A stretch of 64,000 nucleotides of DNA, from contig NC_091980.1 in assembly GCF_044704955.1 (NCBI RefSeq), forward strand, positions 127,906,001-127,970,000, read 5' to 3'. Source of the DNA: Pristiophorus japonicus (Eukaryota). Below are positions 1 to 64,000 of the stretch, in pieces. The notes under the pieces are model-generated. The model ran no database searches. It saw nothing but the letters and a program-made list of their open reading frames with translations, and was not told the DNA's origin. A program made the translations under genes and the position numbers. The first letter of the stretch is position 1; each line of letters starts with the position of its first letter.

Positions 1-204
1 CCAGCCAGCCAAAGGGACGTAACATATATCACTTTTTATTATAACCTCATTGTATCTCTGTTGTAACTAAGGTAGGTTTGTAGGATATTTGATGACTGCT
101 GTTAAATGCATATGTGTGTTTTTAATAAACTGTTCCAATTCTTTTAAAGAGAATCTTCTTACTGTCAAATGTAAGCCCACAGAGATTTTGAAATCCTACA
201 AAAT

Positions 205-222
205 TGGTGGAGAATGCAGGCA
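205..222 (+). promoter_or_regulatory. Primer-binding site complementary to tRNA-Ala(AGC) 3' end
   Basis: TGGTGGAGAATGCAGGCA vs expected TGGTGGAGAATGCGGGCA (17/18, from recalled vertebrate tRNA-Ala), 4 nt after LTR-terminal CA. Confidence 0.85.
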
Positions 223-437
223 ACTGGCGAGACAGCTTTTTGATGATTCTTTTGAACAATTGGAAATCTCGGGAGTTGTGATTCTAACCTTTGTTGTGAT
301 TATAATTGAAACAATTAAACGGATCTGGAGTTGCGTCTTAGGGGAGCAGTCGTCTTGATAGTTGTAACTCTTTAAGTGGAGTGGTTTGGAACTGTTTAAG
401 TCAGGACCCACCAGTAGTCATATTCAAAAGACACAAG

Positions 438-2224
438 ATGAAGGGATCGGTCATGGACAGAAAGCCAAAAATAAAAAGTAATGTTGAGCTAGTTTATCAG
501 GAGAAGTTATCCAAAATGCTCCCGATAAAAGACGCAAAAGAGGCACCGCACGAAGGTAGACCTGCGTCATTTGGGGAGATGGTGAAAATTATATAGGAGA
601 GGTTAAATAGGGGAGAGCTGAGATCAAAACGGGCAAACAGTCTCGTGGCGTTTAGTGCTTTTTATTGTGCCTGGAGAGATGAGGAATTAATGAGGCAAGA
701 CGTCAAAGTGATACAAGATTTGAAAGAATTGCAAGTAAAAGAGATTCAGTGCAAAGAAAGAGAGATTGAAGGTATAAAACAACAAAGGAAGAAGGCCTTC
801 AACTTGTGAAGCAATTAAAAGAAGGAGAAATGCAGCATTTATGACAGGGAATTGGCCACTTAACCCACAATATTAAGCAATTAGAAAGAGGGGCCGAACA
901 GCCAGCTTCACTGCTACAACAACAAAGCCTTTGAAACTTAAATGTCACCGCAGCCGTTGTTGAAGCAAATTAAAACAAATTTGAGTTAAAAAATATAAAT
1001 TGGAAAACTTGAGGCTCCAGCAAGGGATAGAGGTGCATTAAGAGAAGTCATTAAGAAGCCAGATAGGGAGGCAGATCACACCCAATGCCAACTAGAAATA
1101 GCGAGGCTAAAAAGTAAGTTCGGGGAGCAGCAGGCCCTGGCATCCGCAGTAACATGGGGACCCATAACAGAGACAGCAGAAGGGGAAAAGGGGGAACAGA
1201 TTGGGAAGAGGAAGGAAGTCAGTATAAACCCCAGGTGAGTGGTGTAGAATGGGATATCTTGGAGACACAGGAGCCAATCGTAGCCATAGTAACCACTTCT
1301 TCACGATGTAGTGCGCACGGCAACATCACCAGTAACCATGCCGACTCATGGCCCATATCTGGCGCTGACGCTGCAGCATGTAGCCACGAGTTGGGGCTCA
1401 TTAATGATGGGGACGACCCACTGGAAGTTAATAGGAGGTGGGCAAATTTCAGCAGGGGTCACCCCGAGTTGGAAGAGTGAGACTTAACACGAGTTCTCTT
1501 CTTGGCCTGTTCTACTTCCCTAAAAGATAATCTGCCAGAAGCAGTCCTCCAGGCTGCCGCAGCGGCGGATGTACTCATGACCGAGATCCTAAACCATTTA
1601 GGGATCCGAAACTTGAACTTAGTGACTCTGCTTAATCAGACCAAGCAGCGCCCAGAAGAGACCCCTATAACCTTCAGTAATCACCTGTATGATATCGATC
1701 AACGTACGCAGAACCAGGCACCCGCACATGTTACAGTAGGAAAGAATCAGGAACAATTTAAATCGATGTTCCTGACCCAACTCCATCCTTTAGTTAAAAC
1801 CACCCTGGGAATAGCCAAGAGGCCCACCAATCAGTGGACAGATATAGAGACCAACACTCAAATAGCCTGGGGGATGGTAAAAGACCAGTTAAAGGGGAAG
1901 TCACCACCCACTGCAAATAAACCAGTGTCAATGGTGGAGGGATCTCGAAACTACCCCTTTCAGGGACAGTGCTTTAATTGTAAGAAGGTAGGCCACCTAG
2001 CAAAAGACTGCAGCAGACCCTGACCGGCACCGAACCATGATGCAACGCATAGATATCTCTCGAGGGACGAATCCAAGCCCTCTGGGACAGATCAAAGATT
2101 GGATAAATCGATAACCCTTATACAAACCCAAATTCCAATGGGGAGGATGCAAAATTATTTACCGGTGCACGTAATCGACAATGCACACTCATTAGAGAAA
2201 CCCATTCCAGGATTGACCCTATGA
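438..2224 (+). pseudogene. gag: gag of element A (stops/frameshifts)
   Basis: Coiled-coil-like N part, capsid-like QTKQRPEETPITFSNHL, zinc knuckle CFNCKKVGHLAKDC; frame continues past TGA 2021 to TGA 2222-2224. Confidence 0.8.
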
Positions 2225-3763
2225 CAGGGGTCGGCCCCCAAAGATTGGTCGGAAGTGGGGCTCCGACGTGATGGTAGTGGAAGACCAGTAGATCTTGTTG
2301 TTTTAAAAGGGGGCTGGCAGCAGTTTATGCTTATCGATACTGGCTCAACTGTTACCATCACCCACACCCCATACTCTGAATGCCATGCAGTGGCGGGCAA
2401 GGGTTGTATGACCCTTAAAGGGTTTAATGGTGATACAACCACCACGTATACAGGGAAGGCCACTGCACTTCAATTAGGAGGCCTCACCTATAAGGTCCCA
2501 GCACCTATGCTGATGACCACCCCCGATGGAAGGGGAATTTTAGGGACTGATGTGTTGGATCAGTATGGCGTGGTGATAGATTATAGTCAGGATTGTGTTT
2601 GGATGGGATTGGTAGATAAGGCAGGAGCGATAGAAATTTCAGATGCTCACTCGGCTTTTGCTATTAATAAGCCATCTGAGTATGACGCTAAAGGGAGAGA
2701 AAATGAAGCAGTGGCGAAGTTAATTCGGGAACACCTAGCTGTGTTTGCCACATGGAAGCATGACTGTGGGATAATGGCAGGCGAGGAATCTATTGAGGGA
2801 CCCCACTACTCATTCACTGAACAGTATCCCATCCCAAGGGAGAGTCACCCTTACATCCGAGACACCATAAAATCTCTAGTCGAGCAGGGTGTTCTTAGGA
2901 CAGGCACTTTCACGACCAATTCACCCGCATGGCCGGTTCAAAAGCCTGATAGCAGCTGGCGACTGACTACTGATTACAGAAAGCCTACTCACCGGTAGTA
3001 AGAGAAACTCGGACCATATTATCTCCAATTCCTGCTGGTTCCAAGTACTTCTTAACCCTCGATATCGCCAATGGATTCTGGAGTATCCCTGTTAAAGGGG
3101 AAGACCAATACAAATTTGCATTCACATTTGAGGACTAGAGCTGCACCTGGACATGCTTGCCTCAGGGGTTCCACAATGCCCCCACAATATTTCACAAAAG
3201 AATGGCTGCAATTTTTAAAAACTTTTCCGACCTGCTTGCTGCGTTACGTAGATCACCTGCTGCTGGCAACCGACAGCATGGAGGAGCATCTGTCCCTTTC
3301 GCACAAACTTTTGACATTGTTGGCTCAGGTGGGACTAAAGGTGAATCCCTGTAAGGTTCAATTAGTAAAAAAACGGGTCACTTTTCTAGGAGTGTCCATT
3401 TCTCCAGAGAGATCATCCCCTGACTCTCACAAAGTGGAGATAAAACAGCGACTGCCATTACCCCTACAATCATTCTTGGGTTTGGTGGTGTACCAAAGGA
3501 ACATTATCCCAGGCTTTGCAGAGTGTGCAAAGCCACTGTATGATTTAATAAAACTGCAGAGTGTTGACATACGCCCGGCATGGACTGATACCCACACCCA
3601 GTCTGTGGCTAAATTAAAAACTGCAGTGATACAGGTCGCATGTCTGATCCCTCCTGACCCCACGCAGCCCTTCCATTTGGAGTTCGGGGCCACAGAGCAA
3701 AACCTCACTGCAGTTCTGTGCCAAATGCAAGCTAATCGACTGCAGCCCATTGCATATGCGTCT
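2225..3763 (+). pseudogene. pol: pro-RT-tether part of pol of element A
   Basis: ORFs 2255-2998 (MLIDTGS, GILGTD, NSPAWPVQKPDSSWRLTTDYRK), 3157-3354 (PQGFHNAPTIFH), 3071-3874 (YVDHLLL, QPIAYAS); cut at 3763 by LTR of element B. Confidence 0.9.
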
Positions 3764-5213
3764 TGTAAGGGGTGGTTTGCAGGGGGTCAACTTTCCCTTC
3801 TGACCTTATATGAGCGGTTCCGAATCACTCCCACACCCTTGGTTCTAGACACTGGATTTATGAAGGGACTGTGACAGACTTGGACAGACAATCGGTTTCA
3901 AGGTAGGAAGCAGGCATGGCTTTATTGTGTTTAAAAAAGAAGTAAAAGGCACACCTTTAATAACACACACAGACCAATACACACTGAGGGGTACAACACA
4001 TTGAATAAAATGTCAAATTACAGCCTGTGGGAAAAAGAATACAGCTTAAACTCTAAATGGGGTAAAGAGGAGAATGCAGATACATTTACACAAGTTATCC
4101 CAGCCTCCCCCCTCCCAATTCCCCTGACTAACTAAGTTATAGCTCTGAGAGTTCAGGGGCTATGCTCACCAATCCCTTTAGACAGTTGCCGGTGAATCAC
4201 GGTTTTGGGGTTCACTGCACTTGGCCTTCTAGGCGAGCCGCACCCTGGATGGAGGAGAGGACTTCGGACTGCGTAGTCTTCGGTTGGGGTGCGTCCGTTG
4301 ATGCGCTAAGTTGCGTTTTGGATGTATGGGGTAAGTACCCACTTTCTTTGGTTAGGAATAGTTTTAGCTAGTCCCTTTTGGTAATTTCTCCCCCGTTGGG
4401 TCATTCAGAAGTAGATTGTAGCGTGGTTGTCAATTTGGTTGCCGACAACCTTCCGTTTCGTGGGCCTCATGCTCGGTCAGTTCCTGATGAGTTCTGGTAG
4501 TTTCCTTCACTATTCCATTTCTTCACTGTAGAGGAAACAGGCTGCTTGTGTCTGTGTCTATGTTCCAGTCTGTGCGAGTTTCAGTCTGTGTTCTGCTTCG
4601 AGTCTGTGTTCTGCTAGTCTTTCCTTGTAAAACTGGGGGATAGATATATCCCAAAAAAGGCTCCGTTATCTCCCATCAAATCTCTTGGGCTCTGTTTAAA
4701 CTGTTCTGTCCATTGATTTTCAAATGTCTCCTTTGTCAGCAGTAACTCGATTAGGGTGTGAGAATGTGCTATCACTGGTTTTGCATTGTTTTAGGATTGT
4801 CCAGTTTCTTGACCATAATTTCCATTGTGCTTGATTGGGTAATTCGATTATCTCTTAGAGGATGAATAGCCTGGGATCCTTAATACACGAATTTGCTTCA
4901 GAGGTTGACCCCACTTCCTGTATTTGGTAACTCTTTTTCGCAACCAAAATGTTATAGAATCTTAAAATTGATATGCTCCTTCCCATAGATGTTTAGGGGA
5001 TCTCAAGCTTCTGTAATTTAGGTCCATTTTGAATTCTCTTTCCGATGAGTCCAAACACTTGGGGGGGGGGGGGTCTCCATGAATGCATCTCCTTTTATCC
5101 CCCGCAGGCTTTGTCTGCCCCTTTAAACTTATTTTAAAAGCTCAGAAAGGGATTCTCCTCCTCTGCAGGGGAAAGGTACCTGGAATCTTTGCGAGATATT
5201 GGTAAATTCTACA
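3764..5213 (-). repeat. 3' LTR of element B
   Basis: On minus strand begins TGTAGAA right after the PPT and ends CCCTTACA at the junction with element A pol; AATAAA present. Confidence 0.8.
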
Positions 5214-6074
5214 TTCCCCCCTGTGATACCATATCACTTATGGTATCATCTTCGAGGTGAGCAAAGTTCCTGACTCCCAAGAGATAACCTTCCCCGTAAA
5301 TTAGCTAAACTAATACCCAAAATGCATTACACTTATGCAACATCACCATAGATGCACACTTTTCCCTTTACAGGTACAAACTTTTTACATTTACACCCTC
5401 CCAGCTTGGAGGGGGTTCAATTACGACAATTGCATTTCAGCACAGTTACATTTCATTTCAGTTACATTATATTCACCAGCATATAGGCAACGTACAACCA
5501 CATTACAGAAGGAAAAAAACATAGATTAAAATTAAACAACATCAATTGGTCTCCTGAGGTTTGTCCATCACCCGGTAATGTCTGGATACTGCCCTTGAGA
5601 ACTGCTCTCGGGCTGGCTGACACATAAGACAAACTCAATATAATCAGCTAAACATTACTGCAACATTACCCTCAATTCTAAACTAAACCTTAAAATGTAA
5701 AATGGTGCAGTCAGCTGCCTTAAACTAAAATTAGAGCTATGTACAACCACCACCCGTCTCCGGGTGGCCTGGTTAGTCCCTGTCAGGCCCATGCCTTGTG
5801 CGGCCTGATAGCCGCCTGGATGCTATGGTTTCCCCGCAGCCGATGAGCTGGAGACCCTTGTCTCTGGGACAGCTCGTTGCTACTGCTCCTGTGAGACCCT
5901 CACCGCTGGAGGCGGCTGGCTGGTCGTCCTTACTCTGAGCGGCCTCTGTACTTCTGACCTTCGGCCTTTCTTGTCGGGCTGCCCTACTCCTAGGGTAGAA
6001 TCGCTGAGGCTCAGATGCCAGTGACCACGGTATCTTTGGCCGTGGTGTACGGAGGGTCCTTCTCAGGGCTTGGG

Positions 6075-9000
6075 TTACTGGGGGTGCATCCGAATCCCAA
6101 TGGATGGGATAGCCCCTCCAGTACTGCAATTCACCGTCCCTATATGCACGGTTTCTGAACCTGCCACATTCCCTGTGGGCCCTCCACCATCGGAGGCAGC
6201 CAACGGAGGGTCCCTGTCCTGAGGACGGTTCCCCCCTCCCGGCTGCCCTCTCTGCTTGGCCGAACCTGGGTTGTACAGCTTGCACTGGTTGATGTGGAAC
6301 CACTTAGTACGGTGGGGCAGCTTTATGGCATAGACCATCGGGCTTGCCTTGTCCACAATGCTGTATGGCCCCATATTTAATGCTTCAAAAACCTCGACCA
6401 AAGCATAGTTCCTCACCATGACCTGGTCCCCTATCTCCCATTCGTGGTGTTTGCTGAGTTCTAGCAGCAATCGGTTACTCCGATGCTGTCTGCCCATGTT
6501 ACTAGCAGCCTGCCAGTGAATCTGTTTGAGGTGTTCAAACAGGTTCCTGATAAACCGTTCCCAGTTCACCTCTCTGAGCTGACCTTCTGTGAGCACCGGG
6601 GCTAGGACATGGGTGGGGGTCCGCATGATCCGGCCAGTCATGAGCTCGTATGGGGAATACCCGGTGCTCTTTGACTGGCTAGCTCGGATCCCCATTAGGA
6701 CCAACGGTAAGACCTCCACCCACTTTTGGGGTGAGTCTCCCATTTCCTTCCGCAGCCTTTCTTTAATGGTGCGGTTTAAACACTCCACAATACCCGATGA
6801 CTGTGGATTGTGGGCAACATGCCATTTCCCCTCAATGCCGAGCACCTTAAGGGTTGCCTGCATTACCTGCCCGGTGAAATGGCTCCCCTGGTCCGACTCC
6901 ACATACTGTGGGAGTCCCCACCAGGAGAACACTTCCCTCACTAGAATCTTAGCTGTCCCTAGTGCGGTGGCTGTTCGGCAGGGGAACCATTTTGAGAACA
7001 CGTCCACCAGGACTAGGCAGTATTTGTAGCCTCCCTGGGCGGTGGGTAGGGGCCTGATGTAGTCAATTTGGATTGACTGCCATGGTCCCTCTACCCTCCT
7101 GACGTGTCCTAGGGACACCTTCCTTTTCTGGGGGTCAGGGTTGTTCGCAGCACACACCAGACAGTTCGCACAGAACTCGCGGATGTCCTCCCTGAGTCCC
7201 GTCCACCATCCTGCCTGTTCCACCCGTTGCCAGGTGGTCTCAGGCCCGGGGTGTCCAGCTCCTGGACCCTCATGGGTCAGTTTTAGGAATTCCCTCTGGT
7301 GCTGCTGTGGCACGACCCATTGTCCCTCTTTAACCAGCATGCCTTCGTTAATGGTAATGGCTGCTGTGCCGTACGGACCTTCTACTCTCTCTCCTCTAGC
7401 TAGCGCGTTCAGGACAGCTTTCAGGACTGGGTCCTGTAGCTGAACTGTTTTTAAGTCCGGGGCCAAAGCTATCCCTGTACTCTCTGCTGCCCTGTTCTTT
7501 TTCTTGACTGCTGCTATGCGGCCGGTGTCATAGGGGTCCCAGAACTTTCCCATGCGGGCACCTTCTTTGGCCAGTTTGTCAGCCTGTTGGTTTCCCTCTG
7601 CACGGGGTTTGGTTTTTTGAATGGGCCTTCACCTTATGTATGTGGACCTTTTCCTCTTCCCCCACCACTGTCATGATTTTCTCCAGCAGGGGCTTGATTG
7701 CCAGGGGTCTCCCGTCAGCGGACGTGTATCCGCGACGGGACCAGATAGCCAGGTACTCCGTACACGAATTGCAGGTGAACATACTGTCCGAGCAAATTGT
7801 GTATGGGGTAGGGAATTCCTCAGGGTGGGTCACCACGTACATTACGGCGGACAGTTCAGCATGCTGGGCGCTCATGGTGCTGGGGAGCTTGATTGCAAGG
7901 GCAATACCTGCCCTTGGGTCATAGACTCCGCACCCAGTGAATCGTTCGCCAGCAGATACCGTGCTGGACCCGTCCACGTAGATGTCCCGGCTTGTAGGGT
8001 GTAACCCAGCCCGAAGGCCAATGTTCACCTCCCATACCCCTTCTATGGAGCACCTGTGGGCTTTCCCTGAATAGATTAGGTTGTCTGCGAGCCTTGGCTC
8101 GCGGGGGCCTTCTACTCTGAGGTCCATCTGGGAGAGGAGCAGGGTCCAGCGAGCAATGCGGGCACAGCTCACCATCCCGTCCTTAATCCTCCCATCTAGG
8201 AGCATCTGAGTAGGTGTGTGGTGGGTTAGGAGTGTTAGAGGAGACCCTCCCGTGAAGATCTTTTCACTGCCCAATGTGTGGCTAGGAGGTGTCTCTCACA
8301 GTTGGAGTACCCCCTTCTCCACATCTGTGAGGATCCTGGAGGAGTAAACCACCGGTCTCAGCTGGCCGTGCCGCTCTTGAAGCAGCACTGAGCTCAAACT
8401 GTCCCTGCTGGCTGCCACCTCCAGGAAAAACTCCTTTCCTACATCTATCGCTCCCAAGGCTGGTGCGGTCTGCAAGTCCTTCTTGAGCTGATTAAATGCT
8501 GCCTCGCAACTCTCATCCCAGTCCCACTCTACACCCTTGTGTAGGAGCCTGAGCAGAGGGGTTGCGGTGGCTGCATAATCCTCAATGAAGTCTCTGCAGT
8601 ACCCGGTGATCCCTAGAAAGGATCTTACCCCTGTCACTGTGTTGGGGGCTGGTAACTCCTGTACTGCCTCCCTTCTAGCCTTGTCTATGGCCCTTTCCCC
8701 AGCGCGCACAGTCAGCCCCAGGAATTTGACTTCCTTCTGGCCGATCTGTGCCTTCTTGGGGTTTACTTTAAACCCTTCTTCTTTTAGCAGCTCCAGCAGC
8801 TCAGCCAGCAGTGGACCATGTTCCTCCCCCTGATCGGTGAACAGAAGCAGGTCATCCACATACTGCACCAACTGCTGGGGTCTGCTAAAGCCCTTTAAAC
8901 AGTTCGCCATACATTGGTGAAAAGTGCTGGGACTATTGTGGAAGCCTTGGGGAAGACAGTTCCACGTGTATTGTTGGCCCTTAAAGGTAAAGGCGAACTT

Positions 9001-9700
9001 GTACTGGTCCTCCCATTTTAAAGGAATGGACCAGAACCCATTTGAAATGTCCAGCACCGTGAAAGTGGTCGTAGATGCTGGAATACTCCCTATGAGATCC
9101 GCTACGGCTGCTACAGTGGGTGCACAGGCAGGGATATTCTTATTTAGTACTCGATAATCCACGGTGGCCCTCCATGAGTTGTCCGGTTTCTTAATCGGCC
9201 ACAGTGGAGAGTTCACATGGGTTGCTATTGGTCTTAACACCCCTTGCTCCACCAGTGATCCCAGCGCCAGGTCTGTCTCTGCCTCCCTGGGAAAGTTATA
9301 TTGCTTTTGTGGTCAGGTCATGGGGTCCCCTACTATACTAACTTCCACCCCCGTTACCCTACCACAGTCATGTTTGTGAGTGGCAAATGCTGCAAGGTGT
9401 GCCCATACATATGCCTGGTACTCCACTGGGGTGTTACTGACCAGTAATTCCAAGTCATAACCCTCCTTTGGCTTCACGGTACACAATGTTCCCTTGGCCC
9501 CTTTTTCTGGGATCACCGCCACTTCACCTTCCCTGTCAGTCACTATGGCTCCCCATAGACAGTGGTTCCTGAGATCCACTAGGATCTGGTGGCCAATGAT
9601 AAAATCAACCCCCAGGATCCCTTTTCCCTTCTGCTCCCATTTCATCAGGACACATTTCCATTTGATTTTGAGTGTCCCTAACTGAATGGTCAGCGAGATG
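6075..9700 (-). pseudogene. pol: pol polyprotein of element B (frameshifted)
   Basis: Protease C-half GILGVDF, RT, degenerate RNase H (EVAAS), second RNase H, integrase with GPY motif; split over 4 ORFs. Confidence 0.92.
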
Positions 9701-9702
9701 GC

Positions 9703-11062
9703 CAGAGCAAGCAGAGCAGCCAAGGACGCTGCGATTGATGGGGAGATAGAGGATACAGTTGTTGAGTCCTGCAATGTTCTTGACAAGGCCTCCCCAACAG
9801 ATCACCTAGATTTAAAATCCCTGCAGCAGTAACACTGGTCATATGCTGTTGTAAGCGCCTGGCACGAGGAAGGCAGACCCCTTCCTCAACCAACAGCCTG
9901 GGCTCCTAATACCATACTAGCCACTGCCCCTGACTCAGATGAGCAGTTGGTGATGTTCAAAAGAAAGCCAGACGCCTGCCCGGTGGTGTGTGGTCCACCA
10001 GAGGTGGGTTAGGAACTGATTTCCCTCCTTCACTCCCACCCTACAGCAGGGCACTATTCTGCCCTAGTAACTTTCTACAAGGTAGCATCCACAGCTTGGT
10101 GACCTTGCATGGTGAAAATAATCAACCAATACGTGGCACGATGCCTACTGTACCTGCAACACAATTCTCCCGCATGCACTAACCGGGCCTTGCTTCAAAG
10201 CGCACCCCCACCTCAAGGGCCATAGACTCACCTTCAGATAGACTTCATTGGGCCACTTCCACAGGCGCAAGGCAATTTTCAGCATGCCCGCGTGGTGGTG
10301 GATCAATTCACTTAATGGATCAAAGCATTCCCCTGCCGCTCCAACACCGCAATCACAGCAGCCAAAACACTATTGAATCATGTGTTTTGTAGGTGGGGAG
10401 TACAAGTACAAATGGACAGCGATCAAGGTTCACACTTTACCAGTAAAATTTTTACCCACCTGCAGGAAATGTTGGGGATAAAACACAAATTACATATTGC
10501 TCACCACCTCCAGTCGTCCGGAGGGGTCGAAAGGGGGAACAGGACCCTCAAGTTAATGTCAAAAAAATTGTGTGTGGACCAGGCTACTCAATGGGCTAAC
10601 ATGCTGCCAATGTGCTTAATGGTAATGAGGTCCACACCTCATCGAACAACAGGGGTCTCCCCATATCAGGCCATGACGGGGAGGCTCATGATAACAACAG
10701 GCCAGCTAACACTAACAGGGATGAGTCCCCTGACAATGAAAACATGTAGTTCCAAGTGGCTGGAACAAGTGATAGATCACACCGATCAGATCAATCGATT
10801 TGTGGCCACCAAATTGGGGAAGTCAAAAAGAAAAATTAAAAAGTACAAGAAAATACATCCCTTTGAATACGACGTGGGAGATTCAGTAATGATTCCAAAT
10901 TATGGCAAAAAGAAGCATGCCTTTGTGCCCAGGTTCTGGGGACCGCATAAGATTATAGACCGATTGAACCTCACGGTCTATTTGATTCAGTTGCCGGGGA
11001 AAAAAGGTGTTAAGTACAAGAAGTGGTTTCACATTAATCAGTTAAAAACTACCAAAGAGTAA
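9703..11062 (+). pseudogene. pol: Integrase region of element A
   Basis: ORF 10373-11062 DSDQGSHFT, SSGGVERGNRTLK, WGPHKI, WFHINQLK; upstream HHCC in broken frames. Confidence 0.9.
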
Positions 11063-11092
11063 ATACTGCACTGATCTTGTTTCCCACAGACC

Positions 11093-11293
11093 ATGTTACG
11101 GATCCTCATGATTGTCAGGACGGCACTGGCCAAAACCAAAGCCGAGGGAAGATGGAGAAGCGGGAGCTGCAGCATGACTCACGAACATCATCAATCATCA
11201 ATGTGCTGTGAGAAGCGACGGTGCACTGAAAATACGAGGTGGGGACCAAGTCAGGCCATCCACCTTTCTCTCTCTCCCTCTCAATGTCTGTGA
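11093..11293 (+). pseudogene. Third ORF of element A (env-like N-terminus, internally deleted)
   Basis: Follows pol stop; preceded by branch point/polypyrimidine/CAG acceptor (AG 11088-11089) and ACCATG; N-terminus MLRILMIVRTALA, Cys-rich; same start in second copy 22492-22770 (-). Confidence 0.5.
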
Positions 11294-11362
11294 TATGTGA
11301 TCCCTGAGGAGATAAGCCATATGAGATGTCAATAAGTATATTTCACCTCAAGGTGGGGAGTT

Positions 11363-11625
11363 TGTAAGAATAAAAGTGTTTATTAATTGATTCTGTGCCT
11401 GTATAAATGTTAAAAATGTCAATTATATGGAAAGGCCTCTTTGTGTTGAAACAAAATGGATGCCCACAGAGCCCACAGAGATGCCACCTGGCTTTTGTGT
11501 ATTGGCCTCCAGAACAAAATGGAGGCCCAGAGAGATGCTGCATGGCTTTTGTGTATTGGCCTCCAGACAACCACATGTGTGAGGAGAGCCAATAAGTAGC
11601 TGCCTGGAGCCAAGATCCAATCATG
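11363..11625 (+). repeat. Partial 3' LTR (U3) of element A with internal ~55 bp tandem repeat
   Basis: TG start after PPT; TGGCTTTTGTGTATTGGCCTCCAGA occurs twice; truncated by element D LTR. Confidence 0.65.
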
Positions 11626-14600
11626 AGTTACATTATACTCGACCTGGCACAACCTGTACAGGTAACCTACAAGTCTCCCACTGCCGTGCCCTCTGGTGGC
11701 ATACCTTGTAATAGTTCAAGCTGCAACCATCTAGGATACATTACATCACTCTCCCCCAAGTCCTTAGTGCAAATCGCCTTTGCATTGATTGTGCTCTGGG
11801 CTTTGCTCTAGCTGGTTGATCCTTGGAAGGTCGTTTCCATCTTGGGTAAGTAGGTGGTGTTTCGTTGGCAGTAAAGATGCTGGTGGTTTCTATTTGTGCA
11901 TCCATGACCACTCCATTCTCTTCCCCCTGCACATACAGATTGTACTGTTGGTTCATTACATTCAAGTGCAAAAAAAAATTTACGTATTACATTTGTGGTA
12001 CCGTAGAGAGGCAAGTACATTTGAATGGTGAGGTACATACTTGGAACATACTTGGAGTCAGTGCTGGGGTCAGCACCGGTGCGTGAGGACAAACTAGTGC
12101 CAGAACTGTTGGATGGTGTCCAGGTAGTCTGGTGGTGGCGCTGTACCCAGTGCTGGCAGTGGCAACCCAGTTGGCTCAAGTTATCTGCTCTCAGGGCTTT
12201 TCCCTTTGCTCCTAGCATCGGACAGGTTCAAATGCCTGTGACCTCCCTGTCCTCTCCTTGCACCCCGGGTCGCTACTGCTCCCTGAGGAGCAGTCATCTA
12301 GCAGTGCACAGGGAAATGCTGAATCGCTTGCCTCGGCATTATTTGGTTTGAGATCCTGGCTGGTCCCAGTCCCATTTGGGCGAGCCGTTGCGTGAGCCGT
12401 CATTCCCAGGTGTAGCCTTGTTGGCGATAGGGTCTGGGGGCTGTGCCTTAGTGCGGTTTGCTCTTTCAGGCTCATGGCAGTTGGTGCCATCGGGTGCCTG
12501 AGAGGTGGAGCTGAACAGGGGCAGGGTATCGATACTAGTGCCATTGCCCTCTTGAGATCGCTTGCTCTGCAGCTTGTACATGTTAGCTACTTGTGACCAC
12601 ACTCCGTGGTGCATCACTCTGGTCCCAGGCTACAGCATTGGGTAGCTCGCTGGACCTGTGTGCTCCCGATGAATGTTTGCCCACTGTATTGACTGTATGC
12701 AGTTGAAATCCTACATTGCACAACGTTTCATTACTCACTGTAAATAACCTGTAGCTCTGATCGCAATCACGTGACTTTTCTTTGCTTATTGCATGTACAC
12801 AACTCTGATCATCAATTACACATTTTACATCTAACTCACAGTTGCTATTACATTGATCTAGAGTGTGGAACTGTCCCTTTAAGTTTGGTGAGATGCAGGC
12901 CTCCTTTAAGAGAGCCTTGCTATCTTTACCCCAATCCTCTTCTTCGCTTGGTGCCATGTGTTGCTCCATCAGCACTGCACCTCATGGTCTGGCCGCCACC
13001 ATCTTTTTCTTAAGCGCCTCATCTCGTGGTTTGAGCGCCATCTTTCTTCCATCCAGCTGTGATCCTCTTCTCCCCGGGTTCTGCCACTGAGGCTGGGAAG
13101 TCACCTCTGGATCCGATTTCTTCCTCCGGAGTCCTGCTACTGGAGCCCGGAAAGTGCGTTCAGGTCGTCTCAGCTGGATCATCTCCAGGCAGTCATGCTG
13201 AGCCGTCTGTGCCTCATGTGCTGTGCTGGTCTGCTCTCTGGTGCCGGATCCAACCTCAGGTGAGGGCTTGTTTTGCTTCTGAGCGCGGAGCATGTCGATC
13301 GCTGGAGGGGTGAAATCTTTCCAGCTCCAGTGGATTAGTGAAGACTAATATAAGTCCCTTGCAGTCAGAATCAGGTGAATTCATAATGGGGAACAAGGAA
13401 ATGGCAGACAAATTAAACAAATAATTTGGTTCTGTCTTCACTAAGGAAGACACGAATAATCTCCCGAAAATACGAGAGGACTGAGGGTCTAGTGAGAAGG
13501 GGGAACTGAGGGGAATCCTTATCGGTCAGGAAATGGTGTTAGGGAAATTTAAGGGACTGAAGGCCGATAAATCCCCAGGGCCTGATAGTCTGCATCCCAA
13601 AGTACTGAAGGAAGTGGCTCTAGAAATAGTAGATGCATTGGTGGTCATTTTCCAAATTCCATGGACTCTGGATCAGTTCCTATGGATAGGAGGGTAGCTA
13701 ATGTAACCCCACTTTTTAAAAAAGGAGGGAGAGAGAAAACAGGGAATTATAGACCGGTTAGCCTGGCATCAGTGGTGGGGAAATGCTGGAATCAATTATT
13801 AAAGATGTAATAGCAGCGCATCTGGAAAGCAGTGACAGGATCGGTCCAAGTCGGCATGGATTTATGAAAGGGAAATCATGATTGACAAATCTAGAGTTTT
13901 TTGAGGATGTAAGTAGTAGAGTGGATAAGGGTGAACCAGTGGATGTGTTGTATTTGGACTTTCAAAATGCTTTTGACAAGGTCCCACACAAGAGATTAGT
14001 GTGCAAAATTGAGGCACATGTTATTGGGGGTAATGTATTGACGTGTATAGAGAACTGGTTGGCAGACAGGAAGCATAGAATAGGAATAAATAGGTCCTTT
14101 TCAGAATGGCAGGCAGTGACTAGTGGGGTGTTGCAGGGTTCAGTGCTGGGACCACAGCTCTTTATAATATACATTAATGATTTAGACGAAGGAATTGAAG
14201 GTAATATCTCCAAGTTTGCAGATGACACTAAGCTGGGTGGCAGTGTGAGCTGTGAGGAGAATGCTAAGAGGCTGCAGGGTGACTTGGGCAGGTTAGATGA
14301 ATGGGCAAATGCCTGGCAGATGCAGTACGATGTAGATGAATGTGAGGTTATCCACTTTGGTGGCAAAAACAGGAAGGCAGATTATTGTCTGAGTGGTGAC
14401 CGATTAGTAAAAGGGGAGGTGCAAAGAGACCTGGGTGTCATGGTACATCAATCATTGAAGGTAGGCATGCAGGTACAGCAGGCAGTAAAGAAAGCAAATG
14501 GAATGCTGGTCTTCATAGCGAGGAGATTTGAGTAGAGGAGCAGGGAGGTCTTACTTCAATTGTACAGGGCCTTGGTGAGACCACACTTTGAGTATTGTGT

Positions 14601-16591
14601 GCAGTTTTAGTCTCCTAATCTGAGGAAGGCCATGCTTGCTATTGAGGGAGTGCAGCGAAGGTTCACCATACTGATTCCCAGGATGGCAGGACTGACATAT
14701 GAGGAAAGACTGGATTGGCTAGACTTATACTCACTGGAAGTTAGAAGAATGAGAGGGGATCTCATAGACACTTATACAATTCTGACGGGACTGGACAGGT
14801 TAGATGCAGGGTAAGTCCAGAACCAGGGGTCACAGTCTAAAGATAAGGGGTAAGCCATATTGCATCAAGATGAGGAGAAACTTTTTCACCCAGAGAGTTG
14901 TGAACCTGTGGAATTCTCTGCCACAGAAAGTTGTTGAGTCCAGTTCTTTGGACATATTTAGAAGGGAGTTAGGTGTGGCCCTTACGGCTAAAGGGCTCAG
15001 GGGGTATGGAGAGAAAGCAGGGGTGGCGTGCTGAGGTTGCATGATCAGCAATGATCATATTGAATGGCAGTGCAGGCTCGAATGTCCTGCTCCTGCACCT
15101 ATTTTCTATGTTTCTATATTTCTCCATCCACCTTCTTCTGCTTCTTCTGAGTAGCATTGGTCCATCACCTGCAACAATCCACAGGGGTAACTTGTACACC
15201 ACGCCATCATGGAGTACCTTTACATCCGCGCTACCAATGACTGGGATAAGTTCATTGGTGTAGGTGCACAGCTTTTCCTGAACCGGGACCAACTTCAGCC
15301 TGATTGTCCCATAGCCTCTCAAAGGCTTCTTGATTCATTTCTGACTGACTTTCCCTGTGTCCACTTCCATGAAGACTGGAACGCTATTTCTCTCGACTTC
15401 CATCCTCAACGGAGAACATTTGGTGGTGCAGGTAAACACGCCATATACTTCATCGTGGGGCTGAGCTGCCTCTCTGACTATCGCTTCATAATCCGCGCTG
15501 GATTCATGGCCATCTGCAGAATCTTCATCAACACAGTGAGTCATATTTCTTTTACACATTTGCTGGTGATGGCTCTTTGTGCTGCAGCCTTTACATACAT
15601 CGTCTTTAAAATGGCACTGGTGAGCCCTGTGATTCCCTCCGCAATACCAGCATGGTGCTACTTGATTAGCCCCCTTCAGCAGCTTCTGAGTTAAGGGACT
15701 CGGGGGCCTGTTCTCTCTCCCCTGAGAAGATTCACGTTCTACAGTCCAGCCTCTAAAAGTCGCCATTCTGTGCACAGTACTTGCCAGGTTTGAGTCCTGA
15801 GGATAGGTCATCCGCCTAGAGTCGCAGGTCGAGGACATGAATGCTTGGCTCACAGAGATGGCCTTCTGCAGTGTGACTGTGGTATCCGCAGATATCCTTA
15901 TGAAGAAGGCCCTCATGGCTGATTCTGATGACAAAGATATCCCACAGCGCTTCGGTGAGTTGATCGCTGAAATCACATGGTGCCGCCAGCCTCCTGAGGC
16001 CTGCAGCATATTTCGCGATCTCCTGGCCTTCGGGCCGTCGGTGTGTATAAAACCGGTGTCTGGCTGTGAGGATGCTCTCTTTGGGCTTGAGTTGTTCTTG
16101 GATCAGCGTTACAAGCTCCTCGTACGTCTTGGTCGTTGTCTTCGCTGGTGCCAGCAAGTCCCTGACGAGGCCATGGATAGTGGGCCCACAACTAGTTAGC
16201 AGGATAGCTCTGCGCTTATCGGCCGAATTGTCGCCTGCAGGTCATTTGCTGTGAAGAAATGGTCGAGCCTCTCCACAAAGGCGTCCCAATCATCACCATC
16301 GGCGACCTGCCGCAACGTACCAATGTTAGTCGTTTTCGAGTGAAGGTCCGCAATCTTGTCGCCAATTGTTATGCCTTCAGATGCTCTAATATTGATTCCA
16401 TGGGAGACTGTGTTGTGCTTGAACTGTAGTGACCTAAGTCCATTTAATGTAACTCCAGAGTGATGATCACACATGGTGGCCTGCCTTATATACTCGACCT
16501 GGCACAGGTAACCTACAAGTCTCCCACTGCAGTGCCCTTTGGTAGCATACCTTGTAATAGTACAAGCAGTAACCATGTAGTATACATGACA
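11626..16591 (-). mobile_element. Ty3/Gypsy-derived LTR element 'D', copy 1 (gag-pro only, no RT/IN)
   Basis: 5' LTR 16367-16591, PBS TGGCGACAAG 16355-16364, gag DWDAFVERL/CWYCGGNH/CKGCSTKSH, protease VDTG, PPT 11746-11760, partial 3' LTR 11626-11745. Confidence 0.85.
13333..15120 (+). mobile_element. CR1 LINE, 5'-truncated, inserted in element D copy 1
   Basis: KSPGPD, YLDFQNAFDKVPH, QGSVLGP, FADD, TRGHSLK; 3' tail TTTCTATG repeats. Confidence 0.93.
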
Positions 16592-16628
16592 GGCACTAAC
16601 TCGCAACAACAGAGGATTCAATGAACCT

Positions 16629-16944
16629 TGCAAGATGGCCATTAACTGGTCCAGGAGAGTGCGGTCGATGGGGTGTTCTCTCCTTCTGCCTGCCTCTCTT
16701 CTGCGGCTATGTCCGTGGCCGGGTATCCCTGGAGCGGGAGCACACGGTGTCTGCTGGTATGCTGGAGGTTTTCTGTGACCGTAGGCACCAGAGATACTGG
16801 AGTGCAGCGTTGATACAGGGAACTAAATTATAATTTGAAAAGTGTTTGTTAGTTTTTTCACATTTGGATCTTATTGTTTATTCATCCTTATAAAGGGGAC
16901 ATTTATAGTTTAATTTTTTCCCAATTGATTAACCTAAAGAGTAG
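16629..16944 (+). mobile_element. Old 5'-truncated Tx1 (L1-Tx1) 3' tail upstream of ferritin promoter
   Basis: Homologous to ORF2 C-terminus/3' UTR at 60440-60900 and 61860-62269; flanked by imperfect TSD AGAGGATTCA.T.AACCT (16611-16628, 16943-16961). Confidence 0.75.
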
Positions 16945-16989
16945 AGGATTCATTTAAACCTGTGATGCTGAAATTTGAACTGTGTTTGA

Positions 16990-17264
16990 GGAAAGTTAGG
17001 ATAATTGAGATCTTCATTGAGATGTCGCCCAATGATGCTCATTCTTCAAAGATCTGACTGGCTCTGGGAATCCATCTCCCCTCCTTCCTTTATGTGATTG
17101 GTGCTCTGAGAGGCTGCAACATCTGATTGAAAATTAGGGACTGTCACTCATCCTGTAGATTGCCACGCCCTGGATTACCCAGCAGTATAAATACAGGAGT
17201 TTGCAGCTGGCTAAATTGCAGCTTGTTGCTACAACAAACTTTAGATTTGTGAAAAAGAATCAAG
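16990..17264 (+). promoter_or_regulatory. Ferritin copy 1 promoter/5' UTR
   Basis: CCAAT 17029-17033, ATTGG 17097-17101, GCCACGCCC (Sp/KLF) 17162-17170, TATAAAT 17186-17192; conserved in 4 paralogous units. Confidence 0.75.
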
Positions 17265-18969
<1,705 letters not shown>

Positions 18970-19097
18970 AGTGACCTGATGGGATCAACTAATTGTATTT
19001 ATAATAACTGGGCCCCCTGTCCAGTATTGAATGATGGCTTGTGATATTGTACAAAGATTGGAGACTGATTGTCTTGGTGTGATGTACTATAACTGTA

Positions 19098-19103
19098 AAT
19101 AAA
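19098..19103 (+). terminator. Polyadenylation signal of ferritin copy 1
   Basis: AATAAA ~130 nt after stop, followed by GT-rich tract; same position in copy 2. Confidence 0.75.
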
Positions 19104-19974
19104 CTGTTCAAATTGGACTGTATTTTGTCTCCTTGTATGTTTGAATGGTTGATTATTTTTCATCTAACATGATGTGATTGTCCTCAAACAAAATTACACA
19201 GCTGTGCAACAGTGTTATGTGATTCAGTCCTATGAAATTTGTTTTTCCTCTGGGTTGTATATTCAAACTCCTGTAAATTGTATGAAGGTGTTAAGACCAT
19301 TAGTCAATATCTCATGTGGCTGTTAAAGGACAAAGCATGGTTGGAGGACTGATTTTTAGGGAGTGTCTTAAATAGGTTCAGAGAGGGAATGTCCAGAGCT
19401 TGGGATCCAGACAGTGGATTAAGAATGCCTATTCCCACTAGTGAATGTTCTCTCTGCCATTACATAATCTCACCTACCATACAACAAAATAAAGGTTGCT
19501 GTAACATATGTTAAACACTGGGGTTGTTTCCCACTCCAGCAGAATGTCACCATTGGAGACGAGTGAAGAAATAGACCTGGATTAGTATCCTATTTAATAT
19601 GTGTATCGGTCCTGGAATTAGCAGCTGCAGATCCTGTTCAGTTATTATTGCAGTTTGTTCAGTAACTGCACTCACCATTGCTGCTGTAGACTTTCTGTTA
19701 AGCTTTGTAAGCAGAGCAGCAACTGCTGTACAGACCAGTAATATGAGTGCATTGAATGCTGGGAAATACAATTAGGTGAGGAGGGAAAGCAACAGTTGGT
19801 ATCAGCTTGCTGTCACAGCTTCATTGGTTAGTGTGGCTACCCTAGTGTGGTTCTGGTACAGATTCTCTTCTGCCTGCTCCCTTCATGATTGAATAACTTG
19901 CCAACATGATCTATGCTCACATATGGTAGTGAAGGTCTGCCTGTGCAACTGGACTCCATTTCCCAGTTATACTC

Positions 19975-20362
19975 TAACCCCTGTCCCCTCACTCGCAGAA
20001 CTATGATACAGTTCCCCTTGTCCTCACGTTCAACTGATCATCCTCTGACATTTCCTCCACCTCTAGAGCGATCCTACTAGCAAACACATCTTCCCTTTCC
20101 CTCCACTTTCAGCATTCTGAAGGGACCTCTCTGTCTGTGGTACTCTGGTCCTCAATCACCCAAAAGGCCCCCTCCCTTTTCCATGGTACATTCCTGTGAA
20201 AGTGTAGCAGATGCAACACCTGCCTTTTTACTTCCTCCCTTCCCACTGTTCAGAGCATCAAGCACTCCTTCCAGGTTAAACAATGATTTACTTGTACTTC
20301 TCGCAATTTAGTTTACTCTATTTGCTGCTCACGATGCTGTCTTCTCTATATTATGGAGACCA
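19975..20362 (+). mobile_element. Penelope-like element fragment
   Basis: Degenerate VPLVLTF, C..C.TC, FQVKQ.FTC...NLVY.I.C..C..LYI.ET (GIY-YIG N-part); continues after RTE at ~21105. Confidence 0.7.
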
Positions 20363-20364
20363 AA

Positions 20365-21100
20365 ACTTTTTCTCCTCTTAGGTGTCGAGGATGACTTGCT
20401 TCCACACTCAAAATGAGTTCTCAGGTGACTGAAGAGTCCAATGTAGGACCTACAGTCTCTGTCACAGGTGGGGCAAACGGTGATTGGAGGAACCCAAGTT
20501 TGGGGTACCTGGGTTGCTGCACGCTCCTTCTGCTGTCGATGCTTCGCTTAAGTTTGCTCTCAGCGAAGAGACTCTGTGTTCAGCGCTTTCCCGGATGTAT
20601 TTCCTCCACTTTGGGCGGTCTTGGGACAGGGATTCCCAGGTGTCGATGGGGATGTTGCACATTTTCAAGGAGGCATTGAGGGTATCCTTGAAGCATTTCC
20701 TCTGCCCACGTGGAGCTCCGAGTAGAACGCTTGTGTAGGGAGTCACGTGTCAGTCATGCAGACTATGCTGCCCGTCCAGCAGAACTGATCGAGTGTGGTC
20801 GATGCTGAGGATGTTGGCCTGAGCGAGGACACTGATGTTGGTGCGCCTATCCTCCCAATGGATTTGCAGGATCTTGTGGAATCAACATTGTTGGTACTTC
20901 TCCAGTGTTTTGAGGTGCCTGCTGTACATAGTCCATGTCTCTGAGCCATATAGGAGAGCCTTTATGGCTCAGAGACATGGACTATGTACAGTAGGCAACG
21001 TATACCACGAGCTTGGTGCCGACTTTGAGGTCCTGTTCTTGAAACATTCTGTTTCTCAGGTGACTGAAGGCGGTGTTGGACCTTGTCGTCGATATCTGTC
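20365..21100 (-). mobile_element. RTE LINE 3' fragment
   Basis: GQRKCFKDTLNASLKMCNIPIDTWESLSQDRPKWR; 3' motif GTGGAAGCAAGTCATCCTCG; homologous to 43319-44122 and 52700-53349. Confidence 0.85.
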
Positions 21101-21104
21101 CTTG

Positions 21105-21720
21105 TTGAGAGTCGGCATTGGGGAGACCAAATGCAGATTGGGTGGCCGCTTTGCAAAACACCTCTGTTCAGTCTGCAAACTTCCGGTCGCCTGTCATTTT
21201 AATTCTCCGCTCCCCTCACACTCTGACCTCTCTGTCATCGGCCTCTTGCACTGTTCCAACAAGGCTCCTCAACTTTCTATTAGGCACGTTATAGCCTTCT
21301 GGACTCAGCATCGAGTTCAACAGTTTCAGACCAAAACCTCTCTTCCTATCTTTTTCAGCTGGTGGCTGTTGATGATTCTGCTGCATCCATTTACACCTCT
21401 TCTAGACCCATCTTTTGTTCCTTTACTTGTCCCATTGCATCTCCTTTTGCTTTGTACTATCATACCTTTTGTCATTTAATCACTCCGGCCTTCCACCCGA
21501 TCACAAACCTTCCCTTTTGTTCTTTCCTCCCCTCCCCCACCCCTTTCCCTGCCCCTGCACTTGCTTAAAATCTGTTACATCTTTTTCTAGTTCTGGCGAA
21601 AGTTCATCGACCCGAAACGTTTACTCTTTCTCTCTCCATAGATGCTGCCTGACCTGCTGAATATTTCCGGCATTTTCTGTTTTTATTTCAGATTTCCAGC
21701 ACCCGCAGTATTTTGCTTTT
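21105..21720 (+). mobile_element. Penelope-like element fragment (GIY-YIG C-part and 3' region)
   Basis: IGETKCRLGGRFAKHLCSV...LPVACHFNS...HSDLSVIGL; tail with CCGAAACGT...GATGCTGCCTGACCTGCTGA. Confidence 0.8.
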
Positions 21721-22431
21721 GTTCCTTTTCTTCTTTTAAGTAACTGAGCGCATTTTCAGATCAATATCGTGTGACCTTGCACTAAACAAGAACTACTTCT
21801 GCTAAGAAATAGGTTGTGATCTTGATCAAACCTGATTTGGTTTGGCATGTGGCTGTTTTAATCTCTTCCCCTACAGACTACTGACTTTGGTTCAGTGGTG
21901 GCCTAAGATGGTCATAGCTACAAGTCTAATCTTAGCCTTTAACTGGTTTTATAGTTGGGTGAACTGGAGAAAGAGATTTCAGTGTAATCTGGTCATGGGT
22001 AAGACCTCGCCCCTCATGTTTGAACATCGTTGCCAAGGGCAGAGTCTGTACCTTCTGAATGGACAACCCCCAAGAATTACAGCTGGTAGTCTTTCTATTT
22101 TGGGAACACCAGGAAAGTGTTCGCTGAAACAGGTTTCGATCCAAAGCACAACGAAAGCTGGATGAGGCCTCACTAAATATATGTATTGGGTGCAAAGGGA
22201 AAATTGGTGACATTGTTGGGTAAACTGGTCATTTATACACTGGACATAACTACCAGCCTCTGTGAACTAGGCCAATTTTCATAGAGAATGAAAAGAGGAG
22301 AGTCAGCCTTTTTTCAAGCTGTATGTTAGGGGTACAATACTGGACTAGTAATCTAGAGGTCTGGACCAATAATACACGGAATGTAAGTTCAAATCACACC
22401 ATCATTTGGATTCGGTTTAAAATTTGTGGTT

Positions 22432-22503
22432 TGTTCCATGGTGTAATGGTAAGCATTCTGGGTCTTGAATCCAGTGATATGAGTTCATATCTCAGTGGAA
22501 CTT
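22432..22503 (+). tRNA. tRNA-Gln(TTG)-like, probably pseudogene
   Basis: TGTTCCATGGTGTAATGGTAAGCATTCTGGGTCTTGAATCCAGTGATATGAGTTCATATCTCAGTGGAACTT aligns end-to-end to vertebrate tRNA-Gln; several CpG-type and stem substitutions. Confidence 0.8.
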
Positions 22504-25495
22504 GAATGCTTGTTGTCCCAGCTGCTGAAAATTTACACGGTCCCGGACCAGATAATCCACGATAACATCCATCTGGTCCGGGACATCTCCAGCAGCAGAC
22601 ATCTCCAGCGGAGACTCTCCCCTTCCCGTATTTTCAGTGCACCGTCGCTTCTCACAGCACATTGATGATTGATGATGTTCGTGAGTCATGCTGCAGCTCC
22701 CGCTTCTCCATCTTCCCTCGGCTTCGGTTTTGACCAGTGTTGTCCTGACAATTGTGAGGATCCGTAACATGGTCTGTGGGAAACAAGATCAGTGCAGTAT
22801 TTACTCTTTGGTAGTTTTTAATGTGAAATCACTTCTTGTACTTAACACCTTTTTCCCCCAGTAACTGAATCAAACAGACCGTGGGGTTCAATCGGTCTAT
22901 AATCTTATGTGGTCCCCACCACCTGGGCTCAAAGGCATGCTTCTTTTTGCCATAATTTGGAATCATTACTGAGTCTCCCACCTCGTATTCAAAGGGACGT
23001 ACTTTCTTCTCAAAGTACTTTTTAATTTGCCTTTTTGACTTCCCCAATTTGGTGGTCACAAATCGATTGATCTGATCGGTGTGATCTATCACTTGTTCCA
23101 GCCACTTGGAACTACATGTTTTCATTGTCAGGGGACTCATCCCTGTTAGGGAGCCTCCCCATCATGGCCTGCTATGGGGAGACCCCTGTTGTTCTATGAG
23201 GTGTGAACCTCACTGCCATTGGCAGCATGTTAGCCCATTGAGTGGGGTGGTGTGCATACAGTTTTTTTAACATTAACTTGAGGGTCCTGTTCCCCCTTTC
23301 GACCCCTCCGGATGACTGGGGGTAGAAACATAGAAACATAGAAACATAGAAAATAGGTGCAGGAGTAGGCCATTCGGCCCTTCTAGCCTGCACCGCCATT
23401 CAATGAGTTCATGGCTGAACATTCAACTTCAGTACCCCATTCCTGCTTTCTCGCCATACCCCTTGATCCCCCTAGTAGTAAGGACCTCATCTAACTCCTT
23501 TTTGAATATATTTAGTGAATTGGCCTCAACAACTTTCTGTGGTAGAGCAATATGTAATTTGTGTTTTATCCCCAACATTTCCTGCAGGTGGGTTAAAATG
23601 TTACCGGTAAATTGTGAACCTTGATCGCTGTCCACTTGTACTGGTACTCCCCACCTACAAAACACATGATTCAATAGTGTTTTGGCTGCTGTGATTGCGG
23701 TGTTGGAGCGGCAGGGGAATGCTTCGATCCATTTAGTGAATTGATCCACCACCATAAGGGCATGCTGAAAATTGCCTTGCGCCTGTGGAAGTGGCCCAGT
23801 GAAGTCTATCTGGAGGTGAGTCTATGGCCCTTGAGGTGGTGGTGCGCTTTGAAGCAAGGCTCAGTTAGTGCATGTGGGCTGATTGTGTTGCAGGCACAGT
23901 AGGCATCGTGCCACGTATTGGTCGATTGTTTCCCTCATGGAAGACCACCAAGCTGTGGATGCTACCTTGTAGAAGGTTACCAAGGCCAAATAGTGCCCTG
24001 CTATGGGGTGGGACTGAAGGAGGGAAATCAGTTCCTGACCCACCTCTGGTGGAACACACACCACCGGGCAGGCATTTGGCTTTCTTTTGAAGATCAGCAA
24101 CTGCTCATCTGAGTCAGGGGCAGTGGCTAGTATGGTATTGGGAGCCCAGACTGTTGGTTGAGGAAGGGGTCTGCCAGGCGCTCTCACAACAGCATATGAC
24201 CAGTATTGCTGCTGCAGGGATTTTAAATCTAGGTGATCTGTTGGGGAGCCCTTGTCAACAGCATTGCAGGGCTCAACAACTATATCCTCTATCTCCCCAT
24301 CAATCGCAGCGTCCTTGGCTGCTCTGTCTGCTCTGGAATTTCCCTCACTATGTGGACTCCCTTTTCGATGGGCTACTACCTTTCCTATGAAGCGGGGCTG
24401 GAATCGCTGTTTAAGATATGACTAGAGCAGGCGTAACCAGGGCCCATGGACCAGGGCCTTACCGTCTATCATACAATACTCATTTTTGTGGTATAGGGCA
24501 AGAAGAGCATGGTGTTTGTAGCGTAGGCACTATCGGACCAAATATTCACGGGGCTATCTGAGGTTTCCTTTACAGCAGTTAGAAGTGCGGTGATTTCTGC
24601 ATATTGTGAAGACTGTCAGTTGCATCTTTGCTAGATGGTTCTTTCTGGCAATACCACAGCATGTCCGGTGTGAGGGGATCCTTCAATGTGATATGAGGAC
24701 CCATCGATATAGATATGTGGGGCACTCTGTATGGCTCTTTCTGCACAGGATGGGTCTCAAAGTTAATCAAGGGCAACAGACATTCATGCGGGTCCCCCTC
24801 ACAGATCAGAAATTGTGGCAGCAAGGTGGTGAGTTTGGTAATGGTATCAATGTCTTGTTTCATATAAATTCCAATGTCCATTTGCTGAGGCGCTGCGAGG
24901 AAAGTAGCAAATCTCCAGGTTTCATCATTAATTTCAAAGATGTGTGTCCACTGTGCAGGATGGTAACCTGTAACCCAGTAATAAAACTAAAGTGACGTAC
25001 CGACCAGGAGACGGCCAGCAGGTGGCGCTCGTATGCGGTATGTGTCTTTTCTGCCCCTTGCAGGATTCGAGACGCATATGCAATGGGCTGCAGTCGATTA
25101 GCTCGCATTTGGCACAGAACTACAGTGAGGTTTTGCTCTATGGCCCCGACCTCCAAATGGAAGGGCTGCGTGGGGTCAGGAGGGATCAGACATGCGGCCT
25201 GTATCACTGCATTTTTTAATTTAGCCACAGACTGGGTGTGGGTATCTGTCCACGCTGGGCATATGTCATCACCCTGCAGTTTTATTAAATCATACAGGGG
25301 CTTTGCACACTCTGCAAAGCCTGGGATAAAGTTCCTTTGGTACCCCACCAAACTATAGAATGATCGTAGGGCTGTTTTCGAAGTGGGTAATGGCAGTCGC
25401 TGTATTGTCTCCACCTTGTGAAAGTTGGGGGATGATCCCTCTGGAGAAATGGACACTCCTGGAAAGTGACCCGTTCTTTTACTAATTGAGCCTTA
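22504..25495 (-). mobile_element. Second, partial copy of element A (RT thumb-tether-RNase H-IN-env-like start)
   Basis: High identity to 3350-3763 and 9703-11229; supplies the segment missing in copy 1, including SSQYAEITALL...NIWSDSAY...DGKAL...KVVAH. Confidence 0.9.
23323..23546 (-). mobile_element. CR1 3' tail inserted in integrase of element A copy 2
   Basis: (TAGAAACA)n tail, LPQKVVEANSLNIFKKELD...GIKGYG. Confidence 0.88.
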
Positions 25496-25890
25496 CAACT
25501 CTTTTGGTTGGTTGCAATCAAATTAAACAATTAAATCAAGTGCCCCCCTGATTAAAGGGGGAGGACACTCCAAACATTTTTCAAGTGCTCTTTTTTGTTT
25601 TTTTTCCCCCTTTTTTTTGTTTTTTTTGTAGGGGTTTTTTTGTATTCCTTTTTTAGCGCACAGAGAGGCAAACTATACAAGTGCCCCCTGACTCGGGGGA
25701 CACTAAAACCAGCAATAAAAAAACAAATTAAACTTTAAAACATGTAAAATCAAATTAAAATTTGGTTGCCAGGAGTAATGATGCACTCCAGTCCCTCTGG
25801 GGCCCACCTCTCGTGGAAGGTACAGGTGGACACCGCGTGCTCCATCTCCAGGGACACTCTGGCTCAGATGTAAGCACAGAAGAGAGGCAG
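25496..25890 (-). mobile_element. Tx1 3' tail fused to ferritin intron 3
   Basis: Reverse complement of ORF2 end (LEMEHAVSTC...EGLECIITPGNQILI) and terminal AAAAGAGTTG. Confidence 0.85.
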
Positions 25891-26111
25891 GTGTCTGTTT
25901 TTTGTTTGGGAAGCGACAGGGGAAGTTGGCCTACTGTGGGCAGTGACTAGTAAATGTGTCAGTGATCCCAGGATCTGAGCACCTATTGTGCAGTAAGTTT
26001 AATCTAATGATGCAGTAATTGCACCACTTGACTATTCTTCAGTTCAAGAGGATTCAAATCCAAACTCTGAAGGGGAAGGTGACAGTCCTTGATATCTGCT
26101 GCTGGACATAA

Positions 26112-26285
<174 letters not shown>

Positions 26286-27608
26286 ACTGACTGATGAGAT
26301 CAAGCTTATTGTGTTTAGTACTTGTATTTATATAATTGGGATGACCATCCTCTAGGGAATGATGGCTTGTGAGACTTGGGCTCCTGCTGTGACATGTAAC
26401 ATAACTGTAAATAACCTGTTCAATATTGGACTGGATTTTGTCTGTGTATGTGTGAGTGCTTGCTTATTTTTCAATTAACATAAGGTGGTTTACATCAAAC
26501 AAGAATTACATTGAGCTGTGCAACAGTGCTATGGGATTCAGTCCTATGAAATTTGTTTTTTACTCTAGTGTAATAGCGATGTTGTAATTTAAATATTCAG
26601 ACATGGTTGAAAGGCCTAGAACCTTCAAGGGTGTATCTAGACCATTAACAGCCACATGAGATATTGACTGAGGGATAAAGCGTGGTCAGAGACAGATGTT
26701 AGGAAGTATCTTAAATAGATTTAGAGAGGGAATGCCAGAACATGGGACCTAGAGAGTGTAATAAAAATACCTCTTTCCACTAGTGAACATTCTTTCTTTC
26801 CTTACATAAATCACAACTCAACTCATTACATCAACTTGTAACTTGTTGAATTATGTGTTAAATAAGCATGGGCACATTGCCCAGTAAATCAGAATTTCTT
26901 TCCTGGATTAGCATCCTATTTAGTGTGTCGGCCTTGGAATTAGCAGTTTGTATTCAGTAGCTGCTAATTTGCTAATGCTGGTTATGGAGTAACTGAACTG
27001 ACCATTCCTGCTATAGACTTTGTTAAGCTTTGTAGGCAGAGCAGCGACTGCTGTACAGACCAGCAATGTCCAAGTGCCTTGAAACCCAGGCGCTACAATT
27101 GGGTGAGGAGGGCAAGCAACAGGTGGCATCAGCTTGCTGTCATGCCTCATTGGTTAGTGTGGTGGTTCAGGGACAGATTCTCATCTGCTCAATGCAATGG
27201 CATGGTTGAATAACTTGCCAAAATGACCTTGGCTTGCATGAATAAGGAATTGGGTAAGGTATTGAAGTAATATGTGTGTAACCTTACTCCCAAAACGTAT
27301 TGTCCTTCTGGAAAGAGTATATGTATTTCATTAAATACGCAAAGCAAAAGGCCCAAGAAGTTAAACACACACCTCTGGGAAAAACATTTACCCCACCCAT
27401 GCTCCAATGCCTAATGCCTCACTAAATGTGGAAGTGATGGAGTATCTGAGCACTTGTGTTTGACACATTGATCACGAGCACTTTGCAATCATCTGACCGA
27501 CTTTTGGTGGCTTTGCACACTCATTGATTTGTTTGGATGTTGCAGAAAATCCGCAGATACTTGCGAATGTCCAATGCACAGAACCATCCAGAACTATTAA
27601 AAAGACAC

Positions 27609-30600
27609 TGTTCTGTCTTCAGATGCTCTGTTAATGACTCCACGAGACAATGTGTTGTGCTTGAACTGTTGTGACCTTAGTCCATTTAATGTAACTCTAA
27701 AGTGAGGATCACTCTGGAGTTACATTGTACAGTTGTGCCAGGTCTAGTATAGGTAACCTACAAATCTCCCACTGCAGTGCCCTCTGGTGGCATACCTTGT
27801 AATAGTACAATCAGTAACCATCTAGGATACATGACATCACTCTTCCCCAAGTCCTTAGTGCAAATCGCCTTTGCATTGATTGCACTCTGGGCTTAGCTCG
27901 ATCTGGTTGACATTTGGAGGGTCGTTTCCATCTTGGGTGAGTAGGTGGTGTTTCAGTAGAGGTGCTGGTGGCTTCTATTTGTGCATCCATGACCACTCCA
28001 TTCTTTTCTCCCTGCACGTACAGATTGTGCCGTTGGCTCATTACATTCTTGTTCATTTGAGTCCAAAAATTTTTTTTTACAGTATTACATTTGTGGTACC
28101 GTAGAGAGGCAAGTACATTTGAATGGTGAGGTATATACTTGGAACATACTTGGAGTCAGTGCTGGGGTCAGCACCGGTGCGTGAGGACAAACTAGTGCCA
28201 GAACTGTTGGATGGTGTCCAGGTAGTCTGGTGGTGGCGCTGTGCCCAGTGCTGGCAGTGGCAACCCAGTTGGCTCAAGTTACCTGCTCTCGGGGCTTTTC
28301 CCTTTGCTCCTAGCGTCGGGCAGGTTCACAGATGCCTGTGACCTCCTTGTCCTCTCCATGTGCCCTGGATCACTACTGCTCCCTGAGGAGCAGTCGTCTA
28401 GCAGTGCACAGGGAACTGCTGACTCGCTTGCCTCGGCATTATTTGGTTTATGATCCTGGCTGGTCCCAGTCACATTTGGGGGAGCTGTTGTGGGTGAGCC
28501 GTCGTTCCCGGGTGTAGCTTTGGTGGTGATAGGGTCTGGGGGCTGCGCCTTAGCATGGTTTGCTCTTTCGGCCTAATAGCAGTTGGTGCCATTGGGTGCC
28601 TGAGAGGTGGAGCCGATCGGGGGCAGTGTATCAATACCAATGCAATTGCCCTCTTGAGATCGCTTGCTCTGCAGCTTGTATATGTTAGCTACTTGTGGCC
28701 ACACTCCGTGGTGCATCATTCTGGTTCCAGGGATGCAGGCTACAGCATTGGGTAGCTCACTGGACTTTTGTGCTCCCGATGAGCGTTTGCCCGCTGCATT
28801 GACTGTATGCAGTTGAAATCCTACATTGCACAACGTTTCATTACTCACTGTAAATAACCTGTAGCTCTGATCGCAATCACGTGACTTTTCTTTGCTTATT
28901 GCATGTACACAACTCTGATCATCAGTTACACATTTTACATCTAACTTACAGTTGCTATTACATTGATCTAGAGTGTGGAACGGTCCCTTTAAGTTTGGTG
29001 AGATGCAGGCCTCCTTTAAGAGAGCCTTGCTATCTTTACCCCAATCCTCTTCTTCACTTGGTGCTATGTGTTGCTCCATCAGCGCTGCACCTCATGGTCT
29101 GGCTGCCGCCATCTTTTTCTTAAGCCCCTCACCTCGTGGTTTGGGCGACATCTTTCTTCCATCCAGCTGTCGACTGCTGTGATCCTCTTCTCCCCGGGTT
29201 CTGCCACTGAGGCTGGGAAGTCACCTCTGGATCCGATTTTCTTCCTCCGGAGTCCTGCCACAGGAGCCCGGAAAGTGCATTCAGGTCGTCTCAGCTGGAT
29301 CATCTCCACGCAGTCATGCTGAGCTGTCTGTGCCACGGGTGCTGTGCTGGTCTGCTCTCTGGTGCCGGATCCAACCTCAGTTGAGGGTGTGTTTTGCCTC
29401 TGAGCGCGGAGCATGTCGATCGCTGGAGGGGTGAAATCTTTCCAGCGCCAATAGATTAGTGAAGACTAATTTAGGTCCCTTGCAGTTAGAATCAGGTGAA
29501 TTAATAATGGGGAACAAGGAAATTGCAGACAAATTGAACAAATACCTGGTTCTGTCTTTACTAAGGAAGACACGAATAACCTCCCGAAAATACTAGGGGA
29601 CCGATGGTCCAGTGAGAAGGAGGAACTGAGGGAAATCCTTATCAGTCAGGAAATGGTGTTAGGGAAATTTAAGGGACTGAAGGCCGGTAAATCCCCAGGG
29701 CCTGATAGTCTGCATCCCAGAGTACTGAAGGAAGTGGATCTAGAAATAGTAGATGCATTGGTGGTCATTTTCCAAATTCCATGGACTCTGGATCAGTTCC
29801 TATGGATAGGAGGGTAGCTAATGTAATCCCACTTTTTAAAAAAGGAGGGAGAGAGAAAACAGGGAATTATAGACCAGTTAGCCTGACATCAGTGGTGGGG
29901 AAATGCTGGAATCAATTATTAAAGATGTAATAGCAGCGCATCTGGAAAGCAGTGACAGGATCGGTCCAAGTCAGCATGGATTTATGAAAGGGAAATCATG
30001 CTTGACAAATCTAGAGTTTTTGAGGATGTAAGTAGTAGAGTGGATAAGGGAGAACCAGTGGATTAGTGTATTTGGACTTTCAAAATGCTTTTGACAAGGT
30101 CCCACACAAGAGATTAGTGTGCAAAATTGAGGCATATGGTATTGGGGGTAATGTATTGACGTGGATAGAGAACTCGATGGCAGACAGGAAGCAAAGAATG
30201 GTAATAAATGGGTTCTTTTCAGAATGGCAGGCAGTGCCGAGTGGGGTGTTGCAGGGTTCAGTACTGGGACCCTGAGCTATTTACAATATACATTAATGAT
30301 TTAGACAAAGGAATTGAAGGTAATATTTCCAAGTTTGCAGATGACACTAAGATGGGTGGCAGTGTGAGCTGTGAGGTGAATGTTAAGAGGCTGCAGGGTG
30401 ACTTGGACAGGTTAGGTGAGTGGGCAAATGCATGGCAGATGCAGTACAATGTAGATAAGTGTGAGGTTATCCATTTTGGTGGCAAAAACAGGAAGGCAGA
30501 TTATTATCTGAGAGGTAACAGATTAATAAAAGGGGAGGTGCAAAGAGACCTGGGTATCATGGTACATCAGTCATTGAAGGTAGGCATGCAGGTACAGCAG

Positions 30601-32734
30601 GCAGTAAAGAAAGCAAATGGCATGCTGGCCTACATAGCGAGCAAATTTGAGTAGAGGAGCAGGGAGGTCTTACTGCATTTGCACAGGGCCTTCGTGAGAC
30701 CACACCTTGAGTTTTGGTCTCCTCTTCTGAGGAAGACCATGCGTGCTATTGAGGGAGTGCAGCGAAGGTTCACCAGACTGATTCCCGGGATGGCAGGACT
30801 GGCATATGAGGAAAGACTGGATTGGCTAGACTTATACTCACTGGAAGTTAGAAGGATGAGAGGGGATCTCATCGACACTTATACAATTCTGACGGGACTG
30901 GACAGGTTAGATGCAGGTCGAATGTTCCCGATGCTGGGGAAGTCCAAAACCAGGGGTCACAGTCTAAAGATAAGGGGTAAGCCATATAGGACCGAGATAA
31001 GGAGAAACTTTTTCACCCAGAGAGTTGTGAACCTGTGGTATTCTCTGCCACAGTAAGTTGTTGAGTTCAGTTCGTTGGACATATTCAAAAGGGAGTTAGA
31101 TGTGGCCCTCACGGCTAAAGGGATCAGGGGGTATGGAGAGAAGGCAGGGGTGGAGTGCTGAGATTGCATGATCAGCAATGATCATATTGAACGGCGGTGC
31201 AGGCTCGAAGGGCCGAATAGTCTGCTCCTGCACCTATATTTTATGTTTCTATGTTTCTCCATCCACCTTCTTCTGAGTAGGGTTGGTCCATCACCTGCAA
31301 CAATCCACAGGGGTAACTTGTGCACCATGCCATCATGGAGTACCTTTACATCCACGCTACCAATAACTGGGATAAATTCATTGCTGTAGGTGCGCAGGTT
31401 TGCCTGAACCAGGACCAACTTCAGCCTGATTGTCCCATAGACTCTCAAAGGCTTCTTGATTCATTTCTGACTGGCTTTCCCCGTGTCCACTTCCATGAAG
31501 ACTGGAACGCCATTTCTCTCGACTTCCATCCTCAACGGAGAACATTTGGTGGTGCAGGTAAACACGCCATATACCTCATCGTGGGGCTGAGCTGCCTCTC
31601 TGACTATCGCTTCATAATCCACGCTGGATTCATGGCCATCTGCAGACTCTTCATCAACACAGTGAGTCATATTTATTTTACACATTCGCTGGTGGTGGCT
31701 CTTTGTGCTGCAGCCTTTACACACATAGGCTTTAAAACGGCACTGGTGAGCCCTGTGATTCCCTCCGCAATGCCAGCATGGTGCTACTCGATTAGCCCCC
31801 CTCAGCGGCTTCTGAGTTAAGTGACTCGGGGGCCTGTTCTCTCTCTCCTGAGAAGATTCACATTCTACAGTCCAGCCTCTAAAAAGTGCCATTCAGTGCA
31901 CAGTACTTGCCAGGTTTGAGTCGTGAGGATGTGTCATCTGCCGAGAGTCGCAGGTCGAGGACATGAATGCTTGGCTCATAGAGATGGTGTTCTGCAGTGT
32001 GACAGTGGTATCCGTAGATATCCTTATGAAGAAAGCCCTCATGGCCGATTCCGATGACAATGATATCCCACAGCCCTTCGGTGAGGTGATCGGCGAAATC
32101 ACACGGTGCCGCCAGCCTCCTGAGGCCTGCAGCATATTTCCCAATTTCCTGGCCTTCCGGCCATCGATGTGTATAAAACCGGTGTCTGGCTGTGACGATG
32201 CTCTCTTTGGGCTTGAGTTGTTCTTGGATCAGCGTTACAAGCTCCTCGTACGTCTTGGTCATTGTCGTCGCTGGTACCAGCAAGTCCCTGACGAAGCCAT
32301 AGATGGTGGGCCCACAACTGGTTAGCAGGACAGCTCTGCGCTTATCAGCCAGAGTGGCCGGATTGTCGCCTGCCAGGTCATTTGCTGTGAAGAAATGGTC
32401 AAGCCTCGCCACAAAGGCATCCCAATCATCACCATCGGTGACCTGCTGCAACGTACCAATGTTAGCCGTTTTCGAGTGAAGGTCCGCAATCTTGTCGCCA
32501 ATTGTTATGTCTTCAGATGCTCTAATATGACTCCACAAGACAATGTGTTGTGCTTGAACTGTAGTGACCTTAGTCCATTTAATGTAACTCCAGAGTGAGG
32601 ATCACACATGGTGGCCTGCCTTTTATACTCGACCTGGCACATCTGTACAGGTAACCTACAAGTCTTCCACTGCAGTGCCCTTTGGTGGCATACCTTGTAA
32701 TAGTACAAGCAGTATCCATGTAGTATGCATGACA
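27609..32734 (-). mobile_element. LTR element D, copy 2 (both LTRs)
   Basis: Paralog of 11626-16591; TSD GACAC 27604-27608 / GGCAC 32735-32739; empty site AAAAAGACACTAACTC seen at ~43033. Confidence 0.88.
29455..31255 (+). mobile_element. CR1 LINE in element D copy 2 (same insertion as 13333-15120)
   Basis: Same junctions and RT motifs YLDFQNAFDKVPH, FADD. Confidence 0.93.
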
Positions 32735-32815
32735 GGCACTAACTTGCAAACAACAGAGATTTCAATGAACCTTCCAAGGTGGCCATTAACTGGTCCAGGA
32801 GAGTGTGGTTGATGA

Positions 32816-35800
32816 TGTCATGTTTGTAACCGCCATGCAATGGTAATCTTCATGTAACTGTGACCTTCATGCAAATCCTGTACACTGTACTTATACCTTA
32901 GAAATGCACACCCTGACCACAGGGGGTGAACTTGCGGGAGACACTCCTCACCTGGGTTTCCAGGTATAAAAGGGAAGGTCCCACCCAGGGTCAGCATTCC
33001 TTGGTCCTGGGCAATAAAGGTAAAGGTCACTGAGTGACTGGTCTGCTATACATGGCTCATGTGAATTTGTAGTAAGGTGCAGGGACACCACATTTGGCGA
33101 CGAGAAACGGGAATCACTGAACCACGAGGATGGCCACCGGTAGCACAGAGGAACGTTACTGCGTGGGTGAGAACTGGGACGACTTCGTGGAAAGACTCCA
33201 GCAGAGCTTCATCACGAAGGACTGGCTGGGAGCGACAGCGGCTGACAAGCGGAGGGCGCATCTACTGACTAGCTGCAGACCACAGACGTATGCGCAGATG
33301 AAAGACCTACTCGCACCCCAAAAGCCAGCGGACAAGTCCTTTGAAGAGCTCAGCCAGCTGATCAGTGAGTATCTCAAGCCGGCGAGTTGCTCAGCACCAG
33401 TTCGACACAGACCGGCGTCGGGAGGGTCAAAACGTCTCGGACTTCGTTGTGGACCTGCGGCGCTTGGCCAGTCTCTATAAGTTCACAGAAGCCTGCAGGT
33501 GGGAGATGTTAAGGGATTTCTTCATCGAGGGTATTAATCATGCGGGGATTTTCAGGAAGTTCATAAAGAACAAGGACTTGACTTTAGAAGGAGCGGCGTT
33601 GATAGCTCAGACCTTCATGGCAGGGGAAGAGGAGACCAAGCTAATTTACGCACACAGCCCTGGTCCCAACGTGGCGATGGACCAGCGAGTTAATATGGGT
33701 AATGCAGCTTGGGACCCCGCAGGCAGGCAAGGGCATTTCAAAACCGCCCAGGCAGCAACAGACTCCAGGGTGGGCCTGCAACAGGGACAAAGGAAAGGGG
33801 ATCGGCAATTCACACCATCACGAGGAACAATGCGTCCCGGGATGGGACCATTAACACCCACCATCAGAGTGCCTAGAAACAACCAAATGGGCAATCAGAG
33901 AGGAATGCCTGGTAACAGTCCCTTTGTTAACAACAATCTCAGCTCATGCTGGAGGTGCGGGGTTAGACATACTGCGAAAAGCTGCAGGTTCCAGCAATAT
34001 ACCTGTCGGATTTGTAACGTCAGTGGACACTTGGCCAGGATGTGCAAAAAGGCTGTAGCGAGGCTAATCTGCAAGACAGAAGAACCAGACGAGGGGTCTG
34101 CAATACAGGATGATACCTGGGGAAAAGCCATGGATGCTGAAGTTCAGCGGGTTGACGTGGCTGACATCCACAGCTCATACACTAAAATGCCACCCATGAT
34201 GATGAAAGTTTTATTGAATGGCATCCCGGTGCACATGGAGCTGTATACGGGAGCTAGCCAGTCACTTATGATTGCCCAACAATTTGACAGACTATGTCCA
34301 CACAGAGCTCGCAGGCCCAAACTGGAACGCATTGAGACGCAGCTACGGACATACGCCAAAGAGATCATCCCAGTGCTGGGCAGTGCAAACTTGGTGGTAA
34401 CACATAATGGATCACAGAACCGGCTGCCACTCTGGATTGTCCCGGGAAATGGCCCCGCGCTCGTGGGAAGGAGTTGGCTAGCTGAGATGAATTGGAAATG
34501 GGGGGATGTGCACGCCATTTCATCTGTGGAGTGAAGTTCATGCTCACAGGTCCTACAAAAATTCGGGTCACTGTTTCAATCCGGTGTCGGAATGTTCAAG
34601 GGCACCAAAGTAGTGATACACATCACTCCGGACGCCAGACCAGTGCACCACAAAGCCAGAGCGGTGCCGTACGTGATGCGTGAGAAAATTGAAAGAGAAT
34701 TGGACAGGCTGCTCAGAGACGGCATAATTTCGGCCGTTAAATTTAGCGACTGGGCAAGTCCCATCGTTCCTGTCCTTAAAGCAGATGGCTCGGTCAGGAT
34801 TTGTGGCGACTACAAAGCCACCATCAACCGACTGTCGCTGCAAGACCAATACCCGCTCCCGAGAGCGGAGGACCTCTTTGCCACGCTGGCAGGTGGCAGG
34901 CTGTTCACGAAGCTGGACCTCACTTTGGCCTACATGACTCAGGAACTGGCTGAAGAATCCAAGCTTCTGACCACCATCATGACGCACAACAGGTGTCTGT
35001 TTAGCATTTGTTTGGCGGCAGCTATCTTTCAGAGAAACATGGAAAGCTTGCTCAAATCCATTCCTGGAACAATCGTATTCCAAGATGACATTCTTATAAC
35101 GGATCGAGACACCGAGGAACACCTCCACAACCTGGAGGAGGTGCTATGCTGACTGGACCAGGTAGGCTTGCGGCTGAAAAAGGCCAAGTGTGTGTTTTTG
35201 GCCCCAGAGCTCGAGTTTTTGGGCAGGATGGTTGCCGCAGACGGGATCCGGCCCACTGAATCAAAAACCGAGGCGATCTGCCAGGCACCCAGACCCGGCA
35301 ACACGTCAGAGTTGCGATCATTCCTGGGACTTTTGAACTATTTTGGGAACTTTCTGCCGCACATTGTTGGAACCGTTACACATGCTCCTGCGAAAAGGTT
35401 GTGAATGGCTTTGGGGGGACTGTCAAGAACGGGCTTTCAATAAGGCGTGGAACCTGCTGTGTTCCAACAAACTGTTGACTTTGTATGACCCCTGTAAAAA
35501 ACTAGTTTTAATGTGCGATGCATCGTCCTATGGGGTCGGGTGTGTGTTGCAGCAGGGTAATGATGACGGCCGACTCCAACTGGTGGCTTATGCCTCCAGG
35601 TCACTCTCCCAGGCAGAGCGTGGATACAGCATGATAGAAAAGGAAGCACTCGCTTGTGTTTACGGTGTGAAAAAGATGCACAAGTACCTTTTTGGTAGAC
35701 GGTTCGAGCTAGAGACGGACCACAAGCCATTAACATCCCTGTTGTCTGACACCAAGGCTGTCAATGCCAATGCGTCAGCTCGCATACAGCGATGGACCCT

Positions 35801-37571
35801 TACACTGGCTGCATATGACTACACCATACGGCACCGGCCAGGCCCCGAAAATTGCTCTGATGCGCTCAGCAGGCTCCCACTGGCCACCACCGAGGAGGCG
35901 TCGGAACAGAGCACTGAGATGTTCATGGCCGGTTGAGGCTTTTGACTCCGCAGGCTCCCCCATCACAGCCCGCCAGATCAAACTCGGGACTAACAGAGAC
36001 CCCCTCCTGTCCATGATAAAGAAATATGTCCTGACTGGAGATTGGGCACCCACACACAGGGCGTGCCCTGAGGAGGTCAGACCATTTCAGAGACGGATTG
36101 ATGAGCTCTCCATCCAAGCCAACTGCCTGCTATGGGGCAGCAGGGTAGTCATGCCCCAGAAAGGAAGGGAAGCATTCATCAGGGAACTCCACAGCGAGCA
36201 CCCTGGCATCGTGTTAATGAAGGCCATTGCCTGGTCACATGTATGGTGGCTGGTGATTGACTCAGACCTGGAACACTGGTTTAGCAGCTGGGCAATGCCA
36301 GGGAGGCCCCACTCAGCCCGTGGCCCTGGCCCACCAGGGCATGGTCACGTATTCACGTGGACCATGTGGGCCCGTTCATGGGGAAAATGTTCCTGATCAT
36401 TGTCGATGCATACTCAAAATGGATCGAATGCATCATATTAAACTCGTGCACGCATCCATCACTGTGGAGAGTCTGCGTACGGTTTTCGCATCCCACGGCT
36501 TGCCGGACATCCTGGTCAGCGACAATGGCCCGTGTTTCACCAGCCATGAATTCCAGGAGTTTATGTCGGGCAATGGTATCAAGCACATCTGGACAGCGCC
36601 ATTCAAGCCGGCTTCCAATGGCCAGGCGGAACTTGCGGTCCAAGTCATAAAACAAGGCATGCTTCGCATCCAAGGACCCTCCCTTCAGTACCGCCTATCG
36701 CGACTCCTGCTGGCCTACAGGTCCCGCCCGCACTCGCTCACGGGAGTCCCGCTAGCGGAACTCCTCATGAAACGCACGCTTAAAACTCGGCTGTCCCTCA
36801 TCCACCCAGCCCTGGCAGACATTGTTGAGGGCAAGCGCCAGTCCCAAACTGAGTTCCATGATCGAAACTCAAGGGGGAGGTGTATAGAAATGGATGACCC
36901 GGTATTTGTTCTTAACCATGCTTTGGGACCCAAGTGGCTTGAGGGCACTGTAATTGGCAAAGAAGGGAATAGGAGCATAGTGGTCAGACTAAACAATGGG
37001 CAGATATGCCACAAACACTTGAACCAAATAAAAAAAAGGTTCAGCATAGACAAGGAGGAACCTGAAGAAGAGCATGAGATGTCACCCACACCACTGCCAG
37101 TGGACGAGCAACAAGGACAGTCCACAGCATGCACAGTCCCTGCGGCCAGCCCGGACAGGCTGGAATCACCTCAGTTGACAGAGACGCGTGCTGAAGCTCA
37201 GCCACCAGAGCCACAACTGCGGCGCTCCACGAGAGAGCGTCGACCACCTGAAAGACTTAACCTTTGAGACAAAAAGACGTAAGGGGGGAGGTGATGTCAT
37301 GTATGTAACCATCATGCAATGGTAATCTTCATGTAACTGTAACCTTCATGCAACTCCTGTACACTGTACTTATACTCTAGAAATGCACACCCTGACCACA
37401 GGGGGTGAACTTGTGGGAGACACTCCTCACCTGGGTTTCCAGGTATAAAAGGGGAGGACCCACCCAGAGTCAGCACTCCTTGGTCCTGAGCAATAAAGGT
37501 TAAGATCACTGAGTAACTGGTCTGCTACCCATGCCTCAAGTGAATTTGTAGTAAGGTACAGGGACACCACA
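32816..37571 (+). mobile_element. Full-length Ty3/Gypsy LTR retrotransposon 'C' (decayed)
   Basis: 277-bp LTRs 32816-33092 and 37295-37571 (TG..CA), PBS TGGCGACGAG 33095 (tRNA-Ser-like), PPT AAGGGGGGAGG, TSD GATGA/GATGC; inserted in the old Tx1 tail. Confidence 0.95.
33130..37267 (+). pseudogene. gag-pol of element C
   Basis: Two CCHC-like motifs, protease (YTGAS), RT WASPIVPV/RICGDYK/FQDD, single RNase H CDASSYGVG/EKEAL/TDHKPL, integrase SDNGPCF/PASNGQAE; multiple frameshifts. Confidence 0.92.
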
Positions 37572-37894
37572 GATGCGGTGTTCTCTCCATCTGCCTGCCT
37601 CTCTTCTGTGGCTATGTCCGTGCCCGGGTGTCCCTAGAGCGGGAGCACACGATGTCTGCTGGAATGCTGGAGGCTTTTTGTGACTGTGGGCACCAGAGGG
37701 ACTGAGTGCAGTGTTGATACAGGGAACTAAATTATAATTTGAAGAGTGTTTGTTAGTTTTTTCACATTTGGATCTTATTGTTTATTCATCCTTATAAAGG
37801 GGAGACTTATGGTTTAATTTTTTCCCAATTGATTAGCCTAAAGAGTAGAGGATTCATTTAAGCCTGTGATGCTGAAAATTTGAACTGTGTTTGA

Positions 37895-38169
37895 GGAAAG
37901 TTAGGACAATTGTGATCCTCATTGAGATGTCAGCCAATGATGCTCATTCTTCAAAGATCTGACTGGCTCTGGGAGTCCATCTCCCCTCCTCCCTTTATGT
38001 GATTGGCGCTCTGAGAAGCTGCAACTTCTGATTGGGTATTGAGGACTGTCACTCATCCTGTAGGTTGCCACGCCCTGGATTATCCAGTCGTATAAATACA
38101 GGAGTTTGCAGTTGGCTAAATCTTAGTTTGTTGCTTCAACAAACTTTAGATTTGTGAAAAAGAATGAAG
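37895..38169 (+). promoter_or_regulatory. Ferritin copy 2 promoter/5' UTR
   Basis: CCAAT 37934-37938, two ATTGG, GCCACGCCC, TATAAAT 38091-38097; hairpin 38118-38153. Confidence 0.75.
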
Positions 38170-39841
<1,672 letters not shown>

Positions 39842-39971
39842 TGGGATCAACTAATTCTGTTTAGTACTTGTATTTATAATAACTGGGACTCCTGTCCGGT
39901 ACTGACTGATGGCTTGCGATGTTGTACAAAGATTGGAGATGAGCATCTTGGTGTGATGTAACATAACTGTA

Positions 39972-39977
39972 AATAAA
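39972..39977 (+). terminator. Polyadenylation signal of ferritin copy 2
   Basis: AATAAA ~130 nt after stop, paralogous to 19098. Confidence 0.75.
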
Positions 39978-40859
39978 TTGTTCAACATTGGATTGGATTT
40001 TGTCTCCTTGTATGTTTGAGTAGTTGATTATTTTTCATTGAACAACATGATGTGATTGTCCTCAAACAAAATTACACTAAGCTGTGGAACAGTGTTATGG
40101 GACTCAGTCCTATGAAATTTATTTTTCCTCTGGGTTGTATTGAGTTTGGTATATTCCGACACCTGTTCCAAGGTGTGAAATGTGTGAGGGTGTGTTAAGA
40201 CCATTAACAGCCACATGAGATATTAATTAAGTGATAAAGCATGGTCAGAGGTCTGTTTTAAGGAGTGCCTTAAATAGGTTCAGAGAGAGAATGGCAGAGC
40301 TTGGGATCTGGATAGCGGATTGAAAATACCTGTTGCCACTAGTGAACCTTCTCTCAACCATTACATAACTGACCACTTCCATACAACAACATCAAAGTTG
40401 CTGTAAGATATGTTAAACACTGGGAATGTTTCCCACTAAAGCAGAGTGTCACCATTTCAGACCAGTGAAGAAAGTGTCCTGGATTAGTATCCTATTTAAC
40501 AGCTGCAGATCTTGTTCAGTTATTATTGCAGGTTGTTCAGTAACTGACTTCACCATTGCTGCTGTAGACTTTCTGTTTTGCTTTGTAGGCAGAGCAGCAA
40601 TTGCTGTACAAACCAGCAATGTCTGAGTGCATTGAACCCTGGGGACTACAATTGGGTGAGGAGAGAAAGCAACAGGTGCCATGAGCTTGCTGTCACAGCT
40701 TCATTGGTTAGTATGGCTACCCTAGTGTGGTGGTTCTGGTACAGATTCTCTTCTGCCTGCTCCCTTCATGATTGAATAACTTGCCAACATGATCTATGCT
40801 CACATATGGTAGTGAAGGTCTGCCTGTGCAACTGGACTCCATTTCCCAGTTGTACTCTA

Positions 40860-41740
40860 ACCCCTGTCCCCTCACTCGCAGAACTATGATACAGTTCCCC
40901 TTGTCCTCACGTTCAACTGATCATCCTCTGACATTTCATCCACCTCTAGAGCGATCCTACTAGCAAACACATCTTCCCTTTCCCTCCACTTTCAGCATTC
41001 TGAAGGGACCTCTCTGTCCGTGGTACTCTGGTCCTCAATCACCCAAAAGGCCCCCTCCCTTTTCCACAGTACATTCCCGTGAAAGTGTAGGAGATGCAAC
41101 ACCTGCCCTTTTACCTCCTCCCTTCCTACTGTTCAGAGAATCAAACACTCCTTCCAGGTTAAACAGTGATTTACTTGTACTTGCAATTTAGTTTACTCTA
41201 TTCGCTGCTCACGATGCGGTCTCCTCTACATTGTGGAGACCAAATCGTCTCTTCTTCTTAGGCAGTCCTTCGGTGTTGAGGATGAATTGCTTCCACACTC
41301 AAAATGAGTTCTCAGGTGACTGAAAAGGCCAATGGAGGACCTACAGTCTCTGTCACAGGTGGGGCAGACGGTGATTGGAGGAACGGGAGGTTGGGGTGCA
41401 TGGGTTGCTGCACGCTCCTTCCGCTGTCGACGCTTGGCTTGACCTTGCTCTCAGCGAAGAGACTCAGGGTGTTCAGTGCCTTCCCAGATGCGTTTCCTCC
41501 ACTTTGGGCGGTCTTGGGCCAGGGATTCCAGGTGTCAATGGGGATGTTGCACTTTTTCATGGAGGCGTTGAGGGTGTCCTTGAAGCGTTTCCTCTGTCCA
41601 CGTGGGGCTCACGCCGTGGCAGAGCACCGAGTAGAGCGCTTGTGTAGGGAGTCACGTGTCAGTCATGCAGACTGTGGCCCGTCCAGCGGAGCTGATCGGG
41701 TGTGGTCAATGCTTCGATGCTGGGGATGTTGGCCTGAGCG
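40860..41740. mobile_element. Penelope fragment (+) followed by RTE 3' fragment (-); paralog of 19975-20830
   Basis: Near-identical to block downstream of ferritin copy 1. Confidence 0.8.
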
Positions 41741-42164
41741 AAACCTGTTTCAGTGAACACGTTCCTGGTGTTTCCAAAATAGAAAGACTACCAGCTGTAA
41801 TTCTTGGGGGTTGTCTATGCAGAAGGTACAGACTCTGTACTGTAACAGCACGCCCTTGGCAAAGTGGTTCAAACATGAGGGGCAAGGTCTTACCATGACC
41901 AGATTACACTGAAATCCCTTTCTCCAGTTCACCCAACTTTAAAACCGGTTGAAGGCTAAGATTAGATTTGTAGCTATGTCCATCTTAGGGCACCACGGAA
42001 CCAAAGTCAATATTCTGGAGGGGAAGAGATTAAAACAGCCACATGCCCAAGCAAATCAGTTTTGATCAAGATCACAACCTATTTCTCAGCAGAAGTAGTT
42101 CTTGTTTAATGCAAGGTCACACGACATTGATCTGAAAATGTGTTCAGTTAAAAGAAGAAAAGGA

Positions 42165-42745
42165 ACAAAAGCAAAATACTGCGGGTGCTGGAAATCTGAA
42201 AGAAAAAAGAAACTGCTGGAAATACTCAACAGGTCAGGCAGCATCTGTAGAGAGAGAAACAGAGTTAACATTTCAGGTCAAAGATCTGTTGCCAGAACTG
42301 GAAAAAGTTAGTGATGTAACAGATTTTAAGCAAGTGTAGGGGCAGGGAAAGGGGTGGGGGAGGGGAGGAAAGAACAAAAGGGAAGGTCTGTGATAGGGTG
42401 GAAGGCCGGAGTGATTAAATGACAAAAGGTATGAAAGTACAAAGCAAAAGGAGATGCAATGGGACAAGTAAAGGAACAAAAGATGGGTCTAGAAGAGATG
42501 TAAATGGGTGCAGCAGGATCATCAACAGCTGCCATCTGAAAAAGATAGTGACACAGGTTTTGGTTTGAAATTGTTGAACTTGATGCTGAGTCCAGAATGC
42601 TATAATGTGCCTAATAGAAAGCTGAGGAATTATGTTAAGCTTTGTTGGAACAGTGTAAGAGGCCGATGACAGAGAGGTCAGAGTGTGAGGGGAGCGGAGA
42701 ATTAAAGTGACAGGCGACTGGAAGTTTGCAGACTGAACAGAGGTG
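42165..42745 (-). mobile_element. Penelope-like fragment, inverted paralog of 21160-21720
   Basis: Minus-strand ORFs 42273-42479 and 42326-42535 match plus-strand ORFs 21415-21660 and 21362-21568. Confidence 0.8.
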
Positions 42746-42849
42746 CACATCTTCCTTTTTGGCCTGCAGTCTATTTCATTGCTTCTAAAATTTAATGCTA
42801 AAAGACAAGAACTGAACACCCCTCCACATCTAGCTGATGTGTGTATAGG

Positions 42850-43318
42850 TGCTCACTAAACTTGGAAGTGATGGAGTATCTGAGTATTTGTGTTTGACAC
42901 ATTGATCACGAGCAATTTGCATTCATCTGACCCACTTTTGGTTGCTTTGCACACTCATTGATCTGTTTGGATGTTACATCAAATCCACAGATACCTTCAA
43001 ATGACCAACCCACAGAAACATCCAGATCTTTTAAAAAGACACTAACTCACAAACAATAGAGGATTCAATGAACCTTTCAAGGTGGCAACTAACTGATCCA
43101 GACAGAGCACGGTCGATGGGGTGTTCTCTCCGTCTGCCTGTCTCTCTTCTGTGGCTATGTCCGTGCCCGGGTGTCCCTGGAGAGGGAGCACGCAGTGTCT
43201 GCCGGTATGCTGGAGGCCTTCCGTGACCGGTGGGTACCAGAGGGACTGGAGTGCAGCGTGGATACAGGGAACTAAATTATAATTTGAAAAGTGTTCATGT
43301 TAGTTTTTTCACATTTGG
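42850..43318 (+). repeat. Relic upstream flank of a further ferritin unit (with old Tx1 tail, no promoter/gene)
   Basis: Matches 27415-27608 + 16592-16870 without element D; cut by RTE. Confidence 0.8.
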
Positions 43319-44122
43319 AACACCCTCACTGAGGCGTACGAAAGCATAGGTCTTACACTAAACATCATTAAGACTAGGGTCCTCCACCCCCGTGACCCCA
43401 CCACACATCACTGCCGCCCTCCCCGCCCGCCCACCCCACTCTGCCCTCGATCATCAAAGTCCACGGTGCAGCCTTAGACAACGTGGACCATTTTCCATAT
43501 CTCAGGAGCAAGGGCAGACATCGATGACAAGGTGCAGCGCAGCCTTCAGTCGCCTGAGGAAAAGAGTGTTTGAAGACCAGGATGTCAAAACTGGCACCAA
43601 GCTTATGGTCTGCAGGGCAGTAGTGATACCCTCCTCCTATATGGCATCAAAGCCCTGATGATGCTCGATCAGCTCCGTTGGGCGGGTCACGTCGTCCGCA
43701 TGCCCGACACGAGACTCCCAAATCAAGCGCTCTACTCGGAGCTTCATCACGACAGGCGAGGTCCAGGTGGGCAGAGGAAACGCTTCAAGGACGCCCTCAA
43801 AGCCTCCTTGATAAAATGCAACATCCCCACCAGTACCTGGGAATCCCTGGCTTAAGACCGCCCTAAGTGGAGGAAGAGCATCCAGGACAGCGCTGAGCAT
43901 CTCGAGTCTCATCGCCGAGAGCAAGCAGAAACCAAATGCAGACAGCAGAAGGAGCGTGTGTCAACCCAGGCTCCCCACCCGCCTTTCCTTCAACCACCGT
44001 CTGCCCCACCTGTGACAGAGACTGTAGGTCCCACATTGGTCTCTTCAGCCACCTGAGAACTTACTTTTAGAGTGGAAGCAAGTCATCCTCGACACCGAGG
44101 GACTGCCTATGATGATGATGAT
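43319..44122 (+). mobile_element. RTE LINE 3' part
   Basis: AFSRLRKRVFEDQD, QLRWAGHVVRMPDTRLP, GGQRKRFKD; (GAT)n tail. Confidence 0.9.
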
Positions 44123-44123
44123 G

Positions 44124-44330
44124 GTCCTAGAGCCAGACCGGGTAAGGACGGCAGATTTCCTTCGCTAATGGAGATCGGTTTTTATGACAATCCGCTAGTT
44201 TCATGATCACCAGTACTGAGACCAGCTGTTTACTCCAGATTTATTTAATTAATTAACTGAAGTAAATTTCTGCCGCTCCCATGGTGAGATTTTGACTCTG
44301 GATCATTAGTCCAGGACTCTGGATTACTTA
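44124..44330 (-). mobile_element. tRNA-derived SINE fragment
   Basis: Homologous to 48986-49342. Confidence 0.65.
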
Positions 44331-44331
44331 T

Positions 44332-45930
44332 ATAAGAACATATGAAATAAGAGCAGGAGTAGGTCGTTTGGTCCCTCGAGTCTGCTCTGCCATTCAATAA
44401 GATCATGGCTCATCTGATCTTGGCCGCAACTCCACTTCCCTACCCTCTCCCCATAACCCTTGACCCCCTTATCATTTAGAAATCTGTCTATCTCCACCTT
44501 AAATATAGTCAATGACCCAGCCTCCACAGTTCTCTGGTGTAAGAGAATTCCAAAGATTCACAACCCTCTGAGAGAAGAAATTCTTCCTCATTTCCGTTTT
44601 AATTGGGCGACCCCTTATTCTGTAACTATGCCCTCTAATTCTAGATTCGCCCATGTGGGGTAACATCCTCTCTGCATCTACACTATCAAGCCTCCTCAGA
44701 ATCTTATATGTTTCAATAAGACCACTTTTCAATCTTCTAAACTCCAATGAGTATAGGTTCAACCTGCTTATCCTTTCTCCATATGACAACACCTTCATCT
44801 CAGGAATCAACCTCATGGACTTTCTTTGAACTGCCTCCATTGCAAGTATATCCCTCCTTAAATAAGGAGATCAAAGCTGTACAGATGTGGTCTCACCAAC
44901 GTCCTATACAGTTGTACAGAGAACCTCTCCGCAGGTCAGGAGGATAAAGAGCTGGAGTGAGCCACTGCAGCTTCCAGCGCAAGCTGACGCAAATGTGCGA
45001 CGGCTTTGAAATGGGCGACTGGGCGACGTCATCAGGACTCAGGTCGCCGTTTGGAGCGTGGGCAGGAGCATCGGTGGGGCCCTGGTAAAGCAGAGGAGCG
45101 AGAAGGTTGTGGAAGATTTGCGATGAGTGATCGGGGTGAAGGAGCGATGAGCGATCGTGGCTGAGATTTGTTAGGTGATCGTGACGGAGGTTCGACGAAT
45201 GTTTGGTGCGGAGGTGCGGCGGGAGATGTGACAAGTGTTTTTGAGGTGAAAGAGCGGTGAGGGATTGTGGCAGAGGTGCGACGAATCTTTGTTGTGGAGG
45301 AGCGGCGAGAGATCTTGGCGGAGGTGCGGCAACTGAGGGTATGGGACCCAGAAGAGCCAAGGGCGCAGGGGCAGCAAGGGCCTGCCCACACTCGATATGT
45401 GTGCGCACTAGGTCCGTGCAGCACAGCGGGTCTCCAGTTGTCCTGGTTAACCTTTGCCATTGGATAAAGGCCTAGTTTTGTCAAGCCCGTGTGGTGGCTG
45501 ATGTGCAACAATCACCACACGTTAAAAAAATCCACGCACAGGCATTTTACACCTCCTCAACTGGAGTTCAGGTCTGGAACATCGGATCTTTTTGAAACAT
45601 CTGTGAACTCATGTGGAAGCAAGTCATCCTCGTTTGAGCCTTCTCAGAATCTTATACGTTTCAATAAGATCACTTTTCAGTCTTCTAAATGCCATGATGA
45701 TGATGATGATGTACAGTTGTAGCAGGACGTCCTTACTTTTATACTCCATCCCCCTTGAAATAAACGGCAACGTTACATGTGCTTTCCTAATTAAATGCTG
45801 TACCCGCATGCTAACTTTTGAAGTTTCATGTACAAGGATCCCCAGATCCCTCTGTACCACAGCATTTTGTAATCCCACCACATTAAAATAATAGTTTGTT
45901 TTTTTACTTTTCCTTATCAAGTAGCATAAC
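44332..45930 (-). mobile_element. CR1 LINE 3' fragment, split by the insertion at 44917-45711
   Basis: VQRDLGILVH, LYSLEFRRL, FFSQRVVNLWNSL, GVKGYG. Confidence 0.88.
44917..45711 (+). mobile_element. Non-autonomous RTE-tailed element with internal minisatellite
   Basis: TSD TACAGTTGTA 44907-44916 / 45712-45721; 3' GTGGAAGCAAGTCATCCTCG...(GAT)n shared with RTE; no RT coding. Confidence 0.75.
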
Positions 45931-46424
45931 CACTATTCTACCTTACCCCACATAGGTCACATATTGGGCTTGGGGCTGGGACCCCTCCCACCCCACCTCA
46001 TGGTTGACTAATCTGCCAACACTCACTGACTAGGCTCCCATATGTATAAGGAATTGGGCAAGGATTAAATGCATTAAATGCATAAAGGAAAACACACAAG
46101 TTAAATAGATACTTCTCCTGAAAGCCTTCCCCCTGTTGTCCCCACCCATGCCTGTTGCAACAATTTATAACCCAATACCAGCAGCTCCACCATAAATGTA
46201 TCCATTTGTATTTCATCGTGTTGTGCATTTCACATCAAATAGCCAGCATCCTTTCCAAATCCTACTGGATCTCCATTTATCCCCTTCTCGTCGATGAATG
46301 GATTCAAATGTTGTTGATGCTGGAGCTGCAATAATCCAGTGTTTACAAGTTAATTAAGGACTTTGCTGAGAACTGCACTGGGTGCAATTAAATTGTCTCG
46401 TTTAGTCTTCACATGTTAATGTCG

Positions 46425-48985
46425 TTTTTATTCATTGCGGAATGCGGGCGCCACTGGCAAGGCCAGCATTTATTGCCCATCACTAATTGCCCATGAGAAG
46501 GTTGTGGTGAGACACCTGCTTGAACCGCTGCAGTCCTTGTGGAGAAGGTACTCCCACAGTGCTGTTAGGGAGGGAGTTCTGTCGTTTTGACCCAGCGACG
46601 ATGAAGGAATGGCGATATATTTCCAAGTCAGGAGGGGAAGTTGCAGGTGATGATGTTCCCATGTGCCTGCTGCCCTTGTCCTTCTAGTTGGTAGAGCTCG
46701 TGGGTTGGCAGGTGTTGCTGAAGAAACCTTGGCGAGTTGCTGCAGTGCATCTTGTAGATGGTACACACTGCAGCCATGGTACGCTGGTGGTGGAGGCAGT
46801 GAATGGTGAACGAGGTGGATGGGTACCAATCAAGCGGGCTACTTTGTTCTGGCTGGTGTCGAGCTTCAGAGTTTTGTGGGAGCTACACTCATCCAGGCAA
46901 TTGAAGAGTATTCCATCACACTCCTGACTTGTGCCTTGTAGATGCTGGAAAGGCTTTGGGGAGTCAGGAGGTGAGACACGCCACAGAATTCCCAGCCTCT
47001 GACCCGCTCTTGTTACCACAGTATTTATGTGACTGGTCCAGTTAAGTTTTTGGTCAATGGTAACACCCAAGTGTTGATGATGTGCGATTCTGTGAAGGGC
47101 AGGTGGTTAGACTCTCGCGTGTTGGAGATAAACATTGCCTGGCCCTTGTGTGGTACAAATGTTACTTTACACTTATCAGCTCCACACTGAATGTCATCCA
47201 GGTCTTGCTGCATTTGGGCGTGGACTACTTCATTTTCTGAGGAGTTGAGAAAGGAACTGAACACTATGCAATCATCAGCAAACATCCCACTTCTTATCTT
47301 ATGATGGAGGGATGTTCATTGATGAAGCAGTTGAAGATGTTTGGGCCTAGGACACTGCCCTGAGGAACTCCAGCAATGATGTTCTGTGGCTGAGATAATT
47401 GGCCTCCAACAACCAAAACCATCTTCTGTAGTGCTAGGTATGGCTCCAGCCAGTGGAGAGTTTTGGTCCTGATTCCCAATGACTTCAATTTTACCAGGGT
47501 TCATTGATGCCACACACGATCAAATGCTGCCTTGATATCAAGGACAGTCACTCACATTTCACCTGGAATTCTGCTCTTTTGTCCATGTTTGAACCAAGGC
47601 TGTAATGAGTTCTGCAGATGAGTGGTCCTGGCCGAACCCAAACTGAGCATCGGGGTGAAGATTATTGGTAAGTGCTGCTTGATAGAACTGTTGACTACAC
47701 CTTCCATCACTGTGCTGATGGTTGAGAGTAGACTGATGGGGTAGTAATTGGCTGGATTGGATTTTGTGGACAAGGCATACCTGGGCAGTTTCACACATTG
47801 TCTGGTAGATGCCAGTGTTGTCGCTGTACTGGCACAGTTCATTCTGGAGCACAAGTCTTCAGCACGACAGCCAGGATGTTGTTGGGGCCCATAGCCTTTG
47901 CTGTATCCAGTGCACTCAGCCATTTCTTGACATCACATCAAGTGAATTGAATTGGCTGAAGATTGGCTTCTGTGATCATGGGGACCTCAGAAAGCGGCTG
48001 AGATAGATCATCCATGAGGCACTTCTAGCTGAAGATGGTTGCAAATGCTTCAGCCTTGTCTTTTGCACTGACGAGCTGGACCCTGCCCTCATTGAGGACA
48101 GGGATATTCATGGAACCTTCTCCTCCCGTTAGTTGTTTAATTGTCCACCACTATTGACGACTGGATGTGGCAGGACTGCAGAGCTTTGATTGTGGGATTG
48201 CTGAGCTCTGTCTATAGCATGCTGTTTCTGTTATTTAGCATACAGTCTTGTGCTGCAGCTTCCCCAGGTTGGTACCTCTAATCAGGTACAACTGGTGCTG
48301 TTCCTGGCATCCTCTTCTGCACTCCTCATTGAACCAGCGTTGGTCCCTTGCCTTGATGGTAATGAGCGAATGATAGGCTGGACCATGAGATTTTAGATTG
48401 CGGTGGAATACAATTCTGCTGCTGCTGATGGCCCACAGCACCTCATGAATGCTCAGTTTTGAGCTGCTAGGTCTGTTCTGAATTTATTCCATTTAGTGCC
48501 ACACAGCATGATGGGTGTTTCCTGAGAGTGAATACGGGACTTCGTCTCCAGTACTGTAATGGACATATGCATCTGCGACAGGTAGATTGATGAGGATGAA
48601 GTCAAATAGGTTTTCAGTTCTGTTGGTTCTCTCACCACCTGTCGCAGGCCCAATCTGGCAGCTATATTGCTCAGCTATGCCCATGCTTTACCTGAACCCA
48701 TGAGACTTCCAGGGCCACTCCCCGATTATATACCACTGAGCCGCCACCTCTGGTGGGTCTGCCCTGCCGGTGGGATAGGACATACCCAGGGATGGTGATG
48801 GAGGAATTTGGGACATTGGCTGAAAGGTATGATTCTGTGAGTATGACTATGTCAGGCTGTTGCTTGACTAGTCAGTAGGACAGCTCTCCCAATTTTGGCA
48901 CAATTCCCCAGATGTTAGTTAGGAGGACTTTACAGGATCGACTGGGCTGGGTGGGCCGAGATCAATGCCGGGTGGCTCATCCTGT
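46425..48985 (-). mobile_element. Old CR1-group LINE (second family), endonuclease-RT ORF decayed
   Basis: TNIWG..PK...PDIVILTESY at 5' end, [30 protein letters not shown]; 3' tail GGGCAATAAATGCTGGCC. Confidence 0.85.
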
Positions 48986-49342
48986 TTTATTCTTATTATT
49001 GTTTCTCATCGCGGTTTGTTAAAACTGAGTCGCTTGCTAGGCCAGTTCGGAGGGCAGTTAAGAGTCAACCACATTATTGGGAGTTTGGAGTCATGTATAG
49101 GCCAGACCAGGTAAGGACGGAAGATTTCCTTCCCTAAGGACATTAGTGAACCAGATGGGATTTTATGACAATCCGATAGCTCTCTGGTCAACATTACTGA
49201 TTTTATTACTGTTTTTTATCACGGATTTTTATTTAATTAACTGAATTAAAATTCCCCAGCTGCCATGGTGGGACTTTTATTCATGTCTCTGGATCATTAG
49301 TTCAGGCCTCTGGATTATGAGTCCAGTAACATAACCACTATG
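48986..49342 (-). mobile_element. tRNA-derived SINE-type head contiguous with 5' end of the LINE
   Basis: Minus strand CATAGTGGTTATGTTACTGGACT (A-box-like)...CCCACCATGGCAG, body GGAAGGAAATCT..CGTCCTTACCTGGTCTGGCC; resembles recalled shark SINE body. Confidence 0.65.
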
Positions 49343-49344
49343 TT

Positions 49345-50113
49345 TAGATGTTACATCAAACCCACAGATACCTGCATATGACCAACCCAATGAACAATGG
49401 CGATCCTCATACACACACTGAACCATCCAGAACTATTAAAAAGATACTGACTCGCAATCAACAAGGAATCATTGAACCTTTCAAGGTGGCCATTAACTGG
49501 TCCAGGCAGAGCACAGTCGATGGGGTCTTCTTTCCGGCTGCCTGCCTCGCTTCCACGCCTATGTCCGTGCCCGGGTGTCCCTGGAGAGGGAATACGCGGT
49601 GTCTGCCGGTATGCTTGAGGCTTTCCGTGACTGGTGGGCACCAGAAGGACTGGAGTGCAGCGTGGATGCAGGGAACTAAATTATAATTTGAAAAGTTTTT
49701 ATGTTACTTTTGTCACATTTGAACTTATTGTTTATTCCCTTTTATAAAGGGTGCACTTAAGGTTTAAGTTTTTCCCAATTGATTTGCCTAAAGAGTAGGG
49801 GGTTCATTTAAACCTGTGATTCTGGATATTTGAACTGTGTTTGAGGAAAGTTAGGACAATTTGGATCCTCATTGAGTTGTCTGCCAATGATGCTCATTCT
49901 TCAAAAATCTGACTGGCTCTGGGACTCCATCTTCTCTCCTCCCTTTAGTTGATTGGTGCTCTGAGAGGCTGTTACTTCTGATTGGGTAATGAGGACTGTC
50001 ACTCATCCTCTAGGCTGCCACGCCCTGGATTATCCAGCAGCAAAAATACAGGAGTTTGAGGTTGGTGAAATCTCAGTTTGTTACTTCAACAAAGTTTAGA
50101 TTTGTAAAAAATA
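49345..50113 (+). pseudogene. Promoter-only ferritin unit (flank, old Tx1 tail, promoter, 5' UTR; no coding exons)
   Basis: Aligns to 16592-17260; TATA mutated to CAAAAAT; homology stops just before the ATG. Confidence 0.85.
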
Positions 50114-50281
50114 AATTGACTGGGGGACAAAGTATGGTCAGTGGTAGCAATAGAGAGGGAACTCCAGAGCTTGGAATCTTGGCAGCTGAAAAAAATTCCT
50201 GTTCTCGCTCGTGAATATTAAGAACATAAGAAATAGGAGCAGGATTGGGCCATACGGCCCCTCGAGCCTGCTCCGCCATTG

Positions 50282-50953
50282 GTCTGAAATGGTGAAACTC
50301 TGATTTACTGGGAAACGTGCCCAGTGTTTAACACATGTTACAGCAACTTGTATTTTGTTGTACTGAGTTGTCATTTATGTAAGGGCAGCAAGAATATTCA
50401 CTAGTAGGAACAAGAATTTTTATTACGCTGTCTAGATCCCAAGTTCTGGCATTCCCTCTCTAAACCTATTTAAGACATGCCCTAAAACCTACCTCTGACC
50501 ATGCTTTGTCCCTCAGTCAATATCTCATGCGGCTGTTAATGGTCTAAATGCACCGTTGAAGGTTTTAGACCTTGCAACCTATGTCTGAATATCCAACTCA
50601 AAACATCGCTGTTGCACCAGAGTAAAAACAAATTTCATAGGACAGAATCCCATAACACTGTTGCACAGCTCAGTGTAGTTCTTGTTTAATGTAAACCATG
50701 TGATGTTAATTGAAAATTAAGCAAGCACTCAAACATACACGGAGACAAAGCCCAGTCCAATATTGAACAGTTTATTTACATTTCATATCAGGAGCCCAGA
50801 TCTCACAACTCTTTCTACAAAATCACACACTATCATTCCCGACAGGATGGTGGTCCCAATTAAATAAATACAAGTACTAAACACAATAAGCTTGATCCCA
50901 TCAGACAGTTTAGTCACTCTCCCCCAGCGTGTGCTTATTGAACAGGTACTCTC
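50282..50953 (-). pseudogene. Inverted ferritin 3' relic (last codons of exon 4, 3' UTR, flank)
   Basis: Minus strand GAGTACCTGTTCAATAAGCACACGCTGGGGGAGAGTGACTAA ([13 protein letters not shown], 50910-50953), AATAAA and downstream flank. Confidence 0.88.
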
Positions 50954-52703
50954 TGAGGGCATTATCTCTAAGGTAGAAGTGTTCTATTTTTCATACAATG
51001 ATGAACTGCTAGTCACAGCTGAAGAGATTGGTACAGTAACCAAACGTGACCCAGTTATATCAAAGTTGTATGATTACATAGCAAATGGCTGGCCAAACCA
51101 GGTATCAGAGGAAAATATTTATCCATTTGTAAAAATGAATTATCAGTAACGAAAGATTGTATCATGTGGAGTGCAAGAGAAGTTATCCCAAATAAGTTCA
51201 GATCCAAATTGTTAGGAGATCTTCATGACCAGCATCTGGGAATATGCTTGACCAAGAGTTTTGCACATGGTTACTTATGCTGGCCAGGTTTAGATAAAGA
51301 TGTAGAGTACATTGTCAGTCAGTGTACAACATGTCAATCGGTGAGCAAGAAACCACCATCAGTAGCATTTCAAACCTGGAAAGGGCCTCCCAGGGTGTGG
51401 CAAAGGTTACATATAGATTTTGCTGAGCTGGAAGGACAATTGTTCATTGTGATCAACAGTCATTCGAAGTAGGTAGAGGTGCTTCCAATGCGGAAAATAA
51501 CAACAAGTAAGACACTAGACAATTTGTGAAGATTGTTTTCTTCATATGGCCTCCCAGAAGAAATTACATCTGATAATGGACCGCAATTTTGTTCAGATGA
51601 ATTTGCACAGTTCATGAGTGGAAACTGTGTGAAATATACCAAAGTTCCATCATACCACCCTGCTTCAAATGGTGCAGCAGAGCGCTCAATACAAATTGTA
51701 AAACGTGCCCTCATCAAGCAAATGTTGGATCCAGATCCAAAGAAACGGCAGTTGTCGTTGGACCACAAACAAGCACATTTTCTAATTACTTATCGTATAC
51801 TCCTCATACAAATTCTTGTAGAACACCAGCAGAGTTGTTTCTCAAAACCACGAACCAGGTTCTTGTTGTTAAATCCAAACTTGGCACAGTCAGTGGAAGA
51901 GAAACAATTATGACAGATAGGGAATCATGATAGAGAGGTGTACAATTGAATCAGAAGATTCGAGTGAAGAATCATCACCATAAATGGTTGCAGTGGTTAC
52001 CAGGAAGAATTGTGAGGATATGTGATTCTCCCACATATTTGATCAAGATGTTTGATCAAGGAAAGGTTAGATTTGTTCGCATTGATCATATTTTACCTCG
52101 TGATGTGGAAGGAGTTGAAAGTTGGAAAGTTTCAATTATTTCTGATGAGCCAAATGGCATTGTTACAAGTAGAGTACCAGTAGCAAACCCTACATCAGAT
52201 GTACTAGAAACAAGGCCAAGAGAAAGTAAGAATTTAAGTCTGAGTCCGAGTCAGGCAGACAAACATTCTTAAGTTGTAGAGTGTCCAACTACAGATCAAG
52301 GGTTGCCCTTGGAGAAAAACTCTCCTGAGGATCAATCTAGAATGAGTCTAAGTGCGACAGCAGGTTTGGAAAGTCGTGTTCGAGAGCAAAGGCATCCTCT
52401 TTGAAACAGAAAATCAGTGGTCAAGTTTGATTTGTAAATATGGAAAAATCAGTTTTTATCTTTTGTTGTGTATATTGTGAAAATTTTGTTTCATGATTAT
52501 TTTGTTATGATTACTTCTTCACTAAGGAGAGTGAAGTGTAATAGAGCTCTCCCTAATGGACTACTGCTCCACCTAGTGGACTACTGATGTATTGCAACTA
52601 CTAAAGTAAATAAAAAAGGATCATGTGGCAAAGTCACACGATGAAAGTTTCTCTGTTTTGAGCCTTGTGAGTGTGTGTGTGTGCTTCTTTGTGATATCCA
52701 CCA
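50954..52703 (+). mobile_element. Ty3/Gypsy fragment 'E' (integrase, PPT, short 3' LTR)
   Basis: LHDQHLG, CTTCQ, LHIDFA, SDNGPQF, YHPASNGAAER; PPT AAGGAGAGTGAAG then TGTAA at 52537. Confidence 0.85.
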
Positions 52704-53349
52704 AGCTCATGGTCTACAGGGCTGTAGTGTTACCCAGCCTCCTGTATGGCTCAGAAACATGGACCATGTACAGTAGACACCTCAAGTCGCTGGAGAAATA
52801 CCACCAAGACTATGCAAATCCCCTGGGAGGACAGATGCACCAATGTTCGTATCCTCGACCTGGCCAACATTCCCAGCATTGAAGCACTGACCACAGTCGA
52901 TCAGCTCCACTGGGCAGGCTACATTGTTCACATGCCAGATACGAGATTCCCAAGGCAAGCGCTCTACTCGGAACTCCTTCACGGCAAACGAGCCAAAGGT
53001 GGGCAGAGGAAATGTTTCAAAGACACCCTCAAAGCCTCCTTGATGAAGTGCAATATCCCCACTGACACCTAGGAGTCCCTGGCCAAAGAGCGCCCTAATT
53101 GGAGGAAGTGCATCTGGGAGGGCGCTCAGCACCTCGAGTCTCATCGCCGAGAGCATGCAAAAACCAAGCGCAGGCAGCGGAAAGAGTGTGCGGCAAACCA
53201 GTCCCACCCACCCTTTCCCTCAACGAAAGTCTGTCATACCTGTGACAGGGACTGTGGTTCTCTGTACTGGACTGTTCAGTCACCTAAGAATTCATTTTTA
53301 GAGTGGAAGCAAGTCTTCCTCGATTCCGAGGGATGACCTATGATGATGA
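52700..53349 (+). mobile_element. RTE LINE 3' part
   Basis: LLYGSETWT, QLHWAGYIVHMPDTR, GGQRKCFKD; (GAT)n tail. Confidence 0.9.
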
Positions 53350-53758
53350 AGGATATATCACAAAGGCAATAAAGGGCAGGTGCAGTAGGCTTTTGCTGCC
53401 AGCAGAGGCTGCTCACAGCGCTGCACCTTCATACTGCTCTTAGTCAACCACCAACCATTTTGCTGCTTGCTCGCTCTCGTTTTCCTTTGATCATTTCTTG
53501 CTACACGATCTCGAGCTGCTACACAAAGGCAAGGGAGGTAGTGATATTCTTACCAGGCACAAGAATTTCACGGGCATTCTTTGGACAGAAGTTGGGCAAA
53601 TAACCCAGCTCTGCACCCGCGGATATCCTTTCCACAGGGACTTGTGGGATCTATGAAGAGAATTCTGTATTCTTCCATGCTGTATGATTCTATAAGCTCG
53701 TAAAAAGGAATGCCTTACAAGTCTGTATACCTTTAAAGAGAAAACTAGTTACAAGACT

Positions 53759-53835
53759 ACCTATGGCTACAATAGTCTGAAAACGCCTGATTTTGGAAGC
53801 TAAGCAGAGTCAGGTCTGGTTAACAATTGGATGGA
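53759..53835 (+). pseudogene. 5S rRNA pseudogene fragment (5' two-thirds); 3' end of a preceding copy at 53377-53394
   Basis: CTATGGCTACAATAGTCTGAAAACGCCTGATTTTGGAAGCTAAGCAGAGTCAGGTCTGGTTAACAATTGGATGG matches 5S with ~10-nt deletion; CAGGTGCAGTAGGCTTTT upstream. Confidence 0.8.
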
Positions 53836-54249
53836 TTTTTGCACATGCGCAGAGCATGCTTAAACCCGGAACTTGTGCACGTGCCCTTTGGGATTGCAAA
53901 TTGCAGCCAATGAAATGAGAAATGACAGGTTTTCAAACCGGGGATAATTTGACACAGACCAAGCATATTTCCACAATGAGGAATGATTTAAAAATGTTCT
54001 TTGGTATAGTTAAGTGATAACCTGGTGCAGTTTTATGCTGAGGTGTGTAGTTGTGAGCCTGGTGGATGAGGTGGTGCAACTGCTGTGAGACTCTGAGAAC
54101 CAGAAGAGAAGCTGCTATCACATTAACAGAGCTACTTGGAGAGAGGAGAGGAAGAGCTGCAAATACCACTACTGCTGCAGAGTTTGAGAGCAGGGGAAAA
54201 CAAGCTGGCATAGCTCAACACAACTTCATCTGTGTGGAAGGAGGGAGAG

Positions 54250-57200
54250 CCATTCTCAACATCTAAAGGTGGGTGTTTTGGTGCCCTCTCCACAAAATAC
54301 TTTAATTTGCAGGTAGGGGAGGAAAGAAGATAAAGAAGGCTGAATCAGCGCTGGGCCGGAGCGGGGGCGGAGATTCCCCTGCCTCCGCATCCCTCCGGAC
54401 ACAAAAGGCGCCACTCCGGGGAAACGGAGAAGGACCAAGTTCCCTCCGTGCAGAAGGATTTGGTGCCTGGCGTGGGTCCCACGTCCCCAGCACCGGTCGC
54501 AGCGTGCGCCGTAGGCGGGGGGGGGGGGGAGTCTGTCCCTGGGGAGGGTGAGACAGCCAAGGCTGTTCAGCCTGAGCCTCCCGGAAATGGGGAAGACGAC
54601 CTGCCTCTTGCGGGGGCCAAGGGGCCATCAAAAGAAAACATCACTGCTGGGTCAAGCGTCCAGCGGACTGAGGCGGGCAAGGCCGAAGAGGCTAAGTCCG
54701 AGCCCGCCCATACGAACTATGACATCCCCTGGGTTCTGCTCGACCTGTCAGAAAACATTTCTCAAGAATCCCCGCCCGCTGGGTCGGGGGGTGGTGGCAG
54801 GGAGGGTGAGGAACCTCTATCTCCATCCCTGACATTGGCACCGGGTGTGTTGGAGGAACTAGAGAGGTTTTTCTCCCTGGTTTCTCTGTGCACCCTGGTG
54901 TCTGGGATGGGGCGGGGGGGGAGGGTAATCATTCCACTGCTGGCACCCCAGGAGGAGCCCAGTGGGGACTCCTCTGCCATCGATCCTGGGGATTGGATCT
55001 ACCTGTGTGGTTGACAGACTGGCCGCTAGTGGTGACCTCCCGAAGGAGGACGGGGACGCGGTGTTGGGCATGGGAGAGGATTTGAAGTCCACTGCCAGTG
55101 AGGCAGTGGATCTCCTCGTGCCCGCCGCTGAGTCCCCCTCATTCCCGCCAAGGAACTCCGGGATTTTATGGCAGAATACCAGGGTCGCCGCAATAAAGTC
55201 CAGCTGGCCCTGGACAAATGGTCCGAGCCGGTGTTGCTCATCAGGTCCGTCCGCACCGCCGTCAAAATCATAGGCTCGGACAGGGCATTGTCCAAAAAAG
55301 ACAATCTTGAGCTGCGCCGGGTCAAAATGCTGAAGGAGTGGAGGTCATCACACGACTCCGCTTCCTCCCCACAGTAGGGTTAGTAGAGGTTGACTCTGCT
55401 CTTGTCATGAAGATAACCATTGCCAGCCTCAACATCAATGGCGGCAGAGAGGCGTGCCACAGATATAATAACTTTTCGCTCCTAAAGGAGGGGAAATATG
55501 CGGTGTGCTTCCTGTAAGAAACCCACACTGTTCCGGGAGACGAGGCCACGTGGCTCCTAGAATGGTAAGGAGAGGTCCGCATGAGCCACCTCACTGCCAC
55601 TTCTTCTGCGGTGACTATCTTGCTGGCCCCACATTTTCAGCTGGAGTTCTTAGGGGTCAAGAAGACTATGCCAGGCTGCTTTCTCCATGTCACTGCTCAC
55701 CTGGGGGATGTGGCACTCCAATTCGTAAATGTGTACGCCCCTCAGCCCGGTGCACAGCAAGTGCGCCTCTTCGAAGAAGTGTCCACTCTTTTAGGCCCCG
55801 TCGATGTTGGCGACTGCATTGTCCTCGGGAGGGATTTTAACTGCACCTTCGAAGCGAGGGACCGCTCTGGTGCCCCGCAGAGTATGGTGGCGATGGAGAA
55901 GTTGAGGGACCTGGTTGGGTCCTTCGACTTGGTGGACGTCTGGCGGAATCTCCATCCTGACTCCAGCGCCTTCACTTAGGTGAGGCCTGTAAGAGGATGG
56001 TCCAAGAGGCGGGAGGTCAGGGTTGGGCGCCTGGAGAAGGAGGTGTTCGACCTGGAGTTCCGTCTCAATCAAGTGGTAGAGGACGCGGCCCTGTGGACGG
56101 TGTACGAATGGAGGAAGGGCGAGCGGAAGGACCTGCAGCTTGTCAGGTTCCGAGGCGCGTTCATGAGGTTGCGCATCCAGTTCCTCCGGGACCTGGACCG
56201 CGGCGCCCCCTTCTACTCACTGGAAAAAAGACGGGTGGTCCGTAAGCAGCTCTTGATGCTGCTGGCCGACGATGGATCTCTGGTCTCAGATTCGGAGGGT
56301 ATCAGTAACAGAGCCCGACACAATTACAGGGCTCCGTTCTCTCCAGATTCGTCTAGCGAGGAAGCACGCAGAGCTTTGTGGGAGGACCTGCTGAAGGTTG
56401 GCCCAGGGGGTGCTGAAAATCTGGACGCTCCACTAAGCTTGGCGGAACTGACCGTTGCCCTCGACCACTTCTTGACGGGCAAGACCCCGGGGCTAGATGG
56501 GCTGACCGTGGAGTTACACAGGGCATTCTGGGATGTCCTGGGGGGTGACTAGACACGGGTCCTGGGGGAAAATCTGGCGACCGGGGTGATGCCCCTCTAT
56601 TGGTGCAGGGCAGTCATCGTCCTGCTGCCTAAGAAGGGTGATCTCCGCCTCCTTAAGAACTGGCGCCCGGTCTCCCTCCTCAGTATGGATTACAAAATTT
56701 TTGCCAAACTATGTCTGATCGGCTTGGCATTGTGCTGGACTACATGATCCACCTGACCAGTCCTACATGGTCCCGGCCGGACAATCCATGATAACATCTA
56801 TCTGTTTCGGGACCTGTTCCACCATTCCCAAAGGTCTAGTCTGTCGGTCGTCTTACTTTCCCTGGATCAGAAGAAGGCGCTCAACAGGGTGGATCATGAG
56901 TATCTTTTCGGGACTCTGCATGTTTTCGGGTTCGGGACGTATTTCCTTGCCCGGATCTGACTTTTGTACTCCGCCACGGACTTTCTGATTAAGATGAATG
57001 GGTCTTTGATGGCACCCCTTCGCTTTGGGAGAGGGGTGCGCCAGTGATGCCCCATATCCGGCTAGTTATATGCCATATGCGTGGAGCCTTTCCTGCACCT
57101 CTTGTGGGAGAGGTTGACGGGACTGGCTCTGTCAGGGCCAGGCATGGAGGTCGTCCTCTTGACTTATGCCAATGATGTGCTCCTCATGGTCGAGGATCTC

Positions 57201-60200
57201 CTTGACCTGCGTCAGATGCTTGAGTGTCAGAAGATTTATTCGGTCGCCTCCTCCTCCACGATCAACTGGGAGAAATGTTCCAGAGACCTGGTGGGTCAGT
57301 GTTGGGTGGACTCCATGCCAGGAGTTCAGGCCTTTTGCCTGGAGCACAACCCACCTCCTGCATCTGGGAGTCTACCTTAGCCTTGCCGAGGAAGCCTGGC
57401 CGGCGAACTGACAAGAGCTGGAGGCGAAAATCACTGCTTGCCTAGGGCGCTGGACAGGACTGTTCCGAATTTATAATGGGGAACAAAGTACTTTGGTTCT
57501 GTCTGCACGAAGGAAGACACAAATAACGTTTCAGAATTACTAGGGAACCGAGGGTCCAGTGAGGAGGAGGAACTGAAGGAAATCCTTATTAGTCAGGAAA
57601 ATGTGTTAGGGAAATTGATGGGACTGAAGGCCGATAAATCACTCGGGCCTGATTGTCTGCATCCCAGAGTACTTAAGGAAGTGGCCCTAGAAATAGTGGA
57701 TGCATTGGTGATCATTTTCCAACAGTCTATCGACTCTGGATCAGTTCCTATGGACTAGAGGGTAGTTAATGTAACACCACTTTTTAAAAAAGGAGGGAGA
57801 GAGAAAACGGGGAATTATAGACTGGTTAGCCTAACATCAGTAGTGGGGAAAATGTTGGAATCAATTATTAAAGATGAAATAGCAGCACATTTGGAAAACA
57901 GTGACAGGATCGATCCAAGTCAGCATGGATTTATGATTTATGCTTGGCAAATCTTCTAGATTTTTTGAGGATGTAACTAGTAGAGTGGACAAGGGCGAGC
58001 CAGTGGACTTTCAAAAGGCTTTTGACAAGGTCCCACACAAGAGATTGGTGTGCAAAATTAAAGCACATTGTATTGGGGTTAATCTATTGACGTGGATAGA
58101 GAACTGATTGGCAGACAGATAGCAGAGAGTCAGGATTAACGGGTCCTTTTCAGAATGGCAGGCAGTGATTAGTGGGGTGCCGCAGGGCTCAGTGCTGGGA
58201 CCCCAGCTATTTACAATGTACATCAATGATTTAGATGAAGGAATTGAGAGTAATATCTGCAAGTTTGCAGATGACACTAAGCTGGTGGCGGTGTGAGCTG
58301 TGAGAAGGATGTTAAGAGGCTGCAGGGTGACTTGGACAGGTAAGGTGAGTGGGCAAATATATGGCAGGTACAGCATAATGTGGATAACTGTGAGGTTATC
58401 CACTTTGGTGGCAAAAACATGAAGGCAGAATATTATCTGAATGGCGGAAGATTAAGAAAAGGGGAGGTGCAACGAGACGTGGGTGTCATGGTACATCAGT
58501 CATTGAAGGTTAGCATGCAAGTGCAGCAGGCGGTGAAGAAGGCAAATGGCATGTTGGCCTTCATAGCTAGGGGATTTGAGTATAGGAGCAGGGAGGTCTT
58601 GCTTCAGCTGTACAGGGCATTGGTGAGGCCTCACCTGGAATATTGTGTTCAGTTTTGGTCTCCAAATCTAAGGAAGGATGTTTTTGTTATTGAGGGAGTG
58701 CAGCGATGGTTTACCAGACTGATTCCCCGGATGGCAAGACTGACATATTAGGAGAGACTGGATCGACTGGGCGTGTATTCACTGGAGTTTAGAAGAATGA
58801 GAGACGATCTCATAGAAACATATAAATTTCTGACGGGACTGGACAGGTTAGATGCAGGAAGAATGTTCCCGATTTTGGGGGAGTCCAGAACCAGGGGTCA
58901 CGGTCTAAGGATAAGGGGTAAGCCATTTAGGACCGAGATGAGGAGAAACTTCTTCACTCAGAGAGTTGTGAACCTGTGGAATTCTCTACCTCAGAGAGTT
59001 GTTGATGCCAGTTCGTTAGATATATTCAAGAGGGAGTTAGATATGGCCCTTATGGCTAAAGGGATCAAGGCGTATGGAGAGAAAGCAGGAAAGGGGTACT
59101 GATGTGAATGATCAGCCATGATCTTATTGAATGGTGGTGCAGGCTCGAAGGGCCAAATGGCCTATTCCTGCACCTGTTTTCTATGTCTCTATGTTTCTAT
59201 GTCCTACAGGGGTTGAGCGCTAGTTGTAAATCAGCTGGTGGCCGTTATTCTGTCACTTTGACCCCTCCCTCTGCGTTTGTCACCAAAATACAGAAGAAGC
59301 TGGTCGACTTCTTCTTGAACAACAGGAAGCATTGGGTCTCTGCTCTGGTTCTGAGTTTCCCGATTAGGGAGGGCAGTCAGATGTTGATGTGCGTCAGCAT
59401 CCAGCATGCGATTTTCCATCTTCACATCCTGCAGAGATACCTATACGTCGAGTCCCCTCCTAGATGGTGTGCGCTGTTGACATATTTCTTCCGCCAGCAG
59501 TACTGCCTCAATTACGACACGCAGCCCCTGTTTGTGAGCCTGGGGGGCGTCAGGACTGCTGTCCAGGGCTGCCTGTCTTTTACCAGTAACTCACCAGGGT
59601 CTGGAACAAAGTCTCCACCAAGCGCAGCTCTCCACGTCTGGAGTGGCAGCTGTCCTGCAGGAGCCGCTGCTCAGGAATCCGTACCTCCACGACCGAGGTT
59701 TTAGGTAGCAGGCGAACGAGAGGGCTGGATGGCGCCAGGCATGCTGGCGCGGCGCCTAAATTCAGCCAACGTCCGCCGCGCGGCCGAAGCCATCGAGTCG
59801 CTAAAAACAGCGCTGGGCCCTGACTCCATTAGGTGTGTCGAGGAGGCTCAAGCACGTGGGGAGATCCCGTCCGAACTGACCCCCGTCCGGACGGAATTCC
59901 TCATTGGCCCCAAACCCCGAAACCTCCCTCGGGAGCCTGTGCCTCACAACTTGAGCCGCCTCGGGGAAATCCCCTCCGTGCCTTTCAGTTCCGCGCGGAG
60001 GGGTTTCCTGTACGGGCTGCTCCTGCACACTCTCAACCTTGCCATCCTCGCCTGCCGTCCGGACACGCCATGGCGTACCATCTTGCCGTCCGGAGGAGGC
60101 GGGGGTCCCCGATGGAGTACAGTCTACACGGGAGTCCTCCTACTGTTTATCGGGGACTTGGCCTGGAAGGTGGTGCACAGAGCAGTCCCGTGCAATAAAT

Positions 60201-60900
60201 TTTTAAGCCGGTTCACGGGCTCCCAGGCCGCCTGCAATTTCTGCGGTCTGGAAGAGTCAGTGTTCCACATTTTTATTGAATGTACGAGGTTGCAGCCCCT
60301 GTTCCACTATTTAAAGGGGCTGCTCCTCAATTTCTGGCTGCACTTCAGTCCCACACTCCTGATCTTTGGGCACCCTGGGCGGAGGCGAGCGGGTAGGTCC
60401 GAAGGCCTCCGTGTAGGACTGCTCCTGGGCACGGCCAAGGGTGCCATCAGCCAGTCCAGGCAGCGGGCAGTTGAGCAGGTCATTCAGCCTGACTGCCTGC
60501 CTCTCTTCCGCGCCTACATCTGGGCCAGGGTGTCCTTGGAGATGGAGCACGCGGTGTCCACCGGTACGCTCGCGGCCTTCTGCGAGAGGTGGGCGCCGGA
60601 GGGACTGGAGTGCATCATCACCCCCGGCAACCAAATTTTAATTTGATTTTATATGTTTTAAAGTTTAATTTGTTTTAATTGCCGGGTTTTAGTGTCCCCC
60701 TCTCCTTTTATAGGGGGTACTTGTAAATTATGGTTTTAGTGCCCAGGAAAAAAAACAAAAAAAGAAAAAAAAGAAAACTATAACAAATACAAAAAAAAAC
60801 AACAAAAAAACGTAAAAAAGGGCCTGGAAAAATGCTTGAAGTGTTCCCCAGATCGGGGGGCACTTGATTTACTGTTTATTTTGTCTCCTAAAAAGAGTTG
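54250..60900 (+). mobile_element. Near full-length Tx1 (L1-Tx1) non-LTR retrotransposon, decayed; 5' boundary uncertain
   Basis: ORF1 remnants 54448-55377; ORF2 from 55407 MKITIASLNING, NVYAP, DFNC, KTPGLDG, NWRPVSLL, YANDV, CNFCGLEESVFHIFIEC, stop 60646; ends AAAAGAGTTG. Confidence 0.92.
57467..59201 (+). mobile_element. CR1 LINE, 5'-truncated, nested in Tx1 ORF2
   Basis: [34 protein letters not shown]; TTTCTATG tail. Confidence 0.93.
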
Positions 60901-62269
60901 TGAGCCTGGGAGGTGTTTGGACCGCCATGCGGGGGCTGCCTGTCTTTTACCAGGAACTCATCAGGAACAAAGTCGCCACCAAGCGCATTTCTCCCCCGTC
61001 TGGGTTGGTGGCTGTCCTTCGGGAGCCGCTGCTCAGGAATCCGTACCTCCTCAAGCGAGGTGTTAGGTGGCAGGTGGACGAGAGGGCTGTGTTTGGCAAG
61101 GTGACCAGGGACAGGGACCTACTGGATGGTGGAGGAATGGGCTGGCGGGCTGGATGGTGCCAGAAGAGCTGGCACAGAGCCTATCCTGGGCCGATGTCCG
61201 GTATGCGGCCAATGCCATCGAGTCACTAAAAACAGCACTGGGCCCCGACTCCGTTAAGTGCATCGAGGAGGCTCAAGCACGTGGGGCGATCCCGTCCGAA
61301 CTGACCCCCATCTGGACAGAATTCCTCATCGGTGCCAAGCCCCAAACCTCCCTCGGGAGCCGGCGACTCACAACTTGAGCCTCCTCTGGGAAATCTCCTC
61401 CGTGCGTTTCAGTTCTGCGTAGAGGGGATTCCTGTATGGGCTGCTCTTGCACATTCTCCACTTTGCCATCCTCATCTGCTGTCCAGACACGCCATGGCGC
61501 ACCATCTTGCCATCCGGAGGAGGCGGGGGTCTCCAATGAAGTGCTCTCTATGCGGGGGTCCTCCCTTTATTTATTGGGGATTTGCCCTGGAGGGTATTGC
61601 ATGGGGCAGTCCCGTGCAATCGGTTTTTAAGTCGGCTCATGGACACCCAGGCCACCTGCAATTTCTGCGGTCTGGAGGAGTCTATGTTCCATGTGTACAC
61701 TGAACGTGTCAGGTTGCAGCTCTTCTTTCAAAATTTGAAGGGACGGCTCCTCAAATTCTGGTTGCACTTCAGTCCCATGCTCCTGATCTTTGGTCAACCT
61801 TGTCCGGAGGGGAGCGGACAGGTCGGAAGGCTTCCTCGTAGGACTGCTCCTGGGCATGTCCAAGGTGGCCATTAACCGGTCCAGGCTGTGGGCGGTTGAG
61901 GGGGTCATTCAGCCTGACTGCCTGCCTCTCTTCTCCGGTTACATCCGAGCCAGGGTGTTCCCGGAGATGGAGCACGCAGTGTCCAGCGGTACACTCGGGG
62001 CCTGCCGCGAGAGGTGGGCGCCGGAGGGACTGGAGTGCATCATTTCAACCGGGAACAGAATTTTAATTTGATTTAATTTGATTTGATTTGACAAAGGTTC
62101 CCTTTAGGTTCAATTGTTAATTTGTGTTTTTGGTGCCCTCAAAAAACAAGGGGGCACTTGAATTAACGTTTCTACCAAAATAGTTGTCAAAGTTAATTTG
62201 ATGAATTTGTCGGTTTTAGTGCCCCTTGAGTAGGGAGCACTTGATTTATTGTTCCACACAAAATAGTTG
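60901..62269 (+). mobile_element. Second Tx1 copy (3' 1.4 kb), head-to-tail with the first, abutting ferritin copy 3 promoter
   Basis: Homologous to 59530-60900; CNFCGLEESMFH, EGLECIISTGNRILI; ends AAAATAGTTG. Confidence 0.9.
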
Positions 62270-62547
62270 AAGAAAGTTAGGATAATTGAGATCCTCATTG
62301 AGTTGTCAGCCAATGATGCTCAGTCTTCAAAGATCTGACTGGCTCTGGGAGTCCATCTCCCCTCCTCCCTTTAGTTAATTGGTGCTCTGAGAGGCTGCAA
62401 CTTCTGATTGGGTATTAAGGACTGTCACTCATCATCTAGGCTGCCACGCCCTGTATTATCCAGCAGTTTAAATACAGGAGTTTGTAGGTTGTTAAATCTT
62501 AGGTTAGTGTTTTAACAAAGGTTATATATTTTTTTTAAAGAATAAAG
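62270..62547 (+). promoter_or_regulatory. Ferritin copy 3 promoter/5' UTR
   Basis: CCAAT, two ATTGG, GCCACGCCC; TATA variant TTTAAAT at 62467. Confidence 0.7.
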
Positions 62548-63855
62548 ATGGCTTCTCAAGTGTGTCAGAACTACCACCAGGACTGTGAGGATGCTGTCAA
62601 CAAGCAGATCAACATGGAGCTCTATTCCTCCTATGTTTATCTCTCTATGGTGAGTTTTGCATTTCAGATCACTTCACAATGGAGACTATGTAATGTGAAT
62701 TTACTCAATTCTGTGCTGTATCCAACCCACCTATTCTGAGTATCTTGAATGACTTGCTTTCCTGGGCTCTTTTGAGATTGTTGAAGTTTATTTGGAATAC
62801 ATGAATACATTCTGCACTCAATGCATTGAATTCAGAATTTGTATCCTCATTCTAAATCACTCCATGGACTTTCCCTACCTTGCTTTTGCAATAGGGGATG
62901 TAATAAAATTAGAGCTAGGACATTTAGGAGAGAAGTCGGAAAATGTTCTGAACTTTTTTTTTCCCTCCCTCCCCAAAATAAAGACTTTGCTGCTGGGCCA
63001 AGGTTTATTACTGGGTAAGGGTATCAAAGGATTGTTTCCATGACTATGTACATGTAAGTTCAGTGTAACTTTGAATCCTTGAAAGAAGGCAAAATATTGT
63101 GGTTGGCTTTAAGTCAAGTACACATGATGCTGGGACAGTCATAGAATATCCAGCTACTCTTCTGATCTCTCTGCAGTCCTTCTACTTTGGCCGGGATGAT
63201 GTTGCCCTGTGTCACTTTGCTGAGTTCTTCAAGGAACAGTCACATGAGGAACGTGAGCATGCTGAGAAACTGATGGAATTCCAGAATCGCCGTGGAGGCC
63301 GCATCATCATGGTGGACATCAAGGTTGGATTCAATAAAGGAGTGGCCTTCTCTCTCTGTCCCCTTGGACTGATTGTTCCCAGTACATGCTAAAGCAATTG
63401 GTTCCAATTTACAGCACACAGGCCATTTGGCCAAACTGGTCTTTGCCACTGTTTATACTCCATCGAACCTCCTCCCACCTTGCTTCATCTCACCCTATCA
63501 GCATATTCTATTCCTTTCTTCCCATGCACTTGCCTAGCTTTGCCTTAAATATATCTATGCTTTTTGCCTTATCAATGATTCCAGTGGTTGTGATAGAATA
63601 TAAATTTGCCATTAAGCTCACATCGGTTCATAACTTACACTTTTCACTGCACCTCTAATTTCTTGAAATATGTTCTAATGTTTGTTTCATCCAGTGTCTG
63701 TGAACTGGTACAATTTTCTTTCTTTCCAGAAACCAGAGCAGGATGAGTGGAGCAATGGTCTGGAGGCCATGCAGAGAGCTCTGCAGATGGAGAAGAATGT
63801 GAACCAGAGTCTGCTGAATTTGCACAAACTCTCCACTGGGAGCACTGATCCTCAT
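62548..63855 (+). CDS. fth1: Ferritin (heavy chain B / middle-subunit-like), copy 3, exons 1-3 (exon 4 beyond window)
   Basis: Exons 62548-62649, 63177-63323, 63730-63855, GT-AG, open frame MASQVCQNY.../[14 protein letters not shown]...SHEEREH/KPEQDEW...TDPH; symbol tentative. Confidence 0.93.
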
Positions 63856-64000
63856 GTAAGTTGATTTTAACATGGGCTTTTGGTTAAGTTGGAGGTTGTG
63901 GAACCTTGCTGTGCTTGGGTGTAATTAAGAGCTCTATGCCCAATAGCTTTGTGTTGGTGTCTTGCAATGTTTTTTTTTTTTAGGAACAGTGGGAAGGGAT

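Follow-up and report, generated by a model that had tools for sequence, protein, structure and literature searches.

The window, by which is meant the whole 64 kb stretch of DNA that was analysed, contains a tandem array of ferritin genes lying amid retroelement debris. Copy 1 (17265-18969, forward strand) has four exons, is intact and encodes 176 aa. Copy 2 (38164-39841, forward strand) is also formed by four exons (38164-38271, 38787-38933, 39207-39332 and 39677-39841), with an intact frame of 181 aa, or 179 aa from the ATG at 38170, and an AATAAA at 39972. Copy 3 (62548-64000, forward strand) continues past the edge of the window, and its exons 1-3 are open. The forward strand also carries a unit made up of promoter and leader alone (49446-50114), in which the TATA is altered and a relic of the hairpin described below (50068-50103) bears three substitutions, two of them in paired positions. 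This unit stops in an A-run just before the position of the ATG, and an inverted ferritin 3' end fragment (50277-50966, reverse strand) follows approximately 160 nt further on, the two pieces being a local inversion or deletion scar. An orphan ferritin exon 4 (26130-26291, forward strand) lies inside a block composed of intron 3, exon 4 and 3' flank (25887-27229), which adjoins a repeat insertion.

The debris between the genes includes broken retroelement pol fragments, in which protease, RT, RNase H and integrase are recognised by Pfam (9 of 17 tested open reading frames matched). These fragments are located at 2225-3874, 6075-9312 (reverse strand), 10316-11062, 35734-37267, 13882-14535 and 59705-60646, the last two showing RT or zf-RVT alone. 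Copies 1 and 2 are each preceded by one copy of a duplicated 5 kb block (11656-16670 and 27747-32814), and a single tRNA-like sequence is found at 22432-22503 (41.9 bits, Rfam).

The arrangement in four exons and three introns is that of vertebrate ferritin genes, and the proteins (176-181 aa) align end to end with cytosolic ferritins. Splice sites, frames and all ferroxidase ligands are intact in copies 1 and 2, both of which present E24, E58, E59, H62, E104 and Q138 together with the M-type nucleation residues E54 and E61 (numbering of PMC4117605); in copy 3 the ferroxidase and nucleation residues are present as far as the window reaches. Between copies, exons are 92-97% identical, compared with 78-89% for introns. 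Some individual features can also be observed: copy 1 has a Cys at residue 60, beside ferroxidase ligands, and tandem ATGs; copy 2 has an additional in-frame ATG two codons upstream (38164-38172); and exon 2 of copy 3 carries Gly for Asp 39, and Cys 46.

The nearest labelled proteins are shark ferritins, the best of them from Pristiophorus japonicus (98% over exon 2). In a tree of 37 rows, copies 1 and 2 are placed in a clade of 21 elasmobranch rows that includes white shark (support 99/94) and is sister to Callorhinchus, one divergent Mustelus row remaining outside; this tree contains no verified H rows, and its link to amphibian and reptile rows is supported by just 83/76. As to subunit type, one relative (P0009) scores 301.5 bits to the H chain and 287.2 to the M chain. 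Clusters built at 90% hold 180, 138 and 127 members, that of 138 being distributed over at least seven shark genera, and by our own count at least 91 distinct ferritin sequences are labelled Pristiophorus japonicus. Judged by their sequences, the proteins belong to a pan-elasmobranch ferritin expansion. Three animal-type ferritins filed under bacterial names (P0107, Aeromonas; P0095, Ciceribacter; P0234, Salmonella), on contigs of fewer than 900 bases, are likely contamination.

As regards expression, 1283 contigs of a run from a related organism (X1, taken by guess to be RNA) fit the genes at 80% and show joints across introns 1 and 2; the ferritin family is spliced in that organism. Near-fixed differences at five coding sites indicate that these contigs do not derive from copy 2, and they leave the leader uncovered. 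One contig of the run falls on the copy 2 promoter (37914-38098), which has no bearing on the start site or on conservation.

Promoter, leader and hairpin of copy 2

The promoter of copy 2 (37934-38098, forward strand) carries a CCAAT box at -157, inverted CCAAT boxes at -89 and -60, the sequence CCACGCCC at -23, which we take to be a KLF/Sp-type box, and TATAAATA at 38091. The CCAAT at -157, the inverted CCAAT at -89 and the CCACGCCC box are common to the four units of the window, while the -60 box is absent from copy 1. The promoters of the units are 86-92% identical to one another, and the TATA is altered in two of the four. In copy 2, ATGs are found 73 and 79 nt downstream of the TATA at 38091, the TATA-to-ATG distance among the units being 73-82 nt. 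A predicted initiator occupies 38116-38122 (forward strand), and transcription is predicted to begin at A38118, which lies 27 nt from where the TATA starts; this prediction presumes the Inr consensus together with the TATA spacing. The leader of copy 2 is predicted to measure approximately 50 nt, with the hairpin beginning at the predicted +1. Simple patterns gave no ARE, and no MRE in the three coding copies.

The hairpin (38118-38153, forward strand) is formed by an outer helix of 6 bp and an inner helix of 9 bp closed by a 3-nt loop. Its predicted fold has an energy of -11.9 kcal/mol, and the reverse complements of 38125-38133 and 38118-38123 recur without a mismatch as its 3' arms. It is above chance, given that few shuffled leaders match its stem or its fold and that such stems are scarce. 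When the copy 2 leader was shuffled preserving dinucleotides from TATA+24 to the ATG, bounds that are not hand-picked around the hairpin, a stem of at least 9 bp appeared in 39 of 5000 shuffles and equal or better folding in 11 of 1000, and perfect stems of at least 9 bp exist at only six places in 64 kb. The leaders of the other three units were ordinary in the same folding test (452, 216 and 144 of 1000). The original prediction had described this hairpin, together with shorter stems in copy 1 (17223-17237) and in the promoter-only unit (50077-50093) and a decayed leader in copy 3, and all of these are found in the sequence. The leader of copy 3 (62494-62531, forward strand) is the most diverged, with 27 of 36 positions identical to copy 2 over the hairpin, and the same relic in copy 1 (17213-17248, forward strand) differs from copy 2 by five substitutions, three of them in paired positions.

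An AU-rich stem of -12 to -14 kcal/mol probably lies below the threshold for blocking scanning. Rfam matches of the leader to TD-2, 7SK and miRNA families were rejected, as their scores are far under the gathering scores, and a match resembling a bacterial terminator is irrelevant in a eukaryote. When the in-frame translation of the leader was searched against proteins, no match was obtained.

Remains and loss of the IRE

In vertebrates the IRE counts as a hallmark of the mRNAs for cytosolic ferritins. Positions 38126-38141 of the forward strand correspond to the 5' half of this element, that is, the lower stem, the bulge C (38134), the upper stem and the first two loop bases, and they are identical to columns 3-18 of the Rfam IRE_I consensus at 15 of 16 positions, 11 of them consecutive. 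Over columns 1-18, a split that was picked after viewing the alignment, copy 2 and the promoter-only unit reach 15/18 each (0 of 5000 shuffles), copy 1 reaches 14/18 (1 of 5000) and copy 3 reaches 11/18 (558 of 5000). The leaders of copy 2, the promoter-only unit and copy 1 take the first three ranks among all sites of the 64 kb, both strands included, and being paralogs they count as one observation. When all 36 columns are considered, copy 2 matches at just 19 (135 of 5000 shuffles), the 3' half having no likeness to the element. The ancestor used in these comparisons is the Rfam consensus and not a reconstructed shark IRE. The likeness, which the original prediction had noticed, is thus stronger than claimed: it exceeds chance by a large margin at the place where an IRE is expected, with the column split made post hoc, and the descent of the leader from an IRE is supported by the alignment better than the original prediction could show.

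The absence of CAGUG from the leaders and the loss of the IRE, both of which had been proposed, are upheld by motif scans, by Rfam in E-value mode and by a model built from 15 ferritin IREs. The motif CAG[TA]G[ACT] is absent from -330 to +90 of the TATA in the four units, and the pattern C-N5-CAGWGN-N5 with at least four pairs has five weak sites on both strands of the window, none of them in a leader. In E-value mode, as had been expected, the copy 2 leader has no IRE match up to an E of 10, and the same mode recovered the two invertebrate IREs used as a control (17-19 bits). The 15-IRE model gave ten matches in the window and none in any leader; on control loci it detected five of eight at E<1e-5, several of these being near training rows. 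Rfam at its gathering score yields a tRNA alone in the window, a result that was not used because canonical motifs in the controls were also missed: it reported no IRE in 20 control loci, though four of them carry the canonical motif (four of four missed). The controls come from metagenome contigs, where a protein scan gave 61 ferritin loci, 22 of them with a canonical 5-pair IRE motif and none found with the shark leader; a search of those contigs with the exon-1 pattern gave no matches.

What is left of the element can be described base by base. Three loop bases of the IRE are changed in the copy 2 leader, and the CAGUGN hexaloop that characterises IRE_I and IRE_II is lacking in the four units. 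The bulge C, C38134, persists in the sequence and sits in the 3-nt loop of the predicted fold. In the old register, four of the five upper-stem pairs are possible and the 3' strand of the lower stem has been replaced, so that copy 2 does not have the upper and lower stems of an IRE together. The element is very probably non-functional. According to the passages on IRP recognition in PMC5740175 and PMC3585816, binding depends most on the loop and the bulge of the IRE, and since these are the parts most needed, it is strongly predicted that the mRNAs of the array copies escape IRP control. A second likeness to the IRE (13/19), identical in three units (37878-37896, 16973-16991 and 49828-49846) and approximately 210 nt (213 nt) 5' of the TATA, was rejected, as 26 positions of the window reach 13/19, which is the level of chance.

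Origin of the hairpin and its later decay

The loop and 3' arm of the IRE correspond to 38142-38153 (forward strand), where 8 of 12 positions differ from the consensus. In these columns (19-30) all eight differing bases are Watson-Crick complements of their partners in 38118-38128, an outcome whose probability by our estimate is around (1/3)^8 at a fixed register and below 1% if the choice of register is allowed for. The IRE itself contains a latent palindrome of three pairs (columns 8-10 with 14-16), which the change at column 7, the sole change in the 5' half, takes to 5 bp. The clustering of changes into the reverse complement of a nearby arm, by which template switches are recognised, is thus complete when the Rfam consensus is taken as reference (8/8). 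It has been described that a single template switch is able to generate an RNA stem or to make an existing one perfect (PMC8794818; see also PMC5453318). Because the eight differences in columns 19-30 all complement the upstream arm, the loop and 3' arm of the IRE appear to have been overwritten by an inverted copy of upstream DNA, likely via a template-switch mutation. Given that such a switch makes a perfect stem mutationally, the stem can be explained without selection, and the hairpin would likely be an unselected by-product. To this account as a whole (relic, overwrite, predicted IRP escape and by-product) we assign a probability of about 0.6.

The sequence of events could have been the following. 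The ancestral leader would have carried a working IRE, whose latent palindrome, extended to 5 bp by the change at column 7, would have been enough for the strand to fold back on itself. Synthesis on the folded-back strand would then have written a copy of the upstream arm into columns 19-30, either at once or in two steps, before the split of the four units; the bulge of 2 versus 1 nt that separates the helices requires a further event, which counts against a single switch. With the loop lost, the mRNA would no longer be bound by IRP1 and IRP2, and its output would depend on the shared TATA/CCAAT promoter and on copy number. The role, by analogy with the cluster of the Greenland shark, would likely be an iron-independent supply of ferritin in the ovary.

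An alternative is that the IRE decayed by separate point mutations and that the stem was completed by chance, with no template switch. The IRE was already partly palindromic, the region is AT-rich and other stems of at least 9 bp do exist among the six in 64 kb; nevertheless, the complementarity of the eight changed bases to the upstream arm and the small number of leader shuffles that reach the stem length (just 39 of 5000) make this course of events unlikely.

The original prediction suggested that a new RNA element may be in use; on this view the cap-proximal hairpin would be under selection and would either be bound by another protein or dampen translation. Selection for a stem would leave the same 8/8 signature, and the test is therefore what happened to the hairpin afterwards. 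Among 15 pairs in four sequences there are no compensatory changes, two one-sided changes and 11 broken cells; covariation is 0.044 against 0.051 in shuffled alignments, and the covariation term of the consensus fold is unfavourable. Over the hairpin, copies 1 and 2 are 86% identical, copies 2 and 3 75%, and copies 1 and 3 64%, compared with intron identities of 87-89% for the first pair, 81-83% for the second and 78-89% over all introns, and with promoter identities of 89-92%. Between copy 2 and the promoter-only unit, identity is 92% over the hairpin and 90% over the promoter. When the copy 2 hairpin was mutated at random, with as many changes as each paralog shows, the mutants equalled or exceeded the stability of the actual paralogs in 50%, 68% and 21% of 5000 trials. 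When trimmed to the bounds of the hairpin, the other three units form weaker hairpins (-4.5, -5.5 and -5.8 kcal/mol; z of -0.2, -1.7 and -2.2), the residual hairpin of copy 3 (z of -2.2) lying in a shifted register. These tests of selection have low power, as they involve four units of which one is non-coding; within that sample neither compensatory changes (0 of 15 pairs) nor conservation above the neutral level, as expected of a conserved structured RNA, was found, and the decay of the hairpin after its origin looks neutral at the sequence level.

The leaders of other genera point in the same direction. They were deduced by back-translation of 11 gene models that read through the leader in frame, a sample that is biased toward broken IREs, as one of the frames through an intact IRE is closed by a stop, and that may include spliced models. 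Only one of the 11, P0013, which carries a Pristiophorus label, fits the inner hairpin, with at least two mismatches in 21 positions (0 of 500 shuffles), and codon reasoning indicates that one of its changes breaks a central stem pair in such a way that compensation is impossible. The remaining ten have at least five mismatches to the inner hairpin, the five that were submitted to shuffling being no better than shuffles, and the hairpin was not found in the back-translated leaders of four other shark or ray genera. The TATA region is recognisable in three of the 11, from Heterodontus, Cetorhinus and Heptranchias (P0032 and P0040, 0 of 500 shuffles each; P0137, 4 of 500), with TATA-to-ATG distances of 69-89 nt. 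An IRE of five pairs is feasible in none of the 11 models and one of four pairs in two. P0110 and P0137 (Pristis and Heptranchias) show possible remains of an IRE that has lost 3 nt, but these were discarded because they did not reach significance (at best 10 of 150 and 25 of 150 shuffles); of 21 pairs of extensions, one was alike (P0032 with P0137, 1 of 2000). These observations suggest that short leaders devoid of an IRE extend beyond this lineage, in contrast to the hairpin; given the biased read-through sample, it is not claimed that all shark array genes are without IREs.

A selected element would be favoured by the fact that the hairpin starts at the predicted +1 and exceeds chance, that the majority state of the four units is near the full hairpin and that residual hairpins are present in all of them. 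The lack of covariation, the intron-level divergence, the neutral-like stabilities and the related leaders that have no stem make it improbable, and the conservation of the stem across shark paralogs and orthologs failed wherever it was checked. The boldest version of this proposal, in which hundreds of shark ovary genes produce a yolk-type ferritin freed from IRPs and, in this lineage, an RNA-binding protein of the oocyte reads a cap hairpin born from the IRE, is to be regarded as speculative and very doubtful.

Another proposal is that the array evolves by birth and death and that its copies here are silent or under relaxed constraint, in which case the loss of the IRE would be decay without consequence. 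The orphan exon, the inverted fragment and the promoter-only unit, as well as the TATA altered in two of the four units, are what such an array would leave behind; on the other hand, copies 1 and 2 keep their frames, splice sites and all ferroxidase ligands, exons are better conserved than introns, and spliced contigs of the family occur in the run of a related organism, all of which render the proposal hardly probable. Finally, continued iron control through an IRE in an upstream exon or through non-canonical IRP binding to the relic is extremely unlikely: the start site is only predicted, the bulge C and four of five upper-stem pairs survive in the old register and the 13/19 near-match lies upstream of the TATA in three units, but there is no IRE-like site in 64 kb, three loop bases are changed and the near-match is at the level of chance.

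The array among known ferritin systems

The overwriting of the IRE by an inverted copy, if correct, can be compared with the RNA stems attributed to template switching (PMC8794818). The likeness is found in the clustered changes that form a perfect reverse-complement repeat, and the difference is that the shark event would have destroyed a cis-regulatory hairpin instead of making or repairing one. The leader may clearly illustrate how a single fold-back mutation destroyed a conserved cis-regulatory RNA, and it cautions against assuming selection wherever a perfect hairpin occupies a regulatory site. With respect to the vertebrate ferritin IRE (RF00037), the shark leader shares the 5' half (15/16) and the location between the TATA and the ATG of a four-exon gene, and differs in that the loop and 3' arm have been replaced and no Rfam match is obtained. 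By comparison, the five H and M ferritins of salmon are all reported to retain their IREs (ferritin passages of PMC4117605).

In the Greenland shark, 155 and 179 ferritin copies have been described, in clusters syntenic with those of the white shark; the expansion is ancient, the genes are called FTL and FTH1, and the largest cluster is ovary-specific (section on ferritins of 10.1101/2024.09.09.611499). From analogy with that ovary cluster, we infer that the array described here belongs to the same family: both are tandem ferritin arrays, and a white shark protein shares 90% identity with copy 2 and falls in the same clade. The section of the preprint on those genes is silent on IREs and leaders (10.1101/2024.09.09.611499). 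A tandem expansion in fish is likewise known for fthl27 of the hadal snailfish, with 14 copies expressed in most tissues, and IREs are unmentioned in the passages on ferritin and fthl27 (PMC10746142). A search of the open-licence literature found no report of IRE loss in shark ferritins.

The finding is made less surprising by the invertebrates, in which ferritins without an IRE have been described before: the yolk ferritin of a snail (PMC10799875) and atypical ferritins of sponges (PMC8395497) are so described in the passages concerned, and a schistosome ferritin is IRE-less according to a title cited in PMC1488847. In the snail and sponge ferritins, as in the array, the lack of an IRE implies iron-independent synthesis, and in the snail the role is linked to the egg. 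The shark proteins differ from the snail yolk ferritin in having neither the signal peptide nor the 42-aa insertion, as seen in their sequence, and from the snail and sponge ferritins in keeping all ferroxidase ligands and carrying a readable relic of the IRE. The main interest resides in the predicted escape from iron control of a very large, possibly ovary-specific, vertebrate ferritin array. If the array corresponds to the ovary-specific cluster of several hundred copies, the loss of the IRE would offer a testable explanation of how such an array could produce bulk ferritin whatever the iron content of the cell. By analogy, the array is likely an IRE-less, possibly oocyte-type, vertebrate ferritin that parallels the yolk ferritin of the snail.
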